A stretch of 64,000 bases of DNA from positions 7,275 through 71,274 of IMG/VR virus record IMGVR_UViG_3300037760_000038, one strand, 5' to 3'. This document shows positions 1 to 64,000 of this stretch, in pieces (the stretch's first letter is position 1; each line of letters opens with the position of its first letter). The notes beneath the pieces were generated by a model. That model searched no databases and was not told the origin of the DNA. It saw only the letters and a program-made list of their open reading frames with translations. The position numbers and the translations under genes were made by a program. Origin of the DNA: a virus (taxonomy: Duplodnaviria > Caudoviricetes).

Positions 1-12
1 AGCCATAGATAC

Positions 13-42
13 TTGCGCAACAGGCAAGTCGCATGTTAAAAT
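13..42 (+). promoter_or_regulatory. sigma70/HrdB-type promoter
   Basis: TTGCGC-18nt-TAAAAT; CTTGCG-N5-GGCAAG over the -35; RBS AGAGGA before GTG at 72. Confidence 0.8.
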
Positions 43-71
43 AGTGGTACACCGATCGAGAGGAACCCATC

Positions 72-323
72 GTGGACTACCGCATCATCGCCCAGGACCT
101 GCGATTCGCCGCTGACGACGTCAGGTGCAAGGGGGACGAGCACCAGCGAGGGTGCGCAGCCGGACCTGAAGGCGAACCGGCGGACGCCATCCACACCTAC
201 GACGACATGAACTTCTGCGCGAGCCACTCGGCTTTCGACAACGTGTACGTCCCGTGCGTTGAGTGCCGCGTCATTCCAGTTCCGGCTGACGACGACTCTA
301 GGCTTTGCCCCGACTGTTCCTGA
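72..323 (+). CDS. hypothetical protein with two CxxC motifs
   Basis: own promoter, RBS and downstream hairpin; CVEC and CPDC motifs. Confidence 0.7.
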   Translation: MDYRIIAQDLRFAADDVRCKGDEHQRGCAAGPEGEPADAIHTYDDMNFCASHSAFDNVYVPCVECRVIPVPADDDSRLCPDCS

Positions 324-335
324 TCCGAGCACAGT

Positions 336-366
336 TGAGCCGCCACCCGCAGGGGGTGGCGGCTCA
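336..366. terminator. bidirectional hairpin terminator
   Basis: TGAGCCGCCACCC/GGGTGGCGGCTCA inverted repeat between convergent genes. Confidence 0.75.
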
Positions 367-378
367 GCGCTATTTCAT

Positions 379-1077
379 CTAGTCGGATTCGTTCAAGACC
401 GATCCAAGCAGTAGCCACTCATTCTTGTTCCATCGGGACCCGCAAGCCCAGCACCGGATGTGGTCAGCGAACGGGTCAGCTTTCAGCGGCGTTCCACATT
501 CCACGCCTTCATCAAGAATAGCCGGACATTTGCCGACTGGCACACGGGGGGTGGCGCTGGTCGGATCAAGGGTGAACTTGCACTCAGACACCATCCGCCG
601 CAAGTCCAGTTGAAATGCTTTGAAATCCGTTCGATGTTCTGTCGCCCAGGGCAGGTTATTCAACAACTTCTCCGCAGCCTGATCAAATCGCCCGGCTCGA
701 GTTTTGCGTGATCCGTCATCTTTGATCTGAACAGTGGTCTCGAACGGTCCCCGGAAAATCGGCACCTCAAACCCTAGCTGTCGATGCCACCGCCCGACCC
801 ACGTGATCAACGTGTCAGTCATGCCGCCCGGACCGGTCAAGTTGATGGTAGACATTCGAAGCGGCATCGCTGCTTCTGACTTAGACCCGGTTCGACCGCC
901 AGAATTTCGACCCGGTATCAACGCTTCTGCGCCTCTGCTTACGAGTTTGGTGTGCAGCCCGTTTAGGCCAGACAGCACACCCAAATCTCGCTTCGCGTCT
1001 GCCTCGCACTTTCGGCATGCCTGCCGGTGTCGTTCATCTCGGTCAAGGCTGCTTGCACATACCCGGCATCGACCCAC
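379..1077 (-). CDS. zinc-ribbon protein, possible transcription regulator
   Basis: N-terminal CxxC..CxxC; C-terminal GKCP..C..CWACG. Confidence 0.65.
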   Translation of the reverse strand: MGRCRVCASSLDRDERHRQACRKCEADAKRDLGVLSGLNGLHTKLVSRGAEALIPGRNSGGRTGSKSEAAMPLRMSTINLTGPGGMTDTLITWVGRWHRQLGFEVPIFRGPFETTVQIKDDGSRKTRAGRFDQAAEKLLNNLPWATEHRTDFKAFQLDLRRMVSECKFTLDPTSATPRVPVGKCPAILDEGVECGTPLKADPFADHIRCWACGSRWNKNEWLLLGSVLNESD

Positions 1078-1089
1078 GAGGTTGCTCCT

Positions 1090-1800
1090 TTATCTGGCTG
1101 GCGGAAACTTCAAGTCTACCACCTGCTTGACTTTCCGTACCAGCGCTTTATTTTTGCCGTCCAGATCGTCCATGGACCGCAGTACCTTGACCAGTCGATC
1201 AGACGACACCACATACGCGTCGCCGACCCTGATGAATCCGTCGTTGGCGACCTTGGTTTGATCGCAAGCAATGACCGCCACCGCCGGTATGCCCGTGTGT
1301 TCAGTCAACTTGCTGGCTTCCCACTTGACGGTTTCCAGCGCTTTGGTCTGGTCCCAAGGACCGTACATCAACTTCCCACCCGATAACCGCACCTCCGCTC
1401 GTTTGGCATGCCACGCTTTGGTGTCAACGTACACCAGCATCCGGCCGGACGGGTGAATTAGCACGTGATCAAGGTTTGCTTTGGACTTGGGGATAGACCG
1501 ATCGTGCGCCACCCCCCACCCTGTCCCCTTCAGTGCTAACAGCCGACGCGCGGTTCGGCTTTCGCCCTTGGCGCCCTGAATCCACCGATGGGCTTCGGAC
1601 GGCTTCCGGCCCATCGCAGCGGCTGTCACCCCGCCGGACACCGCCGAGGCCGCGAGAGACCCCAACGCGTGCCCGGACGCAGCCCACGTGACCACCCCGG
1701 TTGGTGCCGCTGCCAGCAGACACCAACGCCCGGTTTCCTTGATCCGCTTAACCCGTAGCTGCCGAGCTTTGCGTCTAGCGGATCGACCTGCCGTCCTCAT
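1090..1800 (-). CDS. NERD (nuclease-related) domain protein with N-terminal hydrophobic segment
   Basis: GAKGESRTARRL, HDRSIP..ANLDHVLI, DTKAW motifs; start at 1800 chosen for RBS and ATGA overlap. Confidence 0.8.
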   Translation of the reverse strand: MRTAGRSARRKARQLRVKRIKETGRWCLLAAAPTGVVTWAASGHALGSLAASAVSGGVTAAAMGRKPSEAHRWIQGAKGESRTARRLLALKGTGWGVAHDRSIPKSKANLDHVLIHPSGRMLVYVDTKAWHAKRAEVRLSGGKLMYGPWDQTKALETVKWEASKLTEHTGIPAVAVIACDQTKVANDGFIRVGDAYVVSSDRLVKVLRSMDDLDGKNKALVRKVKQVVDLKFPPAR

Positions 1801-2027
1801 CGCTTCCCTCGCTTGGTGAAATCGCAACTCGAGCAGACCAGCCATGGCGCATTCACAGCGGACGCCTTGATCTGAACTCCGGCCACAGGCGCCAGACCGA
1901 TTACGGTCATCCGATTCTCAACGCGCAGTGTGGTGTTGGAGCACTGCGGGCACGGCACGTCGGGAACCGCCACAGGCTGATCGATGTCGCCGTGCACGTA
2001 CACCGCGTGGCCGTCGCTGCTAATCAC
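1797..2027 (-). CDS. small Zn-ribbon hypothetical protein
   Basis: CPQC and CSSC; coupled to the next gene. Confidence 0.6.
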   Translation of the reverse strand: MISSDGHAVYVHGDIDQPVAVPDVPCPQCSNTTLRVENRMTVIGLAPVAGVQIKASAVNAPWLVCSSCDFTKRGKR

Positions 2028-2095
2028 GGTTTAACCTCCTAGGCCACGGGCGCCACCCCCCAAGGAGCAGCGCCCGTGATCGATCGATGTTCGTA

Positions 2096-2842
2096 TCAGG
2101 ACTCGTCGCCTGACCCGGGGTTCAGCGCACTGAGCGCAGCGGACAGGCTGGCCGCCGTGTGGTCGAACAGTTGGCCGTCCGGCATGGCATCCGGGTTGGC
2201 TCCCACGCGCAGGGTGCTCACGTTGTCCCACACGCCAGGGTCCGAGTTGTCCTCATTGAGGTCGTCCAGCTCGTCAAGGAACGACGTGTCGGGCCCCCAC
2301 CCGTGGAAGTCCCACTTGATGGGGTACCTCACCGCGTTCTGAAGCAACATGCGCGTCATGTTGCGGTCGTTCGGTGCGCCGTCCGTCTGGAACACCACGA
2401 ACGCGGGTTCGGAAGCCCCCGTGTTGAGGTAGTGGCCGATAATCCACTCGATCGGCATCGCGTAGACCGTGCCGCCCATCCGGCCGGACGACCGGTGAAG
2501 CTGATCGATAGCACCCTCGTGCTGACCGATCGTCAGATCGATCTGACCGTCGATGTTGTTGGAGAACATCACGGTCGGAACTTCTCCGTCGTCGTCCAGG
2601 TTGGAGGCCAGAGCCAGCACTCGCTCGCTGAACCGCTGTACTGCGCCTGACCGGTAGTAGTTGGCCATCGACCCCGACCGGTCGAGCACCAGGTAAACCA
2701 GCGCTCGCTGAGTGGTCGAGATGCCGTTCTTCGTCAGGCTGACCGCAGCCGTCTTGACCAGCACGACCATTCCGTCTCCGGTACCGCTGCTTGAAGTCGG
2801 AGTCGTCGTGCTGTTGTCGGTGTTTCGCTTCCAGAAGGCCAT
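2096..2842 (-). CDS. vWA domain protein (TerF-like vWA family)
   Basis: MIDAS DRSGSM, GGTVY, FQTDG; start inferred from RBS and the promoter at 2922-2951. Confidence 0.85.
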   Translation of the reverse strand: MAFWKRNTDNSTTTPTSSSGTGDGMVVLVKTAAVSLTKNGISTTQRALVYLVLDRSGSMANYYRSGAVQRFSERVLALASNLDDDGEVPTVMFSNNIDGQIDLTIGQHEGAIDQLHRSSGRMGGTVYAMPIEWIIGHYLNTGASEPAFVVFQTDGAPNDRNMTRMLLQNAVRYPIKWDFHGWGPDTSFLDELDDLNEDNSDPGVWDNVSTLRVGANPDAMPDGQLFDHTAASLSAALSALNPGSGDES

Positions 2843-2921
2843 GCCGCTCCCTGTTGGGTTGGTTCTGGCCCCACCCAGGGTATTATCGCCGGGAGGGGCC
2901 AGAGTCTTTCTTCGCTCTGCC

Positions 2922-2951
2922 ATCTTATCACGACGATTGTCCGTCAGACAA
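2922..2951 (-). promoter_or_regulatory. promoter
   Basis: TTGTCT-18-TAAGAT on the minus strand. Confidence 0.65.
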
Positions 2952-3016
2952 GTATGCGGGTTTAAACACGGATCGGCCCCCACACCCGTTCAGGTGCAGG
3001 GGCCGGTGACGTGACC

Positions 3017-3526
3017 TCAGCTGGCGTCGGCGTCGGTCTCGGCGTCCTGGGCAGCAGCAGCCTTGGCTGCCTTTGCGGCCTCGCGCTCCACCTTCTTCGC
3101 CTCGCGGATGGCCTCGCGCTCCACCTTCTTGGCCTCTCGCGCGGCCTTACGGTCCGCAGCGGAAGCGGCCTTCTCCTTGGCCGACGCGGCGCCCTTGGCG
3201 ACGTGGCTGGCGAACCCGTGCAGGTCGGCCGCGTCGAAGGCGGACATCTCGACGTCCTCGCCGTCCACGGTCCGGAGAACCGGCAGATCCTTGGCGCCCG
3301 CCTCGATCAGCAGGCTCTTGAGCTTGGCGTCGTGACCCGGAGCGAACTTGCCGCCGGTGGTGGCGGTGCAGCCGATGGCACGGGCGGTCTCGGCGTTGAG
3401 CTTGATGGCGAACTGGCTGCACGCGCACGCGGTCTTGACCTTGGCCTTGGGGGTGCGCTTGGGCTTCTCGTCCTCGGTGGCCGGGATCTCGACGTCGGTG
3501 TCGGCAGTGAGAGTGTCAGCGGTCAT
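3017..3526 (-). CDS. PGHD-family protein 1 (Ala/Lys-rich tail)
   Basis: CAC..GC..FAPGHDAKLKS; paralogs at 34.7, 60.6 and 62.6 kb. Confidence 0.8.
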   Translation of the reverse strand: MTADTLTADTDVEIPATEDEKPKRTPKAKVKTACACSQFAIKLNAETARAIGCTATTGGKFAPGHDAKLKSLLIEAGAKDLPVLRTVDGEDVEMSAFDAADLHGFASHVAKGAASAKEKAASAADRKAAREAKKVEREAIREAKKVEREAAKAAKAAAAQDAETDADAS

Positions 3527-3571
3527 GGCGGGTGTTCCTCCAACTAGTGTGGTGTGGCTGCTTATGCTTCT

Positions 3572-3600
3572 ATTTTATCATGCGCTTGTCTGACGCGCAA
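3572..3600 (-). promoter_or_regulatory. promoter
   Basis: TTGCGC-17-TAAAAT. Confidence 0.8.
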
Positions 3601-3694
3601 TACCCTGTCGAGCTGCGGGCCGTTGTGATTCTGATCTAATCACACCTGGACCCGCTGGCGCAAATCACGCTCAGCGGGTCCAGCGAACGGCCAC

Positions 3695-4072
3695 TCAGCT
3701 GACCTTGACCTTGCGCTTCCGGAGAATCCGCCTCGACAGGAACTCCATCACGCCCATGCCGTACAGGAACCCCACGCACACGGCAGGGAACACGGGAACG
3801 CCGTATCCTCGGTGGGCGACGCCCAGCCACACGCCGACCCCGACACTCAGCATCAGCGCCAGGATGATAGCCACTGCCTTGATGTTGCCGGGAGTAGGCT
3901 TGCCGTGCGCGACGAACTCCAGGTCACCGGCCGGAACAGTGCGATCCCGACCGTGCCCAACGGCAACGGCGACCTGGTACCCGCCCATCGCGGCGTGATT
4001 GGCGAACCCAACCACGGTCCCCACAACGCCGTCCTTCTTGACGCGAACCACGTCGCCAACAGCGATCTTCAT
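3695..4072 (-). CDS. SH3/KOW-like N-terminus plus 2 TM helices
   Basis: MKIAVGDVVRVK..GTVVG; hydrophobic C-half; paralog of 4069-4491. Confidence 0.7.
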   Translation of the reverse strand: MKIAVGDVVRVKKDGVVGTVVGFANHAAMGGYQVAVAVGHGRDRTVPAGDLEFVAHGKPTPGNIKAVAIILALMLSVGVGVWLGVAHRGYGVPVFPAVCVGFLYGMGVMEFLSRRILRKRKVKVS

Positions 4073-4491
4073 GACTTATCCTCCTTGTTGACCTCGAACT
4101 TGACCCTCGTCGGATCTACCAGAGCGCGCCAGGTAACGGCACCGATGCACCCGCCCGCGACCAGCGATTCCGCAATCAGGTTGCCCGAGTGAATCATAGA
4201 CGCCATGATCACAACGCCAAACAGCACGCTAATGCCGATCATGGCGTGCTGGGTGCGCTTCGAGTATTTCAGCCATGGCCGGGCCCACGCCACGTGTTCG
4301 ATGTCCTCCGGGCGCAGCGTCAGAACTCGGTTCTCGTCCAACCGAATCTTGACACCTGACCGAGTACGGGTCATGTCGTCGACGCAGCCCCATCGGCTGG
4401 TCTTCCGTGGCGTGACGCTAACCATTCCGATCACCAGACCCACCGACTTGTCCGCTTTGACGCGAACAGCGTCTCCGAGCGTTATCTTCAT
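4069..4491 (-). CDS. SH3/KOW-like N-terminus plus 2 TM helices
   Basis: MKITLGDAVRVK..GLVIG; RBS GGAGG. Confidence 0.7.
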   Translation of the reverse strand: MKITLGDAVRVKADKSVGLVIGMVSVTPRKTSRWGCVDDMTRTRSGVKIRLDENRVLTLRPEDIEHVAWARPWLKYSKRTQHAMIGISVLFGVVIMASMIHSGNLIAESLVAGGCIGAVTWRALVDPTRVKFEVNKEDKS

Positions 4492-4546
4492 TGCCTCCGC
4501 CTTTCGCGGCCGGAGCGTCTGACCGCTCCGGCCGCTGGTTGGTTTA

Positions 4547-4669
4547 CTAGTACGATCCCAGATCGCAAATGGCGCAGAACTCGCCGTTGGCCTTAGCCGG
4601 GCAGTTGGCCATGTGCTCGGCCAGAACCGCCGCGTCGTCTTCGGCCTCACGCTGCTCCTCGTCGCTCAC
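4547..4669 (-). CDS. 40-aa acidic Cys/His peptide (not in the ORF track)
   Basis: MSDEEQREAEDDAAVLAEHMANCPAKANGEFCAICDLGSY; first ORF after the 4726 promoter. Confidence 0.55.
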   Translation of the reverse strand: MSDEEQREAEDDAAVLAEHMANCPAKANGEFCAICDLGSY

Positions 4670-4725
4670 GGCGCGCCCCTTTGGATGTCGGTCCGGGGCG
4701 ACCGATGCCGCCCCTGTCTACGACA

Positions 4726-4756
4726 ATTTTACCATGGGGCTTGCGGATTGCGCAAG
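4726..4756 (-). promoter_or_regulatory. promoter with perfect operator palindrome
   Basis: TTGCGC-18-TAAAAT; CTTGCG-N5-CGCAAG at 4740-4756. Confidence 0.85.
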
Positions 4757-4761
4757 TTGTG

Positions 4762-5118
4762 TCAGGCTGCCAGCTGGTAGGCGAAGTCCCACGCGCGGAA
4801 CCCGCAGATCTCGTCGGTGTCGGCGTCGAGAATCTCCGTCGTGTCGGCCACCACGGGCGCCCGGTATGCGGCGAGCTTGCCCGCGCGGTGCAGGGTGTAC
4901 CCCGTGATGCGGTCCAGCCGGAAAGTGTGGCGGGTGGCGCTGCGCCGATCGAAGCACTCGATGGTCACGTCGCCCTTAGCGCTGACACGAACCGCGTGGA
5001 TCTCGATCGCCCGGCGGCTGACCTCACCGTTCGCCTTCATGTACCGAATGGTCACGGCGCGCTGCGCGTCCATCGCGCTGACCAGGTGGGCCATGGTGTT
5101 CGCGGTGACCTTACGCAT
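4762..5118 (-). CDS. stand-alone WYL domain protein
   Basis: VTIRY..NGEVSRRAIE..FDRR..RHTFRLDRI. Confidence 0.85.
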   Translation of the reverse strand: MRKVTANTMAHLVSAMDAQRAVTIRYMKANGEVSRRAIEIHAVRVSAKGDVTIECFDRRSATRHTFRLDRITGYTLHRAGKLAAYRAPVVADTTEILDADTDEICGFRAWDFAYQLAA

Positions 5119-5165
5119 CTCGGGCTCCTCGGGTCGGGGGCGGTGTTCCCACCCCGTCTACGACA

Positions 5166-5195
5166 ATTTTACCATACCGTTTGCCCCATGCGCAA
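5166..5195 (-). promoter_or_regulatory. promoter
   Basis: TTGCGC-18-TAAAAT with shared TTGTCGTAGACGGG leader. Confidence 0.8.
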
Positions 5196-5215
5196 GTTCC
5201 CCAAACAAAGCGAAC

Positions 5216-5242
5216 CCCGCCACCCCGCGTGGGGGTGGCGGG
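5216..5242. terminator. hairpin terminator
   Basis: CCCGCCACCCC/GGGGTGGCGGG. Confidence 0.65.
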
Positions 5243-5252
5243 TTGCGGCCGG

Positions 5253-5711
5253 TTAGTCCCGGTAAACCGTGATCGTGCAGGGCAGACCCAGAACGTCCCG
5301 ACCGTCGTCGCCCGTGATTGAGGCGTTGTCAAGACCGTCGTGGGTCAGCCGCACGTTGCTAACCGGTCCCAGGTCCTCACCACCGCTGATGGTCCAGCCG
5401 GTCAGATCGGTCTCGGACAGGTTGTCAGCGGTGAGCCGGACCTCGCGAGTGTAGGTCGGCACGTGCAGCGCGACAGCCAGCTCACGGGCGATGCTCTCCC
5501 CCTCGGCCTTACGGGCAGCCGCCACCGCCTGCGCTTTGGTTCGCTTGGTGCCGCCCGACCATGCGTACTGCGTCTGCGACATCGCGACGTACGACCGGTT
5601 CTCACCCGCAACCCAACCCCAGAACGACCCGTCGATGCAAACCTCGTAAACCTTGCCTTCGGTGATGGTCCAGTTGCGGATCTCGCTGGTGGGGGTGAAG
5701 GTGATGTTCAT
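5253..5711 (-). CDS. hypothetical protein
   Basis: RBS AAAGGGG; own promoter and terminator. Confidence 0.75.
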   Translation of the reverse strand: MNITFTPTSEIRNWTITEGKVYEVCIDGSFWGWVAGENRSYVAMSQTQYAWSGGTKRTKAQAVAAARKAEGESIARELAVALHVPTYTREVRLTADNLSETDLTGWTISGGEDLGPVSNVRLTHDGLDNASITGDDGRDVLGLPCTITVYRD

Positions 5712-5756
5712 GGGGTGCCCCTTTCGGGTTAGGGGCCGGTTGGCCCGTCTACGACA

Positions 5757-5787
5757 ATTTTACCACGTTCCTTGCGGTGCACGCAAG
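5757..5787 (-). promoter_or_regulatory. promoter with perfect operator palindrome
   Basis: TTGCGT-18-TAAAAT; palindrome at 5771-5787. Confidence 0.85.
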
Positions 5788-5850
5788 TACCATCGAGACC
5801 CGATCCCGTGGTACGCTTTTGCCTGCGCACCCTACCCACGAGGAGCAATC

Positions 5851-6318
5851 GTGAAGAACAAGCTTACCGTCCTGGTCGCCGTGTCCGCGCTGGCAGTAAC
5901 GGCCTGCGGAGCGTCTGAAGACGCGACCGCTGACAAGCCGACCGCTGCGGCTCCGGCCACCGCCACTGTTGAAGTCGAGGTTGACACCGAAGAAACGTCA
6001 GGCGTTGACGACACAACGTGGGCCGACATAGAGTCGGCGGTATCGTCGTACGTAGAGGCGTACTACGGTCATGATTACCGCGCAGCACATGAGCTACTGT
6101 CCGAGCGCTGCGCTGACGCCATCACCCCGCACGAACTGGGCGTTCACACGGGCGTGGCGAACAGCATGTTCGGTGAGCAGTCGCTCGAGACGTTCAGCGT
6201 TGACCAGCTGGTCGACAACCTCGCTCGAGTCAGCTACGGCGTCGGCATCGAGCCCGAGAACCAGACCGGCCAAATATGGGTCAACGAGCGCGACGGCTGG
6301 TTCTACGACGCGTGCTGA
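5851..6318 (+). CDS. lipoprotein
   Basis: RBS GAGGAG; signal peptide MKNKLTVLVAVSALAVTAC (lipobox). Confidence 0.8.
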   Translation: MKNKLTVLVAVSALAVTACGASEDATADKPTAAAPATATVEVEVDTEETSGVDDTTWADIESAVSSYVEAYYGHDYRAAHELLSERCADAITPHELGVHTGVANSMFGEQSLETFSVDQLVDNLARVSYGVGIEPENQTGQIWVNERDGWFYDAC

Positions 6319-6328
6319 CGTGCGCATG

Positions 6329-6370
6329 CTAAAGCCCCTGCCCCGGGCGTTCCCAGGGCGGGGGCTTTAG
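6329..6370. terminator. bidirectional terminator
   Basis: CTAAAGCCCC/GGGGCTTTAG hairpin between convergent genes. Confidence 0.75.
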
Positions 6371-6377
6371 CATGCGG

Positions 6378-6515
6378 TCAGTTCTTCGGCCACCAGGTGT
6401 TAGCGATGTCCGGTCGGACGGTCTGTCGGATGGTTTCGGCTTCCTGCTCCTCAGCGTCGACGGTTTCCGACTCGTCGCGGGTGGGCTGCTTCTCGACCTG
6501 CTCTTGCTTGGCCAC
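6378..6515 (-). CDS. 45-aa acidic peptide
   Basis: RBS GAGGAG before GTG; MAKQEQVEKQ...WWPKN. Confidence 0.55.
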   Translation of the reverse strand: MAKQEQVEKQPTRDESETVDAEEQEAETIRQTVRPDIANTWWPKN

Positions 6516-6532
6516 GTTCGGTCTCCTCGTTG

Positions 6533-6874
6533 TTACGCGCAGCGCGCGGCGGTTCCGGGCGCGGTCTCGACCCACAATGCCAAATCCGGACCGGCGGGAT
6601 TGTCCACGATCAGTGGGCTGATACCGCGCAGCCGAACTTCCAGACGAACCAGAGCCAGTGACGCCGGAGTGCTGAACGTCGGAACTTCCCGCGCCGACCG
6701 GCACCAGCCGCAGAACCCGCAACCATCGCGGTCACATCCGCTGGCCATGTCTAGCGCGACGCTTTGAGCGTCCTGCTTCAGCGCGACCGCCGCTATTCCC
6801 AGGTCGTCCAGGCAGTGAAACTCCTCGTCCTTGAGGACACCGCCCGTGTTGCTCTTGACGTGATAGTGGGTCAT
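6533..6874 (-). CDS. hypothetical Cys-containing protein
   Basis: RBS AGGAAAGG; promoter at 6903. Confidence 0.65.
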   Translation of the reverse strand: MTHYHVKSNTGGVLKDEEFHCLDDLGIAAVALKQDAQSVALDMASGCDRDGCGFCGWCRSAREVPTFSTPASLALVRLEVRLRGISPLIVDNPAGPDLALWVETAPGTAARCA

Positions 6875-6902
6875 CAACCAACCTTTCCTCGTTGCTGACT
6901 CC

Positions 6903-6932
6903 AGTTTATCATGCGATTTGTCCCGTACGCAA
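6903..6932 (-). promoter_or_regulatory. promoter
   Basis: TTGCGT-18-TAAACT. Confidence 0.75.
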
Positions 6933-6997
6933 GTACTCAGCAAACACGGATCGACCCCGCACCCGGTTTCAGGTGCGGGGTCGGCTACACCTCCGGA

Positions 6998-7168
6998 TCA
7001 GGACCGGCGGCAGTTCTTCGGGCGGACCACGATTTCTTCGCCTTCCCCGTTGCCCACGTCGACCACCACAGCGGTGGTCTTGCGGCTGACCGGGTGGCGA
7101 ACCTCGCTGACCACGGTTCCCTGCGTGCCAGTGCCAGTCATGACCTTATCGCCCTTACGAAATCCCAT
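6998..7168 (-). CDS. small SH3/KOW-like protein
   Basis: MGFRKGDKV..GTQGTVV; RBS GGAGGAG. Confidence 0.7.
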   Translation of the reverse strand: MGFRKGDKVMTGTGTQGTVVSEVRHPVSRKTTAVVVDVGNGEGEEIVVRPKNCRRS

Positions 7169-7202
7169 GATGCTCCTCCTGCGGTTCGTTGCCGTTATTA
7201 CG

Positions 7203-7299
7203 ATTGTATCACCGTCCTTGCGTACGAGGCAAGTAGCTGTCGCTGTGATCTGTGCCACACATAGTTACCTTGCATCGATCGCGTCCTGCGTGTTAAGAT
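7203..7299. promoter_or_regulatory. divergent promoter pair
   Basis: minus TTGCCT-18-TACAAT (7203-7232); plus TTGCAT-18-TAAGAT (7270-7299). Confidence 0.7.
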
Positions 7300-7330
7300 G
7301 GCAACCTTCACCACAACGAGGAGGCTGAAC

Positions 7331-7438
7331 GTGGACGAACACACATTGATGACCGATCCGCCCATGGCGCTGCTGTGGGTCGGGCTGGCGTGCATCGTTG
7401 TTGGCATGGTCCTAGTGGTAATCGCCGCGTTCGTCTGA
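7331..7438 (+). CDS. 35-aa single-TM peptide (not in the ORF track)
   Basis: RBS GAGGAGG; MDEHTLMTDPPMALLWVGLACIVVGMVLVVIAAFV; followed by a hairpin. Confidence 0.65.
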   Translation: MDEHTLMTDPPMALLWVGLACIVVGMVLVVIAAFV

Positions 7439-7485
7439 GACACACTTCGGCCCTTCACCTGCTGGGGTGAAGGGCCAAAGCTTTG

Positions 7486-7671
7486 TCAGTTGAACAGGTC
7501 GTCAGGGTCGGCGGACACCAGGACGAGAACGCCCCAATACGCCAAGAACACAACCGCCCCTATGGCCAGGCACCATCCCGCCGACACGCCGAACACCGCC
7601 AGCATGAACGCCACGAACGACGACAGCAGAACCGAGAACAGCAGGTGCGCACTATTCGACATCAGCGGCAC
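7486..7671 (-). CDS. small two-TM membrane protein
   Basis: two hydrophobic stretches. Confidence 0.6.
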   Translation of the reverse strand: MPLMSNSAHLLFSVLLSSFVAFMLAVFGVSAGWCLAIGAVVFLAYWGVLVLVSADPDDLFN

Positions 7672-7940
7672 CCGGTGTCCTCAAGTACCACCAGGTTAGA
7701 CGGATTCTTCGAGGTACTGGTGGTCACGAAGTACCGGAACCCTTTCGCGCCGTGAACACAGCCGGTGGCGACGTTGCCGAACCCGTCCGGGTTGTTGGTG
7801 ACGTGTTTGGCGCTGTCTTCGCCAGACCGGTCAGCAACCGGTGCGTCCCCCTTACCCCGCTCATCGTTGAGCTGACCGCATCCGGTCAGAACCACGATGG
7901 CCAACGCCACCGCCCCCGCAGCCTTCTTGACCTTACTCAT
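7662..7940 (-). CDS. lipoprotein
   Basis: MSKVKKAAGAVALAIVVLTGC lipobox; RBS GAGGAGG. Confidence 0.8.
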   Translation of the reverse strand: MSKVKKAAGAVALAIVVLTGCGQLNDERGKGDAPVADRSGEDSAKHVTNNPDGFGNVATGCVHGAKGFRYFVTTSTSKNPSNLVVLEDTGCR

Positions 7941-7991
7941 GTGACCTCCTCAGCAGGGGGTGGCGAACCCACCCCCTGCTCGCCGTTGTTG

Positions 7992-8216
7992 TTATCGACC
8001 GCCGCAGCCCGAATGACCGCAGCCGCCGCAGAACCCGCCCGAGTTGCACGCACACGGGCACTTGCCGTTGTTGGCGCGCATCCGCTCGATCTTACGAACA
8101 GCCGTCTTACGGCCGTTGACCGCTGTACCGTCGGTGAAGTTGTACAACTTCGACCGGCCAGTGGGGTTGCTTACGAACGTCGTTTCGGGCGCAGTGCTCG
8201 GGTTAATGTCAGACAC
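7992..8216 (-). CDS. small protein with Cys/Gly-rich C-terminus
   Basis: CPCACNSGGFCGGCGHSGCGGR; RBS GAGGAGG. Confidence 0.7.
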   Translation of the reverse strand: MSDINPSTAPETTFVSNPTGRSKLYNFTDGTAVNGRKTAVRKIERMRANNGKCPCACNSGGFCGGCGHSGCGGR

Positions 8217-8259
8217 TAAGTCCTCCTCGTGCTGGGGGCGGATTACCCCGTACGCGACA

Positions 8260-8289
8260 ATCTTATCACACGAGTTGCCCCTCGCGCAA
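8260..8289 (-). promoter_or_regulatory. promoter
   Basis: TTGCGC-18-TAAGAT. Confidence 0.75.
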
Positions 8290-8387
8290 GTTAGCTGGCT
8301 GCGATGCTCCGTGGCTCTCCCGCGACCTCGTAGCTGTCCGGGGTGCCCCGGTACCGGCTGGCTGCCGGAAGGCTGCGGAAGATACGG

Positions 8388-8424
8388 CGGAGCCCCTTCC
8401 CGCCAGTAGCGGGAAGGGGCTCCG
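8388..8424. terminator. hairpin terminator
   Basis: CGGAGCCCCTTCCCGC/GCGGGAAGGGGCTCCG perfect inverted repeat. Confidence 0.75.
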
Positions 8425-8429
8425 GGCGC

Positions 8430-8732
8430 TCATCTGATCCGGGTCAGCGTGGACGGGTGGTTGAAGTGCATAGAGGTTCGCGGCCGGTTGATCCCGTTCT
8501 CGAACTGCGTACCGTACCCCCACCCCGCCTCACCAAACGCCGCGACGAGCATGGTCCACATGACCGTGGCATCCACCGGCTGTACAGATGCCAGAGGGTA
8601 AACACGAACGCTGCGTTCGTGGTATCGAACGATCATGCGGTGAGCCGGGAAACCCTGCTCTGAAAGACTCTGGGCAACTTCACCCATAATCGGTGCCGCA
8701 TCAGCGATAAGCTCCTTGTAGAACACAGTCAA
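8430..8732 (-). CDS. hypothetical protein, paralog of 10965-11249
   Basis: DAAP, AGW and HPS motifs shared; TTG start with RBS. Confidence 0.65.
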   Translation of the reverse strand: MTVFYKELIADAAPIMGEVAQSLSEQGFPAHRMIVRYHERSVRVYPLASVQPVDATVMWTMLVAAFGEAGWGYGTQFENGINRPRTSMHFNHPSTLTRIR

Positions 8733-8742
8733 TCCCCTTTCG

Positions 8743-8934
8743 TTAGCGCTTGGTGCACTCGCACTCGGCGTTGCAGTCGCCGTGCCGGATCTCGTCAGAG
8801 TTCGGCCGATCGATGTACCCGCCGTGCTGGTTGGGGTTCCAGCTGACAACCGGCTGCCCGTCTTCGGTGTCTACCACGGTCCCGTGCCAGCCGGTGCGCA
8901 CGTCCTCAACGCGGTCTTTCTCATTGAACTTCAC
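8743..8934 (-). CDS. small SH3/KOW-like protein
   Basis: MKFNEKDRVEDVRTGWHGTVV..VVSW. Confidence 0.7.
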   Translation of the reverse strand: MKFNEKDRVEDVRTGWHGTVVDTEDGQPVVSWNPNQHGGYIDRPNSDEIRHGDCNAECECTKR

Positions 8935-8989
8935 GATTGCTCCTCGCGGGTAGGGGCAGGTGGCGCGAACGCCACCTGCCCCGGTGAGG

Positions 8990-9196
8990 TCACATGCTGT
9001 AGTCGACCGGGTTGGACGGGTCGTGGCGCTCCAATGCCCAGATCCACTCTTCCTCGGGAACCTCGGCCACGGTGTCCCACCGGTCCTGGATCAGGTCCTG
9101 CGCGATACCCTCGGCGTCGAACCGCCCCAGGTCGCCGCTCTCGGCCAACTTGGTCTCGACCTCGCCTGCTACCCGGGTGAACTGCACCATGTCCAT
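8990..9196 (-). CDS. acidic hypothetical protein
   Basis: RBS GAAGGG; promoter at 9226. Confidence 0.7.
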   Translation of the reverse strand: MDMVQFTRVAGEVETKLAESGDLGRFDAEGIAQDLIQDRWDTVAEVPEEEWIWALERHDPSNPVDYSM

Positions 9197-9225
9197 TGGT
9201 TGGTCCCTTCCTCGTTGTTAATACA

Positions 9226-9340
9226 ATTTTATCACATTCTTGCGGCTGACGCAAGTTCTCCCGATAACAGTCGGATAACGACAACTGTTATTAAGCTGTT
9301 ATCGTCCTAACTTGCGTGTTGGGCAAGCAGATGGTAAAAT
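9226..9340. promoter_or_regulatory. divergent promoter pair
   Basis: minus TTGCGT-17-TAAAAT (9226-9254) with perfect palindrome 9239-9255; plus TTGCGT-17-TAAAAT (9312-9340). Confidence 0.8.
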
Positions 9341-9375
9341 TGTATTTAGAGGTTGAGGGAAAGCCCAAGACCACA
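9335..9375 (+). repeat. 41-bp direct repeat, copy 1 (-10 box plus leader)
   Basis: TAAAATTGTATTTAGAGGTTGAGGGAAAGCCCAAGACCACA, identical to 11645-11685. Confidence 0.95.
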
Positions 9376-9392
9376 CACCGAAGGAGCCCAAA

Positions 9393-9584
9393 ATGGCGAA
9401 GCTCACCGGCGGTCAGAAGGTCATCGCACCGGCTCTGGTTGGGGGCGGCACCGTTGAAGCCCGATTCGTTCGTTACGAGCGCAAGGTTCAGGGCGGTCGC
9501 TGGGTTAACCTGGTGGTCGTGCGTTACCGCGTCGGTGGGGCTACCTTCTCTTTCGTCCCCCGTCTGGTCAAGGCCACTCGCTGA
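9393..9584 (+). CDS. small basic beta-rich (SH3-like) moron protein
   Basis: own promoter, RBS AGGAG and terminator. Confidence 0.75.
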   Translation: MAKLTGGQKVIAPALVGGGTVEARFVRYERKVQGGRWVNLVVVRYRVGGATFSFVPRLVKATR

Positions 9585-9599
9585 CCCCCCCCCGCAAGC

Positions 9600-9634
9600 C
9601 GCAGCCCTCGCCAGGTGACCTGGCGAGGGCTGCG
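9600..9634. terminator. bidirectional terminator
   Basis: CGCAGCCCTCGCCAGG/CCTGGCGAGGGCTGCG. Confidence 0.8.
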
Positions 9635-9640
9635 AGGTAT

Positions 9641-10948
9641 TCACTTGGCGAGATCGACCATTCGCCCACGAATGTACTCGTCGGCGTCAGGATCGCGCTT
9701 CGGGCGCAGTTCGAACGACGCACGATGAAGCTTGTCCCAGGGCACCCCCTCGGGTCCGCCGTCCAGTTGCTGACGGACCAGCAGCTTGGTTTCCTCGACC
9801 AAGTTACCACTCGGGTTCTGCGCGGCGTCGTGGACCAGTTGCCACGCGACGGCCGGATAAACGCCTGACAGCACGAGTGCGTCCTTGATCTCGGCCGACA
9901 ATGACACGTTCGCAGCCTGCCGGGCGTTCTCGGCCATCCGCTTTGTGCTGACGTGCAGGCTCTCGACCAGGTTCACGGCCTTGGTGACCATGTAGTGCGT
10001 TAGCGTCGCGGCAGTCGGCAGCGCTACCCGCTCCACGCTCGAGTGCGAGATGTCGCGCTCGTGGTGGAGCGCCTGACTTTCCATGACCGGCACGATCTGC
10101 GCCCTTACCAGTCGAGCCAGCCCGCACAGCTGCTCCGACGTGATGGGGTTCCGCTTGTGCGGCATTGCGCTTGACCCACGCTGGCCGACAAAGAACCCTT
10201 CGGCCAGCTCACCGACCTCAGACCGCTGACCAAGCCGGATCTCGGTTGCCAGCGACTCGATGACCGTGGCCAGTTGCGCGCACGCGTGAACGAAGTCGGC
10301 GTAGCCGTCTCGGTTGGCGACCTGCGTCGCGGTGTTCGGAGCGGCCAGCCCGAGCGACTGACACAGCGCGCGCTCTTGATCCCACGTGATGCGCTTGTAG
10401 TCGCCGACCGGGCCAGACATCTTGCCCTCGACCCAAATGTGCCCTGCGCCGAATCGACGTTCGGCGCGGTAAGCCAGGTCTGCGAAATTGGCTACCCGCC
10501 ACCCCCACGTAGTGAGTTCAGCCCATTGGCCGTGAGTGCGACCGGGGCGGATGGCGTTCCAGTGCTCGAGCGCGTGAAGCGCCAATGCGCCCGTGAAGCG
10601 CTCGGCTGCGTCGAAGATCAGATTACGGGACTCCTTGACGCGTAGGGCATATGCGGTGTCCACCAGGTCGGACGAGGTGACGTGCCGGTGAACCCACTCA
10701 GCGGCGTGATCTGGCAGGTTCGACCGCCAAGCTTCGACGAACGCCACCACATCGTGCCGGGTGTGCTGCTCGTGTGCTTCGATGTGATCGCGGGTCGGCC
10801 AGCGTTCGGCGTCCATCATGAGGTCGAGCACTGGCTGCGGCGCTCCGAGCGCTCGAGCCATGTTGAACTCGACCAAAGCCCACAACTTGGGCTTGTTGTC
10901 TTCTGACCACACTTCGCGCATTTCGGGTGTGGTGTACCGATCCAGCAT
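9641..10948 (-). CDS. purB: adenylosuccinate lyase
   Basis: TRHDVVAF, HRHVTSSDLVDT, GRTHGQWA, GKMSGPVG and fumarate-lyase signature GSSAMPHKRNP. Confidence 0.95.
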   Translation of the reverse strand: MLDRYTTPEMREVWSEDNKPKLWALVEFNMARALGAPQPVLDLMMDAERWPTRDHIEAHEQHTRHDVVAFVEAWRSNLPDHAAEWVHRHVTSSDLVDTAYALRVKESRNLIFDAAERFTGALALHALEHWNAIRPGRTHGQWAELTTWGWRVANFADLAYRAERRFGAGHIWVEGKMSGPVGDYKRITWDQERALCQSLGLAAPNTATQVANRDGYADFVHACAQLATVIESLATEIRLGQRSEVGELAEGFFVGQRGSSAMPHKRNPITSEQLCGLARLVRAQIVPVMESQALHHERDISHSSVERVALPTAATLTHYMVTKAVNLVESLHVSTKRMAENARQAANVSLSAEIKDALVLSGVYPAVAWQLVHDAAQNPSGNLVEETKLLVRQQLDGGPEGVPWDKLHRASFELRPKRDPDADEYIRGRMVDLAK

Positions 10949-10964
10949 ACGCTCCTCTTTTCGG

Positions 10965-11249
10965 TCAGGTCAGCTTGCGTGAGGGGTGATGGAACGAGAT
11001 GGTCTTGATGGTTCCCGACACCAGAGAAATCCGGCTGCTGTTGGTCCATCCCGCCTGGTCGAATTCGGCAGTGAACGCTCGGTGCACCAGGTCCCGAGTT
11101 GCCACAGTCAGTGGAACCAGCAACACGATGGCCAGCTTCTTGGGTCGATACGAAACCCACACCTGGTTTTCGACTCCAGGTGCCTCAGATCGGACGATCT
11201 GCATTGCGCGGTCTATGACCGGCGCTGCGTCTTCAGCCAGCTTTGTCAT
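10965..11249 (-). CDS. hypothetical protein, paralog of 8430-8732
   Basis: leaderless start just after the 11256 promoter; shared motifs. Confidence 0.7.
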   Translation of the reverse strand: MTKLAEDAAPVIDRAMQIVRSEAPGVENQVWVSYRPKKLAIVLLVPLTVATRDLVHRAFTAEFDQAGWTNSSRISLVSGTIKTISFHHPSRKLT

Positions 11250-11255
11250 AGCACT

Positions 11256-11285
11256 ATTTTATCACGCAGTTTGCCCGGTGCGCAA
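11256..11285 (-). promoter_or_regulatory. promoter (drives 10965-11249 and purB)
   Basis: TTGCGC-18-TAAAAT. Confidence 0.8.
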
Positions 11286-11328
11286 GTAAGCCCCCCGGCT
11301 TTGGCAGCCGGGGGGCTCGTCGTTGACG

Positions 11329-11484
11329 TCACTTGAGATCACGAAGTTTGATCTCCTCGGTATCGCCGGTCGCGGGGTCAGTGACCGTAACCATGTCATC
11401 GCCCTGGTGTCGAGTCGAAGCGTCGGTCACCATGACGTTCGTGGGTCGATCGCCCTGATCTTTTCGGTCGGTGAACCATCCCAT
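11329..11484 (-). CDS. 51-aa hypothetical protein (not in the ORF track)
   Basis: RBS GAGGAGG; MGWFTDRKDQ...EEIKLRDLK. Confidence 0.55.
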   Translation of the reverse strand: MGWFTDRKDQGDRPTNVMVTDASTRHQGDDMVTVTDPATGDTEEIKLRDLK

Positions 11485-11620
11485 CTGTGTGCACCTCCTC
11501 GGTGTGCGCCGTTACCTACCAGCGTACACCCGACTTGCCGTCAGGGCAAGTAGGCGCACAGGAGCGCGCGGCATCACGCGGGGGCGCACGAGTGCCGTTA
11601 TAAAGCTGTTATTCTCCGAA

Positions 11621-11685
11621 CTTGCGTCAACCGCAAGGGGGTGATAAAATTGTATTTAGAGGTTGAGGGAAAGCCCAAGACCACA
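11621..11685 (+). promoter_or_regulatory. promoter, perfect palindrome and copy 2 of the 41-bp repeat
   Basis: TTGCGT-17-TAAAAT; CTTGCG-N5-CGCAAG at 11621-11637. Confidence 0.85.
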
Positions 11686-11702
11686 AAAACGAGGAGCCTA
11701 AA

Positions 11703-11870
11703 ATGTGGGGAACCTTCGAGACCGGTGACAAGGTCCAGTTCAGCCCGATCGTTGGCGGTGCCAAGGTCACCGTAACTCGGACCACGCACGGCGGTAACCG
11801 TGTCCACTTCACCTGCGACGAAACCGGCAAGGCCAGCTGGACCTACAGCCGGGAGCTGACCCGCCGCTGA
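11703..11870 (+). CDS. 55-aa SH3/KOW-like moron protein (not in the ORF track)
   Basis: RBS GAGGAG; MWGTFETGDKVQFSPIVGG...; followed by a terminator. Confidence 0.75.
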   Translation: MWGTFETGDKVQFSPIVGGAKVTVTRTTHGGNRVHFTCDETGKASWTYSRELTRR

Positions 11871-11885
11871 AACCCCCCCCCCACA

Positions 11886-11921
11886 CCGAAGCCCCCGACC
11901 TCTTCAGGTCGGGGGCTTCGG
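11886..11921. terminator. bidirectional terminator
   Basis: CCGAAGCCCCCGACC/GGTCGGGGGCTTCGG. Confidence 0.8.
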
Positions 11922-11930
11922 CTTGCGTCG

Positions 11931-12794
11931 TCAGCGGCCGGTCGAACCGAACCCACGATCTCCGCGTGCCTTGCTGCGGACCTGACCCCACACGGGCTGG
12001 AAGTCCTGGCCGGGGGCATGGTGCAGAATCAGCTGCGCGATGCGCTGTCCCCGCGTGATCTTCACGTCGTCGTCGCTGATCGACACCACGGGAGCGAACA
12101 GCTCACCCGTGTACCCTTCATCGATCACGCCGACCGTGGGGGCAACCAGTAGGTTGTGATTCTTGAGCGTCGAGCTGCGGCCGGTGATCTGAGCCCACAT
12201 GCCTTCCGGGATGTCCACGGACACGCCGCACGACACCACGCCCTGCCCGCGCGCCGGAATCACGGCGTCCTCAGCGGCGTACAGGTCGTATCCCGCGTCG
12301 TCGTTGTAGCCCTTGGTCGGCAGGGTGGCGCCAGTCTCGCGCGCCTCGAACACGATGGGCTCCGGCTGCTGGGTTGCCAGCAGCGACATGCGGTCACGCA
12401 GCCAGTCGAGACCAGCAGACACGTCATCGGCGGTCATGGGTACGGCCTTGACGTTGTCGCTGTCAGCCCACCCCGCGACAGCCCATGAACTCTGGCCCAT
12501 GTCGGTCACCAGCAGGACCGGCTTGAATCGGGCCGTCAGGTACCCGATCTCAGCCGGAACGCCAACAGTCTTAGCGCCCGAGGGCAGGAACGCCACCCCC
12601 CCGGTTGCCTCGTCCATCGCGGCCTGATTGATTCGGCTGACCGCTCCGTGGGGGGTGGCGCCGACCGTGAACGCCGACTTGGGGTCGTAAATGGTCCAGT
12701 CCATCGCGGCCATCTCGCCTTCAGCGCCGAGTACCAGCGATGTGTCCGCCGATCCGAAGTCGATAGGCTGAGCCAGGTAAACGGTAATGCTCAT
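11931..12794 (-). CDS. dut: nucleoside 2-deoxyribosyltransferase-like domain fused to trimeric dUTPase
   Basis: N-domain VYLAQP..YDP..PAEIGY..KPV; C-domain dUTPase motifs AGYDL, GRSS, GVIDEGYTGE, RIAQL, RGDRGFGSTG. Confidence 0.85.
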   Translation of the reverse strand: MSITVYLAQPIDFGSADTSLVLGAEGEMAAMDWTIYDPKSAFTVGATPHGAVSRINQAAMDEATGGVAFLPSGAKTVGVPAEIGYLTARFKPVLLVTDMGQSSWAVAGWADSDNVKAVPMTADDVSAGLDWLRDRMSLLATQQPEPIVFEARETGATLPTKGYNDDAGYDLYAAEDAVIPARGQGVVSCGVSVDIPEGMWAQITGRSSTLKNHNLLVAPTVGVIDEGYTGELFAPVVSISDDDVKITRGQRIAQLILHHAPGQDFQPVWGQVRSKARGDRGFGSTGR

Positions 12795-12857
12795 TGGGTT
12801 TCCCCTCCTTGTAGGGCTCGAACCTTAAATTCGAGCCCTACGGTTGGTGGTTGGCAG

Positions 12858-13646
12858 CTACTTGGTGTCGACGCCCGGCCAGCCGCCTGCGTCTCGGTTG
12901 CGCTGGGCCATCCGGCAGTACACGCCGACATCGTAGATCGTGTCGTCGCTCGGCCGGTCACCCCGCTTCACGGCATCGATCCACCTGCTCATCTTGCCCC
13001 GCAGGTAGAAGAAAATGCCGAGTTCGGTGGCCTCCTCATCGGTGACCTCACGCCCCATGCATTCCGCGAGGTCCCGGCCGATGTCGCGCAGGTCGGTGGA
13101 CCCGTACTCGATGGCCTTGGGCACCACTCGCTCAACTTCATCTTTGGCCTTGTCGAGCCACCAGTCGCCCAACGCCTTCTCGAGCTCCGACCGCAGCAGG
13201 TGACGAGTGTGGCTGACACCTGGACACGTGAACCACTCGGTCCTCGGGCCCGGCCGGTGAAGGTGCCGATCGTGCGCAGTGTCGGGATACGACGTGCACG
13301 GGTGGAACTCTGTGGACACCCCGTTGTGCAACAGTGGCTGGTCCGGGTGAACGTCGCGAACGTGCTTCGCCATCCGCTCCGACAGGTACGCGTCCCCGCA
13401 GAACTCGCAGTTGACGGACCCGGGTCCGTCGCGCTGGGGTTCGGCCCCGGACATCTTCGCGAAGTACGACTGGACCTCCCGCAGGACGCTGGCGCTCGGG
13501 TTGCCGGTCCGCAGATACGACTGTGGGTTGTGGATCGGGTCGTTGAACCGGTACTCGCACATCGCGCAGTCCCTGACGGTTCCGTCGACGTCCGTTGACC
13601 GTTCCGGCGCCAGCGGGTGCGGCGTTACCAGGTTGATCGCACTCAC
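12858..13646 (-). CDS. Zn-finger plus MazG-like (DUF1599-type) nucleotide pyrophosphohydrolase domain
   Basis: C-terminal helical domain with KAIEYG and DTIYDVGVYCRMA; GTGA overlap with the purZ stop. Confidence 0.55.
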   Translation of the reverse strand: MSAINLVTPHPLAPERSTDVDGTVRDCAMCEYRFNDPIHNPQSYLRTGNPSASVLREVQSYFAKMSGAEPQRDGPGSVNCEFCGDAYLSERMAKHVRDVHPDQPLLHNGVSTEFHPCTSYPDTAHDRHLHRPGPRTEWFTCPGVSHTRHLLRSELEKALGDWWLDKAKDEVERVVPKAIEYGSTDLRDIGRDLAECMGREVTDEEATELGIFFYLRGKMSRWIDAVKRGDRPSDDTIYDVGVYCRMAQRNRDAGGWPGVDTK

Positions 13647-14755
13647 GACACCCTCCGGATTCCCGTGGTCGGGGACGTGCCCACGAACCGAACCGGGGCA
13701 CGGGTCTCGATCTCGATGTCGGTGAGATACTTGTCCAGCTCCGATTCCGGCTGGATGATGTCGTCCCGCGTGTTCAGACCAGCCAGAGGCGGGAATACCG
13801 TATCGACCATGGTCAAAGCCAGCCGCACGACCGGGGCCCCGCCGTTGGCCTGGACCGCCCGTCGCACGAGATCGCCGTCCCACTCACCGACACGCCGCAC
13901 CTTCTGCGTTACGGTGGTGCGCTCGGTCGGAAGCCCCAGGGCGTCCCACGAGGTCTCGCCCTTCAGCGGCCCGCTGTTGCCTGCGACTCGGATCGGTCGG
14001 ACCCGTGCGGCCAGCCACACTTCGAACTCGCCCACAGCCGGGTGCCACGGACTCAGACCGGCCATGCTGAGGAAGTCCACGGCCCGGCAGTCGCTCGAAG
14101 TGCACTGCGGGTACCAGCCCGCGTGCTGGCCGAGTCCGTACCCCTGGGTGCCCTCGATCACGACCGTTTGGCCGTCATCGAGCATCCGGGTCAGTGCCCC
14201 GGCGGTGTCGGTGTCGGTGCGGCTCAGAGACCACTTGACGTCACCGAACAGAGGCGCCTCACGCCACACCCTGGCCGCCCGCGCCGCGCCGATGCCCTTG
14301 GCCGTCGACCCGAGCTTGCCGCTCAGCCCGCGCTCGACTTCCTCGGCCACATGCTGCGGCGTGAGGACCGTGGCGCTCGTGTCCACGTGCAGTCGTTCGC
14401 TGACGTTGTACCCCGCCGAGTTCAGCCGGTTGATCTCATCAGTCAGCACTTCCAGATCAACCTCGGAACCAGCCGCGACGACCAGTTCAGCCGCCGGGTT
14501 GCTCACCGCGCCGACCGGCACCGATCGCAGCTTCCATGGATGTCCGATCCACTCGCCGTTGAACAGGTGCTCATCGTTCGGCTGGCATCCCGGCGGACAG
14601 ACGCCAAACACGGTGTGTCCCGCGTTAGGTCCGGCCACTCGGACCACAGCAACGGGTCCGGAGTTGTGTTCCGGCCGAGTCAGCTGATCGACAACCGCTC
14701 CCTTGCCCTCACTGCCGAACTGCGCACCGCTGACGACGATCAGTCTTCCTGCCAT
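13643..14755 (-). CDS. purZ: PurZ0-like 2-amino-deoxyadenylosuccinate synthetase (PurA fold)
   Basis: GAQFGSEGKG (Ser at the PurA catalytic Asp), NAGHT, IEGTQGYGL, YPQCTSSD, RPIRVAG, TTVTQKVRRVG, TMVD. Confidence 0.85.
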   Translation of the reverse strand: MAGRLIVVSGAQFGSEGKGAVVDQLTRPEHNSGPVAVVRVAGPNAGHTVFGVCPPGCQPNDEHLFNGEWIGHPWKLRSVPVGAVSNPAAELVVAAGSEVDLEVLTDEINRLNSAGYNVSERLHVDTSATVLTPQHVAEEVERGLSGKLGSTAKGIGAARAARVWREAPLFGDVKWSLSRTDTDTAGALTRMLDDGQTVVIEGTQGYGLGQHAGWYPQCTSSDCRAVDFLSMAGLSPWHPAVGEFEVWLAARVRPIRVAGNSGPLKGETSWDALGLPTERTTVTQKVRRVGEWDGDLVRRAVQANGGAPVVRLALTMVDTVFPPLAGLNTRDDIIQPESELDKYLTDIEIETRAPVRFVGTSPTTGIRRVS

Positions 14756-14860
14756 TTGCAGTCACCTCCTGCGTGTTACTTGGGCTGGCTCGTTCAGCGC
14801 CGGGTTGCCCATTTCCGGCCGGACGTCGCGCGCGGTGGCGCGACGTTTCGCCGTTGCGGA

Positions 14861-15214
14861 TCAGAGTTCGAAGCCGAGAACTGAAGTCTGCGGCTCCTGA
14901 GTGCTGATCTCGACCACGATGGCCGACAGGTTGCGCACGTTCACGACGACCACCGTGGTCTCGTCGCGGACCGCGAACGCCAGGTGCTCCAGGATCAGCC
15001 GGTCAGCGGCAGCAACGAGCACGTCGATGTTGGCCGCAGCGGTGGTGAACCACTGCCCACAGAACGCTGACGCATCGGCCATCTTGTAATACGTCCGCAG
15101 CCGGACGTGCTCGGTCTCAGCGGTGTTGCGGTGGTTCTTGTCGAACTGAATCACCAGGTCGGCCAGGTCCTGATCGTTCGCGGCCTCGTTCCTCATGGTG
15201 CTGAGCAGTTCCAT
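14861..15214 (-). CDS. hypothetical protein
   Basis: RBS GAGGAG; first gene after the 15252 promoter. Confidence 0.7.
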   Translation of the reverse strand: MELLSTMRNEAANDQDLADLVIQFDKNHRNTAETEHVRLRTYYKMADASAFCGQWFTTAAANIDVLVAAADRLILEHLAFAVRDETTVVVVNVRNLSAIVVEISTQEPQTSVLGFEL

Positions 15215-15251
15215 TTATGCTCCTCAGGTGGTGCGCGGCGGTGTTATGACT

Positions 15252-15281
15252 AGTCTACCACACTACTTGTCACGATCGCAA
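15252..15281 (-). promoter_or_regulatory. promoter of the purZ operon
   Basis: TTGCGA-18-TAGACT; CTTGTC-N5-CGCAAG. Confidence 0.75.
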
Positions 15282-15335
15282 GTGGCCGGTATGAGCCGGG
15301 GCCGTTGCCACGATAGCAACGGCCCCGGGGTGAGG

Positions 15336-15503
15336 TCAGACGACCCGGACGGTCAGGACGTCGGTGATGGGGTTGGTTCCCCCGACCTGACCGATGCTGG
15401 CCATCAGGTCGTTCTCCACGAACTGCACCAGGTCGTCGGTGTCGGTGCCCTCAGGCAGAGTCACGGTCACCTGCACGGTTACGGTCACGTCGCTGTCAGC
15501 CAT
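15336..15503 (-). CDS. 55-aa acidic hypothetical protein (not in the ORF track)
   Basis: RBS AGGAGG; MADSDVTVTVQV...TVRVV. Confidence 0.65.
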   Translation of the reverse strand: MADSDVTVTVQVTVTLPEGTDTDDLVQFVENDLMASIGQVGGTNPITDVLTVRVV

Positions 15504-15548
15504 TGTTCCTCCTTGGCGCCGGAAGACGGTCTTCCGGCTGCTGACACC

Positions 15549-15579
15549 AGCCTATCACACCTCTTGCGGCCAGCGCAAG
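15549..15579 (-). promoter_or_regulatory. promoter with perfect palindrome
   Basis: TTGCGC-18-TAGGCT; palindrome at 15563-15579. Confidence 0.75.
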
Positions 15580-15584
15580 TTACC

Positions 15585-16130
15585 TCACAGCAGTCGGGCG
15601 AGATCACCCGGGGTCACATCGCACGACATTCGGCCGTCGTCGAACAGGGTCACTCCTGCCCACGTGTATATCCGGTCGACAGCCTGCGAACAGATCAGGC
15701 GATCAGACCGCTGAACCCGCCGCTTGACCCACTTCGGCCGGACATAGAACCGGTACATCGCTAGGTAGACGTACGTACCCCAGTTGTACCCCACGCCGAC
15801 CAGTCCTCGGGCCTGCGTTACGATCTTGACCCGCTGTTCCAGCGTGAGAGTGAGGGCCGGTCGGCTGTGGTCCCGGAGAACCCACCGCCGGACCACCGAA
15901 ACCGGCCGATCAGCGTACCGCTCGATGGGCGTGATTACCGCTCCGCCCGGCTGAGCTTCGAACACCGTGCCGTCGTCCAAGACGACTGCCGCGTGAGTCC
16001 ATCTGCTCATGTCGAAGTTGAGCGCTTGGAGCAGCCATACCGCCACCCCCGCCCATCCGCTGATCCGAGTCAGTATGATGTCTCCGGGCTGAAAGTTGAA
16101 ATCGCGCCCGGTTGTGGTGAATCTGGTCAT
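15585..16130 (-). CDS. permuted papain-like NlpC/P60 (YiiX/YebB-like) amidase
   Basis: QPGDIIL, WTHAAV (His before Cys), GYNW, LICSQAV. Confidence 0.85.
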   Translation of the reverse strand: MTRFTTTGRDFNFQPGDIILTRISGWAGVAVWLLQALNFDMSRWTHAAVVLDDGTVFEAQPGGAVITPIERYADRPVSVVRRWVLRDHSRPALTLTLEQRVKIVTQARGLVGVGYNWGTYVYLAMYRFYVRPKWVKRRVQRSDRLICSQAVDRIYTWAGVTLFDDGRMSCDVTPGDLARLL

Positions 16131-16402
16131 ACGGGAACCACCTCCGTTGAGCCCTCGTGGCCGTGGATACTGATCAGGTCGTCCAGGTTCCGATACAGAA
16201 CCAGGCTGGACCGGTCGCCGTGCCACTTCATAACGGCCTCTCCGTTTGGCAACACCGCGATATCGGCAACACTTCCGGTGCCGCTGATCCCCGTGACATC
16301 GCGGTGGCGTTCCAGAGTGTACCATCGGACGTCAGCAGGTGGGTCGCCGTAGGATGCCACGACGATATCCCGCAGTGGCCAGTCCAGTAGCTTGCCTGGC
16401 AT
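16127..16402 (-). CDS. conserved actinophage hypothetical protein (start uncertain)
   Basis: RHRDVTGISGTG..W..S..HGHEG motif; ATGA coupling. Confidence 0.65.
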   Translation of the reverse strand: MPGKLLDWPLRDIVVASYGDPPADVRWYTLERHRDVTGISGTGSVADIAVLPNGEAVMKWHGDRSSLVLYRNLDDLISIHGHEGSTEVVPV

Positions 16403-16416
16403 CTCAACTTGAGTTA

Positions 16417-16899
16417 TCAATAGCCTTGCCCTCTCTTGAGGATTTTTCGACAGTGGAATTCGCCCAGACACTCAGCGTCTTTCGCGTGCCCGCCGTGTCC
16501 GTAGCTGGCCCACTCGACGTGAGGTCGAATCGGTGGTTTGAACTCCCGTTGCTTGAACAGTGCTTTGTGGTCGCGCGGTCGGTACCCCACGCACGTCACC
16601 CCTGCCCGGCGGCACACATGCCGTATCGCGCCGATCATCTGGCTGGTCAAGAATTCCGACCCCTGCTGCTGAGCCATCAGAGCACCCCGCAGCCGAAATT
16701 CTTCGTACACTACCAGAGTCAACCCGCCGCTCGTGATCTCGGCTATCAGATGATCAACGGCGTCAGCCGGGCTGGTATGCACGGCCTCGAAGCACACGAA
16801 ACGGTGCCACTTGGTCAACCCGACGTTGCGATCACCAGGGTCAACAGCCCACCAGTAATCCGGCAGTTCCTCAAACTCGAATTGCTGGTGGGCTGACAT
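16417..16899 (-). CDS. RuvC-like Holliday junction resolvase
   Basis: AVDPGDRNVGL, VVYEEF, HAKDA. Confidence 0.8.
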   Translation of the reverse strand: MSAHQQFEFEELPDYWWAVDPGDRNVGLTKWHRFVCFEAVHTSPADAVDHLIAEITSGGLTLVVYEEFRLRGALMAQQQGSEFLTSQMIGAIRHVCRRAGVTCVGYRPRDHKALFKQREFKPPIRPHVEWASYGHGGHAKDAECLGEFHCRKILKRGQGY

Positions 16900-16912
16900 T
16901 AGCTCTCCCGGG

Positions 16913-17812
16913 TCACGACTGGGGCTCCGGGGCGCTCTCAGGGGCTGCCGGGTCCTCAGGCCCGTCCGGCTTCTCCTGGAGCCTCCGAACGGCCGTCACG
17001 GGCTGGTGCGAGGTGACGTTTATGACTATGGTCTCACGGGGCTCCGGCTTCCAGTAACGCACGGGCTTGCCCAGCTCCTCAGCATAAGCGACTTCCGCCC
17101 GAGTGCTGTCGCCGACGTATCCGCCGGGTGCGACCACAAGCACTTCGTCACACGCCCGGATTTTGGCACGGTGCAGCTCATCGAGCCGCGCCTTCAGCTC
17201 CTGGGCGTCGTCGGGGTCGGCCCACAGATCGTGCGGCTCCTTGAGGTTACACCCTGGCTTCAGCACCAGGCGCCCGGCCGCTGTCTCACGCCTGTCAGCT
17301 TCGACCATCTCTGACCAAAACCGCGTGGAGCCGGAGATGGTGACGATTCGGTCGATGCCCAACGTGCGCATGGCATCGCGCATCTGCTCGTCGGGGCTGT
17401 TGAAACGAGCACCCTCGAGTTCGTACGTCAGAGCGTTGATGCGTCGGTCGGCGACAGAGGGCTTACCGTGCATAACCTCGGCTTCGGCTTCAGCCCACGA
17501 GGTGAACCGGTAGGCGCGGTCGTCGATGTACACTCGGGCGGCCAGCTTGCGGTTGGTGACCAAGATCAACCCCTGGTCGTTCCAGAACGTGCGGCCGAGG
17601 TCCATGTCGATCGTGACGTTAACGCCGTGCTGAACGAGCCACTGCGCCACCTGCCCCGTTCCGCGCGTGGTGAACACGAACACGGGCTCGGCTGCGGTCA
17701 TTCGGTGCAGGGCGTCGATGGCGCCTTCGACCGGAGAATCGTAAACGCTGCCGTCCTGCCAGCCCTTGGAGTACCGATGGATTACTCCATCGAAGTCAAC
17801 GGCGATGGTCAT
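16913..17812 (-). CDS. HAD-family phosphatase fused to a nucleoside 2-deoxyribosyltransferase-like domain
   Basis: IAVDFDGV, FTTR, YIDDRA; then TISGSTRF..HRAKI..DEVLVV..GDSTRAEVAYA..GKPV. Confidence 0.75.
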   Translation of the reverse strand: MTIAVDFDGVIHRYSKGWQDGSVYDSPVEGAIDALHRMTAAEPVFVFTTRGTGQVAQWLVQHGVNVTIDMDLGRTFWNDQGLILVTNRKLAARVYIDDRAYRFTSWAEAEAEVMHGKPSVADRRINALTYELEGARFNSPDEQMRDAMRTLGIDRIVTISGSTRFWSEMVEADRRETAAGRLVLKPGCNLKEPHDLWADPDDAQELKARLDELHRAKIRACDEVLVVAPGGYVGDSTRAEVAYAEELGKPVRYWKPEPRETIVINVTSHQPVTAVRRLQEKPDGPEDPAAPESAPEPQS

Positions 17813-17831
17813 GGGGCTTGCCTCCTGTTTG

Positions 17832-18101
17832 TCAGTGAAACGGACGCCAGTCACCGGGCCTGGTTGAGATGAACTTAGCAACCCGGCAGTCTAGCTTTTT
17901 GACTCGATAACCCACCAAGTGGCCTTGGGGGTTAGTAGTGAATTCACCGCACTCGCCGCAGTGGTAATGCGTGTTGCGTGGTTGATCGCATTCCGGTTTC
18001 AGACACTGCTGAGGGTCCCGGGTGTGGGCCGAGGGAAGCACCTGGTTGGCAAACTTCCCTCGGCCCACGACGCCGGTACACTCAGAACACCGGCATGGCA
18101 C
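17832..18101 (-). CDS. small Cys/His-rich hypothetical protein
   Basis: HYHCGECG; contains a 15-bp perfect inverted repeat at 18024-18068. Confidence 0.45.
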   Translation of the reverse strand: MPCRCSECTGVVGRGKFANQVLPSAHTRDPQQCLKPECDQPRNTHYHCGECGEFTTNPQGHLVGYRVKKLDCRVAKFISTRPGDWRPFH

Positions 18102-18675
18102 CGGTCACCACATCGAACACGTCACGCGCCCACCTGGCGTCAGGCAGTGCAGTGTGTGACGTGTGCTTGGACGGGGGATGGACGCCGACGCGTCGACTGA
18201 TCTCGGCCGAAGACCACGGCACCGGGACTTCTTCACCTCGGCCAAGCAACCACCCGGCGGCCAGTTCCAACGCGTTCACGGGCCGGTAGTGCCAGGGCGA
18301 TTCGTCCGGGTTGCCCAGCAGCTTCCGGGTGAACGTCGCGTCGAACTGCGTGTTGGACCCCACCAGCACCGCACCGGCCATGGTCTGCATGAGGTTCTGA
18401 CGCAGCGTGCTGAGTTCGATCCTCTGCGCGTGGTCGCCCAGCATTAGGGCAGCCCGAGCGTCGTCGGGGACCTTGAACCGGTCGTGGAACCGGTTGATCT
18501 TGAGAGCTTCGTCGTCAGCGATCACCAGGTCCGGCCGGACCTGGTAGACCCGCTCGGTGTCGGTCTGACCCGACCGCCGGGTGATGATGGCCAGTTCCCA
18601 CACCTCGTGGCGGTCAGGATTCAGACCAGTGGTTTCCGTGTCGATGAAGACAATCGGCCGGTCATTGGGGGTCAC
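18082..18675 (-). CDS. DEDDh 3'-5' exonuclease (DnaQ/oligoribonuclease-like)
   Basis: FIDTETTGL, GSNTQFD, HTALPDA. Confidence 0.9.
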   Translation of the reverse strand: MTPNDRPIVFIDTETTGLNPDRHEVWELAIITRRSGQTDTERVYQVRPDLVIADDEALKINRFHDRFKVPDDARAALMLGDHAQRIELSTLRQNLMQTMAGAVLVGSNTQFDATFTRKLLGNPDESPWHYRPVNALELAAGWLLGRGEEVPVPWSSAEISRRVGVHPPSKHTSHTALPDARWARDVFDVVTGAMPVF

Positions 18676-19007
18676 GACTTGTTCTCCTTGGTTTCGACGG
18701 CCAGCGACTCAGCAGGCGCAGGCGATTTGGCGGCCAAATGCCCATGCTCGATGCATCCGCACGAGCTGGGGTCGCCGTTGACGATGTAGTGGTCGGGGTA
18801 CCCGGTAATCACGTCTTCCGGGTGATCGGTGTGGTCGTCAGGCCGAACGTTCTCCCAGTGCTCACTGACGGTCAGGAGGTCGGACACACGCTCAGTGCTG
18901 CGGAGGCCGTTGCTCCACTTGATCTCAACGACCTCGGCGTTGACCTTGGTCACCGTGCCGGAGTTATTGTCGAAGTAGACCCGATCACCGGGTTTCAGGG
19001 TCGTCAT
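18672..19007 (-). CDS. SH3-like hypothetical protein
   Basis: MTTLKPGDRV..GTVTKV..VEIKW. Confidence 0.65.
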   Translation of the reverse strand: MTTLKPGDRVYFDNNSGTVTKVNAEVVEIKWSNGLRSTERVSDLLTVSEHWENVRPDDHTDHPEDVITGYPDHYIVNGDPSSCGCIEHGHLAAKSPAPAESLAVETKENKS

Positions 19008-19010
19008 GAC

Positions 19011-19490
19011 CTAGTTCTTCTTTCTCTGTCGGTACCGCTTAGCAGCGTCGGTTCGACAAGTTCGACACGATCTTCCGCTTCCGTCCGGTCTTTCGTACAG
19101 GTTATCTCCCAACAGAAGGTGCCCGTTTTTGCAGTGCGTTTTGCTGGCTTGAAAGTTGCGACCGTTGTTTACGGCGTCGCGCTGGTTATCGCTTAGAGTG
19201 CCGTACGACAGGTTTTCAATGTTGTTATTGGCGGGATTGTCATCCTTGTGTCGGACAACGTGGCCTTGCAGACGCGGACCGATAAACACCTCAGCAACCA
19301 GTGAATGCACAGACCGTTGGGTTGATACGCCTTCTGCCGTGGTCAGCCGCACCATTAGATGGCCGCCCCGAACCGGGTTAGGCGTCATCAACGAGCCCTG
19401 TTTGATCTTGGTCCAACTACGAACATTCCCGGCATCCGACACCTGATATAGGCCGTCGTAACCGGGAATGTCTCGCCACTGCTCGCTCAT
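19011..19490 (-). CDS. NUMOD4-HNH homing endonuclease
   Basis: WRDIPGYDGLYQVSDAGNVRS; VHSLVAEVF..RHKDDNPANNNIENL. Confidence 0.9.
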   Translation of the reverse strand: MSEQWRDIPGYDGLYQVSDAGNVRSWTKIKQGSLMTPNPVRGGHLMVRLTTAEGVSTQRSVHSLVAEVFIGPRLQGHVVRHKDDNPANNNIENLSYGTLSDNQRDAVNNGRNFQASKTHCKNGHLLLGDNLYERPDGSGRSCRTCRTDAAKRYRQRKKN

Positions 19491-19496
19491 ACTGCC

Positions 19497-19526
19497 ATTA
19501 TACACTACTTGGGGGAGTCCTAGCAA
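19497..19526 (-). promoter_or_regulatory. promoter for leaderless HNH mRNA
   Basis: TTGCTA-18-TATAAT, ATG 7 nt downstream. Confidence 0.75.
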
Positions 19527-19547
19527 GTGCTATGACGCGCGCATACG

Positions 19548-21890
19548 CTAGTCCTTGTCGTCCCAGGGGTCGGGCTCGATGCCAAAAGACATCTTGCGTC
19601 CTCTAACGTTGAAATAGTCGGTCAGAACCTTGTTTCCGATGTCGCTGACGTGCTGCGCTTCGGCATGGCCCTCCGGAGTATCATCGTGTTCAGTAATGAT
19701 TGAGTCATGCACCTGAAGTAGCATGCATCCCGGAATCTGGCGCTCAACCTCAAGCATCCAGTAAAGGACCGCTCTCGCGAGGTTGCCCTGAATTACCTGG
19801 TTGGGGGCGCTCACGGTCTTCTCGTCGACAGCGTACCAACGGCGCCAGCCGTCCAGCATCTTGAGGTAGCCACAGCCGCCGCTCCACCGGGTGACCTTCT
19901 GGACCGCCGTGTTGGAGAACTGCTTGATCTCGGGATTCTCAGCCCAAAACCGGTCCTTGGCGGTCTGCACATCGGAAGTCTTCATCTTCATGCCGGATGC
20001 GGCTTCCATCTGAGTCTGGATCGCCTTGACCCCACCCAAGTAGATGATGCCGAAAGTTCCGCGCTTGGCAGCTGATCGCAGGTCCTTGAACTGCGGGTGG
20101 CTCTCGTCGACGCCGAACAGAGCCTTGGTGTTGAGAGCGTGCATGTCCGCTCCGGCATCCAGAGCGTCCCAGAACTTGGTTGACCCGGAAATGACCGTCA
20201 CCACCCGCACTTCACCGGCCGCGAGGTCGTGCTCGAACTGAACGCGCTTGACCGGAGTCTTTTCGCGGCGTCCGTCGTACCGGACGACCTCGGTTCCAGC
20301 CGGAACCTGCCCGATCAGCTGACGGACCGGCACCGCGCCTTCTGGGATCAGTCGGCCGTGTGGGATTGCCTGCGCCTGCCATCGACCCACCGCCAGCCGC
20401 CCGGACTTGGCTCCGCCCTCAGCACCCCCCGCCCGCTCGCGGTCGTTCTTGCACTGCTTGAAGCTGGTGCGGATTCGGCCATCAGGCCCGGTGCGCGCAG
20501 CCCAACCAGTGTACCACTTGGAGTCGGAGTTACGCCGCTTGGTCCACAGCGCGTACTCCTTGGCCCAAGGCTGATCTTCAGCCGCCAGGCGCCGCAGCTC
20601 TTCGATGTCGAGCTTGGGTGCCTTGGTCTTCTCGGTTCGGGCCAACGGCTCCAGCCCTAGACCGTTCTTACCGCCGCACTCGCCGCACGAAGTCGCGCAA
20701 AACCTGGGGTGCGCAAAGTTCCATGCGTCGTTTGCTTGCTTCGCTCGGCTGCAAATCGGCCCGAAGTAGAACCGCTTGGCCTGGTTGGGCTTACTGGGAT
20801 CGAACGGCATGCGGGTGGCGAGTTCGGCGTTGAGCTGGCGGAGCTTCTCGCCCTCAGCCCACGACCTTTCGTGGTCATACGCCACCCCACGCCGTTCCAT
20901 GCGGTAAAGCGTGGTGCGCAGCTCCATTTCGGCTTGGTGGAGCTGCCAGAAGTTGGGCAGAACCGCGCCCGTTTCGGCTGCCTCGATCTGGTACTCCTGC
21001 AACGCGTGACCGAGGGCGGTGTCCTTGGCCGCGTACCGGCCGATCGATCCCGACCAGGGCAGCAGGTCGTACCGCTTGATCAGACCCGTGCCCTGCCGCT
21101 TGAGTTCGGCCTGAAGCTCGTACTCCTCGTCGGTGGAGTCGTCGCCCCACAGTCGACGGGCGGTCGGCTTGAGAGCAGCGGGGTGGAGCGGGTCGATGAG
21201 CTGCTTCTGAGTGACCATGGTGCACCAGATGGTCCGGCGCACGCCGGTCACGTCAGCCAGCGGCTCGAGGGTGGGTTCCATCATGTGGGTCTTTTGGGGC
21301 TGATCGGGTCGCCAGGTTCCCGGCTCACTGTCAGGGTCCCACGCGTACTGGCGATCCTTGATGGTAGAGTCGCCTCCTGCGGCTGCGCGCAGACCGTGGC
21401 GGAAGGTGTGCATGTCGTGCACCGAGTTGTGCATGCCGAGCGAGTCGCGCCGATCGAGCCACGCAATGAGCTTGGCGTACTCGCTGGCGGGAAGGTTGGG
21501 AGCTGCGTCTTCGAGAGTGACCGTTTGGCCCAGAACCTTCGAATACACGGCCAGCAGCCGGTCCTGCTCGGCGCGGGTGATCGGAACGAAACGGCAGACG
21601 CCGGTCTCGGGGTCCTTGATCGGGGAACCCGGCTTGCCAATCAGCGGGCCCTGATCGAAGGGCCAGGCGTAATCGACACGCTCGCCCGGGGACCCATCTG
21701 CGAGCGGCTGCCGGAACGACACCGACACCACGGACACACGGGCGGGGGGCTGAGAGGCCCGATTGCCAGCGGCGAACGGTTCTCCGTCGCCGAACAGGCC
21801 CGAACCTTCGGTATCCACGTAAACGAGCCAGCCCTTGGGCAGCTCCGGCAATTCGATGTCGCCGACGCGAGTTGTTGTGGGGTAGTTCAC
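19548..21890 (-). CDS. family A DNA polymerase (3'-5' exonuclease plus polymerase; DpoZ candidate)
   Basis: VDTEGSG, HNSVHD, YAAKD; motif A DLAAGEVR, motif B RSAAKRGTFGIIY, motif C LQVHDS; no 5'-3' exonuclease domain. Confidence 0.9.
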   Translation of the reverse strand: MNYPTTTRVGDIELPELPKGWLVYVDTEGSGLFGDGEPFAAGNRASQPPARVSVVSVSFRQPLADGSPGERVDYAWPFDQGPLIGKPGSPIKDPETGVCRFVPITRAEQDRLLAVYSKVLGQTVTLEDAAPNLPASEYAKLIAWLDRRDSLGMHNSVHDMHTFRHGLRAAAGGDSTIKDRQYAWDPDSEPGTWRPDQPQKTHMMEPTLEPLADVTGVRRTIWCTMVTQKQLIDPLHPAALKPTARRLWGDDSTDEEYELQAELKRQGTGLIKRYDLLPWSGSIGRYAAKDTALGHALQEYQIEAAETGAVLPNFWQLHQAEMELRTTLYRMERRGVAYDHERSWAEGEKLRQLNAELATRMPFDPSKPNQAKRFYFGPICSRAKQANDAWNFAHPRFCATSCGECGGKNGLGLEPLARTEKTKAPKLDIEELRRLAAEDQPWAKEYALWTKRRNSDSKWYTGWAARTGPDGRIRTSFKQCKNDRERAGGAEGGAKSGRLAVGRWQAQAIPHGRLIPEGAVPVRQLIGQVPAGTEVVRYDGRREKTPVKRVQFEHDLAAGEVRVVTVISGSTKFWDALDAGADMHALNTKALFGVDESHPQFKDLRSAAKRGTFGIIYLGGVKAIQTQMEAASGMKMKTSDVQTAKDRFWAENPEIKQFSNTAVQKVTRWSGGCGYLKMLDGWRRWYAVDEKTVSAPNQVIQGNLARAVLYWMLEVERQIPGCMLLQVHDSIITEHDDTPEGHAEAQHVSDIGNKVLTDYFNVRGRKMSFGIEPDPWDDKD

Positions 21891-21938
21891 CTTATCCTCC
21901 TTGCGGGCCGGGGACTAACGGCCCGGCTTGTGTAATAC

Positions 21939-21969
21939 TAGTATATCATGCGACTTGTCGTCGTGACAA
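21939..21969 (-). promoter_or_regulatory. polymerase promoter with perfect palindrome
   Basis: TTGTCA-18-TATACT; CTTGTC-N5-GACAAG at 21953-21969. Confidence 0.8.
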
Positions 21970-21983
21970 GTACTAGGCATGTT

Positions 21984-22020
21984 GAAAGCCCCCAACGGCT
22001 TACGGGCCATTGGGGGCTTC
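21984..22020. terminator. hairpin terminator
   Basis: GAAAGCCCCCAA/TTGGGGGCTTC. Confidence 0.65.
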
Positions 22021-22108
22021 CGGCAACGAGGAGGTGACCTCAAAATGGCTGGCTTCCCAACCCCAACCACTCTATGGTATCACACTCGGTGCGCTCGGCG
22101 CAAGTCGC

Positions 22109-22297
22109 TCAATCGACCACTCGGTGAATGATCAGAACGTCGTCGTCCCCCATGTCGGCCAGCAGGCCAGCAAGGGTGGCCACGGCGTCCAGCTCTTCGC
22201 CTTCCCGGTGGCTGGTGCGGGGGCTGGCAGACTCGATCGGGTCGTACCCCATCACGCCGCTGCCGTACTTGGCCTCATAAATGTCGATCCTGCTCAT
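22109..22297 (-). CDS. hypothetical protein
   Basis: RBS GAGGAG; promoter at 22335. Confidence 0.7.
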   Translation of the reverse strand: MSRIDIYEAKYGSGVMGYDPIESASPRTSHREGEELDAVATLAGLLADMGDDDVLIIHRVVD

Positions 22298-22334
22298 GTT
22301 TGCTCCTCGCGCGTGGCCTCAGGTTTATCCAACC

Positions 22335-22405
22335 ATTGTATCATGTGCTTGCCTACGACGCAAGTTTGCTACTGGTTGACAGCCAGACAAATCATATGGT
22401 ACCAT
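22335..22405. promoter_or_regulatory. divergent promoter pair
   Basis: minus TTGCGT-17-TACAAT (22335-22363); plus TTGACA-18-TACCAT (22376-22405). Confidence 0.75.
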
Positions 22406-22410
22406 GGCGA

Positions 22411-22587
22411 CTGCTGCGGATTCCTGGACAGGGTGCGGCGGCAGGGAGATCGACCGTGTTGGCGCATGGGTCGGACCCGGACTGGCGCTCGCGCCGGTCG
22501 TCTGGTAGGATAGCTGGCGCGGAGATGCCCCCCAGCTGACCTGCTTACGCGAAAGCCCCCAACCTGTCGCGGGTTGGGGGCTTTCGC
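22411..22587 (+). ncRNA. candidate small RNA
   Basis: consensus promoter, GC hairpins, no RBS or credible ORF, ends at a terminator. Confidence 0.4.
22549..22587. terminator. bidirectional terminator
   Basis: GCGAAAGCCCCCAACC/GGTTGGGGGCTTTCGC. Confidence 0.8.
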
Positions 22588-22611
22588 CATGTTTAACCGA
22601 TTTTGAAGGTA

Positions 22612-24183
22612 TTAGCCTTCAAGCCACGGCCAGTCGGCCTTGCGACCCTTCTCGATGAGCGGGATCATGCGGAACGCGGCGTCGTTGAGACCACCGAAGG
22701 TGTGACGGTTTCGGCCGGACATGGCGTGACCGGCACGGTAACCCGCCAGGTTCCACGTGTACATCGGAACGTTGGCCGGGACGCGGTGACCCGGTTCGCT
22801 GCTGACACGCCAGTAGGAGCCGTGCGCTTGCTCGTCGGTGAGGATGACCACCCGATCGTGCCCGTGGTAGTGACGTCGGACGGCCTCCGACGTGTAAGTG
22901 CCACCCAGGTTCCGAAACCGGCCGACGATCTTCAGCACGGACTCAGCGTCATTGAACTCGACCGGCGCTGAGTCCGTGCCGAATTCAACCAGGTCCGCCG
23001 ACTCGGCGCGTAGCGCCAGCGCCGTGCCGAACACTGCTGCGGTGTCGGCGAAGTCGGCGTCAGACTTGGCAGAGTACGAACTGAACATCGAACCGGATCG
23101 GTCTACGAGGACCAGGGTACGGCCCGGCAGAGCCGGAACGTTCCGCAGGGACGCATTGAGTGCCAATTCCAGCGGCCAAGCCCACCGAAGCGACGGAGCA
23201 GACCGGTACGCGTTGAGGAACCGCAGCGGAAACTGACGAGACTTGATGACGTAGGCGCTGTCCGCCAGAGTGACCGCCACCTGCCGCGCGACCTTGTCCG
23301 ACACCCCGGACTCGTCGAAGTTGCGGAGATTGCGCAGCAGGGCCATGTAGCCCATCGTCGGAACCAGCGCCGACCAGAGATCGGCCTTGGGCACCTTCGA
23401 CCCGACCAGGCTGAGCGCGTCTTCCCAGGTCATGCCCGCCTTCCGCAAATTCTCCGAGTTCAGCATGGCGTTCGGATTCACGTCAGCCGACGTTCGCAGC
23501 GTTGCGTTGTGACGGACCATGGTCAGCTCGTCGGGGACGTCCGCACGACGGTCGTAGCGGCGAGCAACGGCGAAGCGGTACAGGGCGTTCTCGGAGTCGT
23601 TGCGGGGGCGCGGGTGGGCCAGCTCGATCACATGCCCGAACCGCAGGCCGTGAGAGGCGGTGTCATGCTTGAGCAGCGAGTACTCGTTGTACAGTCGGCG
23701 GATGGCGTCGATAAGCCCACGCTTGACCGACATCGGGACCTCACGGCCGTAGGTCTGAATCCAGTAGCCGAGCAGCTCGCCCGGCTCATCGGCGCGCTGG
23801 AGAACAGAATCGACGACCTGGCGATTGAAGCCGTGCTCGTCGGCCTCACGGCGTGCGTGGACGAATTCGGCAGCGCCGAGAACGGCAGCGGTTCGAAGGT
23901 TGGCGTCGTTGCGTAGCCAACGCAGCAGACCAGCGGTCCACTTCGGGTCGCTGACCGCCAGCTCGCGCAGCAGGATGCGGAACCGGCTGTCGCGGTCGGA
24001 AGCCGACTCATAGAACGAAGTCTGGCCGACCATGTTGGACACAGCCAGCAGGAACAGCTCGGACTTGTGGTCGCGGGTGAAGCCGGGAGCACCCTCGTGG
24101 GTGGTGGTGTCCGGCGTTGACGACACCGACGTGACGGGAGCGGACCCAACGGCGCGCACGCCCGGCTTATTGAATCTAGACAT
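22612..24183 (-). CDS. TROVE domain Ro60/Rsr RNA-binding protein
   Basis: THEGAPGF, FYESA..RD.RF, MTWEDALS, MGYMALLRNLRN, SRQFPLRF; vWA DRSGSM and ILTDEQ. Confidence 0.93.
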   Translation of the reverse strand: MSRFNKPGVRAVGSAPVTSVSSTPDTTTHEGAPGFTRDHKSELFLLAVSNMVGQTSFYESASDRDSRFRILLRELAVSDPKWTAGLLRWLRNDANLRTAAVLGAAEFVHARREADEHGFNRQVVDSVLQRADEPGELLGYWIQTYGREVPMSVKRGLIDAIRRLYNEYSLLKHDTASHGLRFGHVIELAHPRPRNDSENALYRFAVARRYDRRADVPDELTMVRHNATLRTSADVNPNAMLNSENLRKAGMTWEDALSLVGSKVPKADLWSALVPTMGYMALLRNLRNFDESGVSDKVARQVAVTLADSAYVIKSRQFPLRFLNAYRSAPSLRWAWPLELALNASLRNVPALPGRTLVLVDRSGSMFSSYSAKSDADFADTAAVFGTALALRAESADLVEFGTDSAPVEFNDAESVLKIVGRFRNLGGTYTSEAVRRHYHGHDRVVILTDEQAHGSYWRVSSEPGHRVPANVPMYTWNLAGYRAGHAMSGRNRHTFGGLNDAAFRMIPLIEKGRKADWPWLEG

Positions 24184-24240
24184 GGAAACGGCCTCCTCGT
24201 TGATGGTTGAGCGTCAACGGGAGGCCGTTTCGCAGCAGGT

Positions 24241-24306
24241 GACCCGAGAATGGGTAACCAACGGTGTTTTCGCCAATTGAAGTAACCGGTGGCAAGGCAT
24301 CGGGTC
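24241..24306 (-). ncRNA. Y RNA (Yrl-like) candidate 2
   Basis: terminal stem GACCCGA/TCGGGTC; 27 nt identical to candidate 1; directly upstream of TROVE. Confidence 0.65.
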
Positions 24307-24318
24307 GGTGCTGTTAGA

Positions 24319-24390
24319 CCTCCCGAGAATTAACAGCTAACGGCGTTATTCCATTTGCAGTGAAGTAACCGGTGGCAAGGCATCGGGAGG
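24319..24390 (-). ncRNA. Y RNA (Yrl-like) candidate 1
   Basis: terminal stem CCTCCCGA/TCGGGAGG with compensatory changes relative to candidate 2. Confidence 0.65.
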
Positions 24391-24434
24391 ATGCTTAGTG
24401 CCTGAGTGGGGTTTCCCCCGCTCTGTACAAGGCC

Positions 24435-24464
24435 AGTCTATCATGCTGCTTGCTGGTGTCGCAA
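24435..24464 (-). promoter_or_regulatory. promoter of the Y-RNA/TROVE operon
   Basis: TTGCGA-18-TAGACT. Confidence 0.75.
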
Positions 24465-24492
24465 CTGCGGAGGCGTGGCGTGTGTCACCCGG

Positions 24493-25173
24493 TTAACGCT
24501 GCTGAACCTGGAGATAGCAGCGGCAACGCGGGTGGGCGGGGGGCTGGCCGAAGACACCGGAGAACGTGGCCTCGTCAGAGCTGAAAGCTTCGGTGCTGGC
24601 AACAGTCTTACCGCTGAGGGGGCTACAGATGGGGCACACACGACGATCGCCGACTGTGACCCAAAGCAGATCAAACTGGTGACGTCGGGCGTACCACCGC
24701 TTGGCCCGGTTGTACGCGTCAATAACGCGCGTGATGACCTGAACGTGGATGGCGTTGGCAACGCTGATGACCCGATCCGCGATGTCGCCCACGCCGGACG
24801 CTACTGCCGCGCCAACAACGATGAGGGCGCTGCGAATGTCGCTATTGACATCAACGTCGGACAACAAGGCGGAAGGATCGGGCTCTTCATGCTCAGGGTT
24901 GGGGGGCTGCTCCTGCTGAGCATCGTCGATCCCCAATTCAACCGCCGCGACCATGGCCACAGTGATGGCCTCGACGATGGGAGCGCGGGCTTCCCGCAAG
25001 CGCTGAGCTACACGGGCGTTGCGGCGAGAAGCTTCAACCGGGGTGGGGACGGAGCGCGCGGCAAGACGCAACGCCGGAGCCAAAGCGCGGTCAACCGCTT
25101 CGTGAAGGTCAGACTCAAGCGTGTCAAGTCTGGAGATAAGGTCGAGTTCAGGCAACTCTGAAGGTGTGGCCAT
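24493..25173 (-). CDS. MuF/SPP1 gp7-like head morphogenesis domain protein (displaced)
   Basis: WVTVGDRRVCPIC..L.G..PPAHPRCRCYL. Confidence 0.8.
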   Translation of the reverse strand: MATPSELPELDLISRLDTLESDLHEAVDRALAPALRLAARSVPTPVEASRRNARVAQRLREARAPIVEAITVAMVAAVELGIDDAQQEQPPNPEHEEPDPSALLSDVDVNSDIRSALIVVGAAVASGVGDIADRVISVANAIHVQVITRVIDAYNRAKRWYARRHQFDLLWVTVGDRRVCPICSPLSGKTVASTEAFSSDEATFSGVFGQPPAHPRCRCYLQVQQR

Positions 25174-25184
25174 GACTCCTCCGG

Positions 25185-25433
25185 TCAGAACATTCGGGCC
25201 GATTCGCCCTCACGCTCAGAGCTGGGCGGTTCCACGTCCTCGAGCCAGCCTTGGATGCGATCCATGATCTCAGTGTGAGCGGTGACGGTTTCGCGCGCCA
25301 GGTCAGCCACGTTGGCTCGGCGGGTTTCAGGGCTGCTGTTGGCCAGATAGGCTCGAGCCAGCTGCGACCCATGGTCGAGCATCGTGCTCATGGTGGTGAG
25401 AAACTCAAAGTCTGTGCGGTCGATGTCTGCCAC
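25185..25433 (-). CDS. DUF305/ferritin-like helical protein (half domain)
   Basis: D.EFL..M..H...LA......VADLA.....H.EI..I.GWL pattern. Confidence 0.5.
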   Translation of the reverse strand: MADIDRTDFEFLTTMSTMLDHGSQLARAYLANSSPETRRANVADLARETVTAHTEIMDRIQGWLEDVEPPSSEREGESARMF

Positions 25434-25531
25434 GACGCTCTCCGATCAACCTAACGGTTTGGACCCGTCCGGGGTTGTCCGGACGGGTCCAGTGTATCAC
25501 GCGGCGGTCGGCCGGGGCAGACTGCGGCTGG

Positions 25532-27352
25532 TTAAGATCGCTGCGGTCGGCGATGGGCCGAAAATTCAGCAACGTGGGCGGTCATGTGACTGGAGCGCCA
25601 CCGCTGGTTGGCTGCCCGGTTGTCGACGATGAAGACGCGGCCGGAATCGTCTACGGACCTGACCAAACGGCCGATGGCCTGCGTGAGCACCGTGAGCATG
25701 GAATCGAAGTAGACGCTACGACCGTGAACCGCCTGGATCGCCTTCCATTCGAGCGTGGGGACTTCATAGGGCAGTTTCCACAGGATCACTTGACGCAGCG
25801 CCGGACCCGGGATGTCGAGACCGGTAAACAGCGAGCGCACGCCGACCAGAACGGCGTTGCCGTCCGCCTTGAAGTCCTCAATGTCCTGCTTCAGCTCGGC
25901 GGGATCGTCTTTGGGCTGGACGTAAACGTCGATACCCGGGCTCAGGCGACGGGCGATGGCGGGAACCACCGACTCCAGGTCAGCCCACGAAGTGAACAGC
26001 AGCAGAGTGCCACCGCCCGTGTCGTTGATGGCCGCCGCGACCTGCTCCACCCGCTTGATGAAATGGGACTGGTCCTTGGGGCTGTGGGGGCTAATGGCCA
26101 GCGTGGACTTGGAATAGTCGAACGGGTGACCCACGTTCTCGACCGTGGCCTTCAGACCCAAACGCCGAGGTGCACTCGACGGGATGGTGCCGCTCACCAG
26201 CACGGACGCCACCCCACCCGGAGCCAGAATCTGGTTGAACATGGGAGCAGCGTTCACACACCGACGCTTGAGGGTGGCTTCGATGACCTTTTTACCCTGG
26301 TAGTTGGTGGACTCGGCCAGCTCGATGATCGAGATGAAGTCGTCGTGCTCGGCTACGAAATCGACGAAGCGGGTGAGCCGCTTGGCCTCACGGCGGTACT
26401 CCTTGGCCAGATCGAAATCGACCCCTTCGGTGTTGGCGCGGTTCTCTAGGTCCTTGGCGTCTTCGCGCGCCTGGTTTGCCAGTTCAACCAGGCGAGGACT
26501 GCGGCTGAGCAGCGCTTCGGTCTGGTTGGCGCGAACCATGCGGCTGATGGCCTCCTGAGCCCACTGGCTCAGACCGTTGACCGCCTCGTAGACGGACGAA
26601 CCCGGCTTGATCTCGTCGCTGAGGCACTCACGGCCGATGGACTCAAGCTCGTGGCACTCGTCGACGAAGATGGTTGCGACGTCCGGCAGCAGCTGAGCGC
26701 CACCCTGCGTGAATCCACGCACCAGGTGGTCCCAAACCAGGACGTGTGCGTTGGTGATTACGACGTCGGCAGCCATGGCGCGCTTCTTGGCCTCGAACGA
26801 CCCGCACACATACTCGCAGGCGCACGACTGGTCGAGGTCGCGGTTGACCACGCCGTGCTGCGGACAGAAGTCGGATTCGATACTGGTGTCGCGTCCGCAG
26901 TCAGGGGAACCGGGGCAGCCGAAGGTGTAGTCGAGGCCAAGCTCGGCCCACTCGAGCTTTCCGGCCCGAACGAGGGTGCGATACTCCTGACGGGCGGTCC
27001 GGTCGGAGCCGGTGCGCTGGAGAGCCTTGGAGTTGGCGCAGACGTAACGAGATCGGCCCTTGATGTGGACAAAGTCACCGCCCACGACCCGAGAGATCTC
27101 GGGTGCGTCCTTGTTGACGTACTGGTCGATCAGCGAGTTGTTGGGGCAGATGACCAGGGACGGCACGCCGGTTTCGCGGCTGGTCTCCAGCGCGGTGGTC
27201 AGGATTGCGTAACTCTTGCCGGTGCCGGTGCCAGCCTGAACGAACTTGTGGTCGTCGTTGGCCGACGCCTGCCGGGCGTAATCGACCAGCTTGACCTGCT
27301 GAGGTCGGGGGGCGAGACCGAGCGAACTCATGGCCTCTTCAAAGACTCCCAC
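25532..27352 (-). CDS. DinG/YoaA-like SF2 helicase
   Basis: QAGTGTGKS, VDECHE, SGT, LFTS, GLDIPG, KLP, QAIGRLVR; Cys cluster region. Confidence 0.9.
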   Translation of the reverse strand: MGVFEEAMSSLGLAPRPQQVKLVDYARQASANDDHKFVQAGTGTGKSYAILTTALETSRETGVPSLVICPNNSLIDQYVNKDAPEISRVVGGDFVHIKGRSRYVCANSKALQRTGSDRTARQEYRTLVRAGKLEWAELGLDYTFGCPGSPDCGRDTSIESDFCPQHGVVNRDLDQSCACEYVCGSFEAKKRAMAADVVITNAHVLVWDHLVRGFTQGGAQLLPDVATIFVDECHELESIGRECLSDEIKPGSSVYEAVNGLSQWAQEAISRMVRANQTEALLSRSPRLVELANQAREDAKDLENRANTEGVDFDLAKEYRREAKRLTRFVDFVAEHDDFISIIELAESTNYQGKKVIEATLKRRCVNAAPMFNQILAPGGVASVLVSGTIPSSAPRRLGLKATVENVGHPFDYSKSTLAISPHSPKDQSHFIKRVEQVAAAINDTGGGTLLLFTSWADLESVVPAIARRLSPGIDVYVQPKDDPAELKQDIEDFKADGNAVLVGVRSLFTGLDIPGPALRQVILWKLPYEVPTLEWKAIQAVHGRSVYFDSMLTVLTQAIGRLVRSVDDSGRVFIVDNRAANQRWRSSHMTAHVAEFSAHRRPQRS

Positions 27353-27382
27353 TGGGGTTTCCTCCTCGGTTGTTGTTCGTCC

Positions 27383-27412
27383 AGGGTAGCACACGACTTG
27401 CTTAGTTGTCAA
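27383..27412 (-). promoter_or_regulatory. promoter
   Basis: TTGACA-18-TACCCT. Confidence 0.7.
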
Positions 27413-27421
27413 GTGGCTTGA

Positions 27422-27778
27422 TCAGCAGAACGCCGCCCCCACCCATACTTGCCACGCAAGGATGAACACGACCGCAGCACCGGCCGAACCCAGGGTTATG
27501 CCAAGGGCGATGGGCCAAGCGTCTTCCAGGGCGTCCAAGAAGCGCTCACGGGCACCCGGCCAGCCCGCCCGCGTGCGGGCCAGCAGCCGCGCATGCCCCG
27601 GGACGGCCTCCCGTGGGGTCTTCCTGGACCTCTTGCGGTGTCCCGGGGCCCCGGGCCCGGCGGGGGTGCTCTGTGCGCTCCCGTGGCCTTCCGTGGCCTC
27701 TTGGGGGTCAATGCGGGGAAGCTGTAGTGTGTCGTCGTTCATGACGGGTAGGGTGATGGTTTCTTCTTCGTCGTCCAT
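27422..27778 (-). CDS. membrane protein with C-terminal TM helix
   Basis: AWPIALGITLGSAGAAVVFILAWQVWV; promoter TTGCTT-18-TAGACT at 27824-27853. Confidence 0.6.
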   Translation of the reverse strand: MDDEEETITLPVMNDDTLQLPRIDPQEATEGHGSAQSTPAGPGAPGHRKRSRKTPREAVPGHARLLARTRAGWPGARERFLDALEDAWPIALGITLGSAGAAVVFILAWQVWVGAAFC

Positions 27779-27854
27779 TGGGGTTGCAAAACCTTTTTCG
27801 TGGGTTGTTGTGGTTATGGCGCCAGTCTATCAGTTTTCATGCGTAAGAAGCAAA

Positions 27855-28340
27855 TCGCAGGGGGGGTATCGCGGCCTGGAGTACGGGGGGCAGCTCCGGA
27901 TGCGCACGGGAGTGCACGCACAAAAGGGCCGTGCAGCCGGGAACGAGTTACCCTCGTTACCCTTGTATATAAAAATTTTCGTGTTAGTTGCTCCGTTCCC
28001 AATCAGAGGGTATTACTGATTAGTAACTTGCGTTGACGACAATGGAACGCCATGGGTTACGAGATGGGTCTTCCGAGCCGTAACCCCCACCAAATGCCGC
28101 TCGTAACCCCCTAACAACGGGTGAGCGTTACATAACGCCTCGCGCCGGTAACGTGGGGGGTATCGCGGCGCCAGGGTTCCCTGCGGTACCCCCCGCGAAA
28201 CCCCCCGGCACCCCGCATGGGACGGCCTCCGCCGGGCGTGCCAGCGGAGGCCAGAGAAGGGGTCTCGGAGAGCCTAGGAGCGCCCGGTGGGCACCGCGTA
28301 CCGGGCACCACGGGCGGTGGCGCTCTAGGGGCCTTCCGTA
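27855..28340. other. putative replication origin (non-coding, iterons plus AT-rich tract)
   Basis: GTTACCC/GTAACCC repeats, TGTATATAAAAATTTT, 15-bp direct repeat at 27861 and 28155; lies next to the primase gene. Confidence 0.5.
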
Positions 28341-28343
28341 ATC

Positions 28344-28544
28344 TTACGGTTGTTGACTCGGAGGATACACTTCCCCCGAACGAAGGTGCTGGTCCCAATC
28401 GAACGGAACTTCGTACTGCGTCTGGCAACCGGAGCAAATAAAGCACTTGACGCCGCGTGCCTGGTCGTCAAAAGCTGTGACGTCGATCTGTTCCACGTTG
28501 CACGATCGGTGGGGATCAGTCGTCATCGGGCAACTCCTCCTCAA
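28344..28544 (-). CDS. small Cys-containing hypothetical protein
   Basis: CFICSGC; overlaps the primase 3' end. Confidence 0.5.
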   Translation of the reverse strand: MRRSCPMTTDPHRSCNVEQIDVTAFDDQARGVKCFICSGCQTQYEVPFDWDQHLRSGEVYPPSQQP

Positions 28545-31026
28545 TTTCGTCGGCCTGTCCCGCTCGACCCATCACCAGCTCGGCGATACCGTCTGTCAGG
28601 GCCAGGTATTTGGCTTTACGCTTGTTGATGCGATCCACCCACTTAGCCTTGCCGTTGGAATCGACGCCATTGGCCTTGAGTTCGGCGCGGATGGCGTCCT
28701 CTGCGCCGAGCTGTCGTTCACGCGGTGACAGCCCCTGACGTGCTCGCCACGCGTCGGCCAGCCGAGCGGGTGAAACCCACACCGTGGCGGTCTTGTCGTC
28801 CCAGTAAACCGCCTGGTGACCGTTGGCCGACGTAGGCATTAGGTTAGCCCGCAGGAACCACGGAACGATTTCGGCAATCACGTAGTTGATGTTGCCGCCG
28901 TCACCTTGCCCGGAGCACCACGCGTCTACTCGTTCGACATGTGACTCGTCGCCAGTCACGTCGGCCAGAATCCGGGCGCCCATGCGGATGATGGCCATCT
29001 TGTCGCCGTGACGGCCTGAGCTGGTACGGAGAGCCGACAAATCAGCCAGCATCGACGCCCGACTCAACACCAAACCGACGATGGTACCTGCCACCTTGGA
29101 CAGATCCGAGGGCTTACCGCCGTAGTGCTGCTGCAACGCTTCGATGTCGTCCCATTGCTTGCGGGTCGGGTCCTTCAGGGACATGCGATCCTTGGGGCTG
29201 CTGATTTCCAGCGACACCGCACGGTCGCGCATCGCCTTCTCGGACATCACCGACCCGAGACCTTCGCCCGAAATCACCAACGGGCAAAGCAACTGCGCAG
29301 CTTCGGTTTCCCGGCGGTCGGTTCCTTTCTTTGACTTGTAGCCCTCAGCGGTGAGCTGCCGGATCATGTCCTGAAGGTCGCCCATCTCGGTCATGTCGTC
29401 GAGCCAGGTAATCCCGTTGCGGTGTCCGGCCAGCGCGTCCCGGAACGCAGGTGCGGTGTACTGACCGTGGCCGTTGGTGTTGCCTGCGAGAGCGACCATC
29501 ATCGCAAAGAAGCCGGTAGACTTGCCCGACTCGGACGGAGCCTCGATCGACATGAACGGGAACTGTGACGCCTGATACTGACCCTTCAGCAACGCCATGG
29601 CCCACCACGACCCGAACACCGACGTTACGGTCTCGTCCTGGAAGGTCATCACCTCGCGTAGCACCTCAACGGCCTCATCCTGAGAAACCGTGCCATAGTT
29701 GTACGGAGCCCACGATGTCAGAATCGCGTCAGGAACCGACCCCTCATGCGGAGCGATGCCGTCAGCGGTCACGATACCGTCGTGCGCGATGAACTGCTGA
29801 AGGGTGGAATTCCAGCCGAGGTGGCGGACCGCGTTGGACGCGGTGGCCTCCTGAGCCTTGACGTACTTGTTCAACCGGGCGCGATGCGGGTATCCGGCGT
29901 ACTTGTCGTAAGGCTGAGGCAGGATCACCGCGCCGCGCGGATTGAGCCACCCCGCCAGCTTGGCTTCAGTGGAGAAGATGGCGGGATCGAGCTGCAAATT
30001 TTCCTGCACGCCGTCCGTAGTGATCAGATCCACGGTGTAGACCTGGGTTCCGTCGACGGATCGAGTGATCGACTTGACGCGAATGTCGAAGTCAGCCCAC
30101 TCACCCCGGACCAACTTCTTGTCGTCACCCACGCCGATCTCACACAGAGTGTACAGCTTCTCCCCGTCGCCCACAAGCCAGCCGTTGCCCTGGACCGGTT
30201 CTTCGACCTTGGAGTGTTCAGCTCGCCAGATCGATTCGACAGTTTTCATGAAGGGTCCTTCCTCGATCGGGTCGAGGGATGCCCAGTTGTAGTTCATCAT
30301 GCGCGCCAAATACCGATCGTAAAACCGGCGTTCAGCCTTAGCTTCGAACCCTGCCACCCTCGCCAGCCAGTTGTTTCCTCGGGATGAATCATCCGGCGGT
30401 CGCATCAACTCCTGCGCCAGTGTAGTTCCGGAGCCCCCCGTGCTGACGTTACCACTGATGCGCTTAGGCTGGTTCTCCTTGCGCAGACACTCGGGCGCAT
30501 CCAGCAGTTCGCCCTCAACCCACTCGTAAACGCGGCCAGTCTTGTGGACTGAGGGCGGCATAACAACGCCACCCCCCTCCCCTCGGAAATCGTAACCGAG
30601 GTCGTCGTCCGAATGGCCCGCCCATGGGCGGGCGTCGTCCTCGCGAAGGGAGAAGTGAAGGTGCTTGCCGACAAACCCGGACTCATCGCGACGGCCTGAA
30701 GTGACCTTCAGCGCTCGGTCGAATACGTCGTCGCCGATCTTCTCTCGCCAGAACGCCTCAGCTTCCGGGCTGTCAACGTCCAGAGCCACACGCTTGCTGA
30801 TCTGTCCGGTTGCCAGCCACAAGCCGTATGTTGCGGTCTCGTACGTGCTAGCGAGGTCGGGGTACGTCGGCCGGTCGGCCTTGATCCAGTCTTTTTGCCA
30901 CTTGATGCCGAAATCCGTGCCGGGGTTCTTACCGCCTTTTTTCAACGGGAAGATCGTGAGTCCCTGCTCGTGGTACTCACGCCACCAGCCAATCAAGGTT
31001 TTGGTCTTTTCCATGGTCACCTCCAC
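28516..31026 (-). CDS. bifunctional primase-polymerase fused to P-loop helicase
   Basis: GLTIFPL..GKNP, LDVD, GKHLHF, DFRGEGGGVVMPPS; APSESGKST, WLDD. Confidence 0.88.
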   Translation of the reverse strand: MEVTMEKTKTLIGWWREYHEQGLTIFPLKKGGKNPGTDFGIKWQKDWIKADRPTYPDLASTYETATYGLWLATGQISKRVALDVDSPEAEAFWREKIGDDVFDRALKVTSGRRDESGFVGKHLHFSLREDDARPWAGHSDDDLGYDFRGEGGGVVMPPSVHKTGRVYEWVEGELLDAPECLRKENQPKRISGNVSTGGSGTTLAQELMRPPDDSSRGNNWLARVAGFEAKAERRFYDRYLARMMNYNWASLDPIEEGPFMKTVESIWRAEHSKVEEPVQGNGWLVGDGEKLYTLCEIGVGDDKKLVRGEWADFDIRVKSITRSVDGTQVYTVDLITTDGVQENLQLDPAIFSTEAKLAGWLNPRGAVILPQPYDKYAGYPHRARLNKYVKAQEATASNAVRHLGWNSTLQQFIAHDGIVTADGIAPHEGSVPDAILTSWAPYNYGTVSQDEAVEVLREVMTFQDETVTSVFGSWWAMALLKGQYQASQFPFMSIEAPSESGKSTGFFAMMVALAGNTNGHGQYTAPAFRDALAGHRNGITWLDDMTEMGDLQDMIRQLTAEGYKSKKGTDRRETEAAQLLCPLVISGEGLGSVMSEKAMRDRAVSLEISSPKDRMSLKDPTRKQWDDIEALQQHYGGKPSDLSKVAGTIVGLVLSRASMLADLSALRTSSGRHGDKMAIIRMGARILADVTGDESHVERVDAWCSGQGDGGNINYVIAEIVPWFLRANLMPTSANGHQAVYWDDKTATVWVSPARLADAWRARQGLSPRERQLGAEDAIRAELKANGVDSNGKAKWVDRINKRKAKYLALTDGIAELVMGRAGQADEIEEELPDDD

Positions 31027-31109
31027 GGTTAAAACCTTTCTGGTATGGGCCGACCCCCATCAGTGTAGTGATGGGGGTCGGCGGTTGAACTTCTACGAGG
31101 GCGGAGGGA

Positions 31110-31598
31110 TCAGAACAGCGGCTCCTCCGTGCTGCCGCCCTTATCCATGTTCGGGCTGGCACCGGCGCCCGAGGTGCCCACGTCCGGGTCGTCGGCGTCG
31201 AGCGGCAGGAGACGCTGGATCTCGCTCCGCTCCTCGCCCTTCCGGGCGCCCTGCTGGATGGTGCCGGTGACGATGACCGCCTTGACGCGCTTCTTCACCA
31301 GGTCCTCGGTGTCGGTGTCGGTCGGCACGCCGAACGCAGCGAAGGTCTCCTTCAGCTTGAAGAACGCGGCCTCGCTGAGGCTGGTGTTAGTCCAGAACCG
31401 GCGACCGGCGTAGTCCAGGTCCTTGCCGTCGTGGGTCTCCGGGACCTCGAAGGTCCACTTCCAGTACGGGCCCTTGCCGCCCTCGCCGACCTCGACGTCC
31501 TCGCGGAGTTCCAGGACGTAGACCCCATCCGGGACCGGCTTGAAACCGTCCTCGGCCTTCTCGACCTTCCGGGCGGTCTCGGTGTTGAGCTTTGCCAT
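31110..31598 (-). CDS. ssDNA-binding protein (DUF669-like)
   Basis: GFKPVPDGVY, YWKWTF, acidic tail ending EEPLF. Confidence 0.75.
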   Translation of the reverse strand: MAKLNTETARKVEKAEDGFKPVPDGVYVLELREDVEVGEGGKGPYWKWTFEVPETHDGKDLDYAGRRFWTNTSLSEAAFFKLKETFAAFGVPTDTDTEDLVKKRVKAVIVTGTIQQGARKGEERSEIQRLLPLDADDPDVGTSGAGASPNMDKGGSTEEPLF

Positions 31599-31649
31599 GG
31601 TGTTTTTCTCCTCGTGTCTTGTCGTCCGGGGCGCCCCCCGGTGGTTCCT

Positions 31650-31680
31650 ACTGTATCATACCGCTTGCTAGCGGCGCAAG
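31650..31680 (-). promoter_or_regulatory. promoter
   Basis: TTGCGC-18-TACAGT; CTTGCT-N5-CGCAAG. Confidence 0.75.
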
Positions 31681-31682
31681 TC

Positions 31683-32510
31683 CTACTGGCTGGTGTCTGA
31701 CTCGTCCAGGCCGAGTCGCTTGTTGCGAGCGATCTGGAAGGGGTCTTCCTTGGCGTGGTCGAACCAGTGATCGTGGGTCGACTCGACATATTCGACCACA
31801 CGGTCGAACGTCGGGTTGGCCATGTGGGGCGGGAGAGCGCCGAACCGGTCCTTGCCCCGATACTTCCCGATCGGCCGCGTAATGCCGGTATATCGGGACC
31901 GATCCTCTTCGTCACCGTGGCCGACTGCCGCGTAGATGGCGATATCGACGTACCCCACCAGGTCGGACGCGAACTTGGGGGTTAGAGCGGGTCGATACAC
32001 CACCCCGTCGTTATCGACATCGCGCTTGTCGAGGCACACGAACGCGGTGTGACACGGAAGGTCGCGGAACCGTCGAGACACGCGGCGAACCATCTCGGTC
32101 ATCTTGCCGTAGTCGTCGCGGTCCACCTGGAACGGGTCGTCTTCCATGGTCTTGGAGCGCCGGTCGTGACGTTCGTCGACAATGGACTCGACCAGTTTCT
32201 TCTGGATCTCGGTCATGGAGTCAAACACGACCCCGGCCAGCGACTCCGGTTCCCGTTCGAGCTGTGCCTTGGTGCTCCAGTACAGCTTGTCGAGATCGCT
32301 GTAGCACGTCACAGTGTAGGGGTGCAGATTGGCCGTGGGAATCCCGAGACGCCGCAGAGGCTTAGCCTTAAGGCCAGCCTCTGCGTTGACGTACACTACG
32401 TGCCCCAGCTTGGCCATGTGAGCCGCAGCGGTGGTTTTGCCTCCGCCGGACTCCCCGTAATACATAGCGTTGACGAACTCTTCAGTTTCGTCGAGTGTGG
32501 GAAGTGTCAT
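31683..32510 (-). CDS. AAA_24/Sak4-like ATPase
   Basis: YYGESGGGKTT, VFDSMTE, GKDRF. Confidence 0.85.
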   Translation of the reverse strand: MTLPTLDETEEFVNAMYYGESGGGKTTAAAHMAKLGHVVYVNAEAGLKAKPLRRLGIPTANLHPYTVTCYSDLDKLYWSTKAQLEREPESLAGVVFDSMTEIQKKLVESIVDERHDRRSKTMEDDPFQVDRDDYGKMTEMVRRVSRRFRDLPCHTAFVCLDKRDVDNDGVVYRPALTPKFASDLVGYVDIAIYAAVGHGDEEDRSRYTGITRPIGKYRGKDRFGALPPHMANPTFDRVVEYVESTHDHWFDHAKEDPFQIARNKRLGLDESDTSQ

Positions 32511-32559
32511 GTGTTGTGTCTCCTGTCTGCGAACCGGTCGCCGTACGGCTCCGGCAGCG

Positions 32560-32613
32560 CGTGGTCACTGGAATAGAACCAGTCGAGGAAACCTCGGCGA
32601 ACCTGCGACCACG
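32560..32613 (-). ncRNA. tRNA-like mini-RNA A (acceptor stem and T-arm, no anticodon arm)
   Basis: CGTGGTC/GACCACG stem; ACTGG-TTCTATT-CCAGT T-arm; CGAGG/CCTCG hairpin. Confidence 0.6.
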
Positions 32614-32666
32614 GAAGGAGCGACCTTCCGCTTGCCAGTCGTTCGGGTCGCGACTCCCGACGACAG

Positions 32667-32784
32667 TGGGCACGGCGGGATTTGAACCCACTCGGTCAGA
32701 CGCGATGCGCCCGTGACCTCTCGCCTACCGCTATCCGCCAACCGGTGCCACGTCTGGCCCTCTGATTGGAGAATAACCGTGCCC
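32667..32784 (-). ncRNA. tRNA/tmRNA-like RNA B (118 nt)
   Basis: GGGCACG/CGTGCCC-A acceptor; GTGGG-TTCAAAT-CCCGC T-arm; GGCCAGACG/CGTCTGACC helix enclosing about 48 nt. Confidence 0.65.
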
Positions 32785-32852
32785 GTCCCGACAGGGACCC
32801 TGAGTGTCGGGGATGTTGCTGGCGCCCCGGCGTGCACACCGTTGGGTCGTCG

Positions 32853-32922
32853 TGGACGTGTCGGGATTCGAACCCGCCTCGGCTCCATGCTGGATCTCGC
32901 ACCGAGTGTACCTTTCACGCCC
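32853..32922 (-). ncRNA. tmRNA tRNA-like-domain mimic C (70 nt, G3:U70)
   Basis: GGGCGTG/CACGTCC-A; unstemmed D-loop AAAGGTACA; CGGG-TTCGAAT-CCCG; CTCGG/CCGAG helix. Confidence 0.65.
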
Positions 32923-32925
32923 TGG

Positions 32926-32992
32926 GCGGCAGGGCACCCTACTAAGCCGGGTTATTTAAGCTGTGCAGCGTTGAAAGCACAGCCCCTGCCGC
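32926..32992 (-). ncRNA. three-way-junction RNA D
   Basis: GCGGCAGGG/CCCTGCCGC outer stem; GCTGTGC/GCACAGC and ACCC/GGGT hairpins. Confidence 0.5.
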
Positions 32993-33002
32993 AGAACCGT
33001 TG

Positions 33003-33069
33003 TGGGCGACCGGTGGTTACCATAGCCGGTGCAGGCGCCGCTGCAAGGGACAAACAGCGGCGTCGCCCA
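33003..33069 (-). ncRNA. three-way-junction RNA E
   Basis: TGGGCGA/TCGCCCA outer stem; GCCGCTG/CAGCGGC and CCGG/CCGG hairpins; same topology as D. Confidence 0.5.
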
Positions 33070-33078
33070 TTCGGGTGG

Positions 33079-33237
33079 TCAGTAGGTCTCGGTGCCGTCG
33101 CCGATGCCCTCAGCGATCTGGTTGTAGTCCTGGCCGTCGTTGGACTGCTTCAGCTCCTTCAGCTCCTGCATGGAAACCTTCGGACCGCCGTCGGCCTCGA
33201 AGTAACCCTTCAGCTCCTTGATGGTGGCCTTAGCCAT
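33079..33237 (-). CDS. 52-aa protein (not in the ORF track)
   Basis: RBS AAGGAG; MAKATIKELKGYFEADGGPKVSMQELKELK...; strong GC3 bias. Confidence 0.75.
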   Translation of the reverse strand: MAKATIKELKGYFEADGGPKVSMQELKELKQSNDGQDYNQIAEGIGDGTETY

Positions 33238-33342
33238 GGTGGACGCTCCTTGTTGGAATCGGTGTTGGGTTTTGAGGCTCAGCCCCTGGGAGGGGACCGC
33301 AGGGGCTGAGCCGGTCCGAGGAGGAACTGCCGGACAAGTCCT

Positions 33343-33372
33343 ATCCTACCATGCGCCTTGCTCCTCTGTCAA
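33343..33372 (-). promoter_or_regulatory. promoter for the 52-aa ORF and RNA array
   Basis: TTGACA-18-TAGGAT. Confidence 0.75.
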
Positions 33373-33713
33373 GTACCCCCGAGTGCCCGGATAACAGCGT
33401 TTGCAAGATCGCCGACCCACTCCTGCGCATCCGGATCGTCCTCCAGCGCATATGACACGCCATCCATTCCGTAGTCGTCGTAGTCGAACCGCTTGATCGC
33501 GTTGACTACGGCGTCACGGTCAAGGTGGTCCGACGCTAGCCGGACGCCGGTTGCAACAGCGACGTTGAGTTCACGCGCCACCTGCTCGGCTGTGCGTCGG
33601 CTACTAGAGCAGACGACCGGGGAACCCACCTGCCTGCCGTCCTCGTAACGGTAGACGCGGGTAAAACCGCCGCTGTGTTCGGCGCGGTACTCGACGCGCG
33701 GGTCAGTCGTCAC
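33369..33713 (-). CDS. hypothetical protein
   Basis: 114-aa ORF in operon context. Confidence 0.6.
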   Translation of the reverse strand: MTTDPRVEYRAEHSGGFTRVYRYEDGRQVGSPVVCSSSRRTAEQVARELNVAVATGVRLASDHLDRDAVVNAIKRFDYDDYGMDGVSYALEDDPDAQEWVGDLANAVIRALGGT

Positions 33714-33872
33714 GGTTGGCCTTCTCTGCGGCGTAGTCGGGGTCGGATAGTTCTCGGATCTCCTCCAGTTCCGGAAGTTCGGACGGCAGCGCGTACATCA
33801 GCTGCTGCGCCAGCTCAGCGATTCGACCGAGCTTGGTCATGGCGTCTGCGATTTGGTCCACAATTGTGCTCC

Positions 33873-34730
33873 TCAATGACGGGTGTAGTCCTGCTTAAAG
33901 CCGACGTCGAGCAGAAAACGACGTTCGCGCTCGGGTCCCTGTTTCCGGCCGATGAGACACGCTTCGGTAAAGTCGCAACGCCACCGGCATGTGTCGCTGT
34001 TGGTGTGTCGCTCACCGTAGTTATGCGGGCCGAACATCGTGCGGGCTGTGGCAAGAGCTTCCGCCGCGATGGTGTCGAGTTCGTGGTCAGTGCGAGTCAT
34101 CAGATGCCGGTCGAATCGCTCATCGAGCGTCTGCGGCTTGACCTTGTTGCGCTTGGTGCGTGCGGTGCTGTACACCGATCCAAACGGCTTCTTTCCGAGC
34201 TGCCGGAGACCCCATGTGTACAGTCCGAACTGATCGTCGAGGTCGAGTTCCTTGTCGCGCGGAATGACCGCGTGAGACTTGTGATCGACCAGCCAGATCA
34301 TGTTGGTGTTGCGATCGCGGACGACCAGATCGATGATCATCTTGAGGATGAACCTGGACCGCCGACCGCTGGGATACCTTAGCGCCACCTGTGCCCGGTG
34401 CTCGATCGCCAGAATCTGCCACTCTTCGTCGCGCCCGTAACGTTCGAGGTATCCAGTGTACATCCACTCGAGCAGATCCAGCGTGTCAGGGTCCTTGCCC
34501 GCGCGCCGGAACTCGGTGAACTTGGCCTTGGTTGCGGCCTCGTGATCCTCGTCCGCCTTGATGGCAGAGTAGTGCGCGTCAAGGATCTTATGCCACATAG
34601 TGCCGCGACCGGCAGCCGTGGTTTCGTCCTTGGCCGTAGTCCACCGGTCGCGATAGGCCAACTGCTCTTTGTGCGGGCACTGTTTGAACGCGTCGAGCTG
34701 AGAGAAGCTGATGATAATGTCGCTGGTCAC
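33873..34730 (-). CDS. PD-(D/E)XK RecB/Cas4-like exonuclease
   Basis: ISFSQLDAFKQCP, GTMWHKILD, IIDLVV..LVDHKS, QFGLY, CRWRCDF..C. Confidence 0.88.
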   Translation of the reverse strand: MTSDIIISFSQLDAFKQCPHKEQLAYRDRWTTAKDETTAAGRGTMWHKILDAHYSAIKADEDHEAATKAKFTEFRRAGKDPDTLDLLEWMYTGYLERYGRDEEWQILAIEHRAQVALRYPSGRRSRFILKMIIDLVVRDRNTNMIWLVDHKSHAVIPRDKELDLDDQFGLYTWGLRQLGKKPFGSVYSTARTKRNKVKPQTLDERFDRHLMTRTDHELDTIAAEALATARTMFGPHNYGERHTNSDTCRWRCDFTEACLIGRKQGPERERRFLLDVGFKQDYTRH

Positions 34731-35212
34731 TTCGCCACCCGCTGCCGCAGCTTAGCCTTCAGCTTGTCGGACGCGCCGATGTCGGTCATCTGCTGTAGTG
34801 CGTCATCGAGCGTCAGCGGACCGGCGGCAATGTCCTTCTGAAGACGGCTCAGAAGCTTGCTGTCGTGGCCGGGACGGAAGAGGCCACCGGAGGGGTCTCC
34901 GCAGCCACAGCCGCAGGGGGTGCGGGCGCCAGCAGCCGGGCGGGTACGAGAGGCCACGGGAGACCCCTCCGGGGCCCGGGACGGGGCACCCGGGTGCGGG
35001 GGCTCCTGGCCGATGTCTCGGGCGTTGGCGTTCTCGGCGTGCACCTTGGTCGAGTTGTAAGCGTGAGAAGGTGTCGAGGTTGCCTTGCCTTCGTAACCGC
35101 ATCGGCACGCGCACTTGAACTGGTTGCCGGTCGTGGTCTCGGGCGACTGCGGAGCGTGCTTGAGATCCTTGGACCAACCGAACGTTTTCTTGGCGGCTTC
35201 ACTGATCGCCAC
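34727..35212 (-). CDS. PGHD-family protein 2
   Basis: CACRC..H..H N-domain; PCGCGC..FRPGHDSKL; RBS AGGAGG; promoter TTGCTC-17-TAGACT at 35250-35278. Confidence 0.75.
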   Translation of the reverse strand: MAISEAAKKTFGWSKDLKHAPQSPETTTGNQFKCACRCGYEGKATSTPSHAYNSTKVHAENANARDIGQEPPHPGAPSRAPEGSPVASRTRPAAGARTPCGCGCGDPSGGLFRPGHDSKLLSRLQKDIAAGPLTLDDALQQMTDIGASDKLKAKLRQRVAK

Positions 35213-35279
35213 TGGGCTTACCTCCTGGTGGTGCCGGTGTTGTGTACCTAGTCTACCAGGCAGTTGCCGCCAGAGCAAG

Positions 35280-35831
35280 TCATGACCGATGACCCGTAAC
35301 GTTAGCCCATCGCTTACCCCGCCAAATCTCGGACACCGTGGATATCGAAATTCCAAGCTCTTTGGCTACTGCGGTGACCTTGCCCGACTCGCGCCGATTG
35401 TATATTGCAAGTATCTGCTGGTCAGTAAATTTGCGGGACCTGCTGCGAGCTGAGTTGGTTCGATGGTACGGGTTAATGCATAGGCTGTTGCCGCACTTGG
35501 GGGCCGTCTGTCTGGGTCGGCTTCCGCCGAACCATTCGGATACCATCCAGCTAAACGCCATGTGCGCGGCGCCGCTTCGCTGCATAGGCTTCTTGACGTG
35601 GTATATCGGGTGCAGCGTTCCGCCTTTAGGTGCGCGGCGGGTGGCGCCGGTCCAGATCCAGCAGCCGCCCGGAGTTCGATTGATACGCCTAACAAAGTTG
35701 CGCCTGCGACGGTTGCGCTTGGTCCATGACTCCCTGTGCTCGTATACGCCGCGAAGGGCTGGTTCCTGAAGCTTTCTCCAGGCCAGCCCTTCGCGGGTTG
35801 CTTCTCTGTGTGTCACACTCGCCCTCCGCAC
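35280..35831 (-). CDS. His-Me finger (HNH-like) protein with C-terminal HTH
   Basis: GGCWIWTGA, CGNSLCINPYH, VAKELGISISTVSEI. Confidence 0.75.
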   Translation of the reverse strand: MRRASVTHREATREGLAWRKLQEPALRGVYEHRESWTKRNRRRRNFVRRINRTPGGCWIWTGATRRAPKGGTLHPIYHVKKPMQRSGAAHMAFSWMVSEWFGGSRPRQTAPKCGNSLCINPYHRTNSARSRSRKFTDQQILAIYNRRESGKVTAVAKELGISISTVSEIWRGKRWANVTGHRS

Positions 35832-36709
35832 ACGGGGCCGATGCCCGCGTCAATCGAACGCTCGTCGGTAAGAGTGCGGCTGCACACGCAGCACACCCCG
35901 TAAATCTTGCCGAACTCCTGCGCCTCCTCCAGGCTCAGCCGGTGCTCTGCCCGCAGCCGGGCGATGGCGCCAGACTCGAACTGGAACGAGAACGATCCGT
36001 CGCCGTTGTCAGCCAGAACCTTGGCGTACTGACGGCCGGAGCCGTGAACCGCGTGCTGAACCTTGTAGATCTGGCCATTTCGGCGGTACATCCCGTCCTC
36101 CAGCGCCGGAGCGTCAACGGCGTCCGGCCGGGTGCGAAGGACGTCGATCAGCTCGCTGGCCTCCTTGGCTGACAGCCCGTCCATGTCGATCTGCTTGTGA
36201 CCCTTGCGCTCGATCAGCGACCGAAGGTAAGTGCGCTGCTTGTCGCTGGCAGGCCGGACGCCGCCCGCTGCCGGGGTGCTAACCGACTTCATGGCCTCAA
36301 TGACCTTGGATGCGATGGTGCGGCTGATCTGTCCGCCCTTGGCCAGCGTGTCCAGGTGCTTACGGACGTTCGGGCTGAGGGTGTCACGGTCGGCGTTCGC
36401 GGTCAGCGACTTGATGAACGCCAACTGCTTTTCCGTGGCGGGGTCGCGCAGCGTGCGGCCGGTGCTGGTGTTGGACCCGTTGCCGTTCGCCCGGCGGTCG
36501 GTCTCCACGGTAGTTCCCTGGGCACCCTCGCCGATCAGGCTGTTCAGCTGCGCTTCGTAACCGGACAGAACCTTGGCCAGCCCGACCCGGAGCCCGCAGG
36601 GGCTGTCGGCGGAGCAGCACTCCTCGTTGTGCGCGATGAACGCCTCTTCGATCATCTCGATCTGGAATTCGAGACCGGTCTTGCTGGCAACTGCCGCGAT
36701 GGTGGCCAT
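35813..36709 (-). CDS. DUF6011-like protein with ASxKQ repeats
   Basis: ATEKQLAFI, ASDKQRTYL; CCVCSRTLTDERSIDAGIGPVC. Confidence 0.75.
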   Translation of the reverse strand: MATIAAVASKTGLEFQIEMIEEAFIAHNEECCSADSPCGLRVGLAKVLSGYEAQLNSLIGEGAQGTTVETDRRANGNGSNTSTGRTLRDPATEKQLAFIKSLTANADRDTLSPNVRKHLDTLAKGGQISRTIASKVIEAMKSVSTPAAGGVRPASDKQRTYLRSLIERKGHKQIDMDGLSAKEASELIDVLRTRPDAVDAPALEDGMYRRNGQIYKVQHAVHGSGRQYAKVLADNGDGSFSFQFESGAIARLRAEHRLSLEEAQEFGKIYGVCCVCSRTLTDERSIDAGIGPVCGGRV

Positions 36710-36738
36710 TGGAGTGTCCCTTCGGTTGATGTACCACC

Positions 36739-36769
36739 ATTCTAACATACGACTTGCTAATGGCGCAAG
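36739..36769 (-). promoter_or_regulatory. promoter
   Basis: TTGCGC-18-TAGAAT; CTTGCT-N5-CGCAAG. Confidence 0.8.
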
Positions 36770-36772
36770 TAC

Positions 36773-36808
36773 ACCTCGACCCCTGCCGCAAAAGGCAGGG
36801 GTCGAGGT
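36773..36808. terminator. hairpin terminator
   Basis: ACCTCGACCCCTGCC/GGCAGGGGTCGAGGT perfect inverted repeat. Confidence 0.75.
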
Positions 36809-36812
36809 CTGA

Positions 36813-37211
36813 TCACCTGACAGCAGCAGCAATGATGTCGGCGTGGTCGAACGCCAGGGGCGGCAGGGCGTCCAGAGGCCACCACCTGGCCTCGACCGCA
36901 TCGTCACCCGCGAACGGGATTACGCCCCACTCGAGGTCGGCCCGATAGGCCACCGTAACGTATCGACCTCGAGGATCGCGGCCAGGCTCATGGAACGCGC
37001 CGATTTCGATAAAGTCCGAGTGCATGATCACGCCGGTCTCTTCATCCAGTTCGCGCCGGGCAGCGTCCCGTGCTGTTTCACCCTCGTCGACGTGTCCGCC
37101 CGGCAGGGCCCAACAGCCCTTGAACGGGTCCCACCCGCGCTTGATCAGCAGGACCTTGCCTTCAGCCACGGCCACCACGTCTGCGGTTAGCTTGATAACT
37201 TCGTCACTCAT
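36813..37211 (-). CDS. Nudix hydrolase
   Basis: Nudix box GGHVDEGETARDAARRELDEETG; RDPRG; LAFDH. Confidence 0.92.
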   Translation of the reverse strand: MSDEVIKLTADVVAVAEGKVLLIKRGWDPFKGCWALPGGHVDEGETARDAARRELDEETGVIMHSDFIEIGAFHEPGRDPRGRYVTVAYRADLEWGVIPFAGDDAVEARWWPLDALPPLAFDHADIIAAAVR

Positions 37212-37465
37212 TTTGATCGCTCCTCGTGCTGCTGCGCGGCCTCGTCCGCTCCGCCGGAGTAGAAGCGGTTCCAGAGGTTACCCGTCAGACAGTCGTAAAC
37301 TTCCTCGTTGATCTCGCCCCCGTTGGTCAGCACCTCGTTGGCTGTGGCGCCGAACTGCGCGCCGGACAACCGGGTCAAGAACAGAGCCTCCTCGGCTGTC
37401 AGAACCAAACAGACCTTACGCGGATCTCCGTCGCTGTTGAGCTTGATGGACTTGACGCGCGCCAT
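37208..37465 (-). CDS. hypothetical protein
   Basis: translationally coupled ORF. Confidence 0.65.
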   Translation of the reverse strand: MARVKSIKLNSDGDPRKVCLVLTAEEALFLTRLSGAQFGATANEVLTNGGEINEEVYDCLTGNLWNRFYSGGADEAAQQHEERSK

Positions 37466-37686
37466 CAGCCGGTCACCACCTTGTCAGGGTTGATCGCGTG
37501 GCAATCGCGACCGGAATAGCGCCACTCCCCCGCGATGCCGTCAACCACCCAGGGCATCGGGTCGAACGCGCTGCGCGGCTTGAGCAGCATCTTGCGGTTT
37601 TCGAACGGCTGCCACGAGCACACGACGACCTTGCCGCTCTGACGCGCCTTCAGCAGTTCCCTGGTGTAGTTGCGCTTCTTGCTCAT
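37465..37686 (-). CDS. hypothetical protein
   Basis: RBS GAGGGG; first gene after the 37719 promoter. Confidence 0.7.
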   Translation of the reverse strand: MSKKRNYTRELLKARQSGKVVVCSWQPFENRKMLLKPRSAFDPMPWVVDGIAGEWRYSGRDCHAINPDKVVTG

Positions 37687-37718
37687 CTTGGCCCCTCGTG
37701 TTGTCTTGGTGTTTCACC

Positions 37719-37749
37719 ATTCTAACATCTGGCTTGCCAATGACGCAAG
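37719..37749 (-). promoter_or_regulatory. promoter
   Basis: TTGCGT-18-TAGAAT; CTTGCC-N5-CGCAAG. Confidence 0.8.
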
Positions 37750-37814
37750 TACCGGATACAGACAAAGGCCGGTAGTCCCATTTCGTTCTTTGCGGGACTA
37801 CCGGCCCGAGGGTG

Positions 37815-38183
37815 TCAGCCGTCTGTCGGAACGGGGAACTGCCGGTTGAACTCGTCCATGCTGTCTGGCTTACCGGTCAGCGTGATCACATTGGAAATCC
37901 GGCGACCACCGTTGAGGTAAACCCGGATGGTGCCTTCACCGTGTACGTACCCGGTTTCGATGTCGTGCCCGCTGGCGCGATGACGCCACCTCCCCGCGTG
38001 AACCACTTCGAACTCGCTGGAGTTCAGGCGTTCGATCAGTGATTCCAGCTGAGTTCGAATGACCTCAATTCTCTGACGCGGGGTCAAGTTCCTGATCTCC
38101 TGTCTCGTCGTCGATGTCGGGGTGGAACACGTGCTGTCGAAGGAAGTCTCCGAAAGCGTCCGGACCCTTGGTGAAGGCGTCAA
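37815..38183 (-). CDS. hypothetical protein (true start probably downstream of 38100)
   Basis: ORF following the HTH gene; hairpin at about 37764-37807 after it. Confidence 0.45.
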   Translation of the reverse strand: MTPSPRVRTLSETSFDSTCSTPTSTTRQEIRNLTPRQRIEVIRTQLESLIERLNSSEFEVVHAGRWRHRASGHDIETGYVHGEGTIRVYLNGGRRISNVITLTGKPDSMDEFNRQFPVPTDG

Positions 38184-38346
38184 GCGCCCCCTCGTGGTCC
38201 AGATCGTATTCCTTTACGATGCGTCCTAGCAGCCTGCGACCTGGGAGACGTTCACCAGAACGGAGACGAGAGGCCGTGGTAAAGTGGCACTCAACCCGAT
38301 CAGCAAAGTCGTCCAGTGTCACGGCGCGTCCCGTGCTCTTGTTCAT
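38065..38346 (-). CDS. XRE-family HTH regulator
   Basis: TLDDFADRVECHFTTASRLRSGERLPG; leaderless from promoter TAGCGC-18-TACAAT (38353-38382). Confidence 0.8.
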   Translation of the reverse strand: MNKSTGRAVTLDDFADRVECHFTTASRLRSGERLPGRRLLGRIVKEYDLDHEGALDAFTKGPDAFGDFLRQHVFHPDIDDETGDQELDPASEN

Positions 38347-38402
38347 ACTCCCATTGTACCACGGAACTTGTCTAGAGCGCTAGTGTGGACATTAGGGTTG
38401 GG

Positions 38403-39914
38403 CTACAGGCCACCAGGGTTGCCGAACTGAGTAGCTCGGACCACTCGTGCCGTGATTGTATTGGCCAAGTTAGTTGTCTGTCGCTCCATGACGAGAAATG
38501 CCGTCCGAACACCGCCCCCGATCAGATCGGGGTGCGTAACAAACGGCTGCGTTTCGCCGAGTGCCAGCGAGCTGAGTGCTTCATCCAGGTTGTCGTACAG
38601 AAACTGCCCCAGCTGGATGAAGATGTTTTGAGTCGGGAAGCAGTGAACCCGTTGGACTGTGGTCAAGCTCGAAGACCCCGGTAGCGCGGTTACGGTGCCG
38701 TCCACGTCGTAAATTGTCGGGTCCACCGTGGTTCGAGTGCTGGCGCCAATCACCTGGGTCTGTGTGACATACCGGAACTCGGCAGGCGACTGTGCGTTGA
38801 ACGGCGACACGTTGGGGTCGTCGGGGTTGTTCTGGTAGTTAGCTCCGGGATTGAAGATATTACCTGACGTCAAGCTGAACGTCAACGAACTTTCAATGGC
38901 CGCTGCCTGAATGCCGTCAACTCGAATGTCTCCGAGAGACAGCAGCAGGTCTTGAGTGAACGATACCGGGTGGGTGGCTAGGACCGGCGAGTCCTGAACG
39001 CTTACAATTTCGTTCGACAGCACCACCACACGTCCGAGGATTGCGAACTGTCGCCGCTGTGCTCGGGTCGGAACGCCGTCGTTCTGTACGATCGCGCCTA
39101 CGTCGTTAACCATGAAGTACGTGAGCGGGTCGGTCAGGTCGTCCAGTGCAACTGTGGTTGGCCCGTATTCAACTACAGAGAAGCCCTGCACAGTTGACGT
39201 GTGATCGGTGAATACCGCCACCCCCACCGGAATGTTCACCGATGTTGGGGTATCCAACGTAATCGGACCCGTGGTGTATACGACCCCGGTTGACGATGCA
39301 ACCGACAGGTCCCGTGCTACTTCCATATCGAAGCCATTGTGCACGATCTGAAGCGCGCCGGTCATCGTGTCGCCCGAACGCTGAACCGCGTCCGTGTTCA
39401 GATCCAGTCGAGGGTCATCGCCAGCGGCCACGGTGCCAGCAGTTGAGCCTACGTCTCGAACAGCGCTGTCTCCCAAGCCCAGGTGCTCTCGGGCAAGGTC
39501 GGTATCCGCCAACGACGGATTCGGGTAAGTTCCGGTTAGGTCGCCACCTGCCGCGTTGTCCGGAACAGTTTCGCCGGGTGCCACCGCGATAAGGTCCGTA
39601 ATGTCGATCGAACCCGCGCCGTCCGTCACTTCAAAGTACGCGGTGCGCGGAGGCGCGTTTCTGATTCGCTCAGTGAATCGCCACAGCTTACCCTGGACCG
39701 GCAGCACATCCGGAGCGTCTGTTCGTACCAACGACTGGCTGAACTCCCCATTTTCGTTGAGGTCGATTTCTTGTCGGCCCACCATGATCTGGTTGCCGTC
39801 TTCGTCCGTCCAGACGGATGGACTGGGACTGAATATCACACTGCCGGTGCGCGGCAGACCGGTAACGGGATGCGTGTACTTGCCAGTAACCACGCGCCGT
39901 GGGGGTAACGCCAT
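38403..39914 (-). CDS. tail fibre/accessory virion protein
   Basis: actinophage fibre adaptor-like N-terminus; AGGDLTGTYPNP and AGTVAAGDDPR linker motifs. Confidence 0.6.
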   Translation of the reverse strand: MALPPRRVVTGKYTHPVTGLPRTGSVIFSPSPSVWTDEDGNQIMVGRQEIDLNENGEFSQSLVRTDAPDVLPVQGKLWRFTERIRNAPPRTAYFEVTDGAGSIDITDLIAVAPGETVPDNAAGGDLTGTYPNPSLADTDLAREHLGLGDSAVRDVGSTAGTVAAGDDPRLDLNTDAVQRSGDTMTGALQIVHNGFDMEVARDLSVASSTGVVYTTGPITLDTPTSVNIPVGVAVFTDHTSTVQGFSVVEYGPTTVALDDLTDPLTYFMVNDVGAIVQNDGVPTRAQRRQFAILGRVVVLSNEIVSVQDSPVLATHPVSFTQDLLLSLGDIRVDGIQAAAIESSLTFSLTSGNIFNPGANYQNNPDDPNVSPFNAQSPAEFRYVTQTQVIGASTRTTVDPTIYDVDGTVTALPGSSSLTTVQRVHCFPTQNIFIQLGQFLYDNLDEALSSLALGETQPFVTHPDLIGGGVRTAFLVMERQTTNLANTITARVVRATQFGNPGGL

Positions 39915-39949
39915 ATGCAGTCTCCAGCCTCAAGTAGAACTTTCTGCGG

Positions 39950-40990
39950 TCACTTCTTGCGCAGGCCGCTGGCCACCTCGAACGCGTACTGCCAGGTCTT
40001 GGGTCCGGTGAGACCGTCCGCCGGTCCGAGATCGCGCAGGTAGTGACGCTGAAGTGCTGCCACCTTCTGCATGTCGATGGGGTTCATTCGGGTGGACGGG
40101 CCGACCTTGTATCGCGGTCCCCAGTTACCCTTGTGCAGCCATTCCTGCAGCCGCCGAGCGTGCGCGTTGTTGGCGCCCAGCACGAAGAACTGACGCCCGG
40201 GGAACGCAGGGATCTTCGGTTTGGATGCAGCAGGCGGAGCGGTGACCGTTGAACGAGGGATCTCCAGGGGCTGACCGGGAATGATCAAGTCAGGGTTGGT
40301 CAACTTGTTGACCTTGACCAGATCGTTCACGGTGGTCTTGAAACGTTCGGCGATAGCGGTCAGAGTGTCCCCCCGGACCACAGTGTAAGTGTTGCCTCCA
40401 GCAAGCCGAGCCGCGATGCGGGTTCGCATCAAGTTCATGGTGAATCCGCGCGGGTCGATTTTGCCAGACCGCCACTCGAGGTGACCGATCACTGACTGTT
40501 CGTTCCACTTGTGGAACCGACATACCGCAGCCGACACGCGTTCGATTGCGTCAAGCTGCTCGTCAGGCCAGGGGTCCTTGCCATCGCCCATGTTCTCGCA
40601 CTCGAACCCGTAGAACCGGGCGTTGCCGTCCGTATTGTTGGACGTGGGTCGAGGGCGGGTGGCGCTTTCTCGCATGACAGCGGCCAAAACCGTCTTGTCA
40701 CCGGAGCCCGCGTGGTTGGTTCGGCCATAACCGATCAGATGAACTGTGCCATCCTTGGCGATCACACCGTGACACAGCGGGCCCGGTAGACCCGCGTATC
40801 CGTCGCGACAGATCTCCACGGTTCTCTGAGTTCCTCGGGTGACTGTGTGATGGATCATCACGCCGTTGACCGGACCCCACGCGCCGATTCGGTCGCGGTT
40901 GTGGGTTCGCCAAGCCCCTACTTCGACTACCGACACACCCTCCTGTCGAAGGATTCTAACGAAATCACCGCTGGGCATGGGCTTGGCCAT
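39950..40990 (-). CDS. endolysin: N-acetylmuramoyl-L-alanine amidase plus LysM
   Basis: MIHHTV, NHAGSG, GFECEN, GHLEW..KIDP; LysM YTVVRGDTLTAIA..NPDLIIPGQ. Confidence 0.9.
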   Translation of the reverse strand: MAKPMPSGDFVRILRQEGVSVVEVGAWRTHNRDRIGAWGPVNGVMIHHTVTRGTQRTVEICRDGYAGLPGPLCHGVIAKDGTVHLIGYGRTNHAGSGDKTVLAAVMRESATRPRPTSNNTDGNARFYGFECENMGDGKDPWPDEQLDAIERVSAAVCRFHKWNEQSVIGHLEWRSGKIDPRGFTMNLMRTRIAARLAGGNTYTVVRGDTLTAIAERFKTTVNDLVKVNKLTNPDLIIPGQPLEIPRSTVTAPPAASKPKIPAFPGRQFFVLGANNAHARRLQEWLHKGNWGPRYKVGPSTRMNPIDMQKVAALQRHYLRDLGPADGLTGPKTWQYAFEVASGLRKK

Positions 40991-41010
40991 GGTCGTACCG
41001 CCTATCTTTG

Positions 41011-42138
41011 TTAAGACTCCGATCGAGTCTTCTTTTTGTTGGCCTGAAAAGTCCTGGCGGAGGGCTGAGCGGGTCGAGTCCTTCGCGGCGGCATCACCGG
41101 AGAACCGTACGTGCCGTCCGCCAGCGACACCAGGAAATCCGCCCAGGATTTGCCGCCGCAGCCGCGTAGAGGCGAAGGAATGATGGACTCGGCATACCGG
41201 AGGTCGGTTTCCGACAGACCATCGGCAACGGCTTGACGTACCAGTACGGGGAGTTCCTCCAGCGAGCTGGCATGCAACCCTACCGGCAGAGTGTAGACCT
41301 CCTGCTCGAGGGTTCCGGCGCGGCAGCTGGCTCCTCGCTGAATATTTCGCTGACGGGTCATCCATGAAGGCAAAACGATGGGCTTACCCAGCACCAGCGC
41401 TTCATGGATGGACGATCCGCCGTCCGGAATCACCACCTGCGCTTCGACGTACTGAGACAGCGTACCGCAGTGGCCGGGGGAGTGGCGGGGGTGCGGAGCC
41501 AACACCACTTCGAACTCGTCAGAATCGAACGCCGACAGCATCAGGTCTCGGTTCCACCAGGAAGTGGCGCGGGCTCCGGGCGCTCGTCGATTCCCGTACC
41601 GGTGTGCTTCACTGCCGCCACCATGAGTAGGGGCGTACAGAACGCGAGTACGGCCGTCCATCGACCACACGTCTGTGCCGTCGATTTGATCGTTGAACAC
41701 GGGATCAAGCTTGGGATATCCTAGCTCCACAATGCGACGGCCCCTGAAGGTGAGGGAATCTGCGAAACGGTTTCGCCAGCGTGTTACCCGCCTGCCGCCG
41801 CTAGCCTCGATCTTCCGAGTGAACGCAGGTCCCGGCACGACCATGTGGGTAAAAGTGCTGGTCTTGACGTTGTCTCGGTACCGTTTGTCAGCTATGCCGT
41901 GACTAGTGTGCACCGACGCCACCTCCTGCCGCGCAGCCACCCGCTGATATCGGTCGCGATTGCACAGATACACGTTGACAGCGTGGCTCCTGGGCTGTCG
42001 ATCGACGGTATACGGGTACCCCAACGCATCAAGGGCTTCCCACACCGGCCGGTAGTACAGATCGCCTTGACCACCCAGGATCAGACCCGAAGAGTCCCAC
42101 GAGGTGTCGTTCATCGCAAAGTGCAGAGGGGCAGCCAT
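41011..42138 (-). CDS. CDP-glycerol glycerophosphotransferase (TagF-like, GT-B fold)
   Basis: HTSHG, GYPKLD, VLYAPTHG, APHP, DGGSSIHEALVLGKP. Confidence 0.75.
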   Translation of the reverse strand: MAAPLHFAMNDTSWDSSGLILGGQGDLYYRPVWEALDALGYPYTVDRQPRSHAVNVYLCNRDRYQRVAARQEVASVHTSHGIADKRYRDNVKTSTFTHMVVPGPAFTRKIEASGGRRVTRWRNRFADSLTFRGRRIVELGYPKLDPVFNDQIDGTDVWSMDGRTRVLYAPTHGGGSEAHRYGNRRAPGARATSWWNRDLMLSAFDSDEFEVVLAPHPRHSPGHCGTLSQYVEAQVVIPDGGSSIHEALVLGKPIVLPSWMTRQRNIQRGASCRAGTLEQEVYTLPVGLHASSLEELPVLVRQAVADGLSETDLRYAESIIPSPLRGCGGKSWADFLVSLADGTYGSPVMPPRRTRPAQPSARTFQANKKKTRSES

Positions 42139-42144
42139 GGCCGT

Positions 42145-42852
42145 TTAGGTCTCCGGGGTCCACAGGTATGGGCGGGTGTAAGGAGGCGAGAACGAACGAT
42201 CGTCCGGAACGTCTTGTAGGACAACGTTCTTTTCGTCAAGAAAGTCGTCCCACGAGGATTCGCGGCTTTTGCCGATCTCCTGATCGAGCCGCTTCATCAC
42301 GGCAGTACGGCGCTGGCGATTTTCCGGTACCGAGTTCTTCAGGTGGTATATCCGCACGTCAAGATGCGGGTGCAGCTTTCGGCGCTTCCTAGCTCCGTTG
42401 TTGATTATCCGAGAGTGGATACGGCGGTGTCCGACGCGACCGAACATGTCAGCCACAGGAAACAGCCGAAACCGGGGCCGGTACTTGAACTGGCCGTCGA
42501 TGCGGAATTGCGCCATGGTCCACATCTCGCAAATACGGACTGCCCTAGGAGCCTTGGGGCCGGTGTTAACGGCGTCACGGATGACGTCGGCTGCTCGGTC
42601 CTCGAATCGCTCGTCAGGGGACGATAGCAGGAACCATCGACCCCCCATCTTTCGAGCAAAAGCTCGTTGCTTGCGCCGGTAGGCGCCTTCATCTTGCCAG
42701 TCTCCGCGCTGCTTACGGTTGTCGATGACGTGGAAGTCGTCGACTATCGGCTCAATATTTTTGATGAAATCGTCAACCAGCCACTGGGGTTCCCAGCGCC
42801 AGCCGAACACAGCTACCAGCTTGTTTCTGTTCACGACGTTTCCCACACCCAC
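42145..42852 (-). CDS. GT2-like glycosyltransferase
   Basis: VDDFHVIDN, DEG..R, WFLLSSPDERF, IYHL. Confidence 0.7.
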   Translation of the reverse strand: MGVGNVVNRNKLVAVFGWRWEPQWLVDDFIKNIEPIVDDFHVIDNRKQRGDWQDEGAYRRKQRAFARKMGGRWFLLSSPDERFEDRAADVIRDAVNTGPKAPRAVRICEMWTMAQFRIDGQFKYRPRFRLFPVADMFGRVGHRRIHSRIINNGARKRRKLHPHLDVRIYHLKNSVPENRQRRTAVMKRLDQEIGKSRESSWDDFLDEKNVVLQDVPDDRSFSPPYTRPYLWTPET

Positions 42853-43373
42853 TCCGGAGCCGAATCATCACGGGGTAGCCCCAACGCCAGCGCCCCACAG
42901 TAAACACCGTTGCCAAAAACGTCGTGGAAGTGTTCTAGGTTGCCTTCCCGAATGTTGGGGTTTACAAAGCACGCGCGCAGACCAGCGGCGGTAGCCGCAA
43001 GGTACATTTGCCCTAGTGCCGCTCCGGCGTCCAGATACGGCATGTACGAAATCTCGTTGCCTGCCTTGTATGCCCGAGGATCGCCCATCAGCAGGAGTAC
43101 AGCCGGTGCTCGATGAATCCAGCCCACACCGCCCACTAGCAACCCACCCAGCAGCGCTCTTTCATCCCGTCCAGTTACAACTTTGACGCTGACGCCACGT
43201 CTGTCGCAACTGGACGGAGCCCGACCTGCCGCTTTCAGAACGTCGTCAAGCGAGTCATCCGGAATCGGGTCATCAGAAAACACGCGGGCAGAGTGGCGCT
43301 CTTCGATCAAGCCCATCAAGACGTCTCGCTTGCGTCGCTGATGAGCCAGATAGCGCTCCTGGTATGGGTCCAC
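42831..43373 (-). CDS. nitroreductase-family flavoprotein
   Basis: RHSARVF, RAPSSCD, DAGAALGQMYLAATAAGLRACFV. Confidence 0.85.
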   Translation of the reverse strand: MDPYQERYLAHQRRKRDVLMGLIEERHSARVFSDDPIPDDSLDDVLKAAGRAPSSCDRRGVSVKVVTGRDERALLGGLLVGGVGWIHRAPAVLLLMGDPRAYKAGNEISYMPYLDAGAALGQMYLAATAAGLRACFVNPNIREGNLEHFHDVFGNGVYCGALALGLPRDDSAPEWVWETS

Positions 43374-43909
43374 TACAGAATCCTAGCAAACAGGATACGG
43401 GTCTGTCCAGGACCACCCCTGAGGATTACATCGTCAGTAGCGGTGCCGGAGACTCGAACACGCCAGAACAGGTCGCCGCCAGCGGCGCCCGTGGTGATAG
43501 TGCCTTCATCGCTGGCGTTGTGAAAGTTACCGGCGGTACTGGCGTCGGAGCCGCCAATAATCTGGAACGTCGTGTTGGCAGGGCGTCGCTTGATGATTAG
43601 TGACCCGGTGTTCAGACCGGTACCGGGGGACGCTACGTACGAGCTGGTAAACCTGTTGACAACGGTACCGGAGGGCACAAGCCAGTTAGCTGCCAAGGCG
43701 GAGTTAGATCCGGACACCGCACTGTACGAGATAAACAGGTGATGCCAGTAAACAGCGTTCGGCTCGAGCGGTATCACGATGTCGGTGTCTACCACCGTGG
43801 TACCGGAGACAACCTGATCCTCAGCTTGTTCGATGATACGGATGTTTCGGGCGTTGGCTCTTTCGGCCGTCCACACTAGTCCCGCTCGAAATTCAGGAAA
43901 CGCAGGCAT
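43373..43909 (-). CDS. minor tail protein
   Basis: MPAFPEFRAGLVWTAERAN N-terminus; position after the large tail gene. Confidence 0.6.
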   Translation of the reverse strand: MPAFPEFRAGLVWTAERANARNIRIIEQAEDQVVSGTTVVDTDIVIPLEPNAVYWHHLFISYSAVSGSNSALAANWLVPSGTVVNRFTSSYVASPGTGLNTGSLIIKRRPANTTFQIIGGSDASTAGNFHNASDEGTITTGAAGGDLFWRVRVSGTATDDVILRGGPGQTRILFARIL

Positions 43910-43921
43910 TCGGTAGCCTCC

Positions 43922-46900
43922 TCACAGTGCAATCACTCCGGGCCTATTCAGACTGATGCTGGACCCCTGATCGTGATCCTTGACGACGCCGTTGATTCCC
44001 CGCTCCACTCCGAAGCGCTGCGGATTAATCACCTGGAAGTCGGAAAACCTTAGCTGCGGATTGACGTTGGTGTTACCGCCGAAAGTGGAAGCGCTAATCC
44101 CGACCGCACCCGCTGCCACGGTGTCAACGTTTACCGTTCTATCGATGTGCCAGATGTGAGGCTCAGTCATCAGCTGGTCGCCGTCAAATCCGGGTCGTCC
44201 GGTTTGCCACGCTCGAGCCAGCACATGGTTGCCGGTTAGTCTGACTCTGAAGTGGAATTCGTCGCCCGGATCGTAAGTCAACGGAACCGAAGGCGACGAC
44301 CCGATTGCTGTTGTTCCCGAAGTGACCGACATGAACAGTTGGCCGCCAACCCCGAAGTGCAGACGTGCTCGGTAGTATTCAGCTCCGACTCCGGTACGAC
44401 GTAGCAAAACCGAGGGCAACATTGACGCGCCCGTGGCCGTCTGGTCCACTGAAATCTTGACCAAAATTTCACAGTCTGTTAGAAACTCCTCAGTCAACGT
44501 CTGGAAGCGGACGGACGATGAGGACGCCTGTAGTGTAACGATGCCCCGGTTGCTCGAAACCGACCTGTCAGTCGGGTCACCGCCCACCTCCAGCCACGCA
44601 GTGCCCGAACTCGCCACCCCCCACGTGTCGGTTTCAGTTCGTCGAAAGTTGTCCCATTCAGTAGGCTCGATGGCCTCGACTCGCATAGTCTCTCCGCCCG
44701 TGCGAACGTCGAACGGAAAGTCAGCCGGATTTACCGGGTCTATTCCGTCCGATACGATCCACAACGGCGATGAGCGGGTTTCCGGCTGTATCGTTTCGAC
44801 CAAAAACTGATCGTCGCCAGCCCCTACGGAGTCGTACAGTTCGGAGCCCGCAGTGTCCAGCCGACTGGGCTTGTCCGGCGGAACATCCAAAAGCTCAAAG
44901 CTCAGATCGTCCACGAACGCGGCGTCGGAGCCGTCGCTAACGCTGGAGTCCTTGAAATATCTAAGAGTAGCCGTAGTTACACCGGAGACGTCAAAGACGG
45001 CTCGAGTCCAGTCTACTTCGCCCGACGCCTCTAGTGCTAGCTCTTCGTCCAAATGTACCTGGAAGAAATCGAAGTCTTCCTCCGAGCTGACCAGGTACAT
45101 CAAGGTCATCTTGATGGCTCGATCCGGCACGATAATAACAGCGTCCGACTGCTCATCGTGCGTAATCACACCCGATCTGAAAGACCACGAACCCGAAAAC
45201 GCTTCGTCAGTGGTTCGGAACCAAGCCGCGTCTCCGCCGTCCTGGATTTCGAATTTACGCTCTTCCTCTTCGAAGTGGTCTGTTACGGTTTCAGTCGGTT
45301 CGATAACTACGACGTTCCAGGGAGAAGCCGGTGAGCAGTTTAGCAGAAAATCCCACCGGAACGCATTGATTCGTTCGGTGTACCCCTCAATGATCAGGTC
45401 GATGTCGTCGGGAGGATACCCTTCCGGCGGGTTAACGATATGCATCCGGTCTTGGGTGTCCAGGGCCAGAACATCATCTGCCAGGTACCGCACTCGTTCG
45501 TTCGCCATGTTTATGTGAACGGAAGGCCACCGCTGCTCGTCGATAGTTCCCAGATGAACCCGCCACCCTGCCTGCGATGGCAAGTCCTCGTCTCTGAAGG
45601 CGTTCAGAGACACGCTGGTATCGTATCGGCCGACTCCATCGGGCGGGTTGTTGATCGACAGCGGTCCTTCGTCCAGTGAAAATTCGGATCGCCCACCATC
45701 GAAGCGGGTGGCGATAACAGCGTTGATCAACTTCTGGTCATCCTGGGTCGGAGCCGGTGCGCTGCCAAGTTCGCCCTCTGACCAATTTAGAGTCAGCATG
45801 ACGTCTTGCAGATACCTTGACCGATTGGTTCGATACACCAGACCGGGCCCGTCACGGGAGTCGTATATCAAGCCTCCGTCTAGCTGTTCCTGGTGCCGAA
45901 GCAGAGACAGGAAGCTGTCCAGTTGCTGCGGTCCGGCCAACTGCGTGTCTTCGAAGGGACCACTAACCACCAGGTCCGTGTTGTTGTCGTCCCCCAACCG
46001 ATGGAAGTTGTCACCCGCCGGAGCGCCCTCAAGGCCGTTGGCCGCGTTAAAAATGGTCTCAGCTGTGGGGTGACTATCAAACACAAAATAGCCGGTGACA
46101 TGCCCGACCGCGATAGGTGTATGTTCGTCCAACCCGTCCCGCGCATCGTTCTCAAGCACGAACCGAAATGCAGGTTGAAGGGTGAATGCGTGCGAATCCG
46201 AGTCGATCTCAGATCCGTCAATAAAGATGGTCCACGAGGTGGTGGAAACTCGCAACCGTATTGTGTGCAACTCGTTGTTGAACAGTGTAGGCACGTTCTG
46301 GCTGGATAGCAACGAGATGCTGGATGTGGTTTCGCCGATGTGCTCAACCCGCAAGATAACGTTACGAGTATCGGCTTCAGTGATCAGATGCCAGATGCGT
46401 CGATTGTCATCGTCGGTACCTGCCCCAACGTCCATGATGCTGAACGTTACATCGCCGCCAGCCCCCCGACGCACGTAGTCCATGTCCCACCGGTCAGACA
46501 CCTGTGAATCGAGGTTACCGAAAACGTACGTCAGCAGATCGGTGGGGCAGTTCAGGACGTTCTCCATATGCGCACCCAATACGCCCTGGCCCCACCCCAT
46601 TCGGTACCGAACGCCGTCATTGTCGGTCATCCGAGACCTTACAAAGAAGTCTCCGATGCTGGGCGCAGCCACGTCCCCTGAGCCCGCTTGTTCGGTCAGC
46701 GGCCAATACGACCGGGCGCGGCTGGCGAACTGTTCGGTCAGGGTCTGGAGAGCCGAAGGTAGCACGGCACTGGACTGGCGGATACGGCGGGTGGAGCCGC
46801 TGGCGGTTATCGGCACCCAGTGATCGTTGCCTGACAGGTCCCAACGCTGCGGCCATTCGGAGATCTCACCAGCGAATCGCTCCTGACGATCCGTGATCTC

Positions 46901-47791
46901 CGCCTCGCCGGTAAGAGTCCACGGCACTCCTGCGTCATCCGTAAAGGAAATGGTGCCGATTTCCAGGGCGGTAAAGTCTGCCTGTACTACTGTAGGGCCG
47001 TCAATGCCGTCATGTATCTGCAGTCCGTACGCTTCCATAAACTCGTTGTTTATGGATTGCGTGATGCCAAGCTCCAGGGCGGCAGCACTGTCGTGAATCT
47101 GCGTGACACCCGCCCGAACCTCCGGGTCTCCCAGTTGAGTCCAGGGTCCGTTGATGGTTTCGCCTGTGTAGAAAGTTACTACGTGGTTGCCGGTCAGATC
47201 GTCCGTGAGCAGTGTCACACGAAACCGAATTCGCCTGCCGCTGACGGAAGGCAAAACCGGAGAACTAACGGTGTTCTGGAAGACGCTGGCGCCGTCTTCC
47301 GACCAACTGAAGTCGATTCGGTTAGGGTGTTGACGCAGCTGAAACGAGTTGTCGCCGATCTCTCCCTTTTCAAGGAGGTCTCCGAAGTCTTGAAAACCTC
47401 CTAGCCCACCGCTCCAAGAGCGTAGAGCGAAGTCCATGCGGATGTCAATGTCACCGGTCACGCTGATCTGCGGCGAGTCGGGAGTGGTAGCCACCGACTC
47501 TTGGTCGTCAGGCAACCGGGCGTACGGACTTCCTGCGAAGATGGCAAGGCGGAACGGTGTGTTACGGCCGATCTTGCCGAACAGCGGGGAGTCCGGATTG
47601 GTCGGAGTGTACAGACCATCACGGTTGTTGATGACCATAGTACACTTGGAAGGGTCGGCAAACGCGCCCTCCTCGCGTCGGCCATACTCGATCTGCACGT
47701 CGTGAGTCATGCGCAAATCTTCCCGAATGCTCAGCCACTCTTCCTCGACGAGGATTTCGGGCTCAACTATCAGGGGAAATTCAACAGTCAC
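43922..47791 (-). CDS. large minor tail/baseplate hub protein with LamG-like domains
   Basis: follows the tape measure gene; NRDGLYTPTNP; LamG-like DIDIR..; beta-sandwich domains. Confidence 0.75.
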   Translation of the reverse strand: MTVEFPLIVEPEILVEEEWLSIREDLRMTHDVQIEYGRREEGAFADPSKCTMVINNRDGLYTPTNPDSPLFGKIGRNTPFRLAIFAGSPYARLPDDQESVATTPDSPQISVTGDIDIRMDFALRSWSGGLGGFQDFGDLLEKGEIGDNSFQLRQHPNRIDFSWSEDGASVFQNTVSSPVLPSVSGRRIRFRVTLLTDDLTGNHVVTFYTGETINGPWTQLGDPEVRAGVTQIHDSAAALELGITQSINNEFMEAYGLQIHDGIDGPTVVQADFTALEIGTISFTDDAGVPWTLTGEAEITDRQERFAGEISEWPQRWDLSGNDHWVPITASGSTRRIRQSSAVLPSALQTLTEQFASRARSYWPLTEQAGSGDVAAPSIGDFFVRSRMTDNDGVRYRMGWGQGVLGAHMENVLNCPTDLLTYVFGNLDSQVSDRWDMDYVRRGAGGDVTFSIMDVGAGTDDDNRRIWHLITEADTRNVILRVEHIGETTSSISLLSSQNVPTLFNNELHTIRLRVSTTSWTIFIDGSEIDSDSHAFTLQPAFRFVLENDARDGLDEHTPIAVGHVTGYFVFDSHPTAETIFNAANGLEGAPAGDNFHRLGDDNNTDLVVSGPFEDTQLAGPQQLDSFLSLLRHQEQLDGGLIYDSRDGPGLVYRTNRSRYLQDVMLTLNWSEGELGSAPAPTQDDQKLINAVIATRFDGGRSEFSLDEGPLSINNPPDGVGRYDTSVSLNAFRDEDLPSQAGWRVHLGTIDEQRWPSVHINMANERVRYLADDVLALDTQDRMHIVNPPEGYPPDDIDLIIEGYTERINAFRWDFLLNCSPASPWNVVVIEPTETVTDHFEEEERKFEIQDGGDAAWFRTTDEAFSGSWSFRSGVITHDEQSDAVIIVPDRAIKMTLMYLVSSEEDFDFFQVHLDEELALEASGEVDWTRAVFDVSGVTTATLRYFKDSSVSDGSDAAFVDDLSFELLDVPPDKPSRLDTAGSELYDSVGAGDDQFLVETIQPETRSSPLWIVSDGIDPVNPADFPFDVRTGGETMRVEAIEPTEWDNFRRTETDTWGVASSGTAWLEVGGDPTDRSVSSNRGIVTLQASSSSVRFQTLTEEFLTDCEILVKISVDQTATGASMLPSVLLRRTGVGAEYYRARLHFGVGGQLFMSVTSGTTAIGSSPSVPLTYDPGDEFHFRVRLTGNHVLARAWQTGRPGFDGDQLMTEPHIWHIDRTVNVDTVAAGAVGISASTFGGNTNVNPQLRFSDFQVINPQRFGVERGINGVVKDHDQGSSISLNRPGVIAL

Positions 47792-47809
47792 TTTGACTCC
47801 TCCTGACCG

Positions 47810-50641
47810 TTAGACCGTGGCCTGGACATCGAGACCTTCAGACCGCATCATCCGGCGCCACATCTCAACCATGCGAACGTCGGTGCCGGTGACGTCTACA
47901 ATCAACCGCTGAGGCTCGAACTCGGTTCGAGTAGTAGTCCGTACGTCTCCCACCATGTTGGGGACGTCGTTGCCCAAGTTCCGCAGAGTGGTTCGGATGT
48001 TTCGAGCACCTCTTTCGATACCGTTGGCGAAACCTTCCATAACCCAGTCGCCTGCGGGTTCTAGCAACTGAAGGTCAACGCGTCGCGGACCCTTCCAGTT
48101 GGTTAGCTGCCTACCTACCCACCCAGCAGCGTCTTTGACTACGTTCTTGGCTCCGTCCTTGATGCCGCTGGCCAGTCCTCTCATCAGGTCCCATCCGGCG
48201 GACACCAAACTGCCTATCCCGCTTGCTATCCCCCTGACGATGGCCGGGATGACCTCAAGAATGATGGTCAACAGGATAAGTGGAATAGCCTTGATCAGTC
48301 CCTTAACCAGGGCGATGATGATCCTAACACCTGCCGAAATAATCACGGGTAGCAGCCTAATTATGACCTTGACAAGAGTCGGGATCATGTCGAACACAAA
48401 CTGAATTAGCATGGGAAGAGCGTCTACCAGACCCTCAAGCAAAGCTTCTATCAGTTCGACGCCCGTGTCTATGATGGTAGGCAGCATGCTGACCGCAGTC
48501 TCGACCAACGACACCACTACCTCGACGGCAAAGTCGATGATGTCGGGCAGGATCGAAATTAGACCTTCCAGCAAGGCCAGTAGCAGTTCCACACCCGCTT
48601 CTACCAGCACCGGCAGGAACTCGAGGATGGTCTCGATCAAGGTGGGCAACGCGTCGCTCGAAATGAACTCGAGCAATATCGGCAGAGCCTCGGTTATTCC
48701 GGCCAGCAAAGCGTCTATTAGCTGGGTTCCGGACTCGACGATGAACGGCATCGCTTCAGTCAGCGTTTGTATTACAGCGCTGATAAGCGATACGATTCCC
48801 TCAACCAACAAGGGCAGGATTATCGCAACGGCGGTCAGCAGACCTTCGAGCAGAAGGACGGCACCTTCGATCAACAGCGGAAGCGCCATTATCAGCACAT
48901 CGACCAGCTGTTGAATCATCGCGCTGATGGCTTCGATCAACTGTGGTATGATGATCGGAAGTGCTTTGACCAAAACTTCGAATAGCTGAAGTGCCGCCTC
49001 AAACAGAGCCTGCCGGATCTGCATGACTGTTCGAATGATGTCGGGCGCAGCATCTGCGATAGCCTGAACGACATCCCTAAAGATGTCCTGCAACGCGGAC
49101 AAGAGCTTAGGTCCGTCAGCCTTAAAAATCTTGCGGACTTCGGCCAGCGCTCCACCCAGACCGTCTTTACTAAAGGCTTCCTTAACGTCCTTGGCTCGGT
49201 CTATCAGCTTACCGAAGATGGCCTTAAGCTTGCCGACCGCTTCGCCGATAGCGCCACGGAACGACTCGGAATTCTTGATGGCCCAGACAAACGCTGCTAC
49301 CAGCGCCCCCAACGCTGCCACCACCAAGAAGATGGGGTTGAGCAGCATGGCGAATCGGAGCGCAGCCAGCGCTCGGATTACCGTCATCACCGTAGCCGCA
49401 ACTACGGTAAGTTGCGTAATGAACGACCCTAGCAGCCAGATAAGCGGGCCGACAGCGATAAGTATCGCTCCGGCCGCTAGAGCGTACTTAAGGAACTTGG
49501 GGTCGCCGTTCTTTAGAGCTTCCGACACGCGGGTGATGGCGTCAGTCAGCTTGGTTACCAGCACGCGTACGTGATCGAGCGCCCCAGAATCGGACATCAG
49601 AACAAGGTGGAACTCTTCCCACGCAGACTTAAGGCGACCCATATCGCCGCGTAGGTTATCCCCCATGACCTCGGCCATAGTGGCAGCCGAACCCGTGGTT
49701 TCCTGCATCTCCTTTTTGAGTTCGGCCAGCCGCTCTTCAGACAAACCTAGAGTCGAAGCAAATTTACGGCCGTGTTCCTTACCGAACGCTTCAGTAATAT
49801 CACTGAAGCCTAGACCCGCTTTTTTGGCATCGGTAATTACGTCGGTGAAATCTCGGGCAACGCCGTTGGCGTCCATCAGCGAGATTCCGTACTTGCCGAA
49901 AACCTTGGTAGCCTTAGACCCCTCGTTCTGCATGTCGCCGAGGATCGACGCCAGGGCGGTTCCCGCTTTTTCGCCCTGAATACCGACGTCGCCGAATACC
50001 GCCACCGCCTGCGCTGCCTGCTCAACAGACCAGCCCGCCAGGTTGGCCGGACCCGCAACCTCAGCAAACGCGGAACCCATCTGAGCAACTGACGTGTTGG
50101 CGATAGACGCGCCCTTAGCCATCGCGTCGGTGATTCGCGTAAGTTCTGAAGCTTCCATGCCCATACCGGACATCACGTTAGACGCAATGTCAGCGGCGTC
50201 GGCAAGATCTAGCTGACCGGCAGCGGCCAAGTCGAGTGTGGCGGGCAGAGATTCGATGATCTGACCAGTGCTAAGACCAGCCATACCGAGGAAGCCCATG
50301 GCGTCGGCTGCTTCGGTGGCACTAAACTGAGTAACCTTGGCCAACTCGCGCGCGCGGTCGGCCATCTTGTCCATTTCGTCGGACGACGCACCGGTAACGG
50401 CCTGGACCAGGCTAAGGCCCTTTTCGAAGTTGGCCGCTGTGTCTAGGGCAGACTTGCCTACAGCGGCCAACGGAAGCGAGATGCCGAGGGCCATGCTTTT
50501 GCCAACGTCGGCCGTGCGCTGACCCGCTCGCTCGACACGACCCAGCTGACGATCGATGTTGTCAGCCGCGCGCCGAGCGCCTCGATCCAGGTCGCTTGCG
50601 TCCAGTCCGAGACGAACCATCAGATCGGCCAGAATTGCCAT
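47810..50641 (-). CDS. tape measure protein (TP901 family)
   Basis: TQFSATEAADAM, LDLAAAG, GEKAGTAL, amphipathic repeats. Confidence 0.95.
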   Translation of the reverse strand: MAILADLMVRLGLDASDLDRGARRAADNIDRQLGRVERAGQRTADVGKSMALGISLPLAAVGKSALDTAANFEKGLSLVQAVTGASSDEMDKMADRARELAKVTQFSATEAADAMGFLGMAGLSTGQIIESLPATLDLAAAGQLDLADAADIASNVMSGMGMEASELTRITDAMAKGASIANTSVAQMGSAFAEVAGPANLAGWSVEQAAQAVAVFGDVGIQGEKAGTALASILGDMQNEGSKATKVFGKYGISLMDANGVARDFTDVITDAKKAGLGFSDITEAFGKEHGRKFASTLGLSEERLAELKKEMQETTGSAATMAEVMGDNLRGDMGRLKSAWEEFHLVLMSDSGALDHVRVLVTKLTDAITRVSEALKNGDPKFLKYALAAGAILIAVGPLIWLLGSFITQLTVVAATVMTVIRALAALRFAMLLNPIFLVVAALGALVAAFVWAIKNSESFRGAIGEAVGKLKAIFGKLIDRAKDVKEAFSKDGLGGALAEVRKIFKADGPKLLSALQDIFRDVVQAIADAAPDIIRTVMQIRQALFEAALQLFEVLVKALPIIIPQLIEAISAMIQQLVDVLIMALPLLIEGAVLLLEGLLTAVAIILPLLVEGIVSLISAVIQTLTEAMPFIVESGTQLIDALLAGITEALPILLEFISSDALPTLIETILEFLPVLVEAGVELLLALLEGLISILPDIIDFAVEVVVSLVETAVSMLPTIIDTGVELIEALLEGLVDALPMLIQFVFDMIPTLVKVIIRLLPVIISAGVRIIIALVKGLIKAIPLILLTIILEVIPAIVRGIASGIGSLVSAGWDLMRGLASGIKDGAKNVVKDAAGWVGRQLTNWKGPRRVDLQLLEPAGDWVMEGFANGIERGARNIRTTLRNLGNDVPNMVGDVRTTTRTEFEPQRLIVDVTGTDVRMVEMWRRMMRSEGLDVQATV

Positions 50642-50960
50642 GTTGGCGCTCCTTTCTGATTCGGCGAGCTTCCCTCTTGCGCTGCGTTGCTTCGTCCCGG
50701 TTGTACGCGGACTGGACGCCCTTGGCTATCCTCAACATCTGGCTCGGAGTCATGGGCTCCTTCGGACCCCACTTGATCATGTGGTCTTCAATGGACGACT
50801 TCCTACCGCGCTTCAGGTGCGGGGATACCACGTCCATGCCCAACCGGGCAAACAGATAGTCGAATCGGCGAGGACCGATCGAACCAAAGATGTTCTCATA
50901 GGCGACAAGGTAGGTTAGCTCTTCCTCGGTGAATCTGTCAAGCACCTCAGAAGGAGTCAT
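50562..50960 (-). CDS. tail assembly chaperone, post-frameshift portion
   Basis: frame open from 51020 (GKFRRRPEL...QMTPSEV). Confidence 0.75.
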   Translation of the reverse strand: MTPSEVLDRFTEEELTYLVAYENIFGSIGPRRFDYLFARLGMDVVSPHLKRGRKSSIEDHMIKWGPKEPMTPSQMLRIAKGVQSAYNRDEATQRKREARRIRKERQHGNSGRSDGSSRTGRKRPGSRRSARG

Positions 50961-50992
50961 TTGGAACGCGACGGCCAGTTTGTACTGAAGGG

Positions 50993-51400
50993 CTAGCTCT
51001 GGCCGTCGTCGGAATTTCCCTCAGCGTCCTTGACCTTATCGCCGAAAGTCTTGTCCTGGTCGGACAGCTTGCCGATCAGAACGAACAGACCGGCGATAAT
51101 GCCCGCGTTCTTCTTGCTCAGGATCTTGGAGCCCTCTACCGGGTCCGTGAAGATCTTCTCGTCGGTCTCGGGATCGTACAGAGCGTGAGCCACCAGCGTT
51201 GCCCGGTTGCTGTTGGTCTGCACCTCGGCCATGTCCGTCTTGGTGCTCATCTGCAACTTGTGGACGCGGTTCTGGTACGTCTCCCAGACGTCAGAGGGCA
51301 CGCTACGAACCCGATACTTGGCGTTTCCCCACTCGGGGATGTCTACATCCTCGTACTTGCCATCGTCCGAGTTACGGATGAGTTCCTTGAGGCTGGACAT
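50993..51400 (-). CDS. tail assembly chaperone
   Basis: position between tail tube and tape measure genes; slippery site near the end. Confidence 0.85.
   Translation of the reverse strand: MSSLKELIRNSDDGKYEDVDIPEWGNAKYRVRSVPSDVWETYQNRVHKLQMSTKTDMAEVQTNSNRATLVAHALYDPETDEKIFTDPVEGSKILSKKNAGIIAGLFVLIGKLSDQDKTFGDKVKDAEGNSDDGQS
51014..51020 (-). other. -1 programmed frameshift site G GGA AAT
   Basis: XXXYYYZ heptamer; the -1 frame joins ORF 50562-50960. Confidence 0.8.
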
Positions 51401-51420
51401 GGGGGTGACTCCTGTCAGGG

Positions 51421-51846
51421 TCAGCTTTCGTCGTTGAGGAAGTCGGGCTTACCCGAGATCTTGAACGAGGCGGAAGCGGTGAGCTTGTCGTCGTGCGGGG
51501 CGTCCGGCTCGAACGAGACCAGACCAGCCTTGAAATGCCAGGTGGTCTCTTCCGGGTCGGGCCAGATGATGCGGTAGTTGCGCGGCTCCGAAGTGTCGAA
51601 GTCGGTCATCAGCAGGTCGTGGATGGGCGGATCGTAGTTCAGGTCCGCCGACACCTCACCCGTCCGCTTGATGCCGAAGATGATCTCTTCCCACTGCTCC
51701 GGGGAGTCGTGAGCCGTGACGTCCAGCTGTTCACGGGTGATGGACGGACCACCCAGCGAGGTGATGTTGGCGATCGCCACGTAATCTTCGCCGTCGATGG
51801 TCTCCTCACGCTCGAAGCGTACCCCGAATGCGTCAAGTCCAGCCAT
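51421..51846 (-). CDS. major tail (tube) protein
   Basis: ITSLGGPSI..LDVTAHDS..GEVSADLNYDP..FKISGKP. Confidence 0.9.
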   Translation of the reverse strand: MAGLDAFGVRFEREETIDGEDYVAIANITSLGGPSITREQLDVTAHDSPEQWEEIIFGIKRTGEVSADLNYDPPIHDLLMTDFDTSEPRNYRIIWPDPEETTWHFKAGLVSFEPDAPHDDKLTASASFKISGKPDFLNDES

Positions 51847-51848
51847 GG

Positions 51849-52268
51849 CTAAGCACCTTCCTTCTCTTGTTCAGTGTTGATCCGGTAACGCACCGGGACG
51901 TGTCTGAGGCGGGGGTTGGGGTCCCTAAGCGTCCTGGTCATGTCCAGCCGAATGGACACGATGTGGTGCCCCTCAACCGACAATCTTTGGTTTTGATGGT
52001 TGAGCACCCCGGTTATCTCTTTGACGATAGTCAGAGCTTCAGAGAACCCCTCGGATTCAGTCCACACATGCAGGGTGTGCGTAGTTTCTGACCCATATCC
52101 GCCGTGATGGTTGTCCGGTAGCTCGGTGCATTCGCCGATAACCACGTACGGTTTGGGCTCAGTTTCCGGTGGCTCATCGAATACCGGAACACTGAGGTTG
52201 GCCGACAAGGTTTCGAACAAGGCTATCTGCAAGGCCAGCAACGGCGAGTCAGCAACCGGGTTGATCAC
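51849..52268 (-). CDS. tail terminator (DUF3168-like)
   Basis: VFDEPP..PYVVIGE, TLHVW. Confidence 0.8.
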   Translation of the reverse strand: MINPVADSPLLALQIALFETLSANLSVPVFDEPPETEPKPYVVIGECTELPDNHHGGYGSETTHTLHVWTESEGFSEALTIVKEITGVLNHQNQRLSVEGHHIVSIRLDMTRTLRDPNPRLRHVPVRYRINTEQEKEGA

Positions 52269-52633
52269 GGCAGCACCTCCCGACGAACGTGCTCCTTAAC
52301 CGCTCGGGGAAACCGACGACGCGCAGACTCAGCGGCGGGGGTGGCGTACGGCTGGCTGGGGGTGTCGCTGGTTCCGTACTCTACAGCCAACGCGTAGTCG
52401 ATCTCGTCCCCCGGGCCGATTTCAGCCGTTAGTTCGTCTCGACTGATGTCTGTTCGGATGGAGTCCCGAAGAGCGCCCGTGTCCACGGGAACGAAATCCT
52501 CCATGTCGGCGTGAACTTCTCGGGCGGTCTGTTCTATCGCCCGAGCTGCTCCGCGCAGCATTTTGTCCGGAAGCTCTTGCAGCGCACGCCTGAGTTCATC
52601 CGCACCTTCGATGTGAACCGACCGCCTAGCCAT
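52265..52633 (-). CDS. HK97 gp10-like neck protein
   Basis: PVDTGALRDSI, YALAVEYGTS..QPY..PA. Confidence 0.85.
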   Translation of the reverse strand: MARRSVHIEGADELRRALQELPDKMLRGAARAIEQTAREVHADMEDFVPVDTGALRDSIRTDISRDELTAEIGPGDEIDYALAVEYGTSDTPSQPYATPAAESARRRFPRAVKEHVRREVLP

Positions 52634-53004
52634 CAGGACTCCACTTCGTTGGTGGGTTCCGACTGCACTAGCTCGCATTCAACCCTGATGTAGACGTCAG
52701 GGTTGGTGGACAGCTGAGATCCCATGATCCTGAACTTTTCGTCAAAGTCAGGATCTCGCCACTCATCCCCGCGCAGGACGTCAGACCCCTCGTCTGCGTA
52801 GCCGATGTGGGTAAGTTCAGCAGCCGCCTGCATGGGGCCGATAGCAGTTCGAGAGAACGTACGTTCGGACACCGACGCTCTCGACATTCTGACATCCAGG
52901 TAGTGCGAAAACACCCGATCGGTGATCCATCCGCCAGCGCCATCGGCTATGCGCTGCTTTCGCCAGACCTGTACAGTTCTGTTGAGCAGATGGGCCACCG
53001 ACAT
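52633..53004 (-). CDS. head closure/head-tail adaptor
   Basis: LLNRTVQV..DGAGG; position. Confidence 0.75.
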   Translation of the reverse strand: MSVAHLLNRTVQVWRKQRIADGAGGWITDRVFSHYLDVRMSRASVSERTFSRTAIGPMQAAAELTHIGYADEGSDVLRGDEWRDPDFDEKFRIMGSQLSTNPDVYIRVECELVQSEPTNEVES

Positions 53005-53007
53005 GGT

Positions 53008-53421
53008 CTACGACTCCTTGACAACGCGCCTGATCTTGGGTCCTTCAGCGCTCGGCTCGACGACCAGCTCGATGCCCTCGTCGGCGTCGGTCTTGGGTGG
53101 GTCGGAGTCGGGCTGAACTTCAGGGCTGCTGACCGGCGGCTGATCCGTTCGAACGGCAGGAGAATCGGCCCGAGCTGCCGGAGACTTGCCGTCTCGACGA
53201 GACCCGCTGTCCGTTTCACCCGCGTGCGCTGACCCCTGAAGAGGTCGGGCAGGGAGAAGACTTCCGACGCGCTCCCACCGGCTGGATTCGTCCATCTTGA
53301 GGATGAGACGCTTTTGCCGCCGCTCTGCTCGCTTGGGACTGGACGACCGAGATGCCGCTTCCTGCGGGGTGGGGACCTTCACCACCCGTCGGGTGCTGGT
53401 ATTGTGGTACGTGATGGGCAT
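53008..53421 (-). CDS. hypothetical structural-region protein
   Basis: coupled ORF between connector genes. Confidence 0.6.
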   Translation of the reverse strand: MPITYHNTSTRRVVKVPTPQEAASRSSSPKRAERRQKRLILKMDESSRWERVGSLLPARPLQGSAHAGETDSGSRRDGKSPAARADSPAVRTDQPPVSSPEVQPDSDPPKTDADEGIELVVEPSAEGPKIRRVVKES

Positions 53422-53852
53422 TAGTCGAATTCTCCTTTATCTACGGGAAAGGCGATGTCCGCTTCCAGAAGCAGACGTTCCGGCATGTCGCCTTCCAACG
53501 TTATGTGACCGATGATCGTCTCGTCAACGGCTTCAAGGATCAGCCGATCCTCTTCAGCCGTGGTGTAGATGCTAACCGACCCCGGCCCATGGGTGTCGTA
53601 AGCGTAGTCGCCGATCCGCTCCGACTTCAGGCCGCGAGGGTTAGTCGTTGCCCGAGTCACCATATTGAAGATGATCGGCTTGATCTGCCGGGGGACTGTT
53701 TCAGCGTCGGCGTCATCTAGGTGGGGTTGCGCCACCCGCCGCACGATCGCTGACGCGTCGGTTAGAAACGCCTCGATCTGCGCGCGTTTGACTCCGGTGA
53801 ACGTGCGTCCGGCCCTAGCCTCATATTCGTCGATGGTCAGAAAGTCAGGCAT
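53421..53852 (-). CDS. head-tail connector
   Basis: FLTDASAIVR, NPRGLKSERIGDYAY. Confidence 0.8.
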   Translation of the reverse strand: MPDFLTIDEYEARAGRTFTGVKRAQIEAFLTDASAIVRRVAQPHLDDADAETVPRQIKPIIFNMVTRATTNPRGLKSERIGDYAYDTHGPGSVSIYTTAEEDRLILEAVDETIIGHITLEGDMPERLLLEADIAFPVDKGEFD

Positions 53853-53882
53853 CGGGCACCCCCTCTTTCAGGAACCGCTGAA

Positions 53883-53907
53883 CTCGGGAGCGCTCAGCGC
53901 TCCCGAG
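53883..53907 (-). terminator. post-capsid terminator
   Basis: CTCGGGAGCG/CGCTCCCGAG hairpin just after the capsid stop. Confidence 0.65.
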
Positions 53908-53911
53908 TCGA

Positions 53912-54775
53912 TCAGCTCTCGTCGTCCTGGCCGAGGGTGACCACGCGGTCGATGTCCACCAGGCTGGCGCCAGCGTACGTGGACAGAACCGACTGAGTTT
54001 CCAGGTCGGCGGACACCCGGAAGACGTGGCGGATGCCGATACCCTCCTCGACCATGGTGGCCGAGTCGATGGTACCGGGGATGTCGGCCGGGGTGAGGTT
54101 GGCGAACGCGAATGCGGACTCGTGGTACGCCAGCGCCCGGAATCCGGTCAGACGCGGGTTCTTGACGACGATCAGACCCCGGTATTCACCGAGGATGCCG
54201 CGCCGGAGAGCTTCGGTGGCAACCTCTCCCTGGTAGTCGGTCAGGGACGCGCCGTTGGGGCTGGTCAGCCGGGCCGCGAACTGCGGACTTACGGCGAGGA
54301 ACCGCGAGTCCATCGGGTTCTCGGCCTCGTCCAGGTCGGCCACGGCGTCCGCGACCTCGTTGTCGAGGTCGGAGCCGTCGAGAGCGACCTCTCGGTCGAT
54401 GGGCAGACCCTGCATCACGTCGGCTAGCTGCCGCTCGGCACCACCGGCTACGGCGCGCACCTGCGGTCGGGTGACCTGCTGACCGAAGTTCACGATGTCG
54501 AGGGTGCGCTGGTGCTCATTGACGGTCGCGGCGTCGTAGACGTGCTCGACGTCGAACTCCACCTCGTCCTCGTCGATCTCGGTGTACGTCAGCGCGCCCC
54601 CGCGCTCCTGAATGCGCGCCGTCCGGGGGACCGGCACTCGCAGGATGGTGGTACCGCCGGACGGCGGAGCCACGTCGCTGGAAGGGACCTGCAGAACCGT
54701 CTGCGTCAGGCTGAGTTCAGCGCTGAGCAGGTCGATGGCGAGCGTAGAAACGCTGGCCGATGTCACAAAGGTCAT
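53912..54775 (-). CDS. major capsid protein (P22 coat-like, HK97 fold)
   Basis: GGTTILRVP, RFLAVSP, LRRGILGEYRG, ALAYHESAFAFA; strong GC3 bias. Confidence 0.88.
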   Translation of the reverse strand: MTFVTSASVSTLAIDLLSAELSLTQTVLQVPSSDVAPPSGGTTILRVPVPRTARIQERGGALTYTEIDEDEVEFDVEHVYDAATVNEHQRTLDIVNFGQQVTRPQVRAVAGGAERQLADVMQGLPIDREVALDGSDLDNEVADAVADLDEAENPMDSRFLAVSPQFAARLTSPNGASLTDYQGEVATEALRRGILGEYRGLIVVKNPRLTGFRALAYHESAFAFANLTPADIPGTIDSATMVEEGIGIRHVFRVSADLETQSVLSTYAGASLVDIDRVVTLGQDDES

Positions 54776-54822
54776 GGTGTTTCGCTTTCTGTGTTAGGAC
54801 CTCCGGGCATCGGCCCGAAAGG

Positions 54823-55467
54823 TTAGCGTCGTTTCTTTCCGAGAACCGCGCTTAGGATGTCCTCGCGCGACATTCCGCTGTCGCCGCTGGCGGAGCCGCT
54901 GCGTAGCTTCTCCTTGGGCTTGGATGAGCCGTTGGTGCGGGTGGTAGTCCGAGCGGCCTTATCGGCTTCAGTCTTGGCCTTGGCAAATTCCAGGATGGCT
55001 TCCGCCTGCTCGGCCAAGTCTTCCTCTGTCTCGGCACTCAGGAGTTCGACCGGAACTCCCGTCTTGCGTGCGGTGTCAGATCGGAGGGCGCGAACTCGAT
55101 TGGTCTCGTTTTCGCTCTGGAGCTGTTGCACCTGTTCGGCCAGCCGCTCCATTTCGGACTTGTCGGCGCGCTCAGCGTCCTTGATACGCTTGGCTGCGTC
55201 GGCGTTCTCGCGGGCTGACTTCTCGTTCGCCTTGGCTCGCTTCTCCCACTTGCGGGCCATAGCCTTCCAGTCCACGCCCGTGGTACTGCTGGTGCCAGCC
55301 TGGGAATCGCCACTCGCCCCGGTGGTGTCGTCCTGGCCCTCCGTGGCGTCCGTCTCGCCCTGAGAGCCGCTACCGATCTGTGAGCCCCCACCCTGGTCTT
55401 CCGTGCCCTCGGAAGTATCCTCTGTGGCCTCGTCCTGCTGATCTTCGTTCTCTTCGGTGTCAGCCAT
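54823..55467 (-). CDS. capsid scaffolding protein
   Basis: acidic N-terminus, DWKAMARKWEKRAK, coiled coil. Confidence 0.88.
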   Translation of the reverse strand: MADTEENEDQQDEATEDTSEGTEDQGGGSQIGSGSQGETDATEGQDDTTGASGDSQAGTSSTTGVDWKAMARKWEKRAKANEKSARENADAAKRIKDAERADKSEMERLAEQVQQLQSENETNRVRALRSDTARKTGVPVELLSAETEEDLAEQAEAILEFAKAKTEADKAARTTTRTNGSSKPKEKLRSGSASGDSGMSREDILSAVLGKKRR

Positions 55468-55520
55468 GCGGCTATCTCCCGTTAATCAGGCACCCTGCGG
55501 TGCCGGGTTCATGACCCAGC

Positions 55521-55829
55521 TCAGTCGCTGGCGTCTTCCAGATGGCGCCGCAGATGGCGCTCAACCGCAGCACGATCAGCAGCCGGGATGCTGGCCTGCG
55601 ACAACCTAGCCAGTGCGTTACGCACGGCCGGTAATACCGCAGGAGATCCGACGCGGGGAGCGTGATGCGGAAACTTGTAGGCAGCTTTGACGTCCGAGTC
55701 CATGTCAGGATCGGTCCAAGCATGCATATATCGTAGAACCTCAGGATCATTGGGCGCTGCGGCGGTTGCGGCCGGTCCGTCCCAAGGACGTTCTACGGCG
55801 TCAGTCGAATGAGATCGAGTCGCTGGCAT
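55521..55829 (-). CDS. 102-aa head-module protein
   Basis: WDGPAA..YKFPHH..A..RL....IP..D...V..HLRRH motif, seen in actinophage head genes. Confidence 0.65.
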   Translation of the reverse strand: MPATRSHSTDAVERPWDGPAATAAAPNDPEVLRYMHAWTDPDMDSDVKAAYKFPHHAPRVGSPAVLPAVRNALARLSQASIPAADRAAVERHLRRHLEDASD

Positions 55830-57159
55830 CGTCGTCTTCCTCAGTCTCTGACTCCGACTGATCGGATTCAACACGCTGGTCTGTGGTCGAAGCCGCTTCA
55901 TGCAACTTGACAATGTCCGCTCCTGAGAAGGGAAGGTGATCCCACAGCGCGCGCGGGTTGACTCCCAGCTTGTCGGCGATGTCGCCCAGCATGCTAACCA
56001 ACTGAATGGCCCGCTGATCGAGGGTGGGCTTCCACCTGACACGGGCCATCGGGTCCAAATCTATCCCGATCAGGTTGCCTGCCTGGCCCAACAACTGCTC
56101 GTGAGACTCGCCGTAAATGATCTGGCGTTCCGCCACCTTGCGCGCCGTGGATTCGCGGTTTTCTACCAGCGCAGCCGCTGCCAAGTTGGCCAGCGTTCCC
56201 AAAAGCTCATTTGCCGGAGTTTGGCTGATGGCGGACATCATGCGCAGCGCTGCTTGGCGGGACTCAAGGAACCCGTCAAGCTGAGTCTGGCTCAGTTCTT
56301 CGAACTGAACGTCGCCCGGTTCCGCGTTCACGGTCATCATGGTGTTGGCGGATGCCTTCACCAACTTGGCTTCCAGTTCCTTGACCATCCGGCCGATGAT
56401 GATCTTTCGGCCGTGCGCTCCGTAGTGCTGAGCTACCAGCAGGTGGAACGTCGTCAAGTTTATCTGATCCTGAAGCGTGAACAGCGGCTCAACATCACCT
56501 ATAACCGGGTCGTCAAGGTCCTCATCCGATACGTACCGGACGATGGGGGTGACGTCCTGCTCATGCGACGTGTCGGACCCGGGAACGAACTGAAACGACG
56601 TGCCCCGACTGGTCCCCCCAGTACGTCGACCCGTGGAAGACCGCAGCAAGTCGTACGTGTTCTCGTCGTCGTACAGTCGCCATGGCCCGCCGGATCGCTC
56701 TTCCAGCCCGAACCTAGGCCAGTCCATGTCGGACCCGAATGCGGTGGTCATACGCTGAGGACTAACAGGCCGAAGCAACGGAACGCCGTTGTCGCCCGGC
56801 AGGATCGTGGCGTACGCTGACCCGTAGCTACCGGCCGACCTGTGCACACCGATCTGCTTGCGGTCCCACCGGTTGCGCTGCCAGATGCCCCAGATCACCT
56901 CGGAGCCGACTTCATCTTCCGAGGTGTACCCGTCCACAAACATCTGCTGCGTGGTCGACTTGACCACTAGGTTCATCACGTTGACTCGGGCCATTTGTGC
57001 CAGAGCCTGAAGCTCGCGCGGAGCCCCCATGGGCAGCCATACCAACCGAGGTTCTCCGGTCAAGTAGTCCCGGATCTTTTCCAGTCGTCGGCGATCCTTA
57101 GACCGCAGGTTGAACAGCTCGGAGGCGGCTTCCTCGGCTTCAGAAGGCGACAGCGCCAC
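55801..57159 (-). CDS. portal protein (SPP1 gp6-like)
   Basis: YLTG, NVMNLVV, WQRNRWD, LQDQIN; follows terL. Confidence 0.9.
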   Translation of the reverse strand: MALSPSEAEEAASELFNLRSKDRRRLEKIRDYLTGEPRLVWLPMGAPRELQALAQMARVNVMNLVVKSTTQQMFVDGYTSEDEVGSEVIWGIWQRNRWDRKQIGVHRSAGSYGSAYATILPGDNGVPLLRPVSPQRMTTAFGSDMDWPRFGLEERSGGPWRLYDDENTYDLLRSSTGRRTGGTSRGTSFQFVPGSDTSHEQDVTPIVRYVSDEDLDDPVIGDVEPLFTLQDQINLTTFHLLVAQHYGAHGRKIIIGRMVKELEAKLVKASANTMMTVNAEPGDVQFEELSQTQLDGFLESRQAALRMMSAISQTPANELLGTLANLAAAALVENRESTARKVAERQIIYGESHEQLLGQAGNLIGIDLDPMARVRWKPTLDQRAIQLVSMLGDIADKLGVNPRALWDHLPFSGADIVKLHEAASTTDQRVESDQSESETEEDDDASDSISFD

Positions 57160-57174
57160 TTGCCTGCACCTCCT

Positions 57175-58512
57175 TTACCACTCGTACCCCGACACGTCCT
57201 GGATTCCGCTTGACTTGCCTACGTTGTCCACTTCCGCGACCACGTAGCGCATGGCGTCGCATCCGTGGTCGTCCTCTTTGACGGGGTGTTCTTTGTTGCC
57301 CTTGGCGTCCGCCCAGACGTACCCCGGAATTTCCTCTTCGGTGCACGTGGGCTTTTTGGCGTCGGCTAGTGCTGCGTCTCGTCGAACCACTGCATTTCGG
57401 CAAACATAAATCCGGGCGTACCCGTCCTCTGCTGGCTTGATTCGAGACTGCACCGCTTGCAGACCATCGCTAACGGTCTTGCGCGCTGCGGTGGTCTTCA
57501 TCCCCAAATAACGTTCAAGGGTGGCTCGATCTTCGGCGTCGTGGTCGCATACGATCTCGCGGGGTCGAGGTTCCAGCCACTCGCCGTTCTTTCCGGTCAC
57601 TTGCTCCAGCGCGTTTTTGGCGTGATCTTCGACCAGCCCACGTGTCTGGTAGATCTCCCGATACAGGTACAACCGACCGTCCGGGTCACGGGCCCACATC
57701 TGTAGCACAAACGGGTTGGTAAAACCAAAGTCCACGGACCACCAACGATCCCACGACAAAGGTACCTGGAATCGGTCAATGACGTGGACTGCCGGATCGA
57801 AGTCTTCGTAGATCAAGCCTTCAGCAGCGACCCATAGACCCTTGCGCAACCGCAGGTACCGGACGCCGGTAAGTTTCTCCAGCTTTAGCAGGTATTCTCG
57901 GCCTGCGTCGGTCATCCGGCCGTCTGGTTTGAACAGCGTCGGGTTGTCCTCGTGCCTGGACTCGAACAGCTTGGTGTCGCCTCGATCACACCGTTGTTTG
58001 AGCCAGTGAGTAGGCATCGACGGGTTGGTGTCGGCCATAAGTTGCTGGAAGCTGATCCGACCGTTACGCAGGCGGGTGGTGATCGACTCCCAGTCGTTCT
58101 CAGTCAGCTCGATGGCTTCCTGAGCATAGGCCACGTCGTATTCGGACGACATGATCTTGGTGGCCTTGTCCATGCCACCAATGGCGATCGATGACTCATT
58201 GGCGTACTGGTACTGCGGAGGCTGCTCGGCGCTGCCGCCGTAAAACCAAACCAAGCCCGCGTCTATCGCCTCTTTGACGACGTGTTCTCGCCAGGTCACC
58301 AGCGCCGTTGAGCCCAACGATTCTCGAGTCTTGCGCACGATCAAGCCGCGCATGCCCGGATTGGACAAGGCCAGCAGATGCAGTTTTTCGAGGCACGCCC
58401 GACTTTTACCTGTTCCCGCCGGTCCGCCCAGCAACACCTCGGACGACCGACAGTGAAACAAATCCAGAGCAGCGCCGTAAGGATGGTACGTATGGTTAAG
58501 GGTCGAGGTCAT
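57175..58512 (-). CDS. terL: terminase large subunit
   Basis: GGPAGTGKS, QEAIE, DTNP, VDFGFTNP, DDHGCDAMRY. Confidence 0.95.
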   Translation of the reverse strand: MTSTLNHTYHPYGAALDLFHCRSSEVLLGGPAGTGKSRACLEKLHLLALSNPGMRGLIVRKTRESLGSTALVTWREHVVKEAIDAGLVWFYGGSAEQPPQYQYANESSIAIGGMDKATKIMSSEYDVAYAQEAIELTENDWESITTRLRNGRISFQQLMADTNPSMPTHWLKQRCDRGDTKLFESRHEDNPTLFKPDGRMTDAGREYLLKLEKLTGVRYLRLRKGLWVAAEGLIYEDFDPAVHVIDRFQVPLSWDRWWSVDFGFTNPFVLQMWARDPDGRLYLYREIYQTRGLVEDHAKNALEQVTGKNGEWLEPRPREIVCDHDAEDRATLERYLGMKTTAARKTVSDGLQAVQSRIKPAEDGYARIYVCRNAVVRRDAALADAKKPTCTEEEIPGYVWADAKGNKEHPVKEDDHGCDAMRYVVAEVDNVGKSSGIQDVSGYEW

Positions 58513-59000
58513 CGAAGCTTGGACATGTCCACACCCACGACCTCGTACTTGACCCCGCCAGACACCTGAGTCTTGGTCGCGGCGTCCAGACCAAGAAGCT
58601 TGGCTCGACGTTCCTGGATCTTCAGCAGCCGATCAATCGAGGACAGGATCGGGCCGGTGTCTTCGACCGGCGTTTCTCCGTGGTAGATGATCTTGCCGTG
58701 AGAGATGGTCAGGTGCTGACGTTCCAGAACCTTGTGCACGACCTCGTACATCCGATCGAGCCGCTCAAGCTCCATGGCTCGAAGTTCCTCGGCAGGCTCT
58801 TGGATGATTCGCTTGATGGTCCGCTGAACACCTCGGTAGGCGTGGCTCTCGTCGGAGTATCCCAGGGCGTCAGCGATGTCCGCGAACGTGGTTCCCTTGG
58901 ATCGCATCCGGCAGGCTTCAGCGTCACGCTCTGCGGCGTCCATCGTGTAAATAAACCGGCCGGAGCCGTCGCGCGGGTTGGTCTCGGCAGGATTGCTCAT
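58509..59000 (-). CDS. terS: terminase small subunit
   Basis: HTH, ELERLD, IQERRAKLLGLDA. Confidence 0.85.
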   Translation of the reverse strand: MSNPAETNPRDGSGRFIYTMDAAERDAEACRMRSKGTTFADIADALGYSDESHAYRGVQRTIKRIIQEPAEELRAMELERLDRMYEVVHKVLERQHLTISHGKIIYHGETPVEDTGPILSSIDRLLKIQERRAKLLGLDAATKTQVSGGVKYEVVGVDMSKLR

Positions 59001-59206
59001 GCCGCCACCCCCTGTTGAGTCTTGACCGGCGGTGCCGTTCCGGGACCGTCTGCGGTCTTAGCGTTCAGATCTCGCAAGTTGTATCGAGTTCGGCTGCGGA
59101 TGGTTGTCTTTTCGACTCGACCCTCTGAAGCCCATCGCCAGATGGTCCCCTTGGGTCGTCCTGTCCACGACACAGCCTCGTCGATACTAATCCAGATCGG
59201 GTTCAT
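58997..59206 (-). CDS. MerR/excisionase-like HTH protein
   Basis: SIDEAVSWTGRPKGTIWRWASEG. Confidence 0.75.
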   Translation of the reverse strand: MNPIWISIDEAVSWTGRPKGTIWRWASEGRVEKTTIRSRTRYNLRDLNAKTADGPGTAPPVKTQQGVAA

Positions 59207-59283
59207 TTCGCTCCCAGTCCGGGCATGCGCAGGGGCCGACCTGTATCGGTCGGCCCCTCGCACCGCTGTTCCATCTGACACCT

Positions 59284-59312
59284 AGTATACTTCGTCCCTG
59301 GCCCGGTGTCAA
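59284..59312 (-). promoter_or_regulatory. promoter of the structural operon, without the palindrome
   Basis: TTGACA-17-TATACT. Confidence 0.75.
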
Positions 59313-59320
59313 GTGGGCCG

Positions 59321-59752
59321 TCAACGCCGGTTAGCAGGTAGCCCAGAGCGTACCACCCGAAGACCCCACACGATCACGATGGCGGCCACCACAAACACGA
59401 CTGCTACGGCCACGATCATCATCGCTGACACGGCCACCAACGGCACTATGACCGGAATCAGGATCAGCCCGCACACGGTGACCATGGCCAGCAGCAGACA
59501 CACCGGAATGACTTGATCGAGCAGCACCGAACCGCGCCGATTGGGGCTGGCGCTCTGCTCTGCACTAACCCTGGCCTCATACCATCCGGGACATTTCGGG
59601 CATACGCAGGTTGACGCGTGCCCGGTGATCGGGTTCACTTTCCCGGCCGTTCGTACCGCCGGAGCGCGCGTTGACTGCTGTTCTCTCCACTGAAGGAACA
59701 TCTCGAAGTCGTCGCGCACGTTGTCAAGCTCCTGTTGGTTCAAGAAAAACAC
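59321..59752 (-). CDS. membrane protein (start uncertain)
   Basis: long hydrophobic C-terminal stretch; CVCPKC. Confidence 0.65.
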   Translation of the reverse strand: MFFLNQQELDNVRDDFEMFLQWREQQSTRAPAVRTAGKVNPITGHASTCVCPKCPGWYEARVSAEQSASPNRRGSVLLDQVIPVCLLLAMVTVCGLILIPVIVPLVAVSAMMIVAVAVVFVVAAIVIVWGLRVVRSGLPANRR

Positions 59753-59767
59753 CTCCTCTCGGCTTCT

Positions 59768-59798
59768 ATTGTATCATGCGCCTTGTCAAACAGTCAAG
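59768..59798 (-). promoter_or_regulatory. promoter
   Basis: TTGACT-18-TACAAT. Confidence 0.7.
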
Positions 59799-59842
59799 TG
59801 GCCCCCAACCTCAACGGTTGGGGGCCACTTGTCGAGCTGAGA

Positions 59843-60181
59843 TCAGAGCCGCACCACGCGGTAGAGCGCTTCGGTCTCGATCCCCTTCACGATGACGTCG
59901 CCGTTCTGCGTGGAGCCGATTCGCTCGAACAGATCATCGGTCTTGGCCGACGTCGGCTTGCTGACCTTGGGTCGCACGTCGTCCGTCTCGTACCTCCACG
60001 CCTGACCGCGCAGCACCACCGTGATGGGCAGTTCCTGACGCTTGATCAGACCGTTGACGGCAGCCTGAACCTGACCCCTGGTCAGGTCGGTTGCTCGGCT
60101 GATCTCCTCACACGTGACGTCCGACCCACGCTTCCGGTTCAGGACGTCCAGCACTTTGCCGCCTACCCTGGCGCTTCCCAT
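59843..60181 (-). CDS. winged-helix DNA-binding protein
   Basis: VTCEEISRATDLTRGQVQAAVNGL; RBS GAGGAG. Confidence 0.7.
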   Translation of the reverse strand: MGSARVGGKVLDVLNRKRGSDVTCEEISRATDLTRGQVQAAVNGLIKRQELPITVVLRGQAWRYETDDVRPKVSKPTSAKTDDLFERIGSTQNGDVIVKGIETEALYRVVRL

Positions 60182-60201
60182 GTTTGCTCCTCGTCTGTGG
60201 A

Positions 60202-60247
60202 CTTGCTTACAGCTCAAGTCTATCATGCTCATTGCGTCGTGCGCAAG
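60202..60247 (-). promoter_or_regulatory. promoter with two operator-like sites
   Basis: TTGCGC-18-TAGACT (60217-60246); second site CTTGCT-N5-CTCAAG at 60202-60218. Confidence 0.7.
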
Positions 60248-60268
60248 TTGTCGTTTTGCCTGCGTTTA

Positions 60269-60502
60269 TCAGGCGTTTATCTCGATCCGAGGCATTGACG
60301 ACCACGTGAAATTGACCACCGCCACCTGCCCGGGGTCAACATCCAGCTGGTTGACGATCCAGTCGAAGCACGAAGTCTGCACGCTCTCGTCGGTGAACGT
60401 ACCATCGGTCACATACGCCGAGTTGTTCACATGGTACAGACTAAGCTCCCCGTATTCGTTATTGACACTGACTTCCGCGTGCCAGATGAACTCGACGGAC
60501 AT
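60269..60502 (-). CDS. hypothetical protein
   Basis: RBS AGGAAGG; MSVEFIWHAEV... Confidence 0.65.
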   Translation of the reverse strand: MSVEFIWHAEVSVNNEYGELSLYHVNNSAYVTDGTFTDESVQTSCFDWIVNQLDVDPGQVAVVNFTWSSMPRIEINA

Positions 60503-60563
60503 GGGCTTGTTCCTTCCTGGAGTTTGCCGGGGTGCGGCAACCGGCCGCACCCCGGTCGGTGTG

Positions 60564-61421
60564 TCAGTGTTCGCCGATCTCTTCGCCGCAACGGCCGCAG
60601 CTGTAGTTGTCCGATCCGTTATTCCACCGGGGCCGGTGCTCAGAGTAGACACCGGGGGACCTGTAATCGTCGGCGGGACGGCAGACCGGCTTCTCGGGCT
60701 CCAGGTCGTAGTCCATGACCTCGCGACCAAGGTGGGTGACGTGCCTGCCGCCTGCTTCGACCAGCCCGCGCCGCTGCATCGCCACAACAGTTCCGGTGTG
60801 ACCACCGACGATACCGTCGTACTGGGTGAGCGCGTGCGCCAGCGCGCGCATCATGGGGTCGGTGACCTTGTGCTTGCGCTGCAACCGCTGCGCCGGAGTC
60901 AGGTCATCCTCGCGGGTAGCCGGGAATTCAGTTCGCTCAACCTGCGCGCCCTTGCGGCGGCTGAGAGTGCGCTGCCGGAACTTCTCCTGGTCCCTGCTGA
61001 TGCCCTCCGCCACCCCCGCCGAGATCTTGTCTCCGCCCACGCTCTGCGCGGCGTCGATGCTGTGTTCCCACCCGCCGAACATCGGCCCGTGTCCCCAAGC
61101 CTTGATCAGGAAGCCCTTGGCCTTGGCGTCGTGACCCGGCAGGAACTTCCGGCCCTTCGACGGCTTGCGGCTGAAGTCGCAGCCGGTGGTGAAAACGCGA
61201 CCCTCGCGGCGGTACCCAAGCTGAGCGCACGCGCAAGGGGTGGCGGGGGCGAGATCCGAAACCGCCGCGTCGGTCCAGCCGGTCGGCAGCAGGTGCACGA
61301 AATCGGGGAGCAGCTCCACGCTGACGACCTCACCGCTAGGCGTGACGGCCGGTGCGGTGCGAATCCACCCGTACACCTGCTGGCCGTCTACCTGAAGACT
61401 GACGATCTGGCCCTTTTCCAT
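60564..61421 (-). CDS. PGHD-family protein 3
   Basis: PCAC..GC..FLPGHDAKAK; RBS GAGGAG. Confidence 0.8.
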   Translation of the reverse strand: MEKGQIVSLQVDGQQVYGWIRTAPAVTPSGEVVSVELLPDFVHLLPTGWTDAAVSDLAPATPCACAQLGYRREGRVFTTGCDFSRKPSKGRKFLPGHDAKAKGFLIKAWGHGPMFGGWEHSIDAAQSVGGDKISAGVAEGISRDQEKFRQRTLSRRKGAQVERTEFPATREDDLTPAQRLQRKHKVTDPMMRALAHALTQYDGIVGGHTGTVVAMQRRGLVEAGGRHVTHLGREVMDYDLEPEKPVCRPADDYRSPGVYSEHRPRWNNGSDNYSCGRCGEEIGEH

Positions 61422-61468
61422 CTCAAGCTCCTCGACTTGGGGGCGGCCTTCCCGCCCTGTCTAATTCT

Positions 61469-61498
61469 ATTAAATCACATTCTTGCGGTTTGCGCAAG
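61469..61498 (-). promoter_or_regulatory. promoter with perfect palindrome
   Basis: -35 TTGCGC; palindrome at 61482-61498. Confidence 0.7.
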
Positions 61499-61575
61499 TA
61501 GATCTGCGTGGTCTTCGTTACACGCACACGCCGATGCCCCCCGGCGAAAACCGGAGGGCATCGGGTTGAGTCTAA

Positions 61576-61995
61576 TCAGGAGCTGTTGCGCTCGCTTTCG
61601 GCCTGGGCGTGAAAAGCCCACATGATGCGAACAAGATCGGTCTGCGGGTCGACGGGGTCGTCGTCCGTCCCGTCCGTCGCGATCTTGACCCGGGCGCGCT
61701 CCTCGCCTGCTGAGTTCTCGGCCAGCAGCGACCCATACCCGTCGGCGACCACGGTGACGACATGAAACCCGCCGTTGCCCGTGTTGATCGTCATGGGCTC
61801 GACCTTTACATCGACCTCGGTCCGACCCGGGTTGCCGTATCCGCGCCCGTTGATAGCCTCGTGGAGAAGCTCGGCCAAGATCTGCTGCGGGGTCAGCCCC
61901 CGGTCTTCGGCGACCTGCTTGATAACCTGGGCCGTCTGGCCGGTAACCTGGCCGTCGAAGTTGATGGGCTGCGTCCACTTGGGCGTTGCGACCAT
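61576..61995 (-). CDS. hypothetical protein (possible ribbon-helix-helix N-terminus)
   Basis: RBS GGGAGG; own promoter. Confidence 0.7.
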   Translation of the reverse strand: MVATPKWTQPINFDGQVTGQTAQVIKQVAEDRGLTPQQILAELLHEAINGRGYGNPGRTEVDVKVEPMTINTGNGGFHVVTVVADGYGSLLAENSAGEERARVKIATDGTDDDPVDPQTDLVRIMWAFHAQAESERNSS

Positions 61996-62042
61996 TTCGT
62001 GTCCTCCCGGTCCGGGGCGGCCAACCCACCCCGTCTACGACA

Positions 62043-62073
62043 ATTTTACCACATCGCTTGTCGGTTGCGCAAG
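62043..62073 (-). promoter_or_regulatory. promoter
   Basis: TTGCGC-18-TAAAAT with shared TTGTCGTAGACGGGG leader. Confidence 0.8.
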
Positions 62074-62111
62074 TAACCGGGGCGGCAGCCGACGCCACCG
62101 CCCCGGGGGGA

Positions 62112-62372
62112 TCACCGCTGCGAGGTCGGCACCCACGACGCGACGTGGCCGATACCGACCAGGTCGTTAGCAACCCGACGCCACATGTCGTCGTACCATT
62201 GGCACGAAACCGACAGAACCCTACCCGACCTAATGTCGCGCTGAACCCCAATCACGACGCCAACCCATCCCCGGTACCGGGCGCAGCAGTAGCAGAACTT
62301 AGCGTCGGTCGGAACGGTCACCAGAGAGCCGATGGCCGGAGCGGGGAGGTAAGGAGGAAGCGACATCGCCAA
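62112..62372 (-). CDS. hypothetical protein
   Basis: ORF after the 62418 promoter. Confidence 0.55.
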   Translation of the reverse strand: MAMSLPPYLPAPAIGSLVTVPTDAKFCYCCARYRGWVGVVIGVQRDIRSGRVLSVSCQWYDDMWRRVANDLVGIGHVASWVPTSQR

Positions 62373-62417
62373 AATCCCGTCGTCGTCGCGGGGGCTGATC
62401 CCCTGCGTTCTGGTTCT

Positions 62418-62448
62418 ATTTTAACATACGTCTTGCGGTTGACGCAAG
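62418..62448 (-). promoter_or_regulatory. promoter with perfect palindrome
   Basis: TTGCGT-18-TAAAAT; palindrome at 62432-62448. Confidence 0.85.
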
Positions 62449-62569
62449 TTCGCTGGTGAGAGCTTTCGTGGGGTCTTCCGTGGCCTCTCGCTGGCGTGGT
62501 GGTATTGCCAGCCCCCGGGCGCGCCGGAGCCCCCGGGTGGCATCCCGGGGGCTCACGACGGGGGAGGTC

Positions 62570-63292
62570 TCAGATCTCGCGGACCACGACGAACTTGCCG
62601 GAAACGGCCTCCTTGCGGGTGTGGCCGTCCTTGGCCAGGTAGTACAGGGTGCCATTGTCGGCGACAACGCCCTTGTACTCCCAGCGCCCGACCTTGGCGA
62701 TGACCTCCGGCTTGCCGGTCAGGTCCACCGTGTTGGTGTCCGAGTCGTCCCACTCGGGCTCCGGTCGGCTGGCGCGCTCGGCCTCGGCGTGCGCGGCTTC
62801 CTCAGCGGCGACGATCTCGGCCAGGCCCTTCGCTTCACGTGCCTTGCGTGCCGCGTTCCCGTCGTGCGTGGTGTCTTCGTCAGCGGTGATGACACCAGCC
62901 GCCTTGGCCAGATTACGCTCGGCACTCGCGGTCTTCTTGGCGGCACGGGCCGCGTTGCGAGTTGCCTTGGCCTTCGCCTTCTCCGTGGCCTTAGCGATGC
63001 CCGCCGACACCATGTGACCGAACCCGTACTTGTTGGCCCAGTCCTGCGCGTCGGAAGAAACCCGCATGCCACCTTCCATCCGGGCGACCTCCAGACCCTG
63101 CGAACCCCACTTGATGAGGTGGCTCTTCAGCCGGGCGTCATGACCCGGAGCGAAGGTGCGGCCGGTCTCGGCCTGGCAGCCGGTGTCGAAGGTCTCGTAG
63201 TCGCCGCTCTCCAGGTTGGCTTCGGTGAGCTGCCCGCTGTCCACGGCGTCGAACTTGCTGCACTCGCACGGGGTCTTGTCGGTGTTCGCCAT
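62570..63292 (-). CDS. PGHD-family protein 4
   Basis: PCEC..GC..FAPGHDARLKS; Ala/Lys-rich helix; RBS GAGGAG. Confidence 0.8.
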   Translation of the reverse strand: MANTDKTPCECSKFDAVDSGQLTEANLESGDYETFDTGCQAETGRTFAPGHDARLKSHLIKWGSQGLEVARMEGGMRVSSDAQDWANKYGFGHMVSAGIAKATEKAKAKATRNAARAAKKTASAERNLAKAAGVITADEDTTHDGNAARKAREAKGLAEIVAAEEAAHAEAERASRPEPEWDDSDTNTVDLTGKPEVIAKVGRWEYKGVVADNGTLYYLAKDGHTRKEAVSGKFVVVREI

Positions 63293-63348
63293 TTTCAGTC
63301 TCCTCGTTGTCTGCGGCCCAGGGGCTCTGCCCCCGACCTGGTAAAACC

Positions 63349-63379
63349 ATTTCATCATGCGCCTTGCCAAACGCGCAAG
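63349..63379 (-). promoter_or_regulatory. promoter
   Basis: TTGCGC-18-TGAAAT; CTTGCC-N5-CGCAAG. Confidence 0.7.
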
Positions 63380-63618
63380 TCCCAAAGTGCGCATTGCCGT
63401 GTGGTGTATGTCACACGCCCGTCGCGGTGTTCCGGACCATGGCGCGGCGAACCGCTCCCGTGTCGTCGTACCTGACCCACAGACGGCCGACCCACGCACC
63501 GCCCTGCCGCTTCCGTCCAACGCGCACGACCTTGCCCGACCGGCCGACGACGCTAACTCGCTGATTGACTCGCATGGCTGCTGCTCTCCGTTCCAGGGCG
63601 CTACCGCTCCCGGTTGTG

Positions 63619-63942
63619 TTATTTGGTTCGGTTCTTTTCTATTTCGCTGGGCGTTCCGTCCACGTGCCTCCGAAACACCCCACAGCAGCCGCACAGGTCC
63701 ACGAAACTTCCCCGGTTCGTCAACACCTCGGCGAATGCCCACTGGTGATCGTGGGTAACTTCGTGCTCGTTGGCGAATGTCGGGTGCGTCAGCCGCTCGC
63801 GGTTTTTGATCTCCCACACGCGGTGCCACGCCTCCAGTCGACGAATCGCCCGAGCGCGGTCTTCAGGTCCGTTCGGCCCGACCATCAGCCCGTCGTTGCT
63901 GCGCTTCATGACTCCAGGTCCTTTCGTTTCCGTTGACCCCAT
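63619..63942 (-). CDS. hypothetical protein
   Basis: ORF with CGCCG; start uncertain. Confidence 0.55.
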   Translation of the reverse strand: MGSTETKGPGVMKRSNDGLMVGPNGPEDRARAIRRLEAWHRVWEIKNRERLTHPTFANEHEVTHDHQWAFAEVLTNRGSFVDLCGCCGVFRRHVDGTPSEIEKNRTK

Positions 63943-64000
63943 CAAACCACACCCTTGCTCTGTGCGCAAGGGTCGGGGGCTGGCCGATCGCCAGCCCCCG

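Follow-up and report, generated by a model that had tools for sequence, protein, structure and literature searches.

A probable PurZ0-type module for 2-aminoadenine DNA in an uncultured, Hiyaavirus-related actinophage

Can a phage which encodes both a PurZ-like synthetase and its own PurB replace adenine by 2-aminoadenine (Z) independently of its host, and how would adenine be kept out of its DNA when the HD-family DatZ is missing? These questions are raised by a module of genes, all on the minus strand of the 64-kb window (the whole stretch of DNA analysed here), which covers most of an uncultured actinophage genome akin to those of the Streptomyces Hiyaaviruses. The window belongs to a linear IMG/VR record of 71,274 bp (CheckV completeness of 87%; the missing part may hold further genes). 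Direct observation covers the identity of the genes, the conservation of catalytic residues, the clade membership and the synteny, and we are rather confident in reading the whole as a PurZ0-type module for Z DNA in a Hiyaavirus-related actinophage. The gene set for replacing adenine by Z is of the already described PurZ0 type, which includes a PurB-like lyase of the phage's own and a DmtZ-DutZ fusion replacing DatZ, and the phage therefore joins a known group rather than revealing a new pathway.

The synthetase gene, purZ0 (13643-14755; 370 aa), encodes a protein which, judging from its sequence, is a PurZ0-type enzyme, i.e. a predicted N6-succino-2-amino-2'-deoxyadenylate synthetase belonging to the GTP-type PurZ0 clade. 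The motifs reported by an earlier, sequence-only reading of this locus are all present in this PurA-fold protein (GAQFGSEGKG at residues 10-19, TTVTQKVRRVG and TMVD), with Ser in GSEGKG and the Asp of TMVD kept. The protein is matched by Pfam Adenylsucc_synt (1.8e-33) and by PHROG 1211, "2-aminooxy adenylosuccinate synthetase" (1.3e-81), and its best PDB match is 7VF6, the PurZ0 of Gordonia phage Archimedes (E 1.9e-85), with weaker matches to the archaeal PurA 5K7X (4.4e-35), the phiVC8 PurZ 6FM1 (1.8e-21) and the S-2L PurZ 7ODX (1.1e-15). The sequence-only reading, which had proposed a phylogeny as a check, is borne out in its assignment by this structural match, by the motifs and by a maximum-likelihood tree placing the protein within the PurZ0 clade (support 95/93), separate from PurZ (100/99). 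GTP is probably the nucleotide used, as in one characterised homologue which is ~50% identical.

Removal of adenine can be ascribed to a dmtZ-dutZ fusion (11931-12794; 287 aa), recognised from its Pfam domains, full-length alignment and critical residues. Residues 156-286 match Pfam dUTPase (2.8e-27) and residues 5-102 match Nuc_deoxyrib_tr (1.2e-5; 25.9 bits, below the gathering threshold of 28.8), and the protein can be aligned end to end with the Wayne-type fusions of Arthrobacter phages. In the alignment, its Y6, D12, N56 and E82 correspond to Y6, D12, N77 and E103 of Ghobes DmtZ, named as critical (PMC12884076). The N-terminal NDT-like domain is thus a predicted dAMP N-glycosidase/deoxyribose-5-phosphate transferase, and the C-terminal dUTPase-fold domain a predicted dATP/dGTP/dUTP diphosphatase. 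Poubanne et al. (NAR 2026; PMC12884076) reported that DmtZ and DutZ stand in for DatZ/MazZ in PurZ0 phages, found dutZ in all 98 PurZ0 genomes (98/98), and characterised biochemically the DmtZ/DutZ homologues of Wayne and Ghobes, which are PurZ0 phages without DatZ; in these relatives, DutZ already converts dGTP into dGMP.

The absence of an HD-family DatZ, first noted for the window, extends to the whole 71,274-bp record (~87% complete by CheckV), where Pfam HD, a search that had been suggested for the sequence beyond the window, has no match at E<=10. Protein queries with the DatZ of S-2L and of an Acinetobacter phage (the latter recovering the positive controls) also gave no match in the record, and the genomes of Galactica, Ghobes and Wayne, all complete, likewise contain no DatZ. 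The earlier proposal that adenine is excluded by another route holds insofar as the route differs from DatZ; it is, however, not an open one, given the known DmtZ-DutZ fusion in the same operon.

Immediately after purZ0 lies the gene for a PurZ0-coupled protein, X (12858-13646; 262 aa). Its GTG start overlaps the purZ0 stop (GTGA) and is preceded, five bases upstream, by a GGAGGG Shine-Dalgarno sequence, so that the translational coupling previously claimed for this gene pair is real. X varies in its N-terminal part, which has C2H2-like Cys/His motifs, and is conserved in its C-terminal four-helix domain (~residues 150-257) (pLDDT of 92.5 in an AF2 model of this domain alone). The family comprises 945 clusters at 50% identity, and homologues of X are Ghobes gp51, Archimedes gp51, Johann gp55 and Galactica gp66. 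The X domain is found immediately 3' of purZ0 in 53 of 54 IMG/VR loci, and two metagenomic proteins (P0121 and P0407) carry it as a fusion with PurZ0. X has no match among Pfam and PHROG families and no sequence similarity to MazG, DUF1599, DUF5664 or MazZ, and its structural matches in BFVD show a weak though consistent resemblance to DUF6378/Nmad/DUF1599 phage proteins. The former description of X as MazG/DUF1599-like finds no sequence link to MazG families, the fold resemblance being weak, and its proposed role as a MazZ-like dGMP supplier fares no better, since it has no sequence support and dGMP is made by DutZ in the characterised relatives. It is possible, at well below even chances, that X is a non-enzymatic structural or regulatory subunit of PurZ0 (e.g. 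an oligomerisation, channelling or specificity factor): the GTGA overlap, the near-constant adjacency, the two fusions, the small four-helix domain and the lack of a detected catalytic family in Pfam and PHROG would all fit. Nevertheless, its conserved charged residues (eight acidic and three basic) look more like a site binding metal and nucleotide, the resemblance in BFVD is to the phage proteins named above, and in Arthrobacter PurZ0 phages the same slot is filled by DUF5664-1, an active pyrophosphohydrolase.

The purB-like gene (9641-10948; 435 aa) starts 2,695 bp past the purZ0 stop, and the earlier report of a complete phage purB ~2.7 kb downstream of purZ stands, with the catalytic residues intact. 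The protein matches Pfam Lyase_1 (3.7e-35), and its residues 1-378 align with the Bacillus adenylosuccinate lyases 2PFM (3.1e-72) and 1F1O (4e-71). H65, H87, H139, S259/S260, K265, N267 and E272 are kept in at least 97% of the aligned sequences (72 from the phage clade and 48 actinobacterial PurB). We infer that this lyase cleaves N6-succino-2-amino-dAMP to dZMP and fumarate, although Pfam ADSL_C has no match in the phage PurB clade and full activity is not guaranteed with a C-terminal domain so diverged. As a novelty, the gene does not hold, since PurB-like lyases are already annotated in Hiyaa, Galactica, Keanu, Spocter, Ghobes, Archimedes, Frizzle and Sapo, and often adjoin purZ0 in metagenomes. 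Galactica and metagenomic relatives have the gene at the syntenic position; a PurB lies near purZ0 in 17 of the 54 IMG/VR loci (10 of the 16 with full flanks), eight of these having it as a divergent neighbour at ~100-150 bp.

A rather unlikely alternative would make the phage PurB a general auxiliary purine gene, raising AMP/IMP synthesis, and not a dedicated dZ step. purB may serve in this way in some large phages, host PurB is reported to be enough in characterised Z phages, and Microcystis phage MaAM05, which has an annotated purB, is absent among the PurZ matches listed; additionally, the catalytic core is that of an ordinary PurB, the nearest cellular kin being actinobacterial (45-49% identity). 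Against this, the linkage to purZ0 is tight in several lineages, including divergent pairs with one shared intergenic region, PurB-like matches among verified cultured phages fall nearly all in PurZ0 phages, and the phage clade has its own changes (AEPTT to AE(V/L)TT next to the catalytic His, besides the diverged C-terminal domain).

The module also contains a family A DNA polymerase (19548-21890; 780 aa; Pfam DNA_pol_A, 1.7e-20), a candidate DpoZ of the PurZ0-phage type. Its identities to Galactica gp54 (70%), Wayne gp47 (28%; 2e-59) and Ghobes gp39 (27%; 2e-46), against an E-value of 7e-5 to an Acinetobacter-phage DpoZ, group it with the PurZ0-phage polymerases.

In the PurZ0-type pathway that we propose, with enzyme activities and Z in virion DNA predicted from characterised relatives, DutZ would convert dGTP into dGMP and dATP into dAMP, and DmtZ would destroy dAMP, releasing adenine, and could also move deoxyribose-5-phosphate onto free Z base; the two would thereby take over the job of DatZ, accounting for its absence. 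PurZ0, with X as its putative obligate partner, would condense dGMP and aspartate, probably with GTP, and the PurB-like lyase would release fumarate to give dZMP, which host kinases would raise to dZTP for incorporation by the phage polymerase. The dependence on host kinases at this step answers the first of our questions: neither guanylate kinase nor NDK was found in the 71,274-bp record (~87% complete), no kinase was seen among its larger ORFs, and the pathway is consequently not self-contained. We thus give little credence to the host-independent version, with an undisclosed adenine-exclusion route and X supplying dGMP, which draws on the phage-encoded PurZ0 and PurB, the lack of DatZ in the record, the weak fold likeness of X and its location in the slot of MazZ or DUF5664 of other Z phages; besides lacking kinases, it conflicts with the DmtZ-DutZ pair as exclusion route (PMC12884076), with dGMP production by DutZ homologues and with the lack of sequence similarity of X to MazG, DUF1599, DUF5664 and MazZ. 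Least probable of all is a module present in a phage whose DNA is un- or only partly Z-substituted, for although a literature search gave no published base analysis of any Hiyaavirus, all known PurZ0-type components are intact and conserved over a large clade, a pattern not easily accounted for unless their function is under selection.

Among known Z systems, the PurZ-MazZ-DatZ clusters known from cyanophage S-2L, from Vibrio phage phiVC8/VP5 and from Acinetobacter phages follow the same logic, with a PurA-derived synthetase having the P-loop Ser, a small nucleotide-pool gene directly after it and a family A or PrimPol polymerase nearby. However, their synthetases are ATP-type PurZ (26-29% identical), without the guanine-pocket Asp, these phages use an HD-domain DatZ and MazZ/DUF550, neither found here, and their PurB step is given in the literature as host-encoded. 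Arthrobacter phage Wayne (Korravirus) is closer, with a PurZ0 46% identical and a DmtZ-DutZ fusion of the same architecture (36-39% identity end to end), but it has DUF5664-1 (PF18909) in the slot of X, and the PurZ0 phages of Arthrobacter and Microbacterium in the cultured-phage collection yielded no PurB-like gene. The Gordonia phages Archimedes and Ghobes share the PurZ0 clade and have the X homologue straight after purZ0, whereas their DmtZ and DutZ, which have been characterised (PMC12884076), are separate genes; their annotated PurB-like lyase (gp36/gp38) is shorter (365-377 aa), 34-36% identical and on a very long branch, its gene lying on the opposite strand at a distance of ~7 kb.

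The closest cultured match is the genus Hiyaavirus (Hiyaa, Galactica, Keanu and Spocter), with the same order of PolA, PurZ0, X, NDT-dUTPase fusion and PurB-like lyase, and with identities of 70% for PolA, 61-64% for PurZ0, 58-61% for the fusion, 51-53% for PurB and 55-84% for the X domain; X itself has 262 aa here and 315-450 aa there, differing in the N-terminal part. Relatives closer than these (PurZ0 at most 69% identical) are metagenome contigs only. At the DNA level, a single stretch of 214 bp matches the Hiyaaviruses, and the phage is therefore a different species and probably belongs to a different genus.

Among Z-DNA phages, the one described here is a new, uncultured, Hiyaavirus-like addition to the PurZ0 group, and its module for 2-aminoadenine (Z) synthesis is ordinary for that clade. 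The source IMG/VR record is linear, 71,274 bp long and 87% complete according to CheckV (the window being its bases 7275-71274); the window has a G+C content of about 62% and carries nearly all its genes on the minus strand. The closest cultured phages are the Streptomyces phages Keanu, Galactica, Hiyaa and Spocter (genus Hiyaavirus), with 61-64% identity in the PurA-like protein, and a near-identity DNA search of the region gave a single 214-bp match to cultured phages, located inside the Galactica purB. Closer relatives, with PurZ0 identities of up to 69%, are numerous on metagenome contigs of 40-90 kb. Besides the Z module, the window encodes a vWA-TerF-like protein (2096-2983, 9e-36) and a small WYL-domain protein (4762-5118, 5.3e-7), both in the early region, as well as a 523-residue TROVE (Ro60-like) domain protein (22612-24183, 5.2e-17); in the remaining 7.3 kb, outside the window, Pfam scans gave no match. 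Among the novelties proposed by a sequence-only reading of this DNA, the lack of DatZ and the alternative exclusion of adenine are already published, and the phage PurB is already annotated in relatives. Most deserving of further work are the phage PurB clade, so far little discussed, and especially the protein coupled to PurZ0, here called X.

The 370-residue product of 13643-14755 (minus strand) contains, exactly as had been reported, the segments GAQFGSEGKG, TTVTQKVRRVG and TMVD of a PurA-fold protein, and it matches both the Pfam family Adenylsucc_synt and a PHROG named for PurZ. The Asp of the PurA P-loop (GDEGKG) is the catalytic Asp13. In our alignment, the window protein and every PurZ0 and PurZ row have Ser at this position (GSEGKG), and the two bacterial PurA rows read GDEGKG; Ser is likewise reported at the Asp13 position for 147 of 147 sequences of the phage PurZ group (PMC12884076). 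The guanine-recognising Asp of the TKLD motif is kept as TMVD, again as claimed, the same segment reading (T/S)M(V/A/L)D or SFAD in the other PurZ0 rows, TKLD or NSID in the PurA rows and LNF(A/C)(Q/N)Y in the three ATP-type PurZ rows (these last compared by eye, at a gap in the MAFFT alignment). In the PDB, the Archimedes PurZ0 (7VF6, from a Gordonia phage) is by far the best sequence match (1.9e-85, 290 bits), ahead of archaeal PurA (125 bits), phiVC8 PurZ (80 bits) and S-2L PurZ (61 bits). A maximum-likelihood tree of 20 sequences, from which archaeal PurA is absent, places the window protein inside the PurZ0 clade (support 95/93), which includes Archimedes, Ghobes, Wayne, Johann and the Hiyaaviruses, and apart from both the PurZ clade (100/99) and bacterial PurA. 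By analogy with the characterised homologue, we infer that the window PurZ0 would use GTP, with dGMP and Asp as its substrates.

The reported absence of an HD-family DatZ extends to the whole 71-kb record, in which three queries (Pfam HD, the DatZ of S-2L and the Bhz20 DatZ of an Acinetobacter phage) found no match at E<=10. In the positive controls, the DatZ protein query recovered the DatZ of S-2L and that of an Acinetobacter phage; the same query found none in the complete genomes of Galactica, Ghobes and Wayne, and no DatZ was found in 54 related IMG/VR loci. Such an absence is normal for the clade and has been explained in print by the DmtZ-DutZ system of PurZ0 phages, whose four critical DmtZ residues are kept in the window. 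DutZ converts dATP and dGTP to their monophosphates, an activity demonstrated for the enzymes of Ghobes and Wayne, with a tenfold preference for dATP (Poubanne et al., NAR 2026, PMC12884076), and DmtZ converts dAMP to adenine and also moves deoxyribose-5-phosphate onto the Z base (PMC12884076). The Wayne fusion of the two turns dGTP into dGMP and dATP mostly into adenine, and dutZ occurs in 98 of 98 PurZ0 genomes, with dmtZ in 85 of them and fused in 77 of those 85 (PMC12884076). One passage of PMC12884076 reverses both the bioRxiv introduction and the usual description of PurZ0, which is probably a slip in the text.

In the window, the corresponding gene lies two genes downstream of purZ0 (11931-12794, minus strand) and encodes 287 residues, with an N-terminal nucleoside deoxyribosyltransferase-like domain, whose Pfam NDT match is sub-threshold (25.9 against 28.8 bits), and a C-terminal dUTPase domain (Pfam, 2.8e-27). 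The protein aligns end to end with fusions found in about 110 phage records, the majority of them from Arthrobacter PurZ0 phages. Its best matches beyond Hiyaavirus are proteins of PurZ0 phages (Arthrobacter, 3e-39 over the full length; Microbacterium, 4e-24), and ordinary phage dUTPases match it at 1e-13 or weaker (pairwise search scores). Residues Y6, D12, N56 and E82 of the window protein correspond to Y6, D12, N77 and E103 of Ghobes DmtZ and are invariant in an alignment of six sequences (window, Ghobes, Archimedes, Wayne, Lasagna and Galactica); in Ghobes these four residues are critical, the catalytic Glu being among them (PMC12884076). By these comparisons, the C-terminal domain is a DutZ, and it is predicted to hydrolyse dATP and dGTP. 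The proposal that adenine is excluded by another route is therefore right in that such a route exists, in the form of a DmtZ-DutZ fusion within the same operon, but the route is not novel, having been published in PMC12884076.

Protein X (12858-13646, minus strand, 262 residues) is translationally coupled to purZ0, as had been noticed from the sequence, with a GTG start that overlaps the purZ stop (GTGA) and a GGAGGG Shine-Dalgarno sequence ahead of it. An X homologue directly follows purZ0 in Ghobes, Archimedes, Johann, Galactica and metagenomic relatives; Arthrobacter phages differ in having DUF5664-1, the protein found in Wayne, in this place. Among the 54 IMG/VR loci found through the X domain, purZ0 lies immediately upstream and on the same strand in 53 (the remaining one is cut by the contig end), and dutZ lies downstream of X in 53. 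In addition, two metagenomic proteins (P0121, 562 residues, and P0407, 491 residues) hold PurZ0 and X in one reading frame, supporting a direct functional link between them, unless each arose from an assembly frameshift where the two genes overlap (GTGA). X is about as faithful to purZ0 as dutZ is and, as a protein with no assigned name or function, it is the natural next candidate, as an enzyme or a partner, for characterisation; it also matters for rebuilding the Z pathway in other hosts. Between the X stop and the Shine-Dalgarno sequence of dmtZ-dutZ sits a perfect hairpin (12811-12841; arms 12841-12830 and 12822-12811, 12 bp, with a 7-nt loop and no T run); it might influence how stable the mRNA is, or how strongly X is translated relative to dmtZ-dutZ.

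The X family is large, with 945 clusters at 50% identity in a profile search of 1.8 billion representatives; the 150 matches listed from that search were all close members, with no bridge to a named family. X has no Pfam or PHROG family, and scans of X together with 56 and 40 relatives were uninformative. The conserved part consists of the C-terminal 105 or so residues, the N-terminal part ranging among members from absent to over 300 residues in length and showing, in some of them, faint C2H2-like zinc-finger matches. Folded alone, the X domain is modelled as a confident four-helix unit (pLDDT 92.5). It has no Pfam match at E<=10, and 0 of 56 members match a MazG-type family. Searches of PDB folds (Foldseek and VIA-align, with full-length X and domain-only models) returned generic helical hairpins only, the best specific match being iMazG 2q73 (probability 0.5). 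In BFVD, about 20 weak but consistent matches were obtained to proteins of DUF6378, the nucleotide modification associated domain (Nmad) and DUF1599 (E 0.03-0.8), and the ESM Atlas gave a weak DUF1599 lead at 0.89. The aligned members conserve acidic residues at E205/E208 and D234/D235/D239, an arrangement that we take to resemble the EXXE...EXXD pattern. The label "MazG/DUF1599-like", assigned by the sequence-only reading, can hence be retained as a reasonable lead on account of these weak fold matches, but it is not established, there being no sequence match behind it. The role proposed along with the label, namely the supply of dGMP, is one that DutZ already fills in those relatives that have been characterised. 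Comparison of the X-domain profile by hhalign gave no sequence similarity to DUF5664-1 or MazZ, the probabilities being 0.2% against Wayne DUF5664-1 and 1.5% against S-2L MazZ.

The lyase gene (9641-10948, minus strand, 435 residues) encodes a full-length adenylosuccinate lyase homologue of the fumarase/aspartase superfamily, so the claim of a complete purB holds. It contains the motifs TRHD, WVH, GRTHG and TS(S/T)D as well as the signature loop GSSAMPHKRNP, and the catalytic motifs are kept in at least 97% of 120 sequences (72 from the phage clade and 48 actinobacterial). The C-terminal domain ADSL_C (PF10397), carried by the cellular PurB matches, gave no Pfam match in the window lyase or in about 70 phage-clade relatives; about 58 C-terminal residues remain in the window protein, in diverged form. 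In the phage clade, the Pro of AEPTT, beside the catalytic His, is replaced by Val or Leu, and there are further clade-specific substitutions, which it would take a structure to relate to substrate specificity. In a FastTree phylogeny, the 48 nearest cellular sequences (actinobacterial) nest among the phage ones and Ghobes/Archimedes form a very long branch; the direction and number of transfers are not readable from this tree, which has no broader outgroup.

As a novelty, the phage purB does not survive comparison with other phages. Galactica carries an annotated "PurB-like adenylosuccinate lyase" at the syntenic position, Hiyaa, Keanu and Spocter have one too, and a more divergent PurB-like lyase is annotated in the Gordonia phages Ghobes, Archimedes, Frizzle and Sapo; a search of cultured phages found no PurB-like gene in Arthrobacter or Microbacterium PurZ0 phages. 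The gene is also common beside purZ0 in metagenomes, with a PurB homologue within reach of the module in 17 of the 54 IMG/VR loci (and in 10 of the 16 whose 10-kb flanks are complete). Eight loci from phages of about 40 kb (L021-L024, L026, L030, L031 and L033) have it next to purZ0 and transcribed divergently from it, some 100-150 bp away, a layout unlike that of the window and of the Gordonia phages. Such linkage to purZ0 speaks for a role of the phage lyase in the dZ pathway. The accessible literature up to 2026 assigns the lyase step to the host PurB, and PMC12884076 does not mention a phage lyase. Given that the linkage recurs in many lineages, it can be tested whether the phage lyase is tuned to the 2-amino-deoxy substrate.

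Taking these observations together, we tentatively consider a reading that seems to us possible rather than probable. Outside the Arthrobacter phages, the PurZ0 core might have three parts, PurZ0, X and DutZ, with X as an obligate partner not recognised before (either a new family of dNTP pyrophosphohydrolases or a subunit that supplies PurZ0 or controls it). A specialised PurB with a remodelled C-terminal domain might, in a large clade of soil phages, additionally make the conversion of dGMP to dZMP wholly phage-encoded.

The proposal of a self-contained, host-independent pathway is not supported beyond dZMP. Guanylate kinase and nucleoside diphosphate kinase were searched for in the record and neither was found, and the larger ORFs, both in the window and in the other 7.3 kb, include no kinase; it therefore falls to the host, as in other Z phages, to convert dZMP to dZTP. 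Just downstream of the polymerase gene (19548-21890, minus strand) is a DnaQ-like RNase_T exonuclease gene (18082-18675, 5.3e-8), which occupies the same place in the metagenomic relative L016. In L016 there is also, between the polymerase and purZ0, a gene for a 130-residue protein (8717-9109 of that locus) with a precomputed Pfam match to Acb5 (PF26761). The polymerase itself belongs to family A (780 residues; DNA_pol_A, 1.7e-20) and is 70% identical to Galactica gp54. It matches the Wayne and Ghobes polymerases at 2e-59 and 2e-46, respectively (27-28% identity), and the DpoZ of an Acinetobacter phage at 7e-5. From these similarities, it is a candidate DpoZ of the PurZ0-phage type, which agrees with the two-group picture drawn in PMC12884076.

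Follow-up and report, generated by a model that had tools for sequence, protein, structure and literature searches.

How does a phage that builds its genome with 2-aminoadenine (Z) keep adenine out when it appears to carry no DatZ? Z-genome phages must make dZTP and exclude adenine from their DNA, and the locus described here bears on both tasks. The window analyzed is a stretch of 64,000 nucleotides, corresponding to bases 7275–71274 of a 71,274-bp IMG/VR record with a CheckV completeness of 87%; the source is an uncultivated actinophage related to the Streptomyces Hiyaavirus phages. Downstream of a purZ gene lies a single reading frame (Table 1) that joins a part resembling nucleoside 2-deoxyribosyltransferases (NDTs) to a dUTPase. 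By analogy with recently characterized homologs, this gene very probably encodes a DmtZ-DutZ fusion, the enzyme by which Z-genome phages of the PurZ0 type remove adenine and salvage Z.

Table 1. Position and basis of the features at the predicted dmtZ-dutZ locus (coordinates refer to the window)
Feature	Position	Strand	Basis or remark
Predicted dmtZ-dutZ fusion gene	11931..12794	-	Single ORF, ATG start, 287 aa; stop codon 11931-11933
DmtZ domain (putative), residues 1-140, NDT-superfamily fold	12375..12794	-	AF2 model, Foldseek, residue alignment
Linker, approximately residues 141-149	12348..12374	-	Length and sequence vary among relatives (alignments)
DutZ domain (putative), residues 150-287, trimeric-type dUTPase with five motifs	11934..12347	-	Pfam, TIGR00576, structure match, tree
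Shine-Dalgarno-like AAGGAGGGG	12802..12810	-	Ends 7 nt 5' of the fusion ATG; read from sequence
Perfect 12-bp hairpin, no U tract 3'	12811..12841	-	Lies in the 63-nt spacer that separates gene X from the fusion gene
Gene X, 262 aa	12858..13646	-	Single gene separating purZ from the fusion; begins with a GTG that overlaps the stop codon of purZ (GTGA)
purZ0-type 2-aminoadenylosuccinate synthetase (predicted), 370 aa	13643..14755	-	NF038379, phrog_1211, tree
PurB-like adenylosuccinate lyase, 435 aa	9641..10948	-	Lyase_1; TIGR00928, 311 bits (cut-off 326)
Family A DNA polymerase, DpoZ candidate	19548..21890	-	DNA_pol_A; phage_DpoZ_2, 187 bits (cut-off 350)

Recently, Poubanne et al. described the DmtZ-DutZ fusion in phages whose DNA contains 2-aminoadenine instead of adenine (NAR, February 2026; PMC12884076). 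The proteins expressed were the 307-aa “dUTPase” of Arthrobacter phage Wayne (ALY10777.1) and the products of two separate genes of Gordonia phage Ghobes. DutZ converted dATP, dGTP, and dUTP to their monophosphates, and DmtZ, the NDT-like part, hydrolyzed dAMP to adenine; the combination of hydrolase activity with phosphodeoxyribosyl transfer to the Z base was described as unique to DmtZ (PMC12884076). The isolated N-terminal domain of the Wayne protein was catalytically active. Ghobes DmtZ also cleaved dZMP, whereas that of Wayne did not. In Ghobes DmtZ, mutagenesis showed Tyr6, Asp12, and Glu103 to be essential, and kcat/Km fell approximately 100-fold in N77D and approximately 10-fold in P57A; from a model combined with the mutants, Asp12 was proposed to contact the adenine 6-NH2 group, Pro57 to exclude water, and Trp124 to act as a lid supplied by the partner subunit (PMC12884076). 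All 98 PurZ0 genomes surveyed in that work carried dutZ, and 85 carried dmtZ, the two being fused in 77 of the 85. In addition, Wayne-like phages with Z genomes were independently noted in a 2025 preprint to encode an NDT and a “dUTPase/NDT dual protein”, and activity on the nucleoside dA was reported there for a metagenomic NDT recovered from dZ contigs (10.1101/2025.10.22.683976). Since DmtZ-DutZ has already been published, the gene in the window is to be regarded as a further, divergent member of the family.

Over the full length of the protein, the fusion shares approximately 60–61% identity with gp67 of Streptomyces phage Keanu and 36–38% with gp53 of Wayne, the characterized DmtZ-DutZ, and its N-terminal half aligns with the DmtZ of Ghobes. 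When the 5.2-kb purB-purZ region was compared by megablast with the phage collection, the sole match was a 214-bp segment with 74% identity in Streptomyces phage Galactica; thus, a cultured relative that is close at the DNA level is absent. The spacer that precedes the fusion gene contains a hairpin with a predicted RNA folding energy of -28.4 kcal/mol (z -4.0), which occurs in one copy only within the window and was missed by the terminator scan. Across positions 9400–15400, a consensus scan found no sigma-70-like promoter, and the terminator scan returned four terminator-like matches, which corresponds to chance level.

The N-terminal part was originally predicted from a set of motifs to follow the NDT pattern. 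All of these motifs are present, namely VYLAQP (residues 5–10), YDP (36–38), RINQAAM (54–60), PAEIGY (80–85), and KPV (91–93). The Pfam model Nuc_deoxyrib_tr (PF05014) matches residues 5–102 with 25.9 bits (E 1.2e-5) and reaches 27.8 bits in a six-frame search, both values lying below its gathering score of 28.8 bits; the domain is assigned here as a superfamily-level relative of Nuc_deoxyrib_tr, outside the curated Pfam family. An AF2 model of residues 1–140, built with an alignment of 20 relatives, reached a pLDDT of 86.8 and a pTM of 0.83. In Foldseek searches, this model matched structures of NDT, MilB, human and rat DNPH1/Rcl, and BcmB with TM scores of 0.6–0.74, the top matches being NDT 8qc0, MilB 4jem and 4ohb (TM 0.74), DNPH1, and BcmB. 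The motifs and these structural matches together confirm the predicted NDT pattern and fold. The same kinds of match (DNPH1/Rcl, MilB, and NDTs) were obtained for the Wayne N-terminal domain (PMC12884076). With the nucleoside-5'-monophosphate N-glycosidases DNPH1/Rcl, MilB, and BcmB and with class I and class II NDTs, the domain shares a Rossmann-like fold, the Glu of the GxPxE motif, and an N-terminal Tyr; unlike the window protein, these enzymes carry the usual Asp where Asn is found here and lack a dUTPase fusion, and identity to them is 15–22%.

At the level of individual residues, the correspondence with characterized DmtZ is close. Residues Y6, D12, P57, N77, V98-G99, E103, and W124 of Ghobes DmtZ (AOE44404.1), among them the five defined by mutagenesis (Y6, D12, P57, N77, and E103), are equivalent to Y6, D12, P38, N56, V77-G78, E82, and W104 of the window protein, and all of the latter are invariant among 20 metagenomic relatives with 47–71% overall identity. 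E82, the counterpart of Ghobes E103, is the catalytic Glu that had been postulated, and it completes a Tyr/Asn/Glu triad (Y6/N56/E82) in which Asn replaces the usual Asp. This replacement had been taken as a sign of altered specificity. The Asn is indeed present, but the roughly 100-fold effect of N77D ties it to catalytic efficiency, and adenine selectivity is credited to Asp12, which is D12 here (PMC12884076). Identity of the domain to its Wayne and Ghobes counterparts is approximately 35%. A homodimer prediction for the domain, in which the lid Trp would come from the partner subunit, scored 0.12 against a mark of 0.42. Elsewhere in the window, the ORF at 16913–17881 was considered as a second DmtZ and rejected; its NDT-like match is weak (16 bits), and its relatives are different ones.

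The C-terminal part is a trimeric-type dUTPase. Pfam dUTPase covers residues 156–286 with 95.5 bits, TIGR00576 scores 113 bits (cut-off 102.55), and the best match to a solved structure has an E-value of 8.5e-25. As the original prediction stated, all five dUTPase motifs are intact and can be read in the alignment (DAGYDL, GRSS, GVIDEGYTGE, RIAQL, and RGDRGFGSTG). The nearest phage relatives all belong to PurZ0 phages (97–229 bits), and canonical dUTPases follow at approximately 70–80 bits. A maximum-likelihood tree united 26 Dut sequences of PurZ0 phages, those of Wayne and Ghobes (AOE44406.1) among them, in one clade with a support of 97/94, and the window domain falls in this clade; the five canonical phage dUTPases used as the outgroup, few and long-branched, lay outside it. 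The window protein carries the columns specific to this clade, namely a Trp preceding motif II, a Gly in GRSS at the place of the canonical Pro, and GELF, and its DutZ domain is approximately 44% identical to those of Wayne and Ghobes. Within the clade, the subclade of the window and Keanu stands apart through a two-residue PT insertion before motif III (APTVGVID) and a Ser shortly after this motif, where the DutZ proteins of Wayne, Ghobes, and Microbacterium phages as well as canonical dUTPases have Asn. In trimeric dUTPases, the hairpin at motif III is the element that we take to form the base pocket. Because both changes adjoin this hairpin, the remodeled DutZ may have a nucleotide preference unlike that of the Wayne and Ghobes enzymes.

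The purZ context that had been foreseen is present, with purZ upstream on the same strand; one gene separates it from the fusion. In the direction of transcription, genes for a family A polymerase and an RNase T-like exonuclease, small genes, purZ, gene X, the fusion, two small genes, and a PurB-like lyase follow one another on the same strand. PurZ matches NCBIfam NF038379 with 331 bits (cut-off 300), has Ser at the position of PurA Asp13 (GSEGKG), and groups with the PurZ0 of Wayne and Ghobes in a maximum-likelihood tree (support 100/99). Its identity to these two is 49–50%, compared with 28–31% to PurZ-type proteins of Vibrio, Klebsiella, and Bacillus phages, and it retains the Asp in the segment TMVD, its counterpart being NFCN in the sequences from Vibrio and Klebsiella phages and NFAN in that from the Bacillus phage. 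The enzyme is accordingly classed, on these sequence features, as GTP-type PurZ0 rather than ATP-type PurZ. The PurB-like gene 3' of the fusion is also found in Keanu and in metagenomic relatives. For the polymerase, phage_DpoZ_2 is the best NCBIfam model, although its score is below the cut-off. The same arrangement, with a single gene separating purZ from the fusion, is seen in Keanu and at five metagenomic loci, whereas Wayne has two such genes. When searched in six frames, the whole 71-kb record gave no HD (PF01966) or YfbR-like (PF12917) match that would point to a DatZ-type gene; since the record is 87% complete, a DatZ gene may sit in the missing part. The same searches gave no match to MazG, DUF550, or DUF5664.

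The distribution of the N-terminal domain across phages follows that of PurZ0. A tblastn search with residues 1–139 alone retrieved 113 phage records (Arthrobacter, 105; Streptomyces, 5; Gordonia, 3), all of them in genera whose phages carry PurZ0. A PurZ search retrieved records from Arthrobacter (105), Streptomyces (5), Gordonia (6), and Microbacterium (18) phages, the last two groups with 44–64% identity. Judged by these record counts, compared by genus, the DmtZ domain appears to be confined to phage lineages carrying PurZ0. The question of whether the fusion co-occurs with purZ0 in phages lacking datZ receives a positive answer.

The DmtZ-DutZ assignment draws on the fold, the critical residues, the clade membership, the synteny, and the missing DatZ, MazG, DUF550, and DUF5664 matches; the activities of the window protein and the presence of Z in the phage DNA are predicted from homologs that are 36–38% identical. 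By analogy with these, DutZ would convert dATP, as well as dGTP and dUTP, to the monophosphates by removing pyrophosphate, thereby lowering dATP and yielding dGMP, the substrate of PurZ0. DmtZ would then take the dAMP made by DutZ, with Asp12 reading the 6-amino group of adenine and Tyr6 and Asn56 positioning Glu82 as the nucleophile. Cleavage of the glycosidic bond would proceed via a Glu82-linked intermediate and release free adenine; alternatively, deoxyribose-5-phosphate would be passed to free 2-aminoadenine to give dZMP. With PurZ0 and the phage PurB making dZMP de novo and the DpoZ-like polymerase incorporating dZTP, these enzymes together would keep adenine out of the DNA without DatZ. 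The original prediction, that dAMP hydrolysis or an exchange of A for Z replaces DatZ, is supported by analogy, as both reactions belong to the activities shown for the Wayne and Ghobes orthologs (PMC12884076), and the window shares with these phages the critical residues and the DutZ and PurZ0 clades. One refinement concerns the dUTPase half, which would be no bystander; in the characterized homologs, it acts as the dATP/dGTP diphosphatase and supplies the NDT half with dAMP. DatZ itself, which occurs in PurZ phages such as S-2L, is an HD-domain dATP triphosphohydrolase; it likewise serves to remove dATP from the pool, but its fold and chemistry are unrelated, and the fusion contains no HD domain. 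The two would thus be analogs, not homologs.

Several other explanations of the locus deserve consideration. Ghobes-like Gordonia phages encode the two domains as separate genes, and a sequencing or assembly error could in principle have joined two such adjacent genes here. The single-ORF architecture is, however, found in 110 phage records and in 20 independent metagenomic protein clusters of 288–300 aa, whose alignment continues unbroken across the linker; chance or an assembly artifact is therefore ruled out, and the probability left to this explanation is negligible. It is also highly improbable that the gene encodes an ordinary housekeeping dUTPase with a non-catalytic N-terminal extension serving oligomerization or regulation. 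Such a view could appeal to GenBank, where all homologs from cultured phages are labeled deoxyuridine triphosphatase, to the dUTP hydrolysis by characterized DutZ domains, and to the sub-threshold Pfam score of the NDT-like part. On the other hand, an extension without catalytic function is at odds with the invariance of the catalytic Tyr, Asn, and Glu and of Asp12 across relatives that are only 47–71% identical, with the activity of the isolated Wayne domain, and with the occurrence of the N-terminal domain only in phage lineages that carry PurZ0.

A subtler alternative retains the fold and the module and changes the chemistry, such that the NDT domain would act on another nucleotide (dGMP, dZMP, or dUMP), as DNPH1 does, or on nucleosides in the manner of a classical purine deoxyribosyltransferase, and the dUTPase would have shifted in specificity. 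Specificity already varies within the family, as the different behavior of the Ghobes and Wayne enzymes toward dZMP illustrates, and the metagenomic NDT from dZ contigs acts on dA (10.1101/2025.10.22.683976). The PT insertion and the Asn-to-Ser change that flank motif III in the window subclade point in the same direction. Nevertheless, Asp12, which is tied to adenine recognition, is invariant; V77-G78, the equivalent of the phosphate-pocket residues V98-G99 of Ghobes, is conserved; and in other respects, both the module and its genomic surroundings match those of the characterized phages. A different chemistry is thus considered unlikely, albeit the most plausible of these alternatives, and a DmtZ-DutZ fusion that removes adenine and salvages Z remains the preferred reading.

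Compared with the window protein, the Wayne protein has the same domain order and critical residues, the same site 3' of purZ0, a genome without DatZ, and a dUTPase of the same clade; it differs by its longer N-terminal part with several insertions and by a DutZ in which the PT insertion is absent and the position after motif III is still Asn. Moreover, a DUF5664-1 gene follows purZ0 in Wayne, where the window has gene X. In Ghobes, a small ORF lies between the individual genes for the two domains, and a gene with the domain found in gene X lies right after purZ0, as in the window. The closest sequenced relatives of the fusion are the “deoxyuridine triphosphatase” proteins of the Hiyaavirus phages Keanu, Hiyaa, Spocter, and Galactica, with 58–61% full-length identity. 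These phages likewise have the order purZ, X, fusion, and PurB further on; unlike in the window, the product of gene X is extended in its N-terminal part and therefore larger (450 aa in Keanu), and their fusion is annotated as a dUTPase only. No biochemical characterization of the Hiyaavirus homologs was found.

Gene X, which like the phage PurB is not mentioned in the published work (PMC12884076), merits attention in its own right. Its product consists of a Cys/His-rich N-terminal part and a conserved C-terminal domain of 110 residues, for which AF2 predicts four helices (pLDDT 91). The C-terminal ends of Keanu gp66 and Ghobes gp51 match this domain with identities of 84% and 45%, respectively. 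It was found in 31 phage records (Microbacterium, 18; Gordonia, 6; Streptomyces, 5; Micrococcus, 1; Curtobacterium, 1), directly 3' of purZ0 in every case listed among them, and it is present in all PurZ0 lineages sampled except the Arthrobacter phages. A profile search collected 945 clusters at 50% identity, including one protein in which PurZ is fused to X. Conserved EExxE and DDxxxD motifs mark the starts of helices 3 and 4, and we take them to resemble the signature of all-alpha NTP pyrophosphohydrolases. Searches of Pfam, NCBIfam, PHROGs, and, with a profile, the PDB sequences gave no match to the domain. Foldseek against the PDB gave none at E <= 0.001, the top row being iMazG (E 1.6, probability 0.28), and a wide VIA-align search returned generic helical hairpins only (Z <= 6.5). 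An hhalign comparison with the DUF5664 of Wayne showed no similarity, and the ESM Atlas returned unnamed viral clusters only, one of them with DUF1599 on 14% of its members. A MazG-like reading of X is thus offered as a lead, drawn from the motifs, the gene position, and the family signature; X could, e.g., supply dGMP or remove dATP as a divergent all-alpha NTP pyrophosphohydrolase. A tentative proposal, which we hold to be possible rather than probable, is that purZ0, X, and dmtZ-dutZ form a Hiyaavirus-like three-part nucleotide-pool unit, with X as a further Z-pathway component in the place of DUF5664-1 and the remodeled DutZ hairpin shifting the nucleotide preference.

For the biology of Z-genome phages, DmtZ-DutZ represents the solution of PurZ0 phages without DatZ and, in addition, a second, salvage-type route to dZMP. 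The window would add a divergent, uncultivated member to this family, and it also confirms the conservation of this module in metagenomes from soil. Less explored are the gene X that accompanies purZ0 and the altered base-pocket hairpin in the DutZ of this subclade, both of which may be of interest for engineering the synthesis of Z-DNA.

The gene that separates purZ0, encoding the PurZ0-type 2-aminoadenylosuccinate synthetase, from the fusion gene dmtZ-dutZ (gene X, Table) specifies a protein whose N-terminal part is rich in Cys and His and whose C-terminal part is a conserved, four-helix domain of 110 aa; searches of Pfam, PDB and PHROG returned no match for this domain. The domain is found immediately 3' of purZ0 in 31 phage records, which cover Microbacterium, Gordonia, Streptomyces, Micrococcus and Curtobacterium phages. 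In contrast, Arthrobacter phages are devoid of it, and the same position after purZ0 is occupied by DUF5664-1. Clustering at 50% identity yielded 945 clusters of the domain, and its fusion to PurZ was seen in one protein (P0180).

Table. Features of the window considered here
Feature	Position	Strand	Details
NERD nuclease-related domain protein	1090-1845	(-)	
vWA-TerF-like protein	2096-2983	(-)	PF10138, E 9e-36
DutZ domain	11934-12347	(-)	
Perfect 12-bp GC-rich hairpin	12811-12841	(-)	spacer, gene X to dmtZ-dutZ
Gene X	12858-13646	(-)	between purZ0 and dmtZ-dutZ
HAD-NDT-like ORF	16913-17881	(-)	322 aa; ~2.2 kb upstream of purZ
TROVE (Ro60-like) domain protein	22612-24183	(-)	523 aa; PF05731, E 5e-17

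The dUTPase domain, DutZ, of the subclade comprising the window and the Streptomyces phage Keanu carries two changes around motif III: a two-residue insertion (PT) ahead of the motif and, past it, a Ser at a position otherwise conserved as Asn. Unlike this subclade, the characterised DutZ proteins of Wayne and Ghobes possess neither change, and both are also absent from a sister subclade of proteins (P0014, P0015 and P0019).

Further upstream, the HAD-NDT-like ORF combines an N-terminal HAD-phosphatase-like domain (residues 18-136; phrog_1238) with a weak NDT/DUF4406-like C-terminal domain (residues 178-304; PF05014 at 16 bits). The former shares 47% identity, over the domain only, with a Streptomyces phage KimJongPhill gene annotated as 'polynucleotide kinase', and the latter 30% identity with an Anabaena phage A-1(L) 'deoxyribosyltransferase'. 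Because coverage never exceeded 45% among phage records and database proteins, this fusion looks unique. The ORF also brings a second, weakly matching NDT-superfamily domain to the window. All five related metagenomic contigs (L006, L007, L008, L009 and L010) carry a PF26761 (Acb5) gene a few genes upstream of purZ; a Pfam search with the small ORFs at 16127-16899 of the window gave no match. Elsewhere, the phage genome encodes a TROVE (Ro60-like) protein, and the vWA-TerF-like and NERD genes sit close to the left end of the window.

The hairpin preceding dmtZ-dutZ occurs only once in the window, has a folding energy of -28 kcal/mol (z -4) and is followed directly by a ribosome-binding site. 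A classical terminator was ruled out, since the U tract is missing; the hairpin could instead serve as a processing or stability element, or as a modulator of translation.
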